Origin: Mobula hypostoma
Lineage: Eukaryota
Length of the DNA stretch: 64,000 nt
Assembly (NCBI RefSeq): GCF_963921235.1
Contig: NC_086097.1
Span: forward strand, 34,660,001-34,724,000
Reading direction: 5' to 3'
The position numbers and the translations under genes are program-made. Shown piece after piece: positions 1 to 64,000 of the stretch. The number at the start of each line of letters is the position of its first letter. Within the stretch, counting starts at the first letter, position 1. A model generated the notes under the pieces. That model did not search any database and had not been told where the DNA came from. It was given only the letters and a program-made list of their open reading frames with translations.

Positions 1-27
1 AAACTGTGAAATTTGTTGTCACTGGCA

Positions 28-200
28 ACTGTGGAGGCCAAGTCTTTATATATACTTCATGCAGAGGTTGATAGATTCTTGAATGGTCAGGGCATGAGGG
101 ATACAGGGAGAAGACTGAGAGGAAAACAGATCAGTCATGATGGAATGGCAGAGCAGACTCCATAGGCCAAATGGCCTAAATCTGCTCCTATATCTTATGC
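28..200 (+). mobile_element. CR1 LINE 3' end fragment
   Basis: CR1-type 3' UTR (ATGGCAGAGCAGACTC...GGCCAAATGGCCTAAATCTGCTCCTATATCTTATG), similar to other tails in the window. Confidence 0.7.
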
Positions 201-202
201 TC

Positions 203-800
203 TTAAGAAGTCATGTTCTGGGTGATGGGGGTCCTTAATGATGGATGCCACCTTTTTGAGGCACCACTCCTTGAAGACGTCCTGGATGCTATGGAGGCTA
301 GTGCCCATGATGGAGCTGACTGAGTTCACAGCTTTCTGCAGCTTCTTTCGATCCTGTGCAGTAGACCCCCCTGCCCATACCAGATGGTGATGCGACCTGT
401 TAGAATGCTCTCCATGGTACATCTGTAGAAATTTGCGAGTGCCTTTAGTGACATTCCTAATCTCCTCAAACTCCTAATTCAATGTAGCCGCCATTGTTTC
501 TTCTTTGTAACTGCATCAATATGTTGGCCTAGGACAGGTCCTCAGAGATATTGGCACCCAGGAACTTGAAACTGCTCACCCTTTCCACTTCTGATCCCTG
601 TATGAGGACTGGTGTGTGTTCTCCCAATTAGCCTTTCTGAAGTCCACAATGATGTTGGTCTTAATGATGTTGAGTACGAGGCTGTTGTTGCGACACCACA
701 CAACTAGTTAGTATAATGTATCCTGCTCCTGAACAGCTTCTTGTCAGCATCTGAAATTCTACCAGTAGTTGTTTCATCGGTGAATTTATACATGGCATCT
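203..800 (-). mobile_element. Rex1/Babar-type LINE fragment
   Basis: Translation TAQDRKKLQKAV...CLKKVASIIKDPHHP; homologous to 13070-13830. Confidence 0.75.
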
Positions 801-811
801 ATGAATTGGCT

Positions 812-1210
812 GAGATGGGAACTCATTGAAACCTATTGAGTGGTGAAAGGCCTGTATAGAGTGGCTGTGGAGAGAATGTTTTCTATTGTGGGTGGGTCTA
901 GGACCAGAGGACACAGCCTCAGGATAGAGGGGCGTCCTTTTAGAACAGAGATGAGGAGGAATTTCTTTAGCCAGAGTGTGAAGATTCTGTGGAATTCGTT
1001 GCCACAGGCAGCTGTGGAGGCCAGGTCATTGCATGTATTTAAGTTGGGGGTTAATAGGTTCTTGATTAGTCAGGGTGTGAAAGGCTACCAGGTGAAGGCA
1101 GGAGATCAGGATTGAGAGGGAATTGGATCAGCCATGAGGAAATGGTGAAGAAGACTCAATGGGCCGTATGGCCTCATTCTGATTCTATCTATGGTCATTT
1201 GGTCCTATGG
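812..1210 (+). mobile_element. CR1 LINE 3' fragment
   Basis: RTRGHSLRIEGRPFRTEMRRNFFSQ...LWNSLP, the ORF2 C-terminus, followed by a CR1 tail. Confidence 0.85.
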
Positions 1211-2605
1211 TAATGACCGCTCATAAATTTATTCACATCTAAATACCTGGTGTACCAAGACCAAATGAAGCATGTCACCCTCTGTTGTTTGTTCTCCAGT
1301 CCTCCTTACTCAATGGCCTCTATGGTGGTTAACATAAAGGCACTTGAAATGAAAAGCCTCTTTTTGAACTGATGCCTATTGATCCTTACCACAGTTGTTT
1401 CCTTGTTTTGATGGGCTAAGTGAAGTCTCTGAAACAAAAAGGTAGGCTTGATCTTCTTTTGTAATTTACAGTTATAACTCTGAATGTTGCTTAATTGAAA
1501 CTAATATAAGATCCATTTACTTTCTTCTTTAAGCTATTGTACATCACAATATTTTAAATATGTCCAGAAATGTATGCAGTTGGTTATCTGAAGTTTGGAT
1601 TTTAGCTATTTTGTGCAGAAACAAATATCACAATTTAAATTCAGGCTTTTCCCCCCAAAATTTTAAAAGCAATTTTAGTTGAAATGAGCAGCTCTTGTTA
1701 TCCTGTTACACTTTTCCTCAGAGGTAGATGGCGTAAAGTGTGATTAATCACGTTTTATAAACTTTTTTTGATGTGTGCTTACTGGAGATAAGATGTGTCA
1801 TCCCTAAAATAGAGTTCATAGAGTCATCTCACCATATATCTAACACCACCACATTTTTTGGTATGGGGGAGTGCATCTTACGTTTTAAAAAAAAGTTTTG
1901 CATGCTGAGTTACTGAATGAGTTATTTTCTGTTTAGTCAGGAGGTTGACGTAATGAACTGATAAGCTATTTTTGCAATGCACGTTATTTTCTGGTAAAAT
2001 ATGGAAATTCATCTTTTAGAGATAATTGTCTGGAGCATCATCTGTCTAGAAAACTGTGTATGTGTTATGTAACCATAAATAGAGTGACGAAACAGATAAT
2101 GACGGAACAGTGACTAAAAATTAATCATGATGATACAGCATAGGAAGAGATCGATTCAGCCAATTGTATCTCTGCTGGCTGTTTGCAAGATTCATACCCA
2201 TTGCCTGCGCCCCTCTCCCACCTCTTTTCCCAAAATAACCTTACAAAGTCCCTGTTCATTTTTTTTAATTAACATTGCACATTTGGAAGTTACAGTGTGT
2301 TATTGCCAGGCTCTGCATTCCAGACCACCACAAATTTACTGAGCGAGGAAAAAACATGTTTTCTCATGTTGCTTAAGTTATCCAAACTTCCCTGTACAGA
2401 TTCATCCATTCTTAAAACCAAGCAGTTTTAATATTTTATAACACCTAAAATATTTAATACTGAGCTCACAATGATGCAGAATTCCTTGTGACAAATGTCA
2501 TCAGCTGGACAGCAAAGATGATCTTTCCAAATGTTTTGCCACCTTTTCATGATGAAATTGAAGTTTCACCTTCCTGTACTTTCCACTTGTACAAACTAAA
2601 TTCAT

Positions 2606-2706
2606 GGTCCTGAAGAAGGATCTCGGCCCAAAACATCAACTGTTTATTCATTTCTATAGATGCTGCCTAACCTGCTGCATTCCTCCAGCATTTTGTGTGT
2701 GTTGCT
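2606..2706 (+). mobile_element. Penelope terminal-repeat fragment with decayed hammerhead motif
   Basis: GGTC-CTGAAGA-AGGATCTCGGCCC-AAAA-CA-TC-AACT, homologous to 18921-18956 with three CG>CA changes. Confidence 0.7.
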
Positions 2707-2920
2707 TTAAATAAATAAGACTCTGGCCAGCTGCAAGACGTTTTTTTTATTTGCGTTGCCAGACCTTGCAACAATATCAGATCCAATTGTACCTGTTTGA
2801 CCATCGTAAAATTCTGATTAATGTATCAGTTTAAAACATCTCAAGGCAACTCGATTTGTAAACTTTCTAAACCACTAAAACTGTCAAATATAACATATGT
2901 GACAAGAACTCTCAATTATT

Positions 2921-5423
2921 ACATAGAAAAATAGAAACATAGAAAACCTACAGCACAATACAGGCCCTTCCACCCACAAAGTTGTGCCGAACATGTCCCT
3001 ACCTTAGAAATTACTAGGCTTACCCATAGCCCTCTATTTTTCTAGGGTCCATGTACTTATCCAAAAGTCTCTTAAAAGACCCTTTCGTATCCGCCTCCAC
3101 CACCATTGCCAGCAGCCCATTCCACGCACTCACCACTCTCTAAAAAATTTACCCCGACATCTCCTCTATACCTACTCCCAAGCACCTTAAACCTGTGCCC
3201 TCTCGTGGCAACCATTTCAGCCCTGGGAAAAAGCCTCTGACTATCCCACATGATCAATGCCTCTCATCATCTTGTACACCTCTGTCAGGTCACCTCTCAT
3301 CTTCCATTGCTCCAAGGAGAAAAGGCTGAGTTCACTCAACCTATTTTCATAAGGCATGCTCCCCAATCCAGGCAACATCCTTGTAAATCTCCTCTGCACC
3401 CTTTCTATGGTTTCCACGTCCTTCCTGTAGTGAGGTGACCAGAACTGAGCACAGTACTCCAAGTGGAGTCTGTCCAGGGTCCTATATAGCTGCAACATTA
3501 CCTCTCGGCTCCTAAATTCAATTCCATGATTGATGAAGGCCAATACACCGTATGCCTTCTTAACCACAGAGTCAACCTGCGCAGCTGCTTTGAGCATCCT
3601 ATGGACTCGGATCCCAAGATCCCTCTGTTCCTCCACACTGCCAAGAGTCTTACCATTAATACTATATTCTGCCATCATATTTGACCTACCAAAATGAACC
3701 ACTTCACGCTTATCTGGGTTGAACTCCATCTGCCACTTCTCAGTCCAGTTTTTCATCCTATCACTGTCCCGCTGTAACCTCTGGTAGCCCTCCACACTAT
3801 CCACAACACCTCCAACTTCTGTGTCATCAGCAAACTAACCCATCCCTCCACTTTTTATAAAATCACGAAGAGTAAGGGTCCCAGAACAGATCCCCGAGGC
3901 ACTCCACTGGTGACTGACCTCCATGCAGAATATGACCCGTCTACAACCATTCTTTGCCTTCTGTGGGCAAGCCAGTTCCGGATCCACAAAGCAATGTTCC
4001 CTTGGATCCCATGCCTCCTTACTTTCTCAATAAGCCTTGCATGGGGTACTGTATCTTATCAAATGCCTTGCTGAAATCCATATACACTACATCTACTGCT
4101 CTTCCTTCATCAGAGTGTTTAGTCACATCCTCAAAAAATTCAATCAGGTTTATGAGGCACGACCTGCCCTTGACAAAGCCATGCTGACTATTCCTAATCA
4201 TATTATACCTCTCCAAATGTTAATAAATCCTGCCTCTCAGGATCTTCTCCATCAACTTACCAACTACAGAAGTAAGACTCACTGGTCTATAATTTCCTGG
4301 GCTATGTCTGCGCCCTTTCTTGAATAAAGGAACAACATTCGCAACCCTCCAATCCTCCGGAAACTCTCCCATCCCCATTGATAATGCAAAGATCATTGCC
4401 AGAGGCTCAGCAATCTCCTCCCTCGCCTCCCACAGTAGCCTGAGATACATCTCATCCAGTCCCGGCAACTTATCCAACTTGATGCTTTCCAAAAGCTCCA
4501 GCACACCCTCTTTCTTAATATCTACATGCTCAAGCTTTTCCGTCTGCTGTAAGTCATCACTACTATCACCAAGATCCTTTTCCATAGTGAATACTGAAGT
4601 GAAGTATTCATTAAGTACCTCTGCTATTTCCTCCAGTTCCATACACACTTTCCCACTGTCACACTTGATAGGTCCTATTCTTTCACGTCTTATCCTCTTT
4701 CTCTTCACATACTTGTAGAATGCCTTGGGGTTTTCCTTAATCCTGCCCGCCAAGGCCTTTTCATGGCTCCTTCTGACTCTCCTGATTTCCTTCTTAAGCT
4801 CCTTCCTGTTCGCCTTATAATCTTCTAGATCTCCAACATTACCTAGCTCTCTGAACCTTTTGTAAGCTTTTCTTTTCTTCTTGACTAGATTTATTACAGC
4901 CTTTGCACACCACGGTTCCTGTACCCTACCATAACTTCCCTGTCTTATTGGAACATACCTATGCAGAACTCCACACAAATATCCCCTGAACATTTGCCAC
5001 ATTTCTTCCGTACTTTTCCCTGAGAACATCTGTTCTCAATTTAAGCTTCCAAGTTCCTACCTGATAGCCTCATAATTCCCCTTACCAGTTAAATGCTTTT
5101 CTAACTTGTCTGTTCCTAACTCTCTCCAGTGCTATTGTACAGGAGATAGCATTATGATCACTATCTCCAAAATGCTCTCCCACTGAGAGATCTGACACCT
5201 GACCAGGTTCATTTCCCAATACCAAATCAAGTACAGCTTCTCCTCTTGTAGGCTTATCTACATATTGTGTCAAGAAACCTTCCTGAACACACCTAACAAA
5301 CTCCACCCCATCTAAACCCCTTGCTCTAGGAGATGCCAATCGATATTTGGGAAATTAAAATCTCCCATCACAACAACTCTGTTATTATTACACCTTTCCA
5401 GGATTTGTTTCCCAATCTGCTCC
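2921..5423 (-). mobile_element. CR1 LINE, 5'-truncated, ORF2 disrupted
   Basis: Endonuclease end (HFGDSDHN), [33 protein letters not shown], and a (TTCTATGT)-type tail at 2921-2945. Several stops and frameshifts. Confidence 0.95.
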
Positions 5424-5674
5424 CTATCCATCTCATGCACTTTGCTTCTCCTTGTTTCTTGATAAAATGAATGAGAATAATTCAGAACTGATTTGTGAAC
5501 GAACTTCTATTCTGTGGGACCATCTGTTTGCATACCAAAATACTGCATTATCATGTTTTCCAACAGTCCAGTTCCAACTATTATAGTCCTCATGGCATCT
5601 GTGATGATCTCAGCTGGAGTGTAATCCAACATTAGAAACTGCAAACAAGAGAAATTCAGCAGAAAAACTGATTT

Positions 5675-6030
5675 CAGCCATGATCTTATTGAATGGCAGA
5701 GCAGGCTCGATGGGCCAAATGGCCTACTCCTGCTCCTATTTCTTATGCAATGTGCGTGCAATTGTCAGGCTCTTGAACAAAAGAGGATAACTACACTCTT
5801 TGTATTTCTGGTGTTCCCACAATCAATTATCTCACTTTAAGGACTCTATCTTGTTATTTCAGGCTCTCCTTATTTATTGTCATTTATTTATATTTGCATT
5901 TGCAGTTTGTTGTTCTTTGATCCAATTTACAGTTACTGTTTTATAGATTTGCGGAGCATGCCCGCAGGGGAAAGAATCTCAGGGTTGTATGTGTGTTTGT
6001 ACCTCGGAAAAAAAATTTTACTTTGAGCTT
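5675..6030 (+). mobile_element. CR1 tail (5675-5750) followed by a Rex1-type 3' UTR fragment (5765-6030)
   Basis: Similar to the tails at 61370-61445 and 42260-42465/43540-43610. Confidence 0.55.
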
Positions 6031-6779
6031 TTCAAGTGTTCGTCTAGGCAGATCTGCACACAGTTGGTGACATGAGTCTGTTACTTTAATCTGGAAAAAA
6101 TATGAGCGTTAATTGATTTGAAATGCAATCTTGCAAATTTAAATGAGCTACAATTCAATAGTGTTTTTAATGCACCGTAAAAAGCAATTAAAGACGTGCA
6201 GTGTTCTTCCTATATGTAAACTTGTATGTTTCCCTCTGTTTCTGACAACTACTTCTCCAGATTACATATAGTCGTGTTGAACCCCAGATACCTTTGCAGA
6301 GAAATGCAATGTTTACTCAAGTCCTTTCCGCTCAATATTCCACCGCATCCGGTGTTTTTTGGAGGTAGTAAGAAGTTACTCTACTGTTGCACACCGTTGA
6401 GATTGAGAGTTTCAGTGAAGCCGCATTGCTCGGTAATAGAGGCACCCCCGTCAAACTTCATTTATTGTGACGGTAGTGGTGAACCCTCGTTTTAGTTTTA
6501 AACTATCGAACAGTTTCCTAGCCCTCTTCAGAAATTTCAAAAACCAATCGATATTAGTACTAAATCTAATCATTGACTCATTATTCTCTGCTCTTTAGGA
6601 TAGAGAATTCCAAAGATTCACACCCCTCCTCATTTGACGTTTAAATGGGCGATCCTCACCAGGGGACGACATAGCTGGCTAGTGTCCAGCTTCAAGCAGG
6701 AATGCATTTTTGCCTCTTCGGTAGATTTCCCCTTTCCGTGGAACCGAACCCCCACCTCCTCCAAGGTTAAAAAAAAGCA

Positions 6780-8060
6780 ACGGTGTGTCACACATTCAAA
6801 ACAGACCACGCGGCCGGGGGCGCGCGCGCGTCCCCGTGAGCGAGCGCGGACAGGAAAGGAGGGCGCGGGCACACACACCGAGCCAGCCGGCTGCCCGCTC
6901 CTCCCTCCCTCGCCCGGGCCGGTCAGCGCGGATGGAGGAAGGTCGCAGACAGACAGCGGAGGCGTGAACAATCGGGAGGTGGGCGGAGCGGAGCCGCTGC
7001 GACACGGGTGACAGTTAGCTGAGGTCGAGTATAAGGCTGCGGGCGCTGCGGTTCCGCTGGCAGGGAAAACCGTCTCACGGACGGACCGTTTTACCATTGC
7101 CGAGCGCCGACTGTAGGCAACCCCCTTCCCCTCCCGGGGCGAGCACCGAGTTCGGGACAGATCCGCTGCCCCCTCGGGCACCGTCTGCTGGACAAGCCGT
7201 TCCTCCGGGACTGATTTCCCCGCCCCTCAGAGCACCTTCTCCGGGGCGGCACCCCCTCTCTCGTCCCGCCGCCGAGCATCGTCTCCAGGACAGCTCAGGG
7301 CTGCGTCCGGGGAGCCACCGTCTCCGGGACACAGCCCACTCCCCTCCCGTCCCGTCCCGGCCGCCACAAATATACGGACACTCGCGATGGGCGTGCGGGC
7401 GGGCGCCTGGCGCCAGCTGGTCAACTACTTGCACGACCCGCACTGGGTGGCCAGATTTCAGCAGCTGTGCGGGGTGACCGCCGTGCCCCTCGCCAACGGC
7501 AGCTGCCGCCATGAGGCCGGGACCGTGGGCGCTGGCGAGGCCGGGGCCGGGGCCAGGCACCGCGGAGACCCCGGCGGCGCCTCAAACTGGAACGGCGTGG
7601 CCTGCGAGCCGGCCGCCAGCGCTGACACCGGGCACTGCGGCGACCCCGCCGCCGCCGCCTCCAATCCGGGAGAAGCCGAGCGGCGGCTTTTTGCTGCCCA
7701 CAAGAAGAAGCCGAGGCGCAGGAACTCGCTGAACGAGGAGGCTGCGGGCGCCGAGTTCATCATCCGCAACCGGCTGCTGTACTACCTCTTCAGCCTGGGC
7801 ACCGAGCTAGGCAACGAGCTGTTCTGCATCACCTTCTTCCCCTTCTGGCTCTGGAATATCGACCCGTACGTCGGCCGCCGCTTGATCGTTATCTGGGTGT
7901 GGGTCATGTACCTGGGCCAGTGTACCAAGGATATCATCCGCTGGCCGCGACCCTCCTCTCCTCCTGTGATCAAGGTGGAGATCTTCTACGACTCTGAGTA
8001 CGGGATGCCCTCCACTCACGCTATGTCAGGCACGGCCATCCCTTTCTCGCTTTTCTTCCT
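6780..8060 (+). promoter_or_regulatory. CpG island / SGPP1 promoter and 5' UTR
   Basis: Abrupt GC- and CpG-rich block in an AT-rich background. GC box GGGCGGAG at 6981-6988 and TATA-like TATAAGG at 7030-7036. No ATG seen between the TATA-like site and 7387. Confidence 0.85.
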
Positions 8061-8079
8061 AACCTGCGGCAGATGGGAG
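7387..8079 (+). CDS. SGPP1: SGPP1 coding exon 1 (231 codons)
   Basis: ATG in strong Kozak context (GCGATGG). The N-terminus LHDPHWVARFQQLCGV and RRNSL resemble vertebrate SGPP1. PAP2 motifs C1 (KDIIRWPRP) and C2 (PSTH) are present. Ends at a phase-0 donor GAG|GTAATG (GT at 8080). Confidence 0.95.
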
Positions 8080-9221
8080 GTAATGCTATTTATTTAATTG
8101 GTAATTCATTCAGTGTTTGTGGTTCTTTGATGTGGGTGAATATTGCTGGAATATTATGGGCAAGGTGGAGACTTTTGCGCCAGTCTCCATTGGTACCAAT
8201 ACTGCCGGCAAAGTTGGAAGCCGTTCCTTTCAGTGTAGCCTTTGCCAAGATTGCTGGTTATATTTCTCCTTATAATTTGGTCATTTAACACCGTAGATTC
8301 AATGAAGGCTGGGCAACAGTGTGTTAAAATATGCATGTTTGGCTTGAGGATATTTTTAGATGTAGATCTACAAACTCCTGTACCTTCCTTAGTTCAATTT
8401 AAATGAATAACTATTTTGTTTCATGTTTCAAAACTACCGTTTGACACTCGATTGGCCTGGTACTAAACTAAAAAAAATCCAGTTTCAAACGGCTTCCTTT
8501 TCCATGTTGACCTTCAGGGCCCAGTTATGCTGGAAACTGCAACCATCTAACCCGTTTGTGTTACCTGTCACTTGACTGCTGAAATTGATCTCTCTTTATT
8601 CTACCAGTCAATCTCTCAAAATAAAAAGGCACTAACAATAAGCCTTAAACATTTCAAAAGGGGAGCAAACAAGCCTTAAGTATTGTTTAACTTGAGCAAT
8701 AATATTTATGATTGGCGTGCAATCTGTAGAAAGTGGTTTCCAGTTATTGGCACTTGAAGTGTTGGATACCACACACAAAATGTTGGAGGAACTCTCCCAA
8801 GTTGAGCAACATCTATGGAGGGGTATAAAGCAGTTCATGTTTTGGGCCTAGGCCTTTCATTTAGCTGATGCAAAATCAGATAGTGCTGTGAGTTGTTAAG
8901 AGAATGGAGCTTTATGGAAATATGGCCAAATTAAGTAAGCACATGGCAAATTCAATTTGGAAAATGAGATTATCCATTTTGATTAAACACTGATTTAAAA
9001 TGGTGAACATTTGAATGTTGTTGGTTTTCAGAGGGTCTTTTGTCTTGAAAACGAATCTATGTGATACAAGTATTAGAAGGGAAATAACATTTTGACTTCT
9101 GTGGCAAGATGACAGGAGTGATGGAGTGTTTACAGATGAGATCTCTCTAACCAAGGAAGTATATACTTGCAATTGAGGGAGTGTGCTGAAAATTCACCAG
9201 ATTGATTCCTGGCATCACAGG

Positions 9222-9355
9222 AAAAAGACAGCAAATGCTGGGAATTTGGAGCAACACAGAAAATGCTGAGGAACTTCGCAGGTCCGGCAGCATCTCTGGC
9301 GGGGGATGGGGATGGATAAAAGATATTTTGGGTCAAGATCTCAGTCTTGATGAAG
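9222..9355 (-). mobile_element. Decayed Penelope terminal-repeat fragment
   Basis: GCAACACAGAAAATGCTGAGGAACTTCGCAGGTCCGGCAGCATCT matches the family at 33385-33481. Confidence 0.6.
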
Positions 9356-9835
9356 ATGATGGTGTCATATCTTGGTGGCTAGAGGTACTGTTTCTCAGCT
9401 GAGGAAAGCATGTGTGAGTTGTCAACATTCTTCACTGTGCAGTAATTGTGCAGTTCACCAAATAATGTTTGCCATATTCCCAATTCCAAGTTTCCATGCT
9501 TCCATTAAACTCACTGGGCCTTTGGTTTCCCACTTTCCCTTTTAATTTTCTGGATTCACAGGGATATTTATTATTCTACTGTGTAACATCCTAAGGAATG
9601 TTGGAATGTTAATAACATTAACAATCAATTGTATGGAAGATCTTGGGCCAGTCTGACCAAAGTCCCGCATCGCACCGGAGTCGTAGTGTAACTGCAGTGT
9701 AATTTAACAATTTGGATTAAATAGAAATTAAAGGAAATCTAGAAATTAGTTCAGTGTTTTATGGGAGAAATGGAAAGAAATTGGGTTACCAGAATAATTT
9801 AGGACTACCATTGAATTTTTTTTGTCCTCTATGAA

Positions 9836-10230
9836 ATTGGTAAATTGATTTATTATTGTTGCATGGACAGATGTACAATGAAAAACTTTGTTTTGCAAGC
9901 CAAGTCATTTCATCACAACACAGTGAGGTGGTACAAGGGACAACAGAATGCAGATAAAGTGTTACAGAGAAGGTGCAGTGTAGACGATGAAGTGTGAGGC
10001 CATACTGAGGTAGACTGTGAGGTCAAGCAACCATCTTATTGTATTAAGGGATATTAATAGTTTTCTAACAGCAGGTTAGAAGCTGTTCTGGAGCCTGGTG
10101 GTAGGTGGCTTGAGGTGTTTGTATCTTCTGCACAGCGGGAGGTGAGGGAGAAAAGAGAACGTCTGGGTGGCCAAGAGCTCTCATAACATAGGCAGCATTA
10201 CCAAGGCTGTGAGAAATGCGTATTGAGGTG
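9836..10230 (-). mobile_element. Rex1-type LINE 3' end fragment
   Basis: Reverse-strand AATAAA tail and GAAGCTGTTC...GAGCCTGGTGGT segment; homologous to 32302-32464/33345-33720. Confidence 0.55.
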
Positions 10231-10446
10231 GTGAGAAAGAGGATATTGGTTTGTGTTTGCTAGTATTGGGTTAACTCTTAGCAGCTACATTTGAATTTTG
10301 GAAGAGATATTTGTATTGTGATCTGTAAATTATTCACAAGTTACAATTAGCTCTATATTGCTACTTTTTGTCATATAATAAATTTAAAAAGTGCATTGAT
10401 TGTTGATTTAAAATATGCAGTTAAAACATCTTTAAGGCCAATAATT

Positions 10447-11675
10447 AGACCATAAGACGTAAGGACAGAATTAGTTCATTCACCCTTCTAAATTTGTTCA
10501 CCATTCAATCATGGTTAATTTTTGTTCAATTCCATCTCATTCCTTCTCGTAACCCTTAATCCCCTTGCCAGTCAAGAACATCTGGTTTAAGTACACAATA
10601 ATTTGGTTTCTATAACCCTCCCTGGCAAAAATTCCGCAGATTGTACCTCTGAATGAGGAAATTCTCGTCTCAGTTCTCAAAGGACATCCCTTTATTTTGA
10701 GGCTGAACATAACCCACAGGAACAGAATTGGGCCTTTTAGCCCATCGAGTCTGCTCCACGGTTTGATCATGGCTGATTTATTATCCCCCCCTCAGTGCCA
10801 TTCTTCTACCTTCTCCCTGCAACCTTTGACATCTTTATTGATCAAGAATCTATCAATCTCCACATTAAATATACCCAATGACTTGGCATCCACAACCGGC
10901 TGTTGCAAAGAATTCTATGGATTCACCTCCCTTGCTAAAGAATTTCCTCTTCATCTCTGTTCTAACGGGCCATCCTTCTATTCTGAGGCTGTGCCCTCTT
11001 GTCCTGGATTCCCCCACTATTGGAAACTTCCTCTCAACGTCCAGTCTATCTCAGCCTTTCAGTATTCAATAGGTTTCAATGTGATGTTCTCCCTCCCCTC
11101 CCCATTTTTCTAAACTCCATCAAGTACAGGCCCAGAGGCATCAAATGCCCTTCATACATTAACCATTTTATTCCTGGGATCATTCTTGAATCTCTTCTGG
11201 ACCCTCTTCAATCCTTTCCTAGATAAGGGGTCCAAAACTGCTCATTGTGGTCTGACCAGTGCCTTATGAGTCCTCAGCTTTTATATTCTAGTTCACTTGA
11301 AATGAATGCCAACATTGTGTTTACTTACCACCAATTCAACCTGCAAGTTAAGTTTTGGGAAATCCTGCACTAGGACTCTCTGAGTTTGCTCCCTGTTCAG
11401 AAAATGGTCTAAAACTATGTGCCCTCAGATTCTACCCGCCTGCTTCATGTCCACTCAATCTAGGCCTTTCATTACTTGGTAGATTTTGATGAGATCCTTC
11501 TTCATCCTTCTCAACTCAGTTGAGTAAAAGCCCAGAGCCTTCAAATAATCCTCATATGTTATGCCCTCAATCACAGGATCATTCTTGTGAATCTCCTGGA
11601 CCCTCTTCAGGGCCAGCTCCTCTTTCTTTAGATAAATTGTTCACAACATTTCAAGTGCAGTCTGACCAACACCTT
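10447..11675 (-). mobile_element. Cluster of about three CR1 3' fragments
   Basis: CR1 tails at about 10447 and 10715 and a further ORF2 C-terminal piece at about 11420-11675; homologous to 50320-50845. Confidence 0.75.
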
Positions 11676-12682
11676 TGTCATTTGTAACACCGAGAATTTT
11701 ATTTGTGCCTTACTCAGTGTACAACAAAATTAAATTGTGTTCAAGGAATCTGTTGCATTTGGGTCAAGTCTTCAACTCCTTGACTAGACTGATTGGATTT
11801 TGGTGGCGATGAGGCACCATTCCTATGTAATCATTTTTGAGGCTAGACAAGTGTTGACAAGCTGATTGAACTCAAATGTGCTCAATCCTGTGTATGTAAC
11901 CGTCATCATTCTCATACATATAGAGACTCATGGAAACCAGATTAAGAGCAATTGCATGTGTTGGTAAATTCCTAACCTAAGGGCGATAAGTATGCTGATT
12001 CATGATTGGAACTATTCTGATTTATGGCAGTAGAGTAGATACAAATTAGACATTAAATTCCAGATTTTCCTGGCATGTGAATTTTGTATTGTACTAAAGC
12101 TTTCAATGCAAATCCACATGTTCCACCAGCATTTGACATGGGCCAGAGATTTCCAGGAATTGATGGGAATGTTGCATTTTTGTGGTTTTGTATTCCAAGA
12201 AGAATTTAAAGACAACCTTGAATCTAAACCTCTGATTTTCTGGTTATCTTTTTTCCTAACACAATTGAAAATAGAGATTCTGTTTTCACTGTCTGGCAAG
12301 TGTACAAGCCTATTTTAAAAGTGTTCCTGATTTATCTTGCTATTTTACTATTATTTTGTAAGGCACAGTCTTGCAACTTATTATAGCAAATACATCATGC
12401 ATTAACTATCAAAATGTTGGGATTGAGAAATAAAGTACATTGGTCCTTTAAGATGAAAAATATACCACAGGTTACTACAGGAAGCAAGGGAAGAGATTGT
12501 TGTGCCTTTGGTGATAATCTTTGCATCCTCACTGGCTGCAGTAGTAGTACCAGAAGATTAGAGGTGGAAAATGTTATCCAATTGTTCAAGAAAGTATAAT
12601 GTATTTGATATATTTCTTTTTTTCTTGAACTCTGTATTCTCCTATGTAGAAAATTAATAAAAATATTGAAAAGGAAAAAAGA

Positions 12683-15656
12683 AAGGTGATAAGGATAATC
12701 CTGGGAATTGTATCCTGACGAGCCTTACATCAGTGATGGGTAAGGTATTGGAGAGGATTCTTAGAGGTAGGATTTACAAGCATTTGGAGACTCATAGTCT
12801 GACTAGGGATAGTCAACAAGACTCTGAGGACAGGTTGTGCCTCAAGCCTGATTGAATTATTTGAGGAAATGACAAAACAAATTGAAGGTAGAGCAGTGGG
12901 TAAAGTGTATATGGATTTTATCAGAATTAGAATCAGGTTTATTATCGCCAGCATGTGTCATGAAATTTGTTAACTTGGCAGCAGCAGTTCAATGTAATAC
13001 AAAATATAGAAGAAAAAATATATAATAAGAAATAAGTAAATCAATTTCAGTATATGTATATTGAATAGATTAAAAATGTCCAAAAACAGAAGTAATATAT
13101 ATTTTAAAAAGTGAGGTAGTGTTCAAGGTTCCATTTAGGAATTGGATGGCAGAGGGGAAGAAGCTGTTCCTGAATCGCTGAGTGTGTGCCTTCAGGCTTC
13201 TGTACCTCCTACCTGATGATAACAATGAGAAAAGGGCATGCCCTGGGTGCTGCAGGTCCTTAATAATGGATGCACCTTTCTGAGACACCGCTCCCTGAAG
13301 GTGTCCTGGGTACCTTGTAGGCTAGTGCACAAGATAGAGCCGACGTGACTTACAACCCTCTGCAGCTTCTGTCGGTCCTGTGCGGTAGCCCCTCCATACC
13401 AGACAGTGATGCAGCCTGTCAGAATGCTCTCCACTGTACACCTGTAGAAGTTTTTGAGTGTATTTGTTGACATACTAAATCTCTTCAAACTCCTACTGAA
13501 GTATAAATGCTGACTTGCCTTCTTTATAACTACATCAATATGTTGGGACCAGGTTAGGTCCTCAGAGATCTTGACACCTAGGAACTTAAAACTGCTCACT
13601 CTCTCCACTTCTGATCCCTCTATGAGGATTGGTATGTGTTGCTTCATCTTACTCTTCCTGAAGTCCACAATTAGCTCTTTCGTCTTACTGACATTGAGTG
13701 CCAGGTTGTTGCTGCGACACCACTCCACTAGTTGGAATGTCTCGCTCCTGTGCACCTGCTCAACTCCATCTGAGATTCTGCCAACAATGGTTGTATTATC
13801 AGCAAATTTATAGATGGTATTTGAGCTATGCCTAGCCACACAGTCATGTGTATATAGAGAGTAGAGCGGTGGGCTAAGCACACACCCCTAAGGTGCACCA
13901 GTGTTGATAGTCACCGAGGAGGAGATATTATCACCAATCGGCACAGATTGTGGTCTTCTAGTTAGGAAGTTGAGGATCCAATTGCAGAGGGAGGTACAGA
14001 GGCCCAGGTTCTGCAACTTCTCAATCAGGATTGTGGGAATAATGGTATTAAATGCTGAGTTATAGTCAATGAACAGCATCCTAGACATAGGTGTTTGTGT
14101 TGTCCAGGTGATCTAAAGCCATGTGGGGAGCCATTGAGATTGCATCTGCTGTTGACCTATTGTGGCGATAGGCAAATTGCAATGGGTGCGGTTCCTTGCT
14201 GAGGCAGGAGTTCAGTCTAGTCATGACCAACCTCTCAAAACATTTCATCACTGTTGATGTGAGTGCTGCCGGGCGATAGTCATTAAGGCAGCCCACATTA
14301 TTCTTCTTAGACACTGGTACAATTGTTGCCTTTTTGAGGCAAGTGGGAACTTCCGCCCATAGCAGTGAGAGGTTGAAAATGTCCCTGAATACTCCAGCCA
14401 GTTGGTTGGCACAGGTTTTCAGAACCTTACCAGGTACTCCATCGAAGGTTCACTCTCTTTAAAGACAGCCTAACATCGGCCTCTGAGACAGAGATCACAG
14501 GGTCATCAGGTGCAGCAGGGATATTCACAGCTAAGGTTACTGAGGTTTTCAACAAGGTTCTCCATGGTAAACTCATTTAGAAAGTCATGAACATTGGATC
14601 CAGGGAATCTTGGCTGTATGGGTTTCGAATTGGTTTGTCCACAGAAGGCAGAGAGTAGTAGTAGATGGAGCGTATTCTGTCTGGAGCTCAATGGCTTGTG
14701 GTGTTTCACAGAGATCCGTTCTGGGACACCTGCTCTTTGAGATTTTTCATAATAACTTGGATGAGGAAGTGGAAGGGTGAGTTAGTAAGTTTGCAGATGA
14801 TGCAAAAATTGGTGGTGTTGTGGATAGTGCAGAAGGTTTTTGTAGGTTAGTGGGATGGGCTGAGAAGTGGCAGATGGAGCTCAATCTGGAGAAGTGTGAA
14901 GTGATTCACTTCGGAAAGTTGAACTTGTCAACAGAGTGGAAGGTTAATGGCAGGATTCTTAGCAGTGTGGGGGAACAGTGGGATCTTGGTGTTCACATCC
15001 ATAGATCCTTCAAGGTTGCTCTGCAGGTTGATGGGGAGGTTAAGAAGACATAAGGTGTATTGGCCTTTTATTAGTCAGGGAATTAACCTCAAGAACCACA
15101 AGATAGCATTGCAGCTCTATAAAATTCTGGTGAGACCACGCTTGGTGTATTATGTTCAGTTTTGGTCCCTTCATCACAGGAAGGGTGTGGAAGCTTTAGG
15201 GAGCGTGCAGGGCAGATTTACCAGGAAGCTGCCTGGATTAAAGAGCATGTTTTTATGAGGAAAGATTGAGTGGGTTAGGGCTTTTCTCTTTGGAACAAAG
15301 GAGGATGAGAGGTGATTTGATAGAGAGGTGTATCAGATGATAAGAGGCATAGATACAGTGCACAGTCAGCACCTTTTTTTCCAGGGCGGCAGTGGTTAAT
15401 ACGTGAGGGCATAATTTTAAGGTGATTGGAGAAAAGTGTGGGTGGGTGTCAGAGGTAGCTTTAAACAGTGTTTGGTGTGTGGAACATTACTGAGGGTGGT
15501 GGTAGAGACAGATACATTAGAGACATTTCAGAAACTCTTGGGGGGGAGCATATGGGTGATAGAACAATTGGAGGGTTATGTGGGAAGGAATCATTAAAAT
15601 GATCTTGGCTATAAAGGTCAGCAGAACATTGTGGGCTGAAGGGCCAGTACTGTACT
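12683..15656 (+). mobile_element. Older CR1 LINE split by a Rex1 insertion (pieces 12683-12920 and 14537-15656; last tail bases at 18601-18612)
   Basis: The RT 'VYMDF' region breaks at 12920 and the 'KAFDKVPHG' equivalent resumes at about 14537. WAEKWQMELNLEKCEVIHFG lies downstream. Confidence 0.85.
12921..14536 (-). mobile_element. Rex1/Babar-type LINE, 5'-truncated
   Basis: [69 protein letters not shown], and an AATAAA plus (TTCTGA)-like tail. Confidence 0.9.
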
Positions 15657-18594
15657 AGAAACATTGAAAACTTACAGCACAATACAGGCCCTTCGGCCCA
15701 CAAAGTTGTGTTGAACATGTCCCTACCGTAGAAATTACTAGGGTTACCCATGGCCCTCTATTTTTCTCAGCTCCATGTACCTATCCAAAAGTCTTTCACA
15801 AAACCCTATCGTATCCGCCTCCACCACCGTTGCCGGCAGCCCATTTCACACACTCATCGTTCTCTGCGTTTTAAAAAAAACTTACCCCTAACATCTCCTC
15901 TGTACCTACTCCCAAGCACCTTAAACCTGCGCCCTCTTGTGGCAGCCATTTCAGCCCTGGGAAGAAGCCTCTGACTATCCACACGATCATTGCCTCTCAT
16001 CATCTTATACACCTCTGACAGGTCACCTCTCATCCTCCATCGCTCCTAGGAAAAAAGGCCGATCCATTCAGCCTGTTTTCATAAGGCATGCTTCCCAGTC
16101 CGGTCAACATCCTTGTAAATCTCCTCTGCACCCTTTCTATGGTTTCTACATCCTTCCTGTAGTGAGGTGACCAGAATTGAGCACAGTACTCCAAGTGGGG
16201 TCTGACTAGGGTCCTATATAGCTGCAATATTATCTCTCGGCTCCTAAATTCATCTCCACGACTGATGAAGGCCAATGCACCGTATGGCTTCTTAATCACA
16301 GAGTCAACCTGTGCAGCTGCTTTGAGTGTCCTATGGACTCGGACCCCAAGATCCCTCTGTTCCTCCACACTGCCAAGAGTCTTACCATTAATACTATATT
16401 CTGCCATCATATTTGACCTACCAAAATGAACCACCTCACACTTATCTGGGTTGAACTCCATCTGCCACTTCTCAGCCCAGTTTTGCATCCTATCAATGTC
16501 CCGCTGTAACCCCTGACAGCACTCCACACTATCCACAGCACCTCCAACCTTTGTGTCATCAGCAAACTTACTAACTCATCGCTCCACTTCCTCATCCAGG
16601 TCATTTATAAAAATCAGGAAGATTAAGGGTCCCAGAACAGATCCCTGAGGCACACCACTGGTGACCGACCACCATGCAGAATATGACCCGTCTGCAACCA
16701 CTCTCTGCCTTTTGTGGGCAAGCCAGTTCTGGATCCACAAAGCAATGTCCCCTTGGATCCCGTGCCTCCTTACTTTCGCAATAAGCCTTGCATGGGGTAC
16801 TGTACCTTATCAAATGCCTTGCTGAAATCTGTATACACTACATCTACTGCTCTTCCTTCATCAACGTGTTTAGTCTAATCCACAAAAAATTCAATCAGCC
16901 TTGTAAGGCATGACCTGCCCTTGGCAAAGCCATGCTGACTATTCCTAATCATATTATACCTCTCCAAATGTTCATAAATCCTGCCTCTCAGGATCTTCTC
17001 CATCAACTTACCAACCACTGAAGTAAGACTCACTGATCTATCATTTCCTGGGCTATCTCTACTCCTTTTCTTGACAACATCCACAACGCTCCAATCCTCA
17101 GGAACCTTTCCCATCCCCATTGATAATGCAAAGATCATCGCCAGAGGCTCAGCAATCTCCTCCCTGTCCTCCCACAGTAGTCTGGGGTACATCTCATCCG
17201 GTCCGAGTGACTCTTGATGCTTTCCAAAAGCTCCAGCACATCCTCTTTCTTAATATATACATGCTCAAGCTTTTCAGTCTGCTGCAAGTCATCACTACTA
17301 TCACCAAGATCCTTTTCCATAGTGAATAATGAAGTAAAGTATTCATTAGGTACCTCTGCTATTTCCTCTGGTTTCTAACACACTTTCCCACTGTCACACT
17401 TGATAGGTCCTATTCTTTCACGTCTTATCCTCTTGCTCTTCATGTACTTGTTGAATGCCTTGGGGTTTTCCTTACTCCTGCCCGCCAAGGCCTTCTCATG
17501 GCCCCTTCTGGCTCTCCTAATTTCCTTCTTTAGCTCATAATTCCCTTTACTCCAGTTAAATGGTTTTCTAACTTGTCTGTTCCTATCTCTCTCCAATGCT
17601 ATTGTAAAGGAGATAGAATTATTATCACTATCTCCAAAATGCTCTCCCACTAAGAGATCTGACACCTGACCAGGTTCATTTAGATTTTAGATTAGATTAT
17701 GAGGACACTCAGTCCTCGTTTATTGTCACTTAGAAATGCATACATTAAAAAATGATACAATGTTCCTCCAGTATGATATCACAGAAACACAAGACAGACC
17801 AAGAATAAAACCAAATACCAAATCAAGTACAGTCTCTCCTCTTGTAGGCTTATCTACATATTGTGTCAAGAAACCTTCCTGAACACACCTAACAAATTCC
17901 ACCCCAGCTAAACCCCTTGCTTTAGGAAGATGCCAATCGATATTTGGGAAATTAAAATCTCCCACCACGACAACTCTTATTATTACACCTTTCCAGGATC
18001 TGTTTCACTATCTGCTCCTCGATATCCCTGTTACTATTGGGCGGCCTATAAAAAACACCCAGTAGAGTTATTGACTCCTTCCTGTTCCTAACCTCCACCC
18101 ACAGAGACTCTGTAGACAATCCCTCCATGACGTCCACGTTTTCTGCAGCCGTGATACTATCTCTGATCAACAGTGCCACGCCCCCACCTCTTTTGCCTCC
18201 CTCCCTGTCCTTTCTGAAACATCTAAAACCCGGCACTTGAAGTAACCATTCCTGTCCCTGAGCCATCGAAGTCTCTGCAATTGCCACAACGTCATAGCTC
18301 CAAGTACTGTTCCATGCTCTAAGCTCATCCGCTTCGTTCACAATACTCTTTGCGTTAAAGTAGACACATCTCAAACCATTGGTCTGAGCGCGTCCCTTCT
18401 CTATCACTTGCCTACCCTCTCTCACACACTGTCTCCAAGCTTTCTCTATTTGTGAGCCAACCATCTCTTCCCCAGTCTGTTCAGTTCGCTTCCCACCCCC
18501 CAACAATTCTAATTTAAACTCTCCCCATTAGCCTTAGCAAAACTCCCCACCAGGATATTGGTCCCCCTGGGACTCAAGTGCAACCAGTCCTTTT
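15657..18594 (-). mobile_element. CR1 LINE reaching the end of ORF1; same subfamily as 2921-5423
   Basis: ORF1 end (LHLSPRGTNIL), endonuclease (CVYFNAKSI, DVVAIAET, GGGVALLI, GDFNFP) and RT. TGTACT flanks both ends (15651-15656, 18595-18600). About 275 bp deleted near 17535 relative to the first copy. Confidence 0.95.
17681..17810 (-). mobile_element. About 130-bp 3' tail of a non-LTR element inserted in CR1
   Basis: Absent from the sister CR1 at 5201-5230. Matches 30508-30612. Contains hairpin GAGGAC-ACTCA-GTCCTC and an (AATCT)n tail. Confidence 0.8.
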
Positions 18595-18862
18595 TGTACT
18601 GTTCAATGTTCTGTAGAGCTGTCTGAAAGTAGCATGCTTCCTTGGTCATCACCATGCCCAGTTTGAGCTTTGACTGCCATGGCCCACACACTCCTGTTTC
18701 GGGTCAAGTGGATCAATGTATTGGTATTCATTTCCATTTCTCTGGCTGCTGTCTCCATCATCATTTGTCTTTCCCTTCCTCTTGCTTTCTTCTCTTCCAT
18801 CTTTCCCATAATTACCATGCATTCTAACTCCTCTTTCCTAATCACATTTCCAATGAAGTTAT

Positions 18863-20289
18863 ATACATCAAAGTTGCTGGTGAATGCAGCAGGCCAGGCA
18901 GCATCTGTAGGAAGAGGTGCAGTCGACGTTTCAGGCCGAGACCCTTCGTCAGGACTAACTGAAGGAAGAGTGAGTAAGGGATTTGAAAGTTGGAGGGGGA
19001 GGGGGAGATCCAAAATGATAGGAGAAGACAGGAGGGGGAGGGATAGAGCCGAGAGCTGGACAGGTGATAGGCAAAAGGGGATATGAGAGGATCATGGGAC
19101 AGGAGGTCCGGGAAGAAAGACAAGGGGGGGGGGACCCAGAGGATGGGCAAGAGGTATATTCAGAGGGACAGAGGGAGAAAAAGGAGAGTGAGAGAAAGAA
19201 TGTGTGCATAAAAATGAGTAACAGATGGGGTACGAGGGGGAGGTGGGGCCTTAGCGGAAGTTAGAGAAGTCGATGTTCATGCCATCAGGTTGGAGGCTAC
19301 CCAGACGGAATATAAGGTGTTGTTCCTCCAACCTGAGTGTGGCTTCATCTTTACAGTAGAGGAGGCCGTGGATAGACATGTCAGAATAGGAATGGGATGT
19401 GGAATTAAAATGTGTGGCCACTGGGAGATCCTGCTTTCTCTGGCGGACAGAGCGTAGATGTTCAGCAAAGCGGTCTCCCAATCTGCGTCGGGTCTCGCCA
19501 ATATATATAAGGCCACATCGGGAGCACCGGATGCAGTATATCACCGCAGTCGACTCACAGGTGAAGTGATGCCTCACCTGGAAGGACTGTTTGGGGCCCT
19601 GAATGGTGGTAAGGGAGGAAGTGTAAGGGCATGTGTAGCACTTGTTCCGCTTACACGGATAAGTGCCAGGAGGGAGATCAGTGGGGAGGGTTGGGGGGGA
19701 CGAATGGACAAGGGAGTTGTGTAGGGAGCGATCCCTGCGGAATGCAGGGGGGGGGAGGGAAAGATGTGCTTCGTGGTGGGATCCCGTTGGAGGTGGTGGA
19801 AGTTACGGAGAATAATATGTTGGACCCGGAGGCTGGTGGGGTGGTAGGTGAGGACCAGGGGAACCCTATTCCTAGTGGGGTGGTGGGAGGATGGAGTGAG
19901 AGCAGATGTACGTGAAATGGGGGAGATGCGTTTAAGAGCAGAGTTGATAGTGGAGGAAGGGAAGCCCCTTTCTTTAAAAAAGGATGACACCTCCCTCGTC
20001 CTAGAATGAAAAGCCTCATCCTGAGAGCAGATGCGGCGGAGACGGAGGAATTGCGAGAAGGGGATGGCGTTTTTGCAAGAGACAGGGTGAGAAGAGGAAT
20101 AGTCCAGATAGCTGTGAGAGTCAGTAGGCTTATAGTAGACATCAGTGGATAAGCTGTCTCCAGAGACAGAGACAGAAAGATCTAGAAAGGGGAGGGAGGT
20201 GTCAGAACTGGACCAGGTAAACTTGAGGGCAGGGTGAAAGTTGAAGGCAAAGTTAATAAAGTCAACGAGTTCTGCATGCGTGCAGGAAG
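18863..20289 (-). mobile_element. Penelope-like element (RT C-terminus + GIY-YIG endonuclease + 3' terminal repeat)
   Basis: LPFLDL..TDVYYKPTDSHSYL..SQFLRLRRICS and VIYCIRCSRCGLIYIGETRRRLGDRFAEH. 12-bp TSD CAATGAAGTTAT at 18851-18862 and 20290-20301. Removing the insert restores the RTE frame EIMKRQHNFIGNVI. Confidence 0.95.
18921..18956 (-). ncRNA. Minimal type I hammerhead ribozyme motif (intact core)
   Basis: Minus strand reads AGUC-CUGACGA-AGG(GUCUCGG)CCU-GAAA-CG-UC-GACU: stem I, core, stem II, palindromic ACGU helix III and a GUC cleavage triplet. Confidence 0.8.
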
Positions 20290-21479
20290 CAATGAAGTTA
20301 TGTTGCCTTTTCATGATCTCATACATTATTTCTCTTTTTGTTTGCTCTGTTCATGACAACCTTGTTAGATATTCGTTTCATCCATGATATTCTTTGCATC
20401 CTCCTCAAAAACTACAACTCTGCTGCTACAATTCGTTTCCTCATGTTACTAGATACTGTCCAACATTCTGAGCCTTATAACATAACTGGATAAACGTAAC
20501 ATTTCAGTACTCTGAGGCGGGTTGTCATGCCCAGTTTAGTATTGGTCAGTATACTCTTCATTCTCGTAAAGGTGTCTTTTGCCATCCCTATTCTTCTTTT
20601 GATGTACAAGTCGTACCTGCCATCTGATGTCACCCAGCTTCCTAAGTAGCAAAATTTCTGTAATTGTTTAATGTCTTCCCATTTATTCTCAGCCTGCATA
20701 TATGATTCTTCTTCTTTTTGGATATCACCATACATTCTGTCTTTTTGCAATTGTTAGATAGACCCATTTTTGCACTTTCTTCAACAATTACATCAATTAA
20801 GTTTTGTAGTTCTTCCTCCGTACTTGCAATTAACACAATGTCATCTGCATATCTAAAGTTATTGATGTTTTCACCGCCAACTTTGATTCCCAAGATGTCT
20901 CTTATTTTTTTGTAATATTGTTTCACTGTACTGTACACATTAAATAAATCAGGGGAGAAAACACACCTTTGTCTAATGCCTCTCTTAATTTTCATAAACT
21001 GACTCACTTCTCCATCTATTCTTACAGCGGCAGTTTGTTCCCAGTACAGATTTCTGATTAGGCGGAGGTCTTTCGAATCTAGATCTAGAGTTTTCTGTAA
21101 TATTTCAAATAATTTATTGTGCTTCACTTTATCAAATGCTTTTGCGTAATCAATAAAACAAACAAACAAATCTTTTTGCACTTGAATAGCTCGTTCTGAT
21201 AGTATCCTTAACATCAATATTGCGTTTCTTCTGCCTTTTGTCTTTCACAAAACCATTGTTCTTTGCCTATTTCAGCTTGTATCTTACTTTTAGCTCTTGT
21301 CATCAAAATTCTTAGAAGTATCGGTGATATGACTCATTAAACTTATGGTCCTATGTAATTCCCATTCTATTGCTTCCTTGGTAGGATCATATTTAAACTT
21401 GCAATTTTTGAAAGTTGGGGCACTAACCTGCACTTTTTTAAAGCCGATGTAGCCTGGATCAGAACAACCTGGAATCTAC

Positions 21480-21690
21480 TCAGCTCCTGAAGGGTGGTAC
21501 TTGAATCAATGATTCGGGAACAACTTCTTTCCCTCTGCCATCCAATTCCGGAATGATTTATGAACACCACCTAGTTGTTCCTTTTCTTTGCAATGGTTAT
21601 ATTTGTAAATTAAAGGTATTTACATCTTCACACTGTACTGCCGCTGCAAAAAAACAAATTTCACATCTTGTGGCAGTGATAAAAAATCAT
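21480..21690 (+). mobile_element. Rex1-type 3' end fragment
   Basis: CAATGATTCGGGAACAACTTCTTTCCCTCTGCCATC (RFRNSFFPSAI-like) followed by the 3' UTR. Confidence 0.6.
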
Positions 21691-23874
21691 ACACAGATAG
21701 GTCCAGGAATGTGATTGCAAGAGAGAACGAAAGGGGTTAAAATATCTTAAGGTCACATTGCTGAAGCAAGTGACATCTGTGATGGGATTCTGGACAATTA
21801 ATACAAGAATACCATTCATATCATAGCTTGGTCTGCAAGAGAGTAAACATTGGTGATAAGGAATGTTTCACACTCCAAAGAATGAGTCAGTAGTAAATGA
21901 AATGTGTTTTTTGAAAGGAATGGATGAGGTGGATCTGAAATGGGTAGTTAATGGGTACCATAAAAGAAATGGCATGGAAAAAGGTGCTAATATTGGTTTG
22001 ACTATGCAGTCACTGGAGCTTTGCAGACACCATTGGTGGTATCGCTTTAAGGTTTTGAATTGCCTGTATTTTAAGCCACCTAATACGTGACTATTTTAAA
22101 TTCAAAGGCACTGTGGCTGTAGCGATGAAGTTTGCCAATCTAAAGGGAAGGGGGAGAAAAAGTGAGATATTTGAGGATTGTGTAAAAACTGACTGGGGAA
22201 AAGGGCTGGTTAAGATATCACTAAATTAGAATAGAATTGAATCTAGAAGAAGTCGTATAAATTTTCCTAAGTTATTAAATGGAAACATTTGTCTTTTGCT
22301 GACATTAGATGCATGTTGGTTCTGGCAGAAAATCTACTGAGGTAAAGAAAGTTAATTATAATGTATTGGAATTAGAAATAGAAGTGGATCCCATCCCTCC
22401 ATAGTCATTTTGTTATATCATGAACATGTGTACAATTTTTGCTCGTCTTTGGTTTGTACCCTTGATCACCAAGCCTAATAGAATACTGTTGAATTTTTTG
22501 CCTTAAGATATAATTAACCTTATAATCATTGTGTACAGAATAATTATTTTAAAATGTTCAATTAGATTATAATTTCATTCGATAACGAAGAAGAGGTTTA
22601 AACCACTTATCGTCATAACCTGACTCTGAAGTTCTTGTATTTTTTCTCTACGAATCTGCGCTCCATTACAGCAAGTCTTGTATGTCCACCCTGAGGTTTC
22701 TTGGCTTAAAAAAAACAAACGCAGTACCCAAACACAGAACAGTCTTGACCAATGTTTCTTCAGCAGCAACATAATATTTATTTCAGTGTTTTTGCCATAA
22801 AACTTCTTAGCTATAAACCTTTTAGATTATGGTTGTATGTGCCTATGGGTTTTTAGTATAGTTTATATGACTACCCTATCCCTTTCCTCCTCCTCTGGCT
22901 TTTGCCATAGGAAATATTCAGATTCATCATCCACAAATTCAGAATGCATTTTACTTTCTCTTGTCTGTCACATTTGTCCCAGCTTACTCAAAGTAATCTT
23001 TGCCCCAAGATAACTTCCTTTTCCTGCTTGCTGGATTGATGGTCACTAACATGGTAAATTGGTCTCCTAATATAGTTACATTTGTGAACTTGAATGTACA
23101 GCTCTTCGTTCTTTAATTCATGTCATTGATACAGGATGCATAAAATTTGAAAATGAAGCAAGGAAGTGCCTTCCACTTGCTGGATGTCCTTTTGCATCCC
23201 TCTGCCAATTAATGTTTACAAGTTCCTGTCTAATGCCATCACAATTAGACTTGCCCATATTTGTGATATGAACTTGTGGACCAATCTAATCCTTTTCTGT
23301 GACTATTAAAACCATTAGAATTATGGTCATTGATCCCTAAGTGCTCACCACCCCCCCCCCGCATCCCACTGATACTTCAGTCACTTGCCTTGATTTTCCA
23401 ATAGGAGGTCCATTGTTGCTCCCTCTCGGGTAGGACCATCTACATGGGTATATAAAAATAAAAGGCATGGATGTGACAGGTCTTTCTCTCCTGGTAAGAA
23501 TATCAAAAATGAGGATATAGGATTAAGTTGAGGAGCAGGAATTTTAAAAAGGATTTGAGAAGAAAGTTATTGTTACAGTGGTTTATAATCTGGAAGTTGC
23601 AGTTGGAGGTTGTAGTGAGGTCAGATGCAATCATTATATTTACACAGCCACTTGTGTAGGGAATGCATGAAAGGATACAAAGCTAATGCAAATAGATGGA
23701 TGTGTCCAGTTGAAAAGCCTTTTTCTGTGCTGTACTGCTGACTCAGTGGCTCTCATTAGTATTGAAAATGCTAACTGCCCTAATTAAAATTGAGCAGACT
23801 GCAAATGCTTCGAATATTTTGCCAGCAAATGTCTCGTACCTGTCAGTGGATGTTAAATGGAGAAAAAGGAATAA

Positions 23875-24340
23875 AGGGTGCAGAGGAGATTTACAAGGAT
23901 GTTGCCTGGATTGGGGAGCGTTCCTTATGAGTGAACTGGACCTTTTCTCCTTGGAGTGATGGAGGGTGAGAGGTGACCTGACAGAGGTGTATAAGATGAT
24001 GAAAGGCATTGATTGTGTGGATAGTCAGAGGTTTTCTCCCAGGACTGAAATGGTTGCCACAAGAGGACACAGGTTTAATGTGCTGGGGAGTAGGTACAGA
24101 GGAGATGTCAGGGGTAAGTTTTTTTTAAGCAGAGTGGTGAGTGCATGGAATGGGCTGCTGGCAACGGTGGTGGAGGCGGATATGATAGGGTCTTTTAAGA
24201 GACTTCCAGATAGGTACCTGGAGCTTAGAAAAATAGAGGGCTGTAGGTAAGCCTAGTAGTTTCTAAGGTAGGGACATGTTTGGCACAACTTTGTGGGCCG
24301 AAGGGCCTGTATTGTGCTGTAGGTTTTCTGTGTTTCTATG
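23875..24340 (+). mobile_element. CR1 3' fragment, same subfamily as 2921-5423
   Basis: RGDLTEVYKMMKGID...ATRGHRF; near-identical reverse complement of 2925-3400. Confidence 0.9.
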
Positions 24341-24826
24341 AACAACTTGCGCAGCAGTAATCAATTGACCTTGATGTTTGTAAAAGTTAGATATAAAATT
24401 AATATTTTGGATAATCATAACTCCAAAGCCCAGGACTCTGGAATTTATTTCTGTTTTAAGTTGTGTTTGGTATGAATTCTGCTTCCTGCAACTGGAAATA
24501 ACAGCAACCAAAAGATCCCTTACTGCCTTTTTGAAACTTTTCCTATTTGTTATCAAATGTACCTTTCCCCTAAAATTATGTTAATCAGAAAGTCTGCTTG
24601 AGATCAGGTTTTAAGGCAATTAAATATAATACTGCACCTTAATTGCAGCCTTCTCATTTTCTTTTCTTTCCTCTCTCCCTGACTTTAAATTTCGATGAAG
24701 TAGGGGTTACCCTCCAGCGTCATTATTTTGTAGGTGTGGCACGTGGTGACACTGCAGGGATTCTGCTCAATCACTAAAACAGCATCTGATACTTCTATGT
24801 ACAAATGTGTAGGAAATCTGATCCCT

Positions 24827-25023
24827 CACAATGCGCTGGAGGAACTCAGCAGGTTGGGCAGCATCCGTGGAAAAGATCGGTCGACGTTTTGGGCCGGAAC
24901 CCTTTGTTCTGGCCCGAAATGTCAACTGATCTTTTCCACGGATGCTGCCCGACCTGCTGAGTTCCTCCAGCGCGTTGTGAGTGTTGCTTTGACCCCAGCA
25001 TCTGCAGATTATTTTGTGTTTAC
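24827..25023. mobile_element. Fold-back Penelope terminal-repeat insertion
   Basis: 13-bp TSD AAATCTGATCCCT (24814-24826, 25024-25036). Inverted arms 24826-24900 and 24906-24980. Confidence 0.85.
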
Positions 25024-26344
25024 AAATCTGATCCCTACCTACTTCAGAATCACTGAAGCCATTGTTTTCATTTTTCCAATTGGAGTCATTGACAATTGAT
25101 ACAATCAAGAACTGGAGAACTCTGACCAAGTACAATGAGTATCACATTCAGTGTTTCCATCCAAACATAAAAGATGATCTTTAAACATGAAACTTTGTAA
25201 AAGTGCAGCCCTTGCACTTTTGCTGATGTCAATGACTAGATTCTTGCTGGTACTTTAAAGGTAGCTGTTTAATTTTTTTTCAGGCCAACCTTGCAGAAAC
25301 ATATTTGTTTGGTCAAATATTTACTACATAGTGCCCACATTGTGCTGTAAATTGGATTGTTGGAATTTTACCAAACAGCATTTTGGAAATGGTACTTGCA
25401 GTTGGCAGTATTATGCTTCCATTTAACTTAAGCAAGCATCAGTTCTGTATGTGGGTATCTTGAGAGATGAAGTTTCTGAAGCAGCTTTAGAATGTTGCAC
25501 AATTTGACTTTTAGACCTAAATGTTACCAAATCATAGTTTCAGGGAATAGTTTACTTGGCCTTTGTCCTGTCAGTTGTATCAATATCAGTATAAACCAAG
25601 TGGAACAGTATATCACAGCAGATCACACAATGGATGTAAAGTAATTATTTACAAAAAGGCCAATAATTGACCTTGAACTTGTAACCAACCTGTCAAAGTG
25701 CAAATTAACTCTGATCTCTCCTTTTCTTGACAGCAATTAGAGATTATTGAATGACTGTACTGTTCTATAAGTCTTGGAAGCGGCAAATTACACTCTGTTA
25801 TACGATATTCTGTAAAATAAAGCACTTCCAGTTTGCTGACAGAAGAACCACTGGTACTTTTAAAAATGAACAGTGAAGCATTAAGTAAAATATTTTGATA
25901 CATGAAATGCTTCTGCTAAATTTCAAAAAAAAAGGCACTAGTCAGAGCAGTTAGTTGTAGCTTCTTGCATTGCCTGGCTTCATAATCTGCTTTCATCTTG
26001 TTAAAGAAATAATCAGGTTCGAATAGAAATTAATTCCCTCCAGATGGTTTTGTAAGTGCAGTTTCAATGAATAGTGATACTCAGTGTGTCATTGCAAGCT
26101 GATATCTGCATTACCAATGATGACAGTGATATATTTTCATCACTCCACTGGTTGATATATTAAGTTAAATATTGGATCTGCTCTTTAGGAAATTGTGTTC
26201 ATGCAACTTCATTTTTTTTTGAAACCTTTAGAACAAATTTATTTTCAAAAGTTTCTGTCATAATGCAACATAGCAGTGCATTATTACACTGAAGTGCTGA
26301 AGCAGTAGATCCTTCCTGAAGCTGAATATTTGTTTGAAGTCATG

Positions 26345-26690
26345 AGAGACTGCTGATGCTAGAATCTGGAGTGAAGAAATCGATGTGGGGGGGGAGGGGG
26401 GAATCTCAGTGGGTCAAACAGCTTCTGTGGGGTGGGGATAGGAATTCATGTTTTGAATTGAGACACTTCATCAGGTCTAAGTGTGGAGAGGGACGATGTC
26501 ACTATAAAGAGGAGTGGAAGCGGGGTAAAACAGGCTGGTAAGTGATGCGTAGGTCAAGGAGAAATGTTGGGCAGATGGAGCTGATGGGTTAGAGTTGGAG
26601 ACACGGGTGGTTGGGTGGTTGGGTGTTAGGAGGAGAGAGATGAGGGCAGAAGAAAGGTCAAGGCCCACAGGGTGTGAAGAGGTCTATTCT
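26345..26690 (-). mobile_element. Old Penelope 3' fragment with degenerate hammerhead motif
   Basis: Reverse strand CTGATGA-AGTGTCTCAATTC-AAAA at about 26450-26475, next to a purine-rich tract as in 18960-19250. Confidence 0.55.
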
Positions 26691-27184
26691 AGGTGGACCA
26701 CACTTTTCCCCACCATGTCTCTTGGAAGGAAATCATCCTTCAAGTTTCTGCATATCTGCAGCATCAGCAATAGTTGTGTTTGAATCCCACAGAGAAAACC
26801 TGACACCATATTCACAAATCACAGAAGTTACAGTTAGTCCAATCAGTCTGTAATGTGCTACAGTGATGAGTAGCTTGTTCCACTGCAGCTGCGGTTTATG
26901 CAATCCCAACATTATGGGAACTAAGATCAGAAGACAGGTGGTCATTTAGCGTTGAAGAGGAAATCTAGAGAAATTCTTTGAATTCTGGAGAAAAATCAGA
27001 TTGAAATACCAGTAGCCACAAGTCATTGCAGGGACATTGCATATAACCAGTAAAATGGCTTTTGCTGGAGTAATGACATTCATGCCCGATTCAGATATTA
27101 AACATGTACAAAAATACTGCTCTCAAAACTGAAGCATTGTCTATGCTCCAATTTGGTGGAAAACTTAAGAAAAAAAAATCCTTT

Positions 27185-28230
27185 GCAAGTAAAGTGCTAG
27201 AAGAACAGAGGGTTGAGCAGTAAACTCTGGACGTTTTGGGTCAAGATCCTGCATCAGGACTGAGAGTAGGGTTGCCAGTAATAAAGAGAAGGGGAGAGGT
27301 GAGACAGGGACAGCAGGTGGTAGGTGGACTGAGGAAGGATGATGGGTAGATTCAAATGAACCCAGAAAGGAGGAAAGGAAGGAGTTCAGAGGCAGGAGGG
27401 TGATGGGTAGAAGCGGACAAAAGGAAATAAAAGGTAGATGGAGCCAGGTGCGGGAAGGAGTGGGGTGGTAGGGAGTGCCAGTGGGTGAAATGTGTGGGTA
27501 GCAGGACAATAAAACCAGGAAAGGACAAAAATGAGTGATGGGGAATGAGAATGAGAACAAAAATGCTTTAGTATTAGGAATCAGAGAGAGGGGATCAAAG
27601 GTGGTAGGGTTGCCTGAAACTGGACAATTCTACGTTCATATCCTTGCATTGTAGACTATTGAGGTTTTGTCCTGCTTGTTTTTATTGGTTCTTGCTCTTG
27701 CTTTAAGGCCAAGCACAGACGGGTCAGAAATTACACAACAATGAGCTCAGGTTGGTCACTGTGGTAGAGCACAGATGTTCTACAAAGCAGTTACTGGTCT
27801 GGGCTTGTCCCACCAATGCAGTGGAGGCCACATCAGGAGCATTGAATGTAGTAGGCATTGTTGGAGGAGGTACACATGAAACTTTATCTGACCTGGAAGA
27901 GCTACTTAAGTCCTTGGTCACGGGATAGTGAGGGGTGGGAAAGAGAGGTGGAGAAGGTGTAAGTGCCACTGTTGCATTTCCTGCACTTGTGTGAAGAAGT
28001 GCTGTGGTGGTGGGGTTGGCGCTGGATGAGCAGACCAGGGAGTGGCTGGTGGTGAGATCCAGTTGCAGCAGATGGAAATGACCAAAGGATGGTGTGCTAG
28101 CTATGAAGGTTAGTAGGGTGAAGGGCAAGAACAAGAGGAACCCTACCTCAGTTCTGTTTTGGAAGTGAGGGGGGGAAGATGGCAGTGAGAGCAGAGCTCA
28201 GGAAGTCTAAGTAATGTAAGAGTGGCTCTA
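27185..28230 (-). mobile_element. Old, degraded Penelope-like element
   Basis: Colinear with 18870-19930: terminal repeat, purine-rich tract, GIY-YIG-like region (27600-27900) and GAACCCTA..GTGAGAGCAGA. Confidence 0.7.
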
Positions 28231-28235
28231 ACCAG

Positions 28236-28401
28236 AGCAACAGATACAAAATTCTGGAGGAACCCTGCAGGTCGGACAGTATCTATGAAAAGGAATAAAC
28301 AGCCTGGTGAAGGGTCTCAGTCCAAAATCTCGACTGTTTATTCCTTTCCATAGATGGTGCCTGACCCTGCTGATTTCCGACAGCATTTAGTGTCTGTTGC
28401 T
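28236..28401. mobile_element. Fold-back Penelope terminal-repeat fragment
   Basis: Inverted arms of about 65 bp (28236-28302 and 28334-28401) enclosing CTGGTGA-AGGGTCTCAGTCC-AAAA. Confidence 0.75.
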
Positions 28402-30507
28402 GTCGTGAAGGATAGGTGGAACAGAGGCTGGAAGATAATTGGTGGAATTAGATAAGAAGGTCAGGACCACTCAGCTCCAGACTAAGTCACAGTCTTGTTT
28501 GAAACAAGGATGGAAGAGCTGACTTCCATAAGTGAGATGAGAATAATTACACTTGATTGAAAGGCAACATGCATCAAACTACAGAATCAAATTGGAGTCC
28601 TTGCTCAAGGTCATCAAGGTTGGAGTCATACCTCAGACAATCGAAAGTAGTTGTGAGGTCTGTCATTACATCCTTTTGATATCAATGTGGGAATTCCTTG
28701 CAATGGTGTTCAAGGCAAACAAAGTTTAGCTACTCATCAATGATCTTCCTATCAACAGGTCAGGAGTGGGGATATTTGTTGACAGTTGACATTTTCAATT
28801 CTATTTATAGCTCAGCTCATGAAGCAGCCCTTGTCTGCTAACATTCAGGCATGAATGTTAAATGGCACTTGTGCTACAGGAGTGCCAGGCATTGCTCATC
28901 AATAAAAGAGAATTCTTATTACCATTGTTATCACCCCAACCATCAATACTGACCAATCGTAAATGCTATGGCTACAAGAACGGGCCAGAGACTGGGTATC
29001 TTGCATTGAGTGGCTCACCTGACATGCAAGCTTTTTCATTTTCTATGAGGCCCAAGTCAGGTGCATGAGGGAAACCTTCCACTTAGATGATTGCAGGTCC
29101 AACAACTCCAGGAGCTTGGTACTGACCAGGGCAGAGTGGCCTGCATGATTGATAGCCCATCCACTGCTGGGGAGGAGTGGCTGCAGTAATTCCATCTAGA
29201 TAGTGTACTTGCCCAAATTAGTACAATGTCACCTCCAAGCCTTTGCCCTCTACCACCTAGGATGCTCTCTGCAATACCACTAGTTGGAGGAGCCTGCAGA
29301 TTCCCTTCCAACGTGCACGCCATTTTGTTTTGTAAATGTACAATCCCTACCTAATAAATAGTATGGGAGCACTTTCACCAGAGTGATTCTGAGGCAGTTT
29401 GTGATGAACGATATGTGATGGCCAGATTATATAATATTAATAAAGTACTGTATATACAGCATAGTCCGCTCTTGGGTGGCATGGGATCTGTAGTCACATC
29501 AGCGGCTGTCATGTCCCTTGCACTCATTCGATACTGCGAACTGTCAGCAAAGGTTGCCTGCTCAGTTCTGATTCTAGTCGCTTGTAAAATTAGAAGTGCA
29601 GATTGATGGTCTGCCTCGTTGTTTTAATAGAACTGGGTAAATTAACATCTGCTTGCACTTATTTCACAGCTATCACAAAGTTGACCTGCAAGAATGTAAT
29701 GCCACTTCTCATTCCAACAGATGTCATTAAGCCTTCTGTAATGCACTTTGAAAGATTATATAGGAAGCTTCAGGCAAAAAACTAAATAATTGTATTATTT
29801 TAATGTGATATGATCTATTTGTCCTTGATCGGTATTTTCTTGTATATTTATCCTGTTGTACAGAAATCTGAAAATAGATTACATATAGCAGGGAAATTCT
29901 GGACCTTTTGGTGGGCCAATAATTATAGTGGAACTATGTATGTACAGATTTTCCAAAGACCACTTTTCAATTTGGGTCTAAGTTTTTGTCACAGATCTAC
30001 AACTTAAAGAAAATCTCTAAATTATTGCCATCAAGACTTGAAAGATTACAGTAATCTAGAAATGTGAATGTACATAAATGAAGAGCATTGTCATTTCATA
30101 CTGAAGGAATGACATTTGTGGAACATCTACTCGAGCAGTAGTTGTCTGCTCCAACTGTCATCGCCTGTACTCTCACTTTTAGGCTGACCACCAGTTTACA
30201 GCTTGAGGGATCCTTTTTTCTTTAACTTAAATGTTTTCTTGTGGGGTTTCCATTGAGAAGATAATTTAAGCAGTATGTCAATATTTAGGGGAACTGACCA
30301 CTTATAGGGAAGGTGGGATGACCTACAACTTGTTTTCAGCTTCCAGTCTAATCTCACATGGTCCTATGTTTAAAATGACAAGTAATTGCTAACCAAATGA
30401 CAATCATAATAAGACTCTACGATTGACTAAGTTATGTAATAAATACAATCTAAAATATGACTTTTTTAATGTCTTAAGAATGTAGGAGATGCTCATTAAC
30501 ACTTTAA

Positions 30508-31081
30508 TATGATTATGAAGACACATAGTCCTCTTTTATTGTCATTTAGTAATGCATGCATTGAGAAATGATACATTATTTCCTCCGGTATAATATCACA
30601 AAACACAGGACATAATTATAACATATAGTTGCAAACAGTGTAACAATACCATAACTTGATGAAGAAGTCCATGAGCACAGTAAAGTTCAAAGTTTCTCAA
30701 ATGTCCCACATCTCACGCAGACGGGAGAAGGAAGAAAAACTCTTCCTGCCATGCTGACCACAATCCGAAAACTTCGAGCTCTGATCAGCTGTCCGACACC
30801 AAGTACTGAGCACCATCTCTGTGAACAATTCGACCTCCTTCTTGGTCGCCAAAAGCTGGCGAGGCCAGGGATTTTGAGGCCTACCCTCAAAAAATTCTGG
30901 ACCACACAGTAACGACAGCAGCGAAGGGGCGTTTCAGAAATTTCTCCAGATGTTCCTCTGTGCTTTCATGTCCATTCTCCATCAAATCAGAACTGTCCAT
31001 GGCCCCTATTTAACAGATTCAATATCATTTTTCAGCAGAGGGCTGTGCACACGCAGGCGCGCCGCCATCTTCTCCTCCCGC
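30508..31081 (-). mobile_element. Non-coding, LINE-tailed non-autonomous retroelement
   Basis: 5' end GGAGAAGATGGCGGC, CpG-containing body, and a 3' tail shared with the insertion at 17681-17810. Confidence 0.65.
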
Positions 31082-31144
31082 TTATGTGGGTGTTTCAACA
31101 TTTTGACGGTGAGAATGTTATCAATTCTGGTTGTTAAAACAAAC

Positions 31145-31710
31145 AGCACAGTAGAGGCTGTTCAGCCCTTGATCTTGTACTGACCTTTTAACCTGCTCCA
31201 AGGTCAATCTAATCTTTCCTTCCCACCTGTTTTTCTTTCATTCATGTGTCTAAAAAGTTTCTTAAATGTCTCCAATGTATCTGCCTCCTCCACCACCCCT
31301 GGCAGGGTGCTCCATGTGTTCTATGTTTTTAAAAAAAAAAAAATCAGCCCCTGACATCCCTCTGTATTTACTTCCAATCATCTTAAAAGTATGCTATCTC
31401 ATAATTGTTATTGCCACCCTTGGGTAAATGAGCTGGCTGTCCACTGTATGCCTCTTATTTTGTACACTTCTATCAAGTCACCTCTCCTGTTTTGCTCCAA
31501 AAGAAAAACCCTAGCTCACTCAACCTTTCCCCATAAGATATACTCTGTAATTCAGTCAGCATCCTGGTTAATCTCCTCTGCATCCTACCTATAATAAAGT
31601 AACTGGAACTGAATACAACACCCCCATGTGGTCTAACCAGAGTTTTATAGAGCTTAACATTACCTCTGGCCCTAGAACTAAATCCCTGATATATGAAGGC
31701 CTTTTATTTC
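31145..31710 (-). mobile_element. Old CR1 3' fragment
   Basis: Diverged homology to 2950-3540. Confidence 0.7.
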
Positions 31711-32464
31711 TTGCAATTAGATCCCTGTTTTGTCCTTGATATATAAGGTTTTTGATTACCACAATTAGTGGACTTGAAAGAATATTCTTTTTGGTGTCTC
31801 CATCATGATTCCAGACTGATTCAACACAGTTATATGTTGGATTAATCACTCTGTGTCTATTATTGGATAAAATTAATCTTCTGGCACCATGACAGTTATT
31901 TGTTCCTTTAACTATTATGCATCAGTATCTAATGAGAAGTGCCATTATTGGGAGTTTCAGTTGCTGTTAGTCTGCACGAAGAAATAAACAGCAAAGTTAT
32001 TTGAAAAATAGAGAAGTGTTAAAAGTCTATGGAGCACACACTCAGCACAGAATAGGACCTGTGGATCACGATGTCTATGCTGACGATGATGGCATTTAAG
32101 CTGCACACCTGCCTACGTTTGATTTATATCCCTCAATTCCCTGCCTCTTCAGTATCCGGGAAACTTGTGATACTTACAAGTCACATTGATGTGCCTGCTT
32201 TCAGGATGCGACAGGCTTATTACTGGTTCAAGAATGTAGTCCCGTATAAAAGAAAATTTGTTCCTGAGTGTTACATTACCATATGGTTAAAGTGGTCAGG
32301 ATTGGTATTGGTAAATTGGTTTACTATTGTCACATGTACAGAGTTATAGTGAAATATTTGTTTTGCCTACCATCCATTCAGATAAATTAATTACAACATT
32401 GTGTTTTGGTATTTTACAACAGTGAAATAACACAATAACAGAGTGCAGAAAGAGGTGTTAGCAG

Positions 32465-33340
32465 TGTTACATACCTCATGGATATCTTGTGACTGTCTTA
32501 TGACCATGATGTAATGGTTTTTTTTTGTAGGAGGTCACCTGATGTAATTTTCCTGCCGATGTGAGGTCACATGATGACCTGTTCTCAACAGGTATATAAA
32601 AGGGAGACACGAGTGATGCAGTTTAGTTTTCCAGCTAGAACGTTAGCCAGAGACTCCACTCTGTTGCGAATTTTTTTTTATGACTCAGTTTCATTTTTAA
32701 AATGGAGTTTTATGTTCTATTGTAGGGTACAATAGTGCTGGACTGGCAGTTTACTCATTTCTGCCAGATTTGTTGATTTACCTTTTCAGTAGTAGTGGAG
32801 AGTGAAGACTCTATCGAAGTACAGGACCTGAAGCATTAAGAGAAGTTGATATCGTTTGGCAGTTTAATAAAGGATCGACCTTCTTCATTGAAGAAGTAGC
32901 GACTTGCATTAAAGATAACTCCTGCCAAAAGAGCAAGGTAGTTAATGCAGGATTTGCTCACCAGAAGAAAGGTCAGTTGCTTTTAAGCCGTTTATTTCCT
33001 TCGTCGTGAATCCTTTGGACAGAACCAGCAGGAAAGTCGCATCTGTGAAGAAATCCTTCTCCAGCGAAGTCACTCCTAATTGACTGTATAAATCTCTTGG
33101 ACTTTCGAATTTACCATTTTAAGAACTGTGTTTGACTTTACCGCTTTAAAAACTGTTTTCGCATTTATCGCTTTAAGAACTAGTACTGAGTGGCGGTTTG
33201 TGGAATGGCCGCATAGCGGTTAATTTCCGGTTAAGGTTTTTGTTTATTTTTTTTATATTGTTTATCAGTGCTTAATAAATGTTTGGTTGTTTTTATATAA
33301 CCTGACTCAATTGATATTCATTGTTACCGGTTACGTAACA
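32465..33340 (+). mobile_element. Solo LTR (876 bp; 4-bp TSD suggests Gypsy or ERV1 type)
   Basis: TGTTAC...GTAACA termini, GCAG duplicated at 32461-32464 and 33341-33344, TATATAAAA at 32593-32601 and AATAAA at 33274-33279. Confidence 0.85.
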
Positions 33341-33384
33341 GCAGTTACAGAGAGTGTGGTGCAAAGTCACATCAAGATATCTTG

Positions 33385-33481
33385 CAACACACATAAAAGT
33401 TGCTGGTGAACGCAGCAGGCCAGGCAGCATCTCTAGGAAGAGGTGCAGTCGACGTTTCAGGCCGAGACCCTTCGTCAGGAC
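33385..33481 (-). mobile_element. 97-bp Penelope terminal-repeat insertion
   Basis: Near-identical to 18870-18955; ATCTTG duplicated at 33379-33384 and 33482-33487. Confidence 0.85.
33448..33481 (-). ncRNA. Minimal type I hammerhead ribozyme motif, second intact core
   Basis: GUC-CUGACGA-AGGGUCUCGGCCU-GAAA-CG-UC-GAC, with a 3-bp stem I. Confidence 0.72.
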
Positions 33482-35216
33482 ATCTTGTGAAGTCTAGGCT
33501 TCATCTTGTACTAGGGAACCATTCAGTAGTCTTTTCACCGAGGGATAGAAGCTGTCTTTGAAACCGTGCTATGTGCTTTGAGGCTTTTGTATCTTCTACC
33601 TAATTTTGTTGGGGGGGATGGTGCAGCTGGGGGGCGAGTGAGGATGTCTGGATTGGGTGCGTCTTTGATTATGTTGGATGTTTTATTGAGGCAGTGAGAA
33701 GTATAGACAGAGTCCATGGAGGAGAGGCTGGTTTTCATGATGTGCCGGGCTGCATACACAATTCTCTTTTGTTTCTTGCATTTGGTGCAGAACAGTTGCC
33801 TTACCAAACCGTGATGCATCTGAATAGGCTACTTTCTATGGTGCATTGATTAAAAATCGGTGAGGGTCAAAGGGGACATGCTTTTTTTTTCATTAGTCTC
33901 CTGTGAGCTTTCTTGGCCTTGGCATCACCATGATTGGACCACGACAGCCTACTGATGGTACTCATTCCAAAGAACTTGAAACTCCCAACCCACTTGACTT
34001 CAGCACTGCACTGTCCCCTCCTTTCCTATAGTTAATGACTAGCTCTTTTGTACTTGCAGCACTGAGAATCTTTCAGCGCGTAAGGTAGTAGTCATTCTCT
34101 CAGTATTATCTGGGAGCCTTCACAATAGTTCTTTATTTCCCTGGCAATCTGAAATGTGGCTGAGGTTTACCAGTTTCACTTTAATTATTAAACCCGAATT
34201 TGATGCACTAAGGATGCATTATAGCTCTCTTAATATTAAATAATTGTATCCTTTATCTGGAACTAATGAAATACACTCTTGGGCAAATACCATTGTGGGC
34301 GATGTGTCATCAGTATGGGGGTTTTGTGTAAAATGGAACCAGATTAATGTTACAAAGTATTTGTGGATGCCATTTAGAGAGAGTATATCAATGGTATTTT
34401 CAAGTGCCTTTTATTCAGAAAGTTGGTTACTAGCTAGGCTACACTATTGAGCTTTCGAAGGTTTAGAAGCACAAGCATGATAAAGTTTTGCAGTTTAAAA
34501 ATTGTTTTTCAAAGGTTGACTGCATTTTACGTTTTTTCACCAAATCAGAGCACAGATGTGCCTTAGTTTTGAAAGGACTTGAAAAGACAAATGTTTTTCT
34601 TGGTGTTTACCATCTCATAACTGTTCGCTGGTTGTATTTGATGTCTCTGCATTGCTTGTGGCTGTTGGCAGTAAAATGCAGCGTGATTATTTTCTCTCTC
34701 TCGGTCCAGAATCAAGAGCATTTCAGTGGATTTCTGTTCTGTTGGTGCTGAATAATCTACTGTCTTCGGATCATAGTTCCCCCATTGTTGGGATTGCCGT
34801 AAACTGCAGCTGCAGTGGCACAAGCTGTTTAGCACTGTAGCACATTACAGACTGATGGGACTAATTGACAATTTTCAGTAATCTCTGTGAATGTGGTAAC
34901 AGGTTTTCTCTATGGGATTCAAACACACCTATTGATCTTTTAGATGAGATTCCATGAATGTTCAAGGCCTTGCAGCCTTTGTACAAATTTATGTCTTTTT
35001 TTGGGGAGGGAATGAATTTCATTTTTAATTAACATAAAATTTAAATTTTTGCACAATCTCAATTTGAGAGATGTTTGAATTAAGCAAGTTCAAATTTATA
35101 ATACTCTGCACACTAATACCACCATTTATCAAGTCTCTACTTAAAGTTGATTGTATCCAACCATGGTGAATTTCAGTTTCTGCCAACTTTGTATTATATA
35201 TTTGTTTTGTGTAATT

Positions 35217-35312
35217 TAGAAACATAGAAAGCCTACAGCTCAATACAGGCCCTTTGGCCCACAAAGCTGTGCTGAACATGTCCTTGCCTTAGAAACTACC
35301 TAGGGTTACCCA
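35217..35312 (-). mobile_element. CR1 tail fragment
   Basis: Matches 2932-3027. Confidence 0.8.
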
Positions 35313-35699
35313 CACCCATAATTTCTTAATAAATTTTTGGTTACTTGTTCTTTAAAGTACATTATTTTGTTAAACAACATGGTATTGCGTATTAAAAGCC
35401 AGAACCTCAATTGAATTATCCAGGCAAGATTTAGAGAAAAGTCATTAGTGCTTTGGGGGCATTTATGCTTGCCCACATCTGAATGGTGGAGCTGTTTATT
35501 TTGCTGAAAACATTATATTGTCCTAACAGAAATAGAGGATTTGTAGAAAAAGGTAAGCAGGTTGCTGGCGCATGGCATAACGGTGGCAGAAAAGTTGTTT
35601 GCTTTCAAGTGTTGTAAACAATCATTTCGTCTACATATAATCACTTTATGAAGTGGAAAACTTGCTGATTTGAAAGTTGACATTAATATATTTTTAAAA

Positions 35700-35973
35700 T
35701 GCTCATGGGTGAGAATATCCATCATTAAAGACCATCACCATTCGGGACGGGGTCCTCTTTCTTGTTACTAGCATTAAAGAACCATACTTACAGATTGAGA
35801 AGCAGCTTCTTCCCCTCCTATTTTCGGATTTCTGAACACTTCATAAACACTGCCTCATTGTTCCTTTTTTGTGCACTTGTCTATTTTTACAATTTATAGG
35901 TTTTTGTCTTTGTACTGCTACTCAGAACAAATTTCATGTCATGTCATTATAAGTGATAATAGTTCTGATTCTG
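35700..35973 (+). mobile_element. Rex1-type 3' fragment
   Basis: ATCCATCATTAAAGACC...GCAGCTTCTTCCCCTCC...TTCTGATTCTGA tail. Confidence 0.6.
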
Positions 35974-35993
35974 AAAATTGCCAATGCCATACA

Positions 35994-36461
35994 CAGACAT
36001 CCCACCTCTCCGGGAAGTTTTGGGAGTCTCCCGCATATTAATAGTGGCTCCTTTATGCCCGCAAATTATATACAATATCCCAGAAATCAATTTTTTTTGA
36101 GAGAGAGAGCGCGTGCCATGGGAGAGTGTTCGAAAAAAGAAAATATAAAACGTACGTCACCCCAGACTACCCTAAAGTGTACCCCTGCCTAATAGGGGTC
36201 AAAAATAATGACAGTGTTGCTCGCTGCACTGTTTGCAACAGTGACACTTCTATTGCCCAAATGACTGTAAAAGACATGTTGAGGTGAGTTTAACAGGTGT
36301 CATTCATTCATTAGCATAGCTAACGTTATTTAAACTAGCTGGCTAGCTGCTAAGGAGCTACTCTATTGCAGACATCCCACCTCTCCCGGAAGTTCCGGGA
36401 ATCTCCTGCAAATTGATGGTGCTACCTCCCTGAAATGAGTTTTTGCAGGGTGGAATGTCTG
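35994..36461 (+). mobile_element. Non-autonomous hAT-like DNA transposon with zinc-finger remnant
   Basis: TIRs CAGACATCCCACC / GGTGGAATGTCTG. Frameshifted KYKTY..YPCLIGVKNNDSVARCTVCNSD.SIA..NDCKRHVE at 36118-36283. No clean TSD. Confidence 0.7.
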
Positions 36462-36864
36462 CATATTTCAGCATATGCAAATGAGAAGATGCATAATTGT
36501 AAGAAAAGTAAGGATGGCTCCAGAAAGTTCATCTTGAACTTACATTCGAAAGTCTTGAGATTGAGACTTGCTATCAAATTTCACTCGATAACATCCCTGG
36601 AAGGTACTTTACTGTGTTTTGCTATTTTCAGTGATGTATACGCAATATATTTTATCTGCAAGTTGCTACTGATTAAAGTTTTGCAACTTTTAACTTTCTT
36701 CAAATTATGGATTATCTCGATTGAAATTTGCCAATCACCATTTTCAGTCAGAATTGTACTTACTAAAGTGAAATTTGTTTTGCACCAGCAATACAGTACA
36801 AAGACAAAAAAATCTATAACTTATGAAAACAAATATAAATAGTACAAAGAAAGAGATAAAGTAG

Positions 36865-37550
36865 TCAGAATCAGGTTTATTATCACTGATGTATATGAAA
36901 TATGTTGTTTTGTGGGAGCAGTACAGTGCAACACATAATAGTTATAATGAATAAATAAATAGTGTGAAAGACGAATAATAACGTAGTGTTCATGGGTCAT
37001 TCAGAAATCTGATGGTGGAGGCGATGAAGCTGTTCCTAAAATATTGAGTGTGGGTCTTTAGTCTCCTGTACCTCCTCTCTGATAGTAGTAATGAGAAGGG
37101 GGCATGGGGTGTGAGGTTCCTTAATAATGGATGCTGCCTTTTAAAGGTATCACATTTTGAAAATACCTTCAGCAGTAAGGAAGTGCTGGAGCTGGCTAAG
37201 TCCACAACCCTCACCAGTTCTTTTGATCCTGTGCATTGATCCCTCCATACCAGCCGCTGATGCAACCAAGTGGAATGTTCTCCACTGTACTGTGTAGAAA
37301 TTTGGTGAGGGTATTTGTGGTGACTACTAAATCTCAAACTCCTATTGAAGTAGTGCTGCTAGCATGCCTCCTTCATGATTGTATCGATATGTTGGACCTG
37401 GGATACATCCTCTGGGATATCGATCACCCTGCACCCCCCCCCCTTCCACTGCTGACCCCTCAATGAGGACTGGTGTGCGTTTTGTTGTTCACAATCAGTT
37501 CTTTGGTGTTGCTGATATTGTATGCAAGGTTATTGTACGAAACCACACAA
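36865..37550 (-). mobile_element. Rex1-type LINE 3' fragment
   Basis: RRYRRLKTHTQYFRNSFIASTIRFLN and the tail TCAGAATCAGGTTTATT, as at 12921-12945. Confidence 0.8.
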
Positions 37551-37913
37551 TCATTGTTTGCAAAGTGGCATGGGTTTAGAATTATACTGGATGGCTTAAG
37601 TGGAAATAGTTTTTTTTGCAAAGGGATTTATTGATTATTCTTAACAGTAACATGTCTTCAAGTGGAGTCTTGCCACTGCATTGATGTCTGATTTCAAAAT
37701 CTTGTGCTACAATAAATGTTCAGACATACCACATTTGTTAATTAGTGAAAGACGCATATTATCAACAGGGTTGTAGAAAGATTTAATATTTTTTTCAACC
37801 TGACTGAAGGTCCCATTAATTAACAGCATGAGACTAGTTTAATTACACAACCCTAAAATTGTATAAACAAAATTGTTTTAATTTATGACTGAATTATTGT
37901 TTTTGTTTTTCAG

Positions 37914-38003
37914 TATCCCTATGCAATTGGACTACTCCTTGCTTCCAGCTGGTGCATCCTTGTATGTCTCAGTCGACTGTACATGGGGATGCATTCTGTT
38001 CTG
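37914..38003 (+). CDS. SGPP1: SGPP1 coding exon 2 (90 nt, [30 protein letters not shown])
   Basis: Not in the ORF track. T-rich tract plus CAG acceptor at 37911-37913 and donor CTG|GTGAGT at 38004. Encodes most of PAP2 motif C3 (SRxxxxxH). Phase 0-0. Confidence 0.95.
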
Positions 38004-38539
38004 GTGAGTGAAAAATGAGATGGTTAGCTGTACTGCTTTTACTTGGATTTCTTACTGTCTTCAGAAGCTTGAGGTATAATAAATCAGTTACTAAGCATAA
38101 GCAAACATTTGCCAGTGCAATGGTTTGATTAGCTCGTCTCAGAATCATGACCATAATTCACTATGTCATATGAGCTCCATTTTCCATTTAGTCTGTCTAC
38201 ACCAGCAAAGAAAATATTCTTCTGACATACCAGTTGTATTAAATAAAACAAAAATTGTTAATAGCCATTTAGTTTTAAACTAATTATTCAATATTTTCAA
38301 ACACTCATGACTATCAAAAATGACTTCCTGCCACTTTGGCTAGAACATAATGGTATGGAAGTTTGCCAAGAGCTGATAGGCATAACTTGGCTTGTGTTAG
38401 CTAGTTAGTATCACCTTTGGTTTTCCAGCAGATTTTTTAATGTTTAAATAACTCTTTAATGCAGTTGAAGTGGAAATTGACTGTCTTTAATCATGCATAT
38501 TAAATACGTTAAAATTTCAAGATGTTCCACTGAGGTCTG

Positions 38540-38770
38540 TTCACTCAGTGGGTTGTGAGAGTGTGGAACGAGCTGCCAGCACAAGTGGTGCACGCAAGCT
38601 TGATATCAATGTTTAAGAGAAGTTTGGATAGGTACATAGATGGTAAGGATATGAAGGGCTATGGTCCTACTATAGGTTAATGGGAGTAGACAGATTGAAT
38701 GGTTTGGCATGGATGAGTTTGGCTGAAGAGCCTGTTTCTGTGCTGTACTTTTCTATGACTCTGACTCTAA
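38540..38770 (+). mobile_element. CR1 3' fragment
   Basis: GTGTGGAACGAGCTGCCAG...GCCTGTTTCTGTGCTGTAC..TCTATGACTCT. Confidence 0.7.
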
Positions 38771-39049
38771 GATGTGTGCAATAATTGTCAGTGCTGTAAC
38801 TTGCACTGCACTGCCCTACCCCCAAATGTTGGCTCTTGGACAAATCACACCTCTGACTGATCCTGTCCTTAGTTGTTTAAATTCTAGCCTAAGGCACTGA
38901 GGTAAATTATAATTTTGAGCTTTTGTTGCTGCTGCTCCTGAACTAATAAAACTTGGGATTGACCGGGTTTGCATTGAGATGACCTCTCTGTAGTGAAGCA
39001 CTCTGCCACATGTCAAAAGTAATCATTTGGCCTTTGCGGAATTCCCTTT

Positions 39050-39375
39050 GCAGCACTGTGGGCTAGCATCCACAATCACTTTGCAGCACCAGCGATCACT
39101 GATTGGGATTTGATTCCCGCCACTGTCTGTAAGGAGCTTGTACATTCTCCCTGCAACTGCATGTGTTTCCTCCGGGTGCTCCAGTTCCCTCCCACGTTCT
39201 GAAGACGTACAGTTAGGGTTAGTGAGCACTGAGCATGCTATGTTGGTGCTAGAAGTACAACCACACTTGTGGGCTGCCCCCACCACGATCCTCGAACTGT
39301 GGTCATCGATGCAAAACGACAGATTTCGCTGTACATTTCAATGAACGTGTGACAAATAAAGCTAATCTTTAATCT
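39050..39375 (+). mobile_element. V-SINE (tRNA-derived)
   Basis: V-domain-like GTTTCCTCCGGGTGCTCCAGTTCCCTCCCAC at 39165-39194, degenerate B box (GATTTGATTCCC) and tail AATAAAGCTAATCTTTAATCT. Confidence 0.75.
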
Positions 39376-39579
39376 CTCAAATGTAAGGTTTTCTCTGGGA
39401 AACTAGCTATGTCTTTGCAATGTAGTTGTGTTCATTCTGGTGCTATTACATTAGAGTGGAATCCTATTTAAGGCCAGTGCACAAAAATCTACTTTAGCTA
39501 AAATTTTTATAACTGGAACTAAAGCTGACTAAAGAGTTTTAAGATAATTGCTTTTACTTACCCAGGCAGGTAATGAATG

Positions 39580-39762
39580 GCACACAAGAGGTTGCAGATG
39601 TTGTAATTTAGTGCAAAAAAAACACAAACTATTGAAGGAATTCAATTTGTCAAACAACATCTGTGGAAGGAAAGGAATTGTCAACGTTTTGAGTTGAGAC
39701 CCTGCATCAAATCCTTCCAAAGAAGCTGCTTGACCCACTGAGTTTCTTAAGCAGTTTGTTTT
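39580..39762. mobile_element. Decayed, partly inverted Penelope terminal-repeat fragment
   Basis: GTCAACGTTTTGAGTTGAGACCCTGCATCAA followed by GCTGCTTGACCCACTGAGTT in the opposite orientation. Confidence 0.6.
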
Positions 39763-39879
39763 ACCTTAATCCATGGAAATGTTTCTTATTTGATTATCTC
39801 ATTCACGTAAAAGCTCAAGTTTGCGACAGGGGATCTTGTTTCCATTCCTTATCTGAACATCTCAGTGAATATTGAGATA

Positions 39880-40403
39880 CAGGTGTCCCCCGCTTTACAA
39901 AAGTTCGCTTTACGCCACTTGGCTTTTACGAAAGACCTAGATTAGTACCTGTTTTCACTAACCAAAAGAAATCCGAAGAGGATTTTCGCTTTTACAAAAA
40001 AAGGCGCCCGCTTTAAACTAGTGTTTACCCCGAGAAAGACTACTATGACTGTGAAGCCTTGCACGGGCAGGTGTGCGCGCATGCGTGTACGTGCCGATTT
40101 TTTTTCTATAGATCGGTTTTGGCTAAATCTTCCCGACCCTGATAAGTGAAACTACCCTGTACATACATTATTTCTACTTTATATAGGCTGTGTATTTATC
40201 ATATCATTCCTGCTTTTACTATATATTAGTGTCATTTTAGGTTTTATGTGCTATTTTGTGTGATTTGGTAGGTTTTTTTTGGGTCTGGGAACACTCAATT
40301 TTTCCCATATAAATTAATAGTAATTGCTTCTTCGCTTTACGCCATTTCAGCTTATGAAAGGTTTCATAGGAATGCTCTACTTTCGGATAGCGGGGGAAAC
40401 CTG
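39880..40403. mobile_element. Tigger/pogo-like (Tc1/mariner superfamily) MITE, 524 bp
   Basis: TA on both sides (39878-39879, 40404-40405). Imperfect 25-bp TIRs CAGGTGTCCCCCGCTTTACAAAAGT / CAGGTTTCCCCCGCTATCCGAAAGT. Confidence 0.88.
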
Positions 40404-41224
40404 TACAGCAATACAAGTAGCAGTTTTGCGCATCCAATAACTGCTTTGTTGGTGGAAGAAAGTTACATTTTTTTTTAAAGAACTGAGAGAATTTGTGCAA
40501 ATGAAGTGGTGAGCTGGCCCTAATCGAGAATAAAATCAGCAGTTTATGCTGTTGTTTACAAAGGATGAATCTGACCAAGGATTAGACTCAACATAATAAG
40601 GATTTCAGCAGCAAATCAGCTGAGACAAAAGTAAAAGTAGGCAGTATAATGAGAGGAAGAGTAGCTTTGTAATGCAGAATCAGAGTATATGGGCAGATGC
40701 TCATCTTAATGTTGAATATCACAGCAAGTTTCCAAACAGTCTGACACATGAAACCTCTAGGAGAAGCACAGACTGAATTTCAATCTCTGAGATGAATCAA
40801 AGACAGAGGGTAGCTACTGCTGGCAGAAGCACCCTTTCTGATTTCAATGAACAATATAAATTTAAATATCTCTAGTTAAATACTATGTTTTAATAACATT
40901 GTCTGTGCTATTCAATGACTTAAGGTTTACCAAAGCTTCATTGGGGTGTGGGATGAGCAAAACTGTGTAACTACTATCATAGATACACCACAGACTTCTC
41001 ATTTGTTGCAATTATGATTAGATTTTCCCCACCATGGTTGACAGATTATACCTTTTGCATTAATAATTAAGTTCTGATCAGATTCTTGAATTAAATCTCT
41101 GTTGCTTTTAGTATGTTCTTAATGCGTTTTTACAAATTTTCTACTTAAAGCAAGCATGTGCTTCACCTAGTGCTTCATAGTACCCAGGCACATGAAAGTG
41201 GAAAAACTAATCCAACCAACTCAT

Positions 41225-41415
41225 ACAAAACTCAGCAGGTCAGGCAGCATCTATGGAAAGAGTAAACAGTGAACGTTTCGGGCCATGATTCCTCTTCAAG
41301 ACATCAGAACATCGACTGTTTACTCTTTTCCATAAATGCTACTTGATCTGCTGAGTTTTTCCAGCATTTTGTGAGTTGCTTTAGATTTCCGGCATCTGCA
41401 GACTTTCTTGTCTTT
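41225..41415. mobile_element. Fold-back Penelope terminal-repeat fragment
   Basis: Inverted arms AAAACTCAGCAGGTCAGGCAGCATCTATGGAAAGAGTAAACAGT / ACTGTTTACTCTTTTCCATAAATGCTACTTGATCTGCTGAGTTTT around a degenerate core. Confidence 0.75.
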
Positions 41416-41899
41416 GTCCCAACATACTCCATATGATAAAAGATCAGTTCTCCTTTTTCCATTTTGCCCCTCTGCCCCTTTCCATTTACCCCTTTTCTCA
41501 TATCATTAAATGTGGTTTGCTGAATTATATTTAGTGTTTCTTTTATTATTTGAATTGTAACCGCAAATTAATGCATAATCTTTTGGGGGGTTAGAAAGGT
41601 CTTTGAAAATCTAATAGCATTGACATTTTTCTATCTAATTGTGTCTCAGTAATTTGTAGCTATTTCAACTGAAGTATTTTCAGTACCTCGTATGGAATCA
41701 GTTTTTACTTCCAAAAAAACAACACAATTTGAAATACAATGTTTCAGTCCTCTGGACAAAATTAGCATTTTACTTATTGAATGATTATTGTTAAAAGTCA
41801 GTGAAATAATCCCTTGTGAATGATTTCAGTAGGGGCTAAAAGCTATCAAATTTCGATAACCAACCCTGGAACTGTTGCATTGTGTAGATGAATTGTTTA

Positions 41900-43610
41900 C
41901 AAAATAGATATTTTTCTCCTAGAAGTCTGCAAAGATTCATCTAAAACTTTGACAAGCTTCTGTAGATGTGTGGTGGAGAGCATATTGACTGATTGCATTT
42001 TGGCCTGGTAAGGAAACTCCAGTGCCCTTGAATGGAAAAGCCTACACAAAGTAAAGGATACAGCCCGTTCCACGGGTGAACCCCTCCCCACCATTGAGCA
42101 CATCTACATGGAGCGCTGTAGCAGGAAAGCAGCATCCATCACAAAGACTCCCACCTCCCAGGCCATGATCCCTTCTCACTGCTGCCATCAGGAAAGTGGA
42201 ACAGGAACCTCAGGACCCATGCCACCAGGTTGAGGAATAGTTACTGCCCCTCAAACATTAGGCACTTGAACCAGAGGGGATAACTTCACTCTCCCCATTA
42301 CTGAACTGTTCCACGACCTATTTTCAAGAGTCCTCTTTTCAAGGACTCTTCATCTCACGTTCTCGATAATTATTGCATATTATTATTTTCTTTTTGTATT
42401 TGCAGTTTGTTGTCTTTTGCTTCTTTTGCTCATTGTTTGCCCATCCAGTTGGGTCAGCCTTTCATTGGGCCAGGTGGATTCAGAACTGGCTTGCCTGCAG
42501 AAGGCAGAGGGTTGTGGTGGAGGGAGTACATTCAGATTGGAGGATTGTGACTAGTGATGTCCCACAAGGATCTGTTCTGGGACCTCTACTTTTTGTGATT
42601 TTTATTAACGACCTGGATGTGGAGGTAGAAGGGTGGGTTGGCAAGTTTGCAGATGACGCAAAGGTTGGTGGTGGTGTAGATAGTGTAGAGGATTGTCGAA
42701 GATTGCAGAGAGACGTTGATAGGATGTAGAAGTGGGCTGAGAAGTGGCAGATGGAGTTCAACCCAGAGAAGTGTGAGGTGGTACACTTTGGAAGGACAAA
42801 CTCCAAGGCAGAGTACAAAGTAAATGGCAGGATACTTGGTAGTGTGGAGGAGCAGAGGGATCTGGGGGTACATGTCCACAGATCCCTGAAAGTTGCCTCA
42901 CAGGTAGATAGGGTAGTTAAGAAAGCTTGTGGGGTGTTAGCTTTCATAAGTCGAGGGATAGAGTTTAAGAGTCGCGGGGTAATGATGCAACTCTATAAAC
43001 CTTTGGTTAGGCCACACTTGGAGTACTGTGTCCAGTTCTGGTCACCTCACTATAGGAAGGATGTGGAAGCATTGGAAAGGGTACACGGGAGATTTACCAG
43101 CATGCTGCCTGGTTTAGAGAGTATGGATTATGATCCGAGATTAAGGGAGCTAGGGCTTTACTCTTTGGAGAGAAGGAGGATGAGAGGAGACATGATAGAG
43201 GTGTACAAGATATTAAGAGGAATAGATAGAGTCGATAGCCAGCGCCTCTTCCCCAGGGCACCACTACTCAATACAAGAGGACATGGCTTTAAGGTAAGGG
43301 GTGGGAAGTTCAAGGGGGATATTAGAGGAAGGATTTTTACTCAGAGAGTGGTTGGTGCATGGAATGCACTGCCTGAGTCAGTGGTGGAGGCAGATACACT
43401 GGTGAAGTTTAAGAGACTACTAGACAGGTATATGGAGGAATTTAAGATGGGGGATTATATGGGAGGCAGGGTTTGAGGGTCAGCACAATATTGTGGGCCA
43501 AAGGGCCTGTAATGTGCTGTACTATTCTATGTTCTATGATTCTATTATATTTCTTGTATGTACTATGAATGTATTTAAGGGTTGTATATGGTGGCATAAT
43601 TTACTTTGAG
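41900..43610 (+). mobile_element. Rex1-type 3' fragment (41900-42467, resuming at about 43538-43610) split by CR1
   Basis: GTGGAGAGCATATTGACT...GCAGCATCCATCACAAAGAC...; the 3' UTR continues after the CR1 tail. Confidence 0.7.
42468..43537 (+). mobile_element. Young CR1 3' half
   Basis: [25 protein letters not shown] to the ORF2 end, with one in-frame TAG (42727-42729) and a TTCTATGTTCTATG tail. Confidence 0.95.
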
Positions 43611-43967
43611 ACCACAGAGTGAGTACTGCACAACAGAGCAGACTTCCAGATACAGAGGCAGTTTGAAGGACTCTCTTCTTCTGATACTCCACTTTAACCT
43701 GCCTGTTCAGATTTATATTTTGAGCTGTTGTATGTATGAGATTAGCAGTACCTTTGAGTCCGATGATATATTTTTATTCTGGTGTTCAGGTATGATGTAG
43801 TTCAGTGCCACTCCCATGATTTCTGGCATCTGATGGATCTTTCATCATTTTTTCCTCTGTTTGCAATAATGTAGTGGAAAACCAAAGCAATATTTTCACA
43901 GCAGGATAAATGAAGAAGAAAAAAAGGACAAATGAAAGGGGTGAAATGTTGTTCATCCGAGTACACT

Positions 43968-45499
43968 CATAAGTCTCCGGGGCCTGATGGAATATTCCCC
44001 AGGCTGCTCCATGAGGTGAGGGAAGAGATTGCTGAGCCTCTGGCTAGGATCTTTAAGTCCTCGTTGTCCATGGGAATGGTACCGGAGGATTGGAGGGAGG
44101 CGAATGTTGTCCCCTTGTTCAAAAAACGTAGTAGGGATAGTCCGGGTAATTATAGACCAGTGAGCCTTACTTCTGTGGTGGGAAAGCTGTTGGAAAAGAT
44201 TCTTAGAGATAGGATCTGTGGGCATTTAGAGAATCATGGCCTGATCAGGGACAGTCAACATGGCTTTGTGAAGGGCAGATCGTGTCTAACAAGCCTGATA
44301 GAGTTCTTTGAGGAGGTGACCAGGCATATAGATGAGGGTAGTGCAGTGGATGTGATCTACATGGATTTTAGCAAGGCATTTGACAAGGTTCCACACGGTA
44401 GGCTTATTCAGAAAGTCAGAAGGCATGGGATCCAGGGAACTTTGGCCAGGTGGATTCTGAATTGGCTTGCCTGCAAAAAGCAGAGGGTCGTGGTGGGGGG
44501 AGTACATTCAGATTGGAGGATTGTGACTAGTGGTGTCCCACAAGGATCTGTTCTGGAACCTCTACTTTTCGTGATTTTTATTAACGACCTGGATGTGGGG
44601 TAGAAGGATGGGTTGGCAAGTTTGCAGACGACATAAAGGTTGGTGGTGTTGTAGATAGTGTAGAGGATTGTCAAAGAATGCAGAGAGACATTGATAGGAT
44701 GCAGAAGTGGGCTGAGAAGTGGCAGATGGAGTTCAACCCAGAGAAGTGTGAGGTGGTACACTTTGGAAGGACAAACTCCAAGGCAGAGTACAAAGTAAAT
44801 GGCAGGGTACTTGGTAGTGTGGAGGAGCAGAGGGATCTGGGGGTACATGTCCACAGATCCCTGAAAGTTGCCTCACAGGTGGATAGGGTAGTTAAGAAAG
44901 CTTGTGGGGTGTTAGCTTTCATAAGCCGAGGGATAGAGTTTAAGAGTCGCGATGTACTGATGCAGTTCTATAGAACTCTGGTTAGGCCACACTTGGAGTA
45001 CTGTGTCCAGTTCTGGTTGCCTCACTATAGGAAGGATGTGAAAACATTGGAAAGGGTACAGAGGAGATTTACCAGGATGCTGCCTGGTTTAGAGAGTATG
45101 CATTATGATCAGAGATTAAGGGAGCTAGGGCTTTACTCTTTGGAGAGGAGGATGAGAGGAGACATGATAGAGGTGTACAAGATAATAAGAGGAATAGATA
45201 GAGTGGACAGCCAGTGTCTCTTCCCCAGGGCACCACTGCTCAGTACAAGAGGACATGGCTTTAAGGGAAGGGGTGGGAAGTTCAAGGGGGATATTGGAGG
45301 AAAGTTTTTTTACTCAGAGTGGTTGGTGCGTGGAATGCACTGCCTGAGTCAGTCAGATACACTAGTCAAATTTAAGAGACTACTAGACAGGTATATGGAG
45401 GAATTTAAGGTGGGGGTTTATATGGGAGGCAGGGTTTAAGGGTCGACACAGCATTGCGGGCTGAAGGGCCTGTACTGTGCTGTACTATTCAATGTTCTA
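43968..45499 (+). mobile_element. Young CR1, RT domain to tail; same subfamily as 42468-43537
   Basis: [38 protein letters not shown]..; frameshift near 44600. Confidence 0.95.
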
Positions 45500-45899
45500 A
45501 ATCTCAGGAGTTTTCTAATTTGGTACTGCCCAAACAAAACTTTTAGCAAGCCGGACCATATTTGAATGTTGTTCCTGCTTCTAATCATACAGGAGATGTG
45601 AAGAAGACATTGAATTTTTGTGGAAAAGCATGTAATAACATGCTTTGTTTTTGTGTCTTATGAACTTTGGAGTTGGTAATCATGTTCCAGGTCACTTTGG
45701 CCTTGACCCAAGAATAAGCAAGTCAATCAGCTAAGAGAGATCGAGAACTGTCTTTCGCCTGTTGTGAGATGTGTGGATTTAAAGCAGGAGTGGTATTGGA
45801 CTTGGCTGTAGCATCAGTGCTCGGTCAAATTATCTGTCTGTGTACCATATCAAGTTTTATGCCTATCATTAGGTCAGACTGAACCACACCAATTTGGTA

Positions 45900-46312
45900 T
45901 CAGCAGTGACATATCTGGTCGCCTCTGAGTTGGAATAGATTGGGATTAAGTTACATTCTAGAGACTTGCATAGAAAAATCTAGGTTAGCATTCATAGAGA
46001 ATACAGTGGAAGGGCTGCATTATTGACACAATCTTCTGATGAATCATTACGAAGAGTCCCTGCAGTTTTCTCCAGTAGAAGTTTTTTAAAAAATGTCATG
46101 GCATTGTACAGACTGAAGACTGAGCTTTCGGTTTTCTGGCCAATACTGATCCTTGGTTTCTTAAAAATAGTTTTTCTTTCATCATACACTTGCTCTGGGC
46201 AGTAGCATGGGTAAATTGCTGGTCTCATTTACAACATTACAACATTGATTATCCTTCTAATGTACTTCATTGACCATAAAGTGCTTTGGAACTAAAAGGT
46301 GCATGCAAATTT
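45900..46312 (+). mobile_element. Ancient Deu-SINE-like element (SacSINE1/AmnSINE1 group)
   Basis: Ordered motifs recalled from the family: TCTAGAGACTTG..AAAATCTAGG, ATGTCATGGCATT, CTGGCCAATA, and CAACATTACAACA..TACTTCATTG..TAAAGTGCTTTGG. Confidence 0.55.
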
Positions 46313-46532
46313 TGCAACATATTTGTCAAATAATTCAGTGTTGCATCTGAGAATAAAATTAACCTCATTATTTTGTTTCACTGCACAGTTCCTGCACTGC
46401 AGCATGAAGCGGACATTTTTTTTTCACATTGAGATTGAAGCAATTTGTTCAGCTGTCATCAGGCCTTCACTCTTCTCTTCTTGTCACTCGAGATGAGCAC
46501 TCTCCATGTTCATCTTGTCCTTGTCCAGACAA

Positions 46533-47460
46533 AGGTTCATTTTATTGTCAAAGTGTATAATACAACTCTGATATTTGTCTTCTCCAGATAGCCATTAAAT
46601 GCAGAAAGACCATGGGTGTTGCTGAAAGAAAAAACATCAACCCCCCCCAAAAAAAAACTGCATGAAAAGTAAAAGAAGCAGAACTTACAGACTCTTAAAT
46701 CCCCCACCTGCAGCGAAAAAAAACTGCCACAATAACAGTCAACGACCTCCTCACTCACAGGAAAGAGCAGTGACAGTAGCATCAAATCCCCAGCACTCCC
46801 TCTTATTCACAAAATAATTAACAGATCACCCACCTGCCAATCGTCCACAAGAAAGAAAACACCAAAAAACTGAAGGAAACCTATAAAAAAGTATGGTCAA
46901 GTAATCACATAAGCCTCAGAATGGGAAACATCTTTTCACTGCATACGAGGAGAGCAGCTGCATGAGCTCAGTCCTTCCGTAAAAAGTGACTGCCGATCCA
47001 GGGTAGAACGCCATCTACCCGGACGGAATGGGCTGATCAGGTCTGAAAGCCAACGCGCCAATCTGGCTGCTGACTGTCTTGCGCCGAGCCATCACTGACC
47101 CCTCCACATTCACCCATTCACCTTGATGCTTCAATCTGCCTTGCTGCCTCGAGCTGGAATCAATCATGACACCGCGCCTCATCTCTGGTCTTTTCCAGAA
47201 GTCAGCTTGTTCTCAGACCTTCTTGCTTCCACCCCTCCCATCTCTGATCTCCACAAGGTAGCTGTCTAGACAGAACACAGCGCTGAATCCTTCGATCCAG
47301 ATTCAAACTCTACGTCACAGGCTCCAACAGTTTCTGTAACACAAACAAAACAAAAAGAATGAGCAGAAGGCATAGAAAAAGTGAAATAATGGGAAAGTTT
47401 TGCTATCTGGAGTATGTCGTTCGTGGAATCGTTATTTGTTAGCGTCATCTTGACCGGAAG
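46533..47460 (-). mobile_element. Non-coding, LINE-tailed non-autonomous retroelement
   Basis: Minus strand starts CTTCCGGTCAAGATGACGC and ends GACAATAAAATGAACCT; no long ORF. Confidence 0.55.
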
Positions 47461-48034
47461 ACCCTTTTTATTAATCTTCTTCTCTTGCCCAACATGGTAG
47501 CTGACATTGTAGGGGTTCTCTTGCCTCAGCTTTCATTTCAGAGTACTATGGTACCCTTGCCCACACTTGCAGATTGTTGCTTCATGTTTAACATTAGTTT
47601 CTCTTCAAGTCTTAACAGCTGAGGAAGTTCAGAACTCTTAACTTGCCACAGCAAATTAATTCAGCTGCTATGTATTTAAATATGATCTTGATAATAGGTA
47701 CTTTAAATCCAAGATAATTATCAAGTTAGTCAGTTGGTGATTATAAAGGTAAAGTTTAGAGGGTGCCCTGTGGATGATTTGCCCACAGAGTGCAAGTTAA
47801 AATCGAAACAAATTACTTAAGTGCTGAAGCTTCAAATTAGGCCGTGAAACCACAGTAACAATCTAGCTTATTAGTAATTACCGGTCTCTAAATAAGTTCT
47901 GTAAGCTAATGTGTATAACTGTCATTTGTAAATTGATATGTTATGGCTTTGATTTAAGAAAATCTAATTTTTGGCTTTCATGAATCTGATAATGCCTCAA
48001 ACTAATAAGCCTCTTGTTTCTCTTTTTTTGATAG

Positions 48035-48586
48035 GATGTAATTGCTGGTGTGCTTTACAGCATTCTAATCCTGATCGTCTTTCACCCGGCTTTGGACTTA
48101 ATTGACAACTTCAATTTAACCTACAAGTATGCTCCTCTGTTCATCATCGGCCTTCACCTGGGAATGGGCCTCTTTTCATTTACCTTGGACACATGGAGTA
48201 CATCTCGTGGAGATACTGCTGAAATTTTAGGCACTGGAGCAGGTATTGCCTGTGCTTCTCATGTCAACCACATGTTTGGCATATTGCCTGACCCGCCACT
48301 TGTTGCTCTGCCGTTTACTCCCCCTTCGATCACATTTCAGCTCATTGCAAGAGCATTCCTACGTTTTGCAATCGGAGTAGTGGTCCTGTTATTGACCAGA
48401 GCAGTGCTGAAAGCAATCACTATTCCTCTGGCCTGCAAAATATTCCGTATTCCATGCACAGACATTCGCCAGGCACGAAAAAGAATGGAAGTGGAGCTTC
48501 CCTATCGTTACTTGACATATGGAACTGTAGGATTTGTGGCCCTGTTTGTGATTCCCTGCTTATTCAGTTACCTGAACCTCGCTTGA
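48035..48586 (+). CDS. SGPP1: SGPP1 coding exon 3 (DVIAGVLYS...FSYLNLA*)
   Basis: Pyrimidine tract plus TAG acceptor at 48032-48034. The first codon supplies the Asp completing SRxxxxxHxxxD. Hydrophobic helices with [13 protein letters not shown] and EVELPYRY motifs; TGA stop at 48584-48586. Spliced product is 444 aa. Confidence 0.95.
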
Positions 48587-49819
48587 TGGGATACCAGATG
48601 TTTTCAGCCGATTAGCTGAAAGAAGCAATGCAAAGTTCAAACTGTGGGTAGGGGTGGGGATTACGTGGCGGAATGGTTATATATTCTGCCTCAATCCTCG
48701 AGATTCCATGGACACATGAAGCCTGGACATTTGCAGGAGGGGGGAGAAAATGGACATGACTGAAATTTCAGCTGGTTGCTATTCCCACTATCAGATAGAG
48801 ACCAGCCATTCTGATGAGAATGAACTCTTAATGATTATGAAAATTCCTCTTAAATGCTAGCAAAACTGATTAAATCTGTGCAGGATGAACGCTGTGTAAT
48901 ATAATCTTAATAGTCTCAAGGTTCAGGTATTTTAACAGCTTATTCAATTGTGCCTTTGAGTTTATTACATAAGAATTGCTGTACTTTCTGCAGTGATCAT
49001 AAATTCTAAATGCCTGAGATGAGTTGTGCAACTTTTTTTTTACCCAACACTTCCTAATACACTTTAGCTTGTTTTAGTCTTGATACATTTTTGGATTGCA
49101 CTGTTAGTTTGCAATTTACAATTGCATTTTACAAAAGGAGTTTCATCCAAGTGCATAATTCTTGTCGGTTTTAGATGGGCCACCTTTTGCATGCAAGTTT
49201 TGTGGTAAGCGTATAACAAGATGCCACCATGTCTGAATTGGATGACTTTGTTTAAGTTTTCACTCTGTGACCTCCTTGTTAAACATTAGTTGCTTCTGCC
49301 TCTCACATTTAGAGCTACTGATCATTGGAAGCTTCTTCATGTTAAAGAAAAAGATAAAATTACTGGACACTACAAAAGCTGGAGTTGATATTTCACATGT
49401 TAGAAGTTAGTCCTGGCTCCAACCAAAAGTCCTCTGATGAAAGGACTTAATTGAGAATAATATTGTGCCCTTAGCACTTATGAGAAAATGCTGCAGTGTT
49501 GTACCATTTTATTGCCGCAGGCATTGAAAAATCATATTTTTGCTCTACTGTCATTCATCATATTATCCTGTCAAATGTAGGTCGTGTAGGTTAATAATGA
49601 AAACAGCAGCTGTTGTTCTAGATTTGAGCCTTCAGCATTATTGCATGACTTGCTATAACGGTAGCCAAGATCACATAAGGTACTAATTTTGCTCTTGGTG
49701 TTTGAGTCATTGAAGTAGACTGTTATATTTTACAGCGTGTCTTTGCACCCTTTCCCTATATGCAGTATGGAATCGGGTAGTCGTGTGTGGTGAGCTTGTC
49801 AGTGTTAAAGATCTCTTAT

Positions 49820-49825
49820 AATAAA
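49820..49825 (+). terminator. Candidate proximal polyadenylation signal of SGPP1
   Basis: AATAAA about 1.2 kb after the stop codon, in repeat-free AT-rich sequence. Use is unproven. Confidence 0.35.
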
Positions 49826-50319
49826 TAATGAATTTATCTTCTTAAATCTGTAGATTATGTTGTCATGAATAGCTTGATCGCCTCATTCTAAGTTTGCAAA
49901 TAGATTGCATTAATTCAACACTATACTTTTTGCATGGGGCTCTGCAATTCAATTAGCTCTATATTAAAGTCAACTTTTCATATGCATCTGGTTATCAGCC
50001 TCTATTTAATTTCATTTTTTTTCTCTAATCTTCCAGAAACTAATAGTGATAATGATAACCCTGCCAAGAGGAACTTGAGCTGCACTTGTCTTAATGCAGC
50101 ATTACTCACAACCACATTGTTACAGCACTAACTGTATTAAAAGAAATCTATTCTGTTTTACTTTCAGTATGAAATGGCATCTTTTCTTTATCCTTCTCCA
50201 TTCTGCTATGGTCAAAACCAGAATGCCTAATGGGAAGAACGCTGACCAGTTCCTTTCAAGCAGTTGTTATTTGTTAATGTACTAAAGATCTGTTAGTTCT
50301 ACAAAGGTGTCCCTCCATC

Positions 50320-50845
50320 AGACATGGAAGCAAATTAGGCCATTCGGCCCATTGAGTCTACTCCACCATTCCATCATTACTGATTTATTATCCCTCTCAA
50401 CCCCATTCTCCTGCCTTCACCCCGTAACTTTTGACACCCTTACAAATCAAGAATCCATCAACCTCCACTTTAAATATACACAATGTCTTGGCCTTCACAG
50501 CCAGCAGCAGCAACGAATACCATAGTTTCACCACACTCTGGCTAAAGAAATTTCTCTTCAATTGTTCTAAATGGACATCCCTCTATTCAGAGGCTGTGCC
50601 CTCTGGTCCTAGACACCCTTTCCATGTCCAATCTATGTAGGCCTTTTAATAGTCGGTAGGTTTCAGTGAGATCCCCTCCCCCCATTCTTCTAAACTCCAG
50701 CAAGTACAGGCCCAGAGCCATTAAACACTCTTCATGCATTAACCTTTTTATTCCTGGGATCACTCTCCTGAACCTCCTCTGGACCCTCTCCAATGCCAGC
50801 TCATTCTTTTTTAAATAAGGGGCCTAAAATTGCTCACCATATTCT
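50320..50845 (-). mobile_element. CR1 3' fragment downstream of the SGPP1 stop
   Basis: ERVQRRFRRVIPG..LEFRRM..RTRGHSL plus tail. Confidence 0.85.
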
Positions 50846-51069
50846 GTGCAAATTGAATAATTAATTGAATTCCACACTGAGGGCCATATTAGGGTATCAC
50901 TGCAGTCTATCAGGCTGAAAATCAGTCATAAATTCACATTTCAATATCATACAAAAGATTAGTTTTCTTGTCTTTCCATTCTTGCTGCTGTGACTTGTGC
51001 TTTTAGTTATTACTTTCATTATTAGCAATGAAATTATTACTATTCACTATTACGTATTGATTTTAGTAT

Positions 51070-51550
51070 CAGTCAGTTAGTGGGTGCCGTCCCGAATCCG
51101 GGGTTGGTGGCTATGCACCTCCATCTTTATCGATCTTGCGACAGCACTGAGTACAGCCTCTCTTCCAGTTTGTTCTCACTGGCCATGTTGGCCTCCAGTC
51201 GCGGCCGCTTCTTCCAGCTCGGCCCTTCCTTAGGCAGGTCCAGGCACACGGTGCAGTGCCCAAGTTCATCATATCTCTTCTAACTAGGTGCATAGCATAC
51301 GATTCATAGATACATGGTGAGGCTTTAATCTCTTCCACAGAAGATGGCCGTTGGCTCACAAGGAGCTTATCCACCCTTTGTCAAGTCTTGTTTTTTCTAG
51401 TCCTGCTGGGTGTCCTCACACCCTCCTCACCAGACTAAGTCCGGTGGCGGTGCAGGCCCAAATCGCTGACCACTTGACCACGGCCCCCGGCTAAGCGCTG
51501 GGCGCCTGCCCCCCTGCTGAACCTCTCCGAGCGTCCGGCGCCCGACCGAA
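51070..51550 (-). mobile_element. Short RTE-tailed non-autonomous element (SINE-like)
   Basis: CpG-rich. 3' end translates SQDR*RWRCIATNPGFGTAP then ACTAACTGACTGA. A-box-like TGGTCAAGTGG at 51470-51480. Confidence 0.5.
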
Positions 51551-54500
51551 AAACTATAGTTTCAGTGTAAAAGTGTTTAAATACCAGACTTTTGAATACC
51601 AGACATAAGATTGTAAATTATTGACAAACAGATATCGTCCTTTTCCCTACCATGCACCTTGGTCTTATTGCCAAACCAAATAATGTCCTGTGGGGAAGTT
51701 TATGCTGTGTCAGAGGGAAAGTATCCTGTGGATGTCGTGAGTGACTGAGATGGATTTCCAATAGAGAAATCCATCAAAATATTACTGAATATTTTTCAGA
51801 CTTTATTTTAAGAGGATGTATTTGAAGGTGTTTCCTCATTGCCTTTTAAACACCAGGATTTTTGTAAATGAAACAAAGAGTTTAACAATATTTGTGTAGG
51901 TTGTGTAATGTGTCTTTGGTTGTATCTCACTCGAGTTGCGTAATTTCCAAAGTCATTGGGTGGAAAGAGATTTGCTGAATCTGACCCTGTTTACACCTCA
52001 GAATTGGATTGCTATATTTTTATACGGAGCTGATCTAATCGGATTAGAGCCTGTGATACTTGTTTGCTTTCACAGATCAACGGAATTGCGTGGTATTGTA
52101 TAGGGGAACACTTTGTTTCTATGCCATTCCATTAAACCGTAGGGCTATTAATGAGACTTGCTGCCTATGCTATCACTATATTCATAGGATAGAATATTGA
52201 AAGATATTATGGAGGGCAGGAATAGGGAGAAATTATTTTTTTATATACAATTGCTCTAAATACTTCCTATACTCAAACAACCCCATTGATTTTGTAAATG
52301 GCCAAACCATCAAATATGATTGAAGATGATGTGACAAATTGCTATTATACTCTCCATGTGCGATGATACAACTAACTGCAGTCAAGTACAAAAGCTGCAA
52401 TATGCTTGAGCTGCGTAGTATATTTGAAAATTCAGGAAATATTTGGTTTCCAATTTGGAAGCTTAATGTAAAGGATTAGTTTATTCCCATGTTTGCATTG
52501 GTCTTTCATCTTTAACCATAGCTTTGATTGATAACCCCTTGGAAACTATTCTTTGTCTAGTTGCTGACTCTGACCAAGTTGAACATTGGATATACTGAAG
52601 GTGATATTACCAAAATACTATTTTAATTTTGTATTTGTATTAAATAAGTGGTTGTTAAATATAGGAATCTGAGATTGATTCTGGAACAAAACAATTTCTC
52701 TGGGTATTAACTTGAAGTTTGATTTTTCTTTAATTCATTTTGTTTTCCATCTCCTTTCTCCAAAGTAGCACAGTGATTGGGGAGATCATTCACCACCTTC
52801 GTTACTACATGACCCAATACAATGGTACCCAGCTTGGCACTCAGGATGCGTTCCCAGGAACAAGGGTTCTTGTAGAGCAGCACTAAAGTCATACTACAGT
52901 AGTATTAGACATTTCTGGCTCTGTTCTTTGCCATAATCTGGTGTGAAACCAAGACCACCTCTGGCAACCCATGGCTCGTGGAGAGGATGCCAGTGAGGGC
53001 TGGTGTTGGGTTGACTTGTTATGCAACAAGTGGTGTAGTCACTTAGCATTGAGATCTGGTCTTGTGCTGGGGATATGATCTTTCAATGCCACTTGTTGGA
53101 TGTGATGGAAGCTGCTTCTTTTTGGCCTGCTATGAGATTCTCCATGGTACGAAGCTCAACAATAGCCACTGACCTTTCAGCTCATAGTGGCTTTCACCGC
53201 ACACAACAGTAAGTGATGAGAGAGGCAGCCTGGCAGTACTGCAGGTTCCAGGCCATCTGGTGTAGGTGTTGCCTGTCTTTAGCAACAGCCGTGCTCAATG
53301 CCCCTAGCAACAGGTTGCCAAGAGCTGCACATCCCAGTGCTAAGCAGTTGTGCCAGCTCAGCCCTCACAGCCATCCTCCCCACACTACCCATGTGTACCA
53401 GCATAGGGTAGGGCTTTGAAACATGGCAAGCAGTCTCAGCAGGTACTTTTTTAGGGTACAGTGGATAGGTATGTGTGTATCACAGTTTAGACTGCAGGAC
53501 TATGGGAAGTGGGGTACTTGTGAGTATCTAGCTCCACGCTGCACTTGTAATTAAAATGTCAAGAAATGTATTTGCATAGTTTCAGTATGGCCATAAAAAG
53601 GAAAATTTGCTTTACCTTTAAGGTCTACTGAAATAAATATATGCAAATTGGATAAGGTGGCATCTAACTGTTAGAACAGTGGGCAGCATTATACCTCAAA
53701 TGTAAAGAAGTTACCTTTGCTAAAGTATAGTGTGCTACTGTAATTCATTGAATTACACCAACCTGAATTATGGCTTGTAAGCGATGATTAATGATAAAAT
53801 GAGAGTTACAATATTTTCCTATCTAGATTATTCCATTTTCATTTTTTGTAAATGACTTCCCTTCACAAACTTGCAGTCAGGAATTAATATTGACTTTCCT
53901 ACATCTTTTGAGTTAGTGATCTGTGGGAAAAGGTTTCAGTTTTATTTTGAAGTTGTCATTGCACCTCTTCGTTGACTATTCTGAAGGAAATATTTGAGGC
54001 AGAAAGTACAATGTGCTGCACTCAAAGATACAAATTTTACCACTGTTGGAAGGATTAAGTTTTTCAGTAAGGACTGTTTATATTGACATTTGTAGACTCT
54101 ATTCAGGTTTTTATCATTTCACAATATTAAGAAGCAAAATGTGTGTATTATTTGAAATATCCCCAAAGGATTCACAACATAAGTATTGTTTATTTTATGC
54201 AAAATGTTGGATTGACTTGGTGCACATGTACATTTATTTGGTCCAACTCCTTACAGACATGGAGAACATTTTCTTATTCTGTTGTTTTGATGGATTTATA
54301 ATATAATGTATGATTATCTTGTTAACTTTGTCAACTACATTTCAGATTATATGAACAACATAATCATCCATTGTAAATTTAGAATTAGAACTGCAAGGTT
54401 ATATGATGCCTCTGAACAATTTTTGGAATGCCCTCTCATTCATTCCATATAAGTAAATAAAGTGTGTTTGAATTTGGAGAGCACAATAGTTTGATTTTAA

Positions 54501-56415
54501 AACTGTTAAGTGTTATAACCAAAGTAGATTTTCTACAGCACTAAGAACTGTGTACCCTTGAATGGTGAAAGTTAATCCAGAAGTGGCTCACAATTCTATT
54601 GCTTGCATTTTAACTACAAAAGTATTAAATTTGATTATTTAAATACATGTTTGTATCACTTCTCTATTCAAACACACAAAAAGGGTTTTGGTTTTTAAAT
54701 ATGCAGCAGTGGTGCATATATTGTATGGTAGAATTGGCAAATCACTTGAAACCAAAGTGTTTCTTTAAACTGTTATGGACATTTTTTTAAAGTGGAAAAT
54801 GTATTTGAGATTTAAATCTGATACTCTCCAGACCTTAAAGGATATTAAATACTTTGAATAAAACATGTTTATTTAATAAGACACTAAGTGCATTTCCTTT
54901 ACTTAAGTGTTAACTAATTTAAGACTGCATGATAGACAGATTTTCTGATTAAGAATGTATTGATTCTTTAGAAAAATGAATGGCCATTAATAGCGGTATC
55001 TCAACCTCTCCCTAACTTTGCCCCTTTGACATAATTTCTTTGCACATATTTAAAGTTGTCATCCAATTGAAACAGCATGAACAGTCAGCCCCCAGGGTTT
55101 TCCTAAATTGAGATGTGAGAAAGCATTGTGTACAGCTGGAAAGGGGGCTGACAAATCCGGAAAAATGAGGTCTGCGCCGGGGAGTCTTGTGTGATACATT
55201 GGTACTTGGAATGTAAATCAGACCAGCAACAGTGAATCCAATAAAACGAGTTCTGGAATGTGTTTCTAACAAACATGCCTCCACTTCCTGCAAACATAAT
55301 AGACCCTCTGATTTCAACTAACTAATTTAAAATGGCCAGAGATGCATTAATAGAATTGTGGAATTAGTTCTGGAGTCTCAGTACAAAAACAAAACGTATT
55401 AACTGCCTTGTAGTTGTAGCGAATGGTGGTTTGTCCCCTTAATCATCACTTAAAAAGTCACTAACGCTGCCAACTTTACAATGGATGCATTTGTGTATTT
55501 TGGATTATAATCATATGGCTATTAGACTGTAACTGAATGTGAATTCATTTCAAAATGCTACAAATGCAAAAAAAAAAGTATGCATGATAAAATCCTTCAG
55601 TGTTCGCTGTGCCAGAATTTCTACATGTGGGACTTTTCAATTTGAACAGGATCCAGGAAGGGATTGAAATTAACTATTTGCTTCCTTTGCTTATTCAGAA
55701 TTATTTCCTATTTACTCTTTGATTATTATGAAGCTTTCAACTACTGTGGATGCATTTCCGTTAATTGCAGTTGCCACGCAAGATTTTTTTTGTTAACATG
55801 AGTCGTGTGCTCATTAACCATTAAAACTTAAACTAGTTCAGTATGAATCTACTAATAAAACAAGGAAGATGTTTTTCATCACTGTTGGCTTTTTAGTGTT
55901 TCTCTCAAAACAAATTCAATATTTTTGGTGTGCTGGCATTTCAATTTAAGAGGCAGTCAATTAGAGTTGGAGCATTGGCATGCCACCTCAACCTGCTCAG
56001 GAAATAAGCTGAAGCGTGTGCCATGAATTGTTTGGAAAATAGTAACTCGATTTGCTGTAGAATAATCCATTCAAACATTTTTTAGTGGGGATTTCATGAG
56101 GTAGGTTGGAGGGATGGGTCTTGAAGGAAAGAATGGTTCAATTCTTCACGGTTAACATTCCAAGCAGTCCATGAAGGAAAAGGCTATTGCTAAGGTGTAT
56201 GACTAAGTAAATGTACTGATAATTAACTGTTTAATATTACTATTTGAATGTCGAGCAATTTTGATTAAAACTGCACTGCTTTCTTTTGTTCAAACTGTAG
56301 AACAAAAAGATAAGTTTAACTACTGTCTGAATGTATTTGTCATGCTTCTTTTCCAAAGTCTAAAGATCTATTTAAATGTTATGTCTGCTTTGAACTGTGT
56401 AGCTTTAAGTTTTGT

Positions 56416-56447
56416 TGTGTGTGTGTGTGTCTGAGTCTGAGTCTGAT
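56416..56447. repeat. (TG)n followed by (TCTGAG)n microsatellite
   Basis: Read directly from the sequence. Confidence 0.8.
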
Positions 56448-56577
56448 TTTGTTTTTCTCCCCACTTCCTCCTCTCAAAATACTGTTATCTCAGCTCTGAG
56501 AGTCAGCAATATCTGGTGTGTGGCATAGCACATAATTCACTTGGATGACTGCAGTTTGTACATTGCACTGTACTTAA

Positions 56578-56583
56578 AATAAA
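56578..56583 (+). terminator. Candidate distal polyadenylation signal
   Basis: AATAAA preceded by two TGTA motifs and followed by a G/T-rich tract (GGTTTATTTTTTATTGTTTGGTG). It lies at the end of a long repeat-poor stretch. Confidence 0.45.
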
Positions 56584-56911
56584 AAGTACAATGAGACAGG
56601 TCTGACTGGTTTATTTTTATTGTTTGGTGAACAAAATGCTTTCAGAATTACTCCTTGGTAAGTGATAGCTGATTAAACTTGGTGTTGGCTGGTTATCTTC
56701 AATTTTTTATTTATCACTCTCAGCAAAACTATCTGAGATTTAGTTCAGTATTAATCTCATAATCTGGCAAGAAGTATTTGAAACTAGCTCTTGACATGGA
56801 CATGTGAATGATTTGTTACCTAGCTCCGCATTTCTACTCTGTCAGCTTGTTTGCTCCTCAATATTGACTGGAAACTTTGATTTAATCTGGCTTGATGGAC
56901 TATATTCCGTG

Positions 56912-57206
56912 TGGAGTAGAGGCCATTCAGCCCATCAAGTCTGCTGGTTTTCAGAGCAATCCTATTCCTTATTGGTGTTATTCCCCCAACATTCCTATTG
57001 ACTTTGCCAGATTTACAATCCACCTGCAAAAAGGGTGATTTGACAGTGCATAATTAACCTAGACAATTGACTTTATTGTAGAAAGTGGGAGGAAGCTGGA
57101 GCACTTTAGGAATTCCATGTGATTTACAGAGAGAACATAAACTCCACACTCAGGATTAAACCTAAATTACTAAACATGTGGAGCGGAAGCTATCACCATG
57201 CACCCC
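56912..57206 (-). mobile_element. Degraded HE1-like V-SINE
   Basis: CR1-like tail (GAGGCCATTCAGCCCATC) and reverse V-domain (GTGGGAGGAAGCTGGAGCAC...GAGAACATAAACTCCACAC). Confidence 0.55.
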
Positions 57207-58049
57207 TGATCACAGTCAACTATATGAGCAGTGTAACAGGATATATCAAGTAAGGATGGGAGATTTCCTTCCCTGAAAAATATTAGTGAACACAATGGAT
57301 TTTTGACAATCCAACAACACTTGACATCATTCAAATTCAGTTTGAATTCCATTCACCTGAGTTTACATTCTCATACTCATTCAGAGAGTAATCTGAGCCT
57401 CTAGAACCTAATCCAGCAAGTTAACTACACTAATGCAAATTAGATATGATTAGAAAGATAAATTCATTTGACATAATATGGCATCCAGTTTTTGGATGCC
57501 CCAGAATGATTCACAGTTCAGTTTATGTGTCTGTTACACTGTGGGATTCATGAGTCGAGTTAGCTTTGCATTACTTGTGTTGTTGCAGTAATAATCCTTT
57601 CCAGTCAGAGGAACTGCAGGTTCAAACACTTGGTGAATGTGCTTGGCTGAGGAGCTATCATTCAGAGCTTCTACCTCCGAATCCCTCTTAAGCCTTCTAA
57701 GTCATGGATGCTACCACTGATCACATATGAATAAGGTGTAAATATTTTGATAATCTGCTAAATTCAGATGTACTGTATACAGTAAGTAAAACTTGTATCC
57801 AAAGTGGTGGAACTTCAAGAAACAAGCCCTCTAAGAAAAAAATTGATCACTGAAGAGCTGCGGGGGTAAATGGAAGAATGTACCATCAGATTTCTACCTG
57901 CTTTAGGCAAATATAACGAGTTCCACGGTAAAGAATAGTATTCCTGAGGCAGTGCCTCCTGTAGATACAGTACTACCACTAGAGGGGAGAGATTCGCCAG
58001 CATTCACTACTCCGTAGCTTCTTGCATCCCTGTTCATCGGAATTGCCAA

Positions 58050-58750
58050 ACCGGACCATGGTGCAATGAGTCAGTATACACCTGCAGAAGTTTGTTAGAG
58101 TTCAATTGAAAAGCCAAGCCTCCTCGTCCTAAGAAAGTAAAGATGCTGACACACTTATGATTGCATCTATGTAAGGAATTAAAATCTGCTCCTCTTCACA
58201 GATTTATTTACTTATGTTTTCCTTTCGTCTTCTTCCACCCCCCCCCCCCCAATGTAGAGTGGCACATGATTGTCTTCCTGAAGTCAATGATTAGCTCTTC
58301 ACTTTTGCTGACGCTGAGTGTGAGGTTATTTTTGTGTCATCGATCACATCTTGCTCCGGTACACTAACTCATCAGCCGTGTTTTGCAACAACAGATGTTA
58401 CCATGGCACTGGAGCTGTGTATAGCCACCCAGTCGTGTGTATGGAGCAGGGGTTCTGAATCTTTTTTTTGCTGTGGATTCCAGCATTAACCAAGGGGTCC
58501 ATGGACCCCCGGCTGGGAACCCTTGGTATAGAACTGAAAAGCTGAGTATGTAAATATTCCTGCTAGTGATGTAAGTGGAACGTGGGATTGATGGAAATGC
58601 TCTGAGAACCAGGACATACCCGACCAAAACTTTTCCATGGAGGGCTTCCAGACCGTTTGGGCTGACTGTAAGTGCACTGAGAGCGGTAAGAGTAAAGGAG
58701 TTGGGGGCTTGCTGTTCTGGTTAACAACAGATGGTGCAATCCTGGTCATA
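58050..58750 (-). mobile_element. Old Rex1-type fragment
   Basis: TCTTCCTGAAGTCAATGATTAGCTC..TTTTGCTGACGCTGAGTG matches 13650-13710. Confidence 0.6.
58447..58525. mobile_element. 79-bp hAT/Charlie-like MITE
   Basis: CAGGGGTTC / GAACCCTTG termini; 8-bp flanks GTATGGAG and GTATAGAA (6/8 identical). Confidence 0.65.
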
Positions 58751-58789
58751 TTACGATCGAGGAACATGTTTGTAGCCTGGATATTGAAC

Positions 58790-59057
58790 TGTTTGGCCAC
58801 ATTCCACTGAGATACAACACTGGGCGTTCCTGCCCGTGGACATCGAACTTTGCAGCTCCTCCCGTGGAGGGTCAGACACCCTGAGCCAATAGGCTGGTCC
58901 TGGACTTATTTCCATCTGGCATAGTTTGCATATTGTCATTTGATTGTTTGTGGTTTTTGTATTGCTATATTTATGCTCTATTTTTGGTTGGTGCAGCTGT
59001 AACGAAACCCAATTTCCCTTGGGATCATTAAAGTATGTCTGTCTGTCTGTCTGTCTA
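58790..59057 (+). mobile_element. Rex1-type 3' end with (GTCT)n tail
   Basis: CCCAATTTCCCTTGGGATCATTAAAGTA followed by (TGTC)n at 59036-59056. Confidence 0.6.
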
Positions 59058-59774
59058 TAGACAGGATGGGCTATATATTGTGCCACAAGGAAATATTTAG
59101 GTGCTCTCATCTCCTTTAAATCTTACTCCTTACCCTAAATCGATGTCCTCCATTCATCTCCAGTTTCCCATTGCTCAAAAATATGTCTTCTCCACCCCCA
59201 GTTTCGTCCCCTCCTGAGAAAACACAGCAGTGCCTGTGTCCTCACTCAGAGGGTGGTGTGCGTGTGAAATGAGCTGCCAGTGGAAGTGATAGATACAAGT
59301 TCAATTGTAACCCTAACGTGTGGACAGGTGCATAGATGAGAAGGGTATGGAGACCAATGGTAGGAGTGTAGATAGGAGCAGGCAGAGGGCCAGGTTGGCA
59401 TTCACTAGATGGGCCAAATGGCCTGTTTCCATGTTGTAGTACTCTCACTCTGCTTTTTCTCCTCATAATAAGACTATCCAACCAACAACCTGGTACCACC
59501 CCGTTCCTTAGTACTCTGTAGGACCCTACCATTTATGGTGTATGCCGTCTTCATCAGTACTCACTAACTCCATCACCCCCTAGTTATCCATATTAAGCTC
59601 CATCTCAGTCCAGTTCACCAACTAATTCATATCACCCTGTGGCCTGAGATAATCTATTCATGCTATCAACAACTCCACTGATCTTGGTGTCATCTGCAAA
59701 ATTACTGATCGTGCACTCACATAAATCATTCACGGGTACTGCAAACAGCAAGGGTCCCAGTACAATCTTCTGGA

Positions 59775-61449
59775 AATGGTAGGGGACCAAGGGTCTAGTG
59801 AGCTGGAGGGACTGAGGGAAATACATGTTAGTAGGGAAGTGGTGTTAGGTAAATTGAAGGGATTGAAGGCAGATAAATCCCTGGGCCAGATGTTCTGCAT
59901 CCCAGAGTGCTTAGGGAAGGAACACAAGAAATAGTGGATTCATTAGTGATAATTTTTCAAAACTCTTTAGATTCTGGATTAGTTCCTGAGGATTGGAGGA
60001 TGGCTAATGTAACCCCGCTTTTTTAAAAAGGGAGGGAGCGAGAAACCGGGGAATTATAGACCGGTAAGCCTGACATCGGTGGTGGGGAAAAGAGTCAGTT
60101 ATCAAAGATGTGATAGCAGCACATTTGGAAAGCCGTGAAATCATCAGACGAAGTCAGCATGGATTTGTGAAAAGAAAATCATGTCTGACGAATCTCATAG
60201 AATTTTTTGAGGATGTAACTAGTAGAGTGGATAGGGGAGAACCAGTGGATGTGGTATATTTGGATTTTCAAAAGGCTTTTGACAAGGTCCCACACAGGAG
60301 GTTAGTGTGCAAACTTAAAGCACACGGTATTGGGGGTATGGTATTGATGTGGAGAGAGAATTGGTTGGCAGACAGGAAGCAAAGAGTGGGAATAAACGGG
60401 ACCTTTTCAGAATGGCAGGCAGTGACTAGTGGGGTACCGCAAGGCTCAGTGCTGGGACCCCAGTTGTTTACAATGTATATTAATGACTTGGACGAGGGAA
60501 TTAAATGCAGCATCTCCAAGTTTGCGGATGACACGAAGTTGGGCGGCAGTGTTAGCTATGAGGAGGATGCTAAGAGGATGCAGGGTGACTTGGATAGGTT
60601 GGGTGAGTGGGCAAATTCATGGCAGATGCAATTTAATGTGGATAAATGTGAGGTTATCCACTTTGGAGGCAAGAACAGGAAAACAGATTATTATCTGAAT
60701 GGTGGCCGATTAGGAAAAGGGGAGATGCAATGAGACCTGGGTGTCATTATACACCAGTCATTGAAAGTGGGCATGCAGGTACAGCAGGCGGTGAAAAAGG
60801 CAAATGGTATGCTGGCATTCATAGCAAGAGGATTCGAGTGCAGGAGCAAGGAGGTACTACTGAGTTGTACAAGGCCTTGGTGAGACCACACCTAGAGTAC
60901 TGTGTGCAGTTTTGTTCCCCTAATCTGAGGAAAGACATTCTTGCCATAGAGGGAGTACAAAGAAGGTTCACCAGATTGATTCCTGGGGTGGCAGGACTTT
61001 CATATGATGGAAGACTGGATCGACAAGGCCTATACTCACTGGAATTTAGAAGATTGAGGGGGGATCTTATTGAAACGTATAAAATTCTAAAAGGATTGGA
61101 CAGGCTAGATGCAGGAAGATTGTTCCCGATGTTGGGGAAGTCCAGAATGAGGTGTCACAGTTTGAGGATAAAGGGGAAGCCTTTTAGCACCAAGATGAGG
61201 AAAAACTTCTTCACACAGAGAGTGGTGAATCTGTGGAATTCTCTGCCACAGGAAACAGTTGAGGCCAGTTCATTTGCTATATTTAAGAGGGAGTTAGATA
61301 TGGCCCTTGTGGCTAAAGGGATCGGGGGTATGGAGAGAAGGCAGGTTCAGGGTTCTGAGTTGGGTGATCAGCCATGATCATACTGAATGGCGGGTGCAGG
61401 CTCGAAGGGCCGAATGGCCCACTCCTGCACCTATGTTTCTATGTTTCTA
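59775..61449 (+). mobile_element. CR1 LINE RT-to-tail, a different subfamily
   Basis: [41 protein letters not shown]..; tail CTATGTTTCTATGTTTCTA. Confidence 0.95.
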
Positions 61450-61899
61450 CAACTTTCTGTGGAACACCACTAGTTGCAGGCGTACAATCAGGAAAGAAAA
61501 AAGCCCCCTGTTGACTCATCCTGGATACAGTGGGCCCTAATATTTTGAACCAGTTTCTCTTATGGGACCATATTGAAGTCTATGTAAACTTCACCTACTA
61601 CAGTTGTATGTTTCCAAGCTTCTTGATTAAATGTAAAAGATCATCTTCAAAACCAAACAGTAATAAGTAATGAATAATTGATCAGTAGTGAAATGATTCC
61701 TCTCTTTTATTAGTGGTGTATGTAGTAATCCTAATATCCATGTCGATTTGCCTATTAATGCCTGTGTTCTCTATAGTGATTCAAGTAAAAATTAGTTCAG
61801 AAGAACTTAATTCAGAAAGCAGTTATTTTTGTTTTCCAAGTAGCTTTCCACTTTCTGGAATTGATTATTGTTTGGAAGAATAAATAAAGTGGGGAAAAA

Positions 61900-62365
61900 A
61901 GCCATCAAAAAAGGATCCCCATCACTCAGGACAAAACCCAGTGATTCTCAAGTGCCACCATCAGGGAGGTGGTACAGGAGGGAGCCTGAATGCACAACGT
62001 TTCAGGAACCGCTTCTTCCCCTCTGCCATCAGTTCTGAATGGATGTTGAATCCATGAACACTACCTCACTACCTTTTTTTGCACTTCTTCATGTGCCTTG
62101 CGTGTTAATGCTTGGGCGATCATGGCTTTCCACATCGAACGATCCCACGTAGCGTCAATGATATCTCACACACTTAGATCTGTTAGTTCTTTCACAGTAT
62201 CCATATATTTTCTTCTTTGCCTTCCTCTGCTGCATTTTTGCACTACTGATTTAATTTGACTATTTAATATACTTAAATTCTGTTTTTATTACTACGTATT
62301 ACAATGTACTACTGCTGCAACAACGCATTTTATGACGTATGTCGGTGATGACCTGATTCTGAGAT
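61900..62365 (+). mobile_element. Rex1-type 3' fragment hosting an RTE tail
   Basis: CCATCAGGGAGGTGGTACAGGAG..TTCAGGAACCGCTTCTTCCCCTCTGCCATC...CCTGATTCTGA. Confidence 0.7.
62086..62234 (-). mobile_element. RTE 3' end fragment
   Basis: SRGRQRRKYMDTVKELT..WDRSMWKAMIAQA; 10-bp TSD TTTTTGCACT at 62076-62085 and 62235-62244. Confidence 0.8.
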
Positions 62366-64000
62366 AAAATCTGTCATTTTAGTATTTAAATACAGTATTT
62401 TAATTTGTTAAACTACAGATTTAAAATGTGTTCCATTATTTATTTAAACAAGTCTTTTGAAGGAAGCTGAGCAGATATTAATATGTGAAGCCAAGCAGCA
62501 GTGCAGTCATGTGTAATTTTTGTTTGAATAATACCATTAGGAAACTTATTAAGCCTTTTTGAAAAAGTTTTTGTAAGGCATTGTTATGAAACAATGATCC
62601 TTCATGCTTACAAGACGTGCTTTCTAATGAAATAGTTTAAATTCATGTTGCAAACCTGGTGGTAATAACATTTGAAAATTGCAGACTTTCCCTGTTGGTT
62701 TCTGACAAAATGATTTTCCTGTTGAATCTTGCATCTTCTACATGTGTTTCCTGAGAAGGAAGGAAGGAATGGTATGACATCACATGTCACGGTTACATTT
62801 TCCAAATAATCATGGTACTTAACATCATGCCATTGCTTATAACAACTTTGTTCCTGTAATTATTTGCGATGTAAATAGTTTTGAAGGCATTGTAACAAGA
62901 ATAGTATTTGTGCTGATTTGGGTAATTTAGATGTGTTTGAATTGAAGAGTAAGAAACAGCTAGATAAAAATTTAAAAACTTATGGCAGGGTCAGTCGTGC
63001 TATCTTCAATGGATAATGCATCAACAATTTTGTGATTATACATGTACTTTATTGTGTTGGTTTGGAACACTATCAACGTTTAAATGGTAGCTGGTTAAAG
63101 TGCACAATGACAAAATTTAACTCTTTCATCATTATGGATTTCCCTTATTGTGAGAATCCTGTCTCCAAAAAGGATCTTTTTAAGGAAGTTCCTCTCTCCT
63201 ACATGCACAAATATACATGATACTTTCTGTGATGCAGGACCACACCATGAGTTGCTCCGCTCTGCAGGCTGACTGCATCGGCACATGATGTGTATGGTCA
63301 TCTGATGGCTGGATGCATCACAACTGAGTTCATTTCCTTGTCTTCTATCCACTTAGACACAATGAATGGAAGCATTCTACGCACATTAAGATCATCTGTA
63401 ACCTTTTACTACGTCCATAAAGACCACATGATCATTTAAAAGTGAATTAAACGTTACCAACTATGTTGAACCAATTTCATAAATTGAAAGCAAGCTGAAT
63501 TGTCTCTTTGAGAAAATCTCATGAATGTTACGAAAGGAAGCTTCAAGAAGCCAGTTAGGGAGAGAGGCTTTGCACATTACCCTTTTACCTTTTGAGGTCT
63601 GAATCCAAGCCAGTTTGCTGAGTACAATAAGCCTCTGTCAGTGAAAATGGATTATTTTTAACTGAGGTTAATTGACTAATGAAATGATTGATTAAAAGGC
63701 AATCAATCAAACAGTGATAAATCACAGGATGATTGGATGAGAAGTGGAAAACCAAACTGCTATTCTATTACATGAAGTAGTGATGCAGATTTAGCAGAGT
63801 AAGGAATACTGGATGGTTAAGCATTGGAACAGGAATGAAATGTTGCACTCAAAGCAGTTTGTTGTGCTGTACTGAAGTCTGTCTGTAAGGAACACCAGTA
63901 AAACAATATTTTGACTCATACCTTCAGAAATTAGGAAATTCAGTTCTTTTAGGTAATAGTCATTGTTAACAGTACATTATTCATAATTACTCTACATAAC

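What the first reader, a model, noticed from the sequence alone, without database searches (positions are those of the whole stretch)
18921..18956. Intact minimal hammerhead ribozyme motif in the 3' repeat of a Penelope element inside SGPP1 intron 1
Seen: the minus strand reads AGUC CUGACGA AGG-GUCUCGG-CCU GAAA CG UC|GACU. This gives a 4-bp stem I (5 with U-G), a complete CUGANGA/GAAA core, a 3-bp stem II, and a helix III reduced to the palindrome ACGU. It lies about 300 nt downstream of a GIY-YIG ORF. Known: Penelope-like elements carry minimal type I hammerheads thought to cleave as dimers through a palindromic helix III. Inference: this 36-nt motif is a self-cleaving module that processes the element's RNA, cutting after GUC (minus strand, between 18925 and 18924). 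The class is known; whether this family has been described or is active cannot be told from the sequence.
Basis: partly seen in the sequence, partly recalled or inferred. Interest (0 to 1): 0.75.

Follow-up and report, generated by a model that had tools for sequence, protein, structure and literature searches.

The report
Penelope retroelement's minimal hammerhead ribozyme
The motif is real but ordinary: it is one of over 46,000 identical copies of an already described tiny hammerhead RNA motif at the end of a very common jumping gene, it lies antisense in an SGPP1 intron where it is likely inert, and genome-wide copy ends suggest that only a small minority of the element's RNAs were likely cut.

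Summary
In detail: a minimal type I hammerhead lies at 18920-18957 (minus strand), 299 nt after the GIY-YIG stop. It belongs to a 5'-truncated, 1.43-kb Neptune-type Penelope-like element (18863-20289, 12-bp target duplication), nested in an RTE LINE, antisense in SGPP1 intron 1. One correction: stem II is a bulged A plus GGGU/GCCU, so this subfamily has G10.1·U11.1, not the usual G-C. The exact 31-mer occurs 46,104 times genome-wide. The class was described in 2014.

The cut does not define the copies. 96 of 101 sampled copies span it, 3' ends sit about 65 and 102 nt further on, and 0 of 30 copies stopping at C17 run into flank. A faint footprint exists: starts at the predicted scissile bond number 541, against 90, 87, 201 and 179 at neighbouring bases. 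After removing microhomology junctions the excess is about 2.7-fold (1.7-4.0). A control subfamily with an altered core was inconclusive. The monomer is predicted to misfold, so cutting is likely rare and needs a dimer or the element's protein. This scan has reported the same element ends and footprint repeatedly, in this genome and in others.

The parts
18920..18957 (-). Minimal type I hammerhead motif. Stem I arms 18953-18957 and 18920-18924; core CUGACGA 18946-18952; bulged A 18945; stem II 18941-18944/18933-18936 closed by G10.1·U11.1; GAAA 18929-18932; palindromic ACGU 18926-18929; C17 18925; predicted cut 18925|18924
   Evidence: Sequence, descriptor scan and shuffles, folding, subfamily comparison
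18863..20289 (-). 5'-truncated Neptune-type Penelope-like element, 1,427 bp, 95-98% identical to the best family matches; starts a few codons after the RT YIDD motif; ends at the family's short 3' end (+89 from the core start)
18863..18919 (-). Element sequence downstream of the hammerhead, up to the short 3' end; lacks the ~38-nt tail seen in long-ended copies
18958..19250 (-). Pyrimidine-rich 3' UTR / pLTR upstream of the hammerhead
19251..19802 (-). C-terminal ORF piece: CX4CX2C linker followed by GIY-YIG endonuclease
   Evidence: PF01541, 23.5 bits vs cutoff 22.6
19574..20289 (-). RT thumb/linker ORF piece, out of frame with the endonuclease piece (frameshifted copy)
   Evidence: compared with L035 translations
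18851..18862 (.). Target-site duplication, copy at the element's 3' end (12 bp)
20290..20301 (.). Target-site duplication, copy at the element's 5' end (12 bp)
18600..21244 (-). Decayed LINE into which the element inserted (RT at 20642-21244, C-terminal part at 18600-18862); the name 'RTE' is from recall of the protein motifs
   Evidence: (RVT_1 E 5e-19)
33385..33481 (-). Second copy of the same family: ~97-bp solo fragment starting 3 nt before the core, same 31-mer, 6-bp target duplication
   Evidence: L350
8080..37913 (+). SGPP1 intron 1 (exon 1 coding 7387-8079, exon 2 37914-38003, exon 3 from 48035)

Best explanation
The 36-38 nt motif is the minimal type I hammerhead carried in the terminal repeat of a very abundant Neptune-type Penelope-like retrotransposon, and this copy is a truncated, antisense intronic insertion that is likely inert. 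In the parent element the motif likely cleaves only rarely and conditionally. As a monomer it is predicted to misfold, with G5-G8 pairing to C15.2-C17. It would need a second hammerhead, pairing through the ACGU palindrome, and/or the element's protein, as shown for the Anolis element PAc. Reverse transcription is inferred to start about 65 or 102 nt downstream of the cut on RNA that is uncut or re-joined, so copies run through the ribozyme. A small minority of templates were likely cut, leaving copies that begin at G1.1. Shown: sequence, element anatomy, copy number, end distributions. Predicted: folding. Inferred: cleavage, dimer or protein help, RT start sites.
For: Motif and shuffles. GIY-YIG, RT and CX4CX2C linker. 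A full pLTR-ORF-pLTR copy with hammerheads 3,517 nt apart (L035). 46,104 exact motif copies and 102,252 downstream-anchor copies. 96 of 101 copies span the cut; 3' ends at +84..100 in 50 of 101 and +125..142 in 37 of 101, with matching loose contig ends. 39 matches stop at C17 and 0 of 30 examined enter flank. 12 of 12 head-to-head pairs have one long and one short end. Open-core fold probability 0.0006. Five subfamily majorities keep all 9 stem I/II pairs, with one-sided changes only. Start counts 90, 87, 541, 201, 179 at +26..+30. PMC4209133 and PMC11167929 (main texts read).
Against: No cleavage or RNA-end data: no raw reads were offered and contigs cannot show ends. No double-sided compensatory change was seen. 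This subfamily has G10.1·U11.1 (145 of 150 youngest-type copies), departing from the conserved G-C pair. Among young copies the core decays like its near flank (6 of 610 non-CpG core cells; 9 of 732 at -18..-6 without column -12, summed by hand). Over half of the +28 starts examined are microhomology junctions (37 of 70). The altered-core control was inconclusive (P about 0.16). Folding energies ignore tertiary contacts and Mg2+.
Confidence: 0.82

Rival explanations
1. In this young subfamily the motif no longer cleaves at all. It is a structural or protein-binding signal, or a passenger, and the excess of starts at +28 comes from microhomology and RT pausing in the hairpin.
For: G10.1·U11.1 and a dominant misfold. 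An older successful subfamily carries CUGCYGA (15 of 23 copies with C at position 6). 37 of 70 +28 starts show GAC/GACT microhomology and only 1 of 9 flank-adjacent +28 starts has a target duplication. PMC11167929: catalytic mutants do not affect insertion in vitro and no RNA-seq reads begin or end at the cut.
Against: After dropping microhomology junctions, +28 is still about 155 (102-217) against 36, 26, 80 and 90, with a step exactly at the scissile bond. Core and stems persist across five subfamilies. Six of 30 loci have a hammerhead stopping exactly at C17 joined to a second copy (no control).
Confidence: 0.3
2. The ribozyme is the routine processing step: two pLTR hammerheads cut out a unit-length 3.5-kb RNA that is re-ligated into a circle and copied (the model of Cervera and de la Pena), so most templates were cut and re-joined.
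For: Hammerheads bracket the ORF 3,517 nt apart (L035). A re-ligated circle would also give copies that span the cut. The model is proposed in PMC4209133.
Against: 5' ends pile up at -8..0 (18 of 101; 1,926 starts at -3), which fits a linear RNA end there better than a circle. No circular junction can be told from a tandem copy in contigs. In PAc, uncut RNA is the dominant substrate in vitro (PMC11167929).
Confidence: 0.12
3. This copy has a host function, such as cutting SGPP1 pre-mRNA or an antisense RNA.
For: The core is intact and lies inside a gene.
Against: It is antisense to SGPP1, so the pre-mRNA carries the complement. 62 of 89 sampled copies are equally intact. It is identical to 46,104 genomic 31-mers. 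It has no partner hammerhead in the insertion.
Confidence: 0.02

Closest known systems
Minimal hammerheads (min-HHR) in pLTRs of metazoan Penelope-like elements, incl. fish Xena, Poseidon and Neptune (Cervera and De la Pena 2014, PMC4209133; parts 1-2 of 4 read, one of two supplement files searched)
   Same: Type I topology, 4-5 bp helix I, unpaired base between 9 and 10.1, palindromic 15.2-16.2, location in the pLTR, most copies solo and tied to truncated elements
   Different: G10.1·U11.1 instead of G10.1-C11.1; only a 4-bp helix II; at least 46,104 identical copies against about 4,000-9,000 reported for coelacanth and Xenopus; no shark or ray term found in the searched supplement file
PAc, Poseidon element of Anolis carolinensis (Frangieh et al. 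2024, PMC11167929; parts 1-2 of 4 read)
   Same: Hammerhead at the pLTR-ORF junction; two 3' ends downstream of it that define a 30-40 nt tail; copies made from uncut RNA
   Different: Here the cut lies in the 5' UTR, about 140 nt before the likely ATG (L035), not inside the ORF; Neptune/Nematis-type zinc linker present; no biochemistry for this family
Neptune/Nematis EN+ PLE clades (Craig et al. 2021, PMC8557442; passages read)
   Same: RT plus C-terminal GIY-YIG, CX2-5CxxC linker, partial tandems, inverted 5'-truncated copies, one-sided tail
   Different: Clade not placed by phylogeny here
Non-LTR retrozymes (bioRxiv 10.64898/2026.07.22.740005; parts 1-2 of 5 and passages read)
   Same: Type I hammerhead related to pLTRs; reported in one chondrichthyan genome
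   Different: Retrozymes are non-coding tandem arrays; this is the end of a coding element, inserted singly

Membership tests
min-HHR (type I) of metazoan PLEs | Catalytic boxes CUGANGA and GAAA, and a UH cleavage site | tested here: met
min-HHR (type I) of metazoan PLEs | Helix I (4-5 bp) and helix II flanking the core, type I connectivity | tested here: met
   all 9 pairs kept in five subfamily majorities; one-sided changes only
min-HHR (type I) of metazoan PLEs | Helix III absent, with palindromic 15.2-16.2 | tested here: met
   ACGU at 18929-18926
min-HHR (type I) of metazoan PLEs | Located in the pLTR of a PLE | tested here: met
   (L035 carries it in both pLTRs)
min-HHR (type I) of metazoan PLEs | Typical feature outside the published descriptor: unpaired base between 9 and 10.1 | tested here: met
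min-HHR (type I) of metazoan PLEs | Typical feature outside the published descriptor: G10.1-C11.1 pair | tested here: not met
   G·U in this copy and in 145 of 150 youngest-type copies; G-C in the four other subfamily majorities
min-HHR (type I) of metazoan PLEs | Self-cleavage as a dimer or with protein | not testable with these tools
   Only an indirect genomic footprint
Rfam hammerhead families | Gathering-score match | tested here: not met
   0 hits in the window; the E-value mode was not run
EN+ Penelope-like element | Single ORF with RT and C-terminal GIY-YIG | tested here: met
   GIY-YIG above cutoff in the window; RVT_1 E 9e-6 (below cutoff) plus GIY-YIG in L035; Atlas. All copies inspected were frameshifted or truncated
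EN+ Penelope-like element | pLTR partial tandems, inverted truncated copies, one-sided 30-40 bp tail | tested here: met
   (12 of 12 pairs asymmetric)
Neptune/Nematis clades | CX2-5CxxC linker before the endonuclease | tested here: met
   CX4CX2C in ORF 19251-19802; definition from PMC8557442
Neptune/Nematis clades | RT phylogeny placing it in Neptune rather than Nematis | not tested
   No named reference sequences were fetched
Non-LTR retrozyme | Non-coding tandem array with a hammerhead in each unit | tested here: not met
   Single coding insertion with a target duplication

The most novel reading that the evidence does not exclude
The genome keeps a fossil record of in vivo cleavage by a minimal Penelope hammerhead. 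Copies start at the scissile bond about 2-5 times more often than at neighbouring bases, and a few RT jumps land exactly on the 3' end of the upstream cleavage product, while most copies come from uncut RNA that begins just upstream of the ribozyme. The ribozyme would then be a rarely firing, protein- or dimer-gated switch rather than the step that defines the template, even with a G10.1·U11.1 wobble.
Probability: 0.45. Interest if true: 0.5.

Novelty: new member of a known kind. Interest (0 to 1): 0.27.

Why it matters
The motif class has been known since 2014, and this copy is one of tens of thousands, so the finding as stated is ordinary. The open question is whether these weak minimal hammerheads cut in vivo and what for: PMC4209133 had no in vivo evidence, and PMC11167929 found no RNA ends at the cut. 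A family with over 100,000 young copies gives a countable record. It shows that the cut does not set insert ends and probably happens in a small fraction of templates. That is a modest, testable addition. I did not find it in four literature searches, but it has been noted several times in this scan.

Tried and rejected
Rfam gathering scan: 0 hits. Fold z-scores of the motif are unremarkable (-0.29 and 0.13), so stability is no evidence. Sequencing runs: no RNA holder listed; the four runs laid were contigs and cannot show starts, ends or strand. The 3'-end census is anchored downstream of the cut, so it cannot detect copies ending there; I re-tested with an upstream anchor. The raw +28 peak (541) was not taken at face value: forward, microhomology and complex junctions were dropped (50 of 70 at +28; 30 of 50, 21 of 30, 18 of 30 and 25 of 50 at +26, +27, +29, +30). 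A looser classification gave 209 against 43, 29, 94 and 97. The CUGCYGA subfamily control gave 91 vs 52 raw and 5 of 30 vs 9 of 30 clean, ratio 1.0 (0.34-2.6), not distinguishable from the main family (P about 0.16). The subfamily 'core more conserved than flank' counts are partly circular, because groups were defined by the downstream flank and filtered for similarity in the motif; I use them only for pairing. Two papers checked for the effect of G10.1·U11.1 gave no measurement (passages of PMC2837043 and PMC544870). One supplement file of PMC4209133 could not be searched and bioRxiv supplements are closed, so a published shark or ray motif there cannot be excluded. No protein homologue search, phylogeny or covariance model was run.

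Full report
Observation. The minus strand at 18957-18920 reads UAGUC CUGACGA A GGGU CUCG GCCU GAAA CG UC GACUG. Both catalytic boxes, a 5-bp stem I (one U·G), the ACGU palindrome in place of helix III and a GUC cleavage triplet are present; the predicted cut is 18925|18924. A strict descriptor finds this one hit in the window and none in 200 of 200 shuffles. The 31-mer occurs twice in the window and never in 100 shuffles. Rfam gives no hit at gathering score. The second register also matches the published min-HHR layout (PMC4209133). This copy therefore closes stem II with G10.1·U11.1.

Context. The motif lies 299 nt after the stop of a GIY-YIG ORF. The element spans 18863-20289 between 12-bp target duplications. 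It starts a few codons after the RT YIDD motif and is frameshifted, so it cannot encode a working protein. It interrupts a decayed LINE (RTE by recall) and lies antisense in intron 1 of a gene whose best Atlas match is SGPP1. A natural full-length relative, L035, has pLTR-ORF-pLTR structure with hammerheads 3,517 nt apart, an adjacent inverted copy, RT and GIY-YIG domains and a CX4CX2C linker. That linker marks the Neptune and Nematis clades (PMC8557442 passages). The 3.48-Gb genome is probably a shark or ray; that is my inference, echoed by earlier notes, and no call names the organism.

Abundance and decay. The exact 31-mer occurs 46,104 times and a downstream 30-mer 102,252 times. In a census of 101 anchors from the first 3 Mb of C1, 62 of 89 copies spanning the motif have an intact core. 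Among 61 ungapped long copies, non-CpG core positions differ in 6 of 610 cells, like the near flank (9 of 732, summed by hand, column -12 left out); G8, a CpG site, differs in 5 of 61. An intact core in this copy therefore reflects youth, not selection. Across five subfamily majorities (n = 150, 132, 23, 12, 5) all nine stem I/II pairs are kept, with one-sided changes at 2.5 (U/C) and 11.1 (U/C) and no double-sided change; one older subfamily has C at position 6.

Where copies end. With the core start as 0, the cut follows +27. 3' ends fall at +84..100 in 50 of 101 and +125..142 in 37 of 101; contigs from independent runs show loose ends at the same two places. All 12 head-to-head pairs combine one long and one short end. 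This is the known one-sided tail, which in the Anolis element marks two internal RT start sites (PMC11167929). Because that census is anchored past the cut, I re-tested with an upstream anchor: only 39 matches lose homology right after C17, and 0 of 30 examined continue into non-element flank (the three rows flagged there are upstream element repeats). The cut does not set insert 3' ends. For 5' ends, 96 of 101 copies span the cut, 18 start at -8..0 and 2 at +28; genome-wide, 1,926 start at -3.

A faint cleavage footprint. Counting copies whose homology begins after three mismatches gives 90, 87, 541, 201 and 179 at +26 to +30: a sharp step at the scissile bond. I classified 50 of 90, 30 of 87, 70 of 541, 30 of 201 and 50 of 179. 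At +28, 37 of 70 are inverted junctions using GAC/GACT microhomology, which pools starts there without any cleavage. Keeping only flank-adjacent or microhomology-free inverted junctions (20 of 50, 9 of 30, 20 of 70, 12 of 30, 25 of 50) gives about 36, 26, 155, 80 and 90; +28 against the mean of the four neighbours is 2.7 (1.7-4.0), and against +30 alone 1.7 (1.05-2.8). Against this reading, only 1 of 9 flank-adjacent +28 starts has a target duplication, and the CUGCYGA subfamily control (ratio 1.0, 0.34-2.6) does not differ significantly (P about 0.16). Six of 30 loci are short direct repeats in which the first hammerhead stops exactly at C17, as an RT jump onto a cleaved 3' end would give, but they were selected by that pattern and have no neighbour control. 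At most a few tenths of a percent of copies carry the footprint.

Mechanism. The isolated 38-mer is predicted to fold into a hairpin in which G5-A6-C7-G8 pair with C15.2-G16.2-U16.1-C17 (pair probabilities 0.98-0.99; open-core form 0.0006), and a modelled tandem dimer in the active register (-10.4) is far above its minimum-energy fold (-29.2) (nearest-neighbour model, no tertiary contacts or Mg2+). This fits published results: min-HHR monomers were inactive and dimers weak (PMC4209133), and the PAc hammerhead cut only with the element's protein and was dispensable for insertion in vitro (PMC11167929). The best reading is a real but gated ribozyme of the parent element that fires in a minority of RNAs, copied passively into tens of thousands of dead fragments like this one. 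Rivals are a non-cleaving structural remnant (0.3), obligatory cut-and-circularise processing (0.12) and a host role (0.02).

Known and new. The class, its place in pLTRs and its presence in fish Neptune elements are published. Four searches found no paper describing this family or a cut-site footprint; one supplement file and bioRxiv supplements were not seen. Earlier notes of this scan report the same element ends, the pile-up before the motif and the cut-site excess in this and other genomes; they are unchecked notes and not independent support. Verdict: a new member of a known kind, interest 0.27.

Noticed in passing
window 33385-33481 (-); genome-wide: Solo ~97-bp copy starting 3 nt before the core. 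Such starts are the main 5'-end peak (18 of 101 at -8..0; 1,926 at -3), possibly a transcription start or RNA end at the hammerhead's edge.
   Followed up: partly
L482, L487, L493, L494, L502, L504 (around 1500-1560): Short direct repeats in which the first hammerhead stops exactly at C17 and a second copy starts at -4 to -27; possible RT jump onto a cleaved 3' end; no neighbour control.
   Followed up: partly
window 24827-24984, 28241-28398, 39625-39758, 41229-41375: Older head-to-head hairpin insertions of related Penelope ends with decayed hammerheads.
   Followed up: partly
window 2606-2703, 8770-8860, 9254-9340, 26402-26480: Further decayed solo remnants of older subfamilies; 14 profile hits in the 64-kb window and 32 in 150 kb of random stretches.
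   Followed up: partly
L422, L424, L448 and others (subfamily B): An older subfamily has CUGCYGA in place of CUGANGA (A6 to C) yet spread widely.
   Followed up: partly
L035:3643-3760: The segment between the cut and the long 3' end is predicted to fold into a long hairpin pairing the tail with the post-ribozyme stretch, a candidate protein-binding or RT-start signal conserved across subfamilies.
   Followed up: no
L075 and L141 (around their anchors): Two copies share the same unrelated ~75-nt sequence joined at +36, suggesting a chimeric or co-mobilised unit.
   Followed up: no
window 27165-28197 (-): A more diverged Penelope-like fragment with a degenerate hammerhead-like end near 27230-27260.
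   Followed up: no
window 2930-4800, 15650-18530, 42460-45500, 59970-61400: Several CR1/L2-like LINE fragments with RT or endonuclease frames; family names from recall.
   Followed up: no
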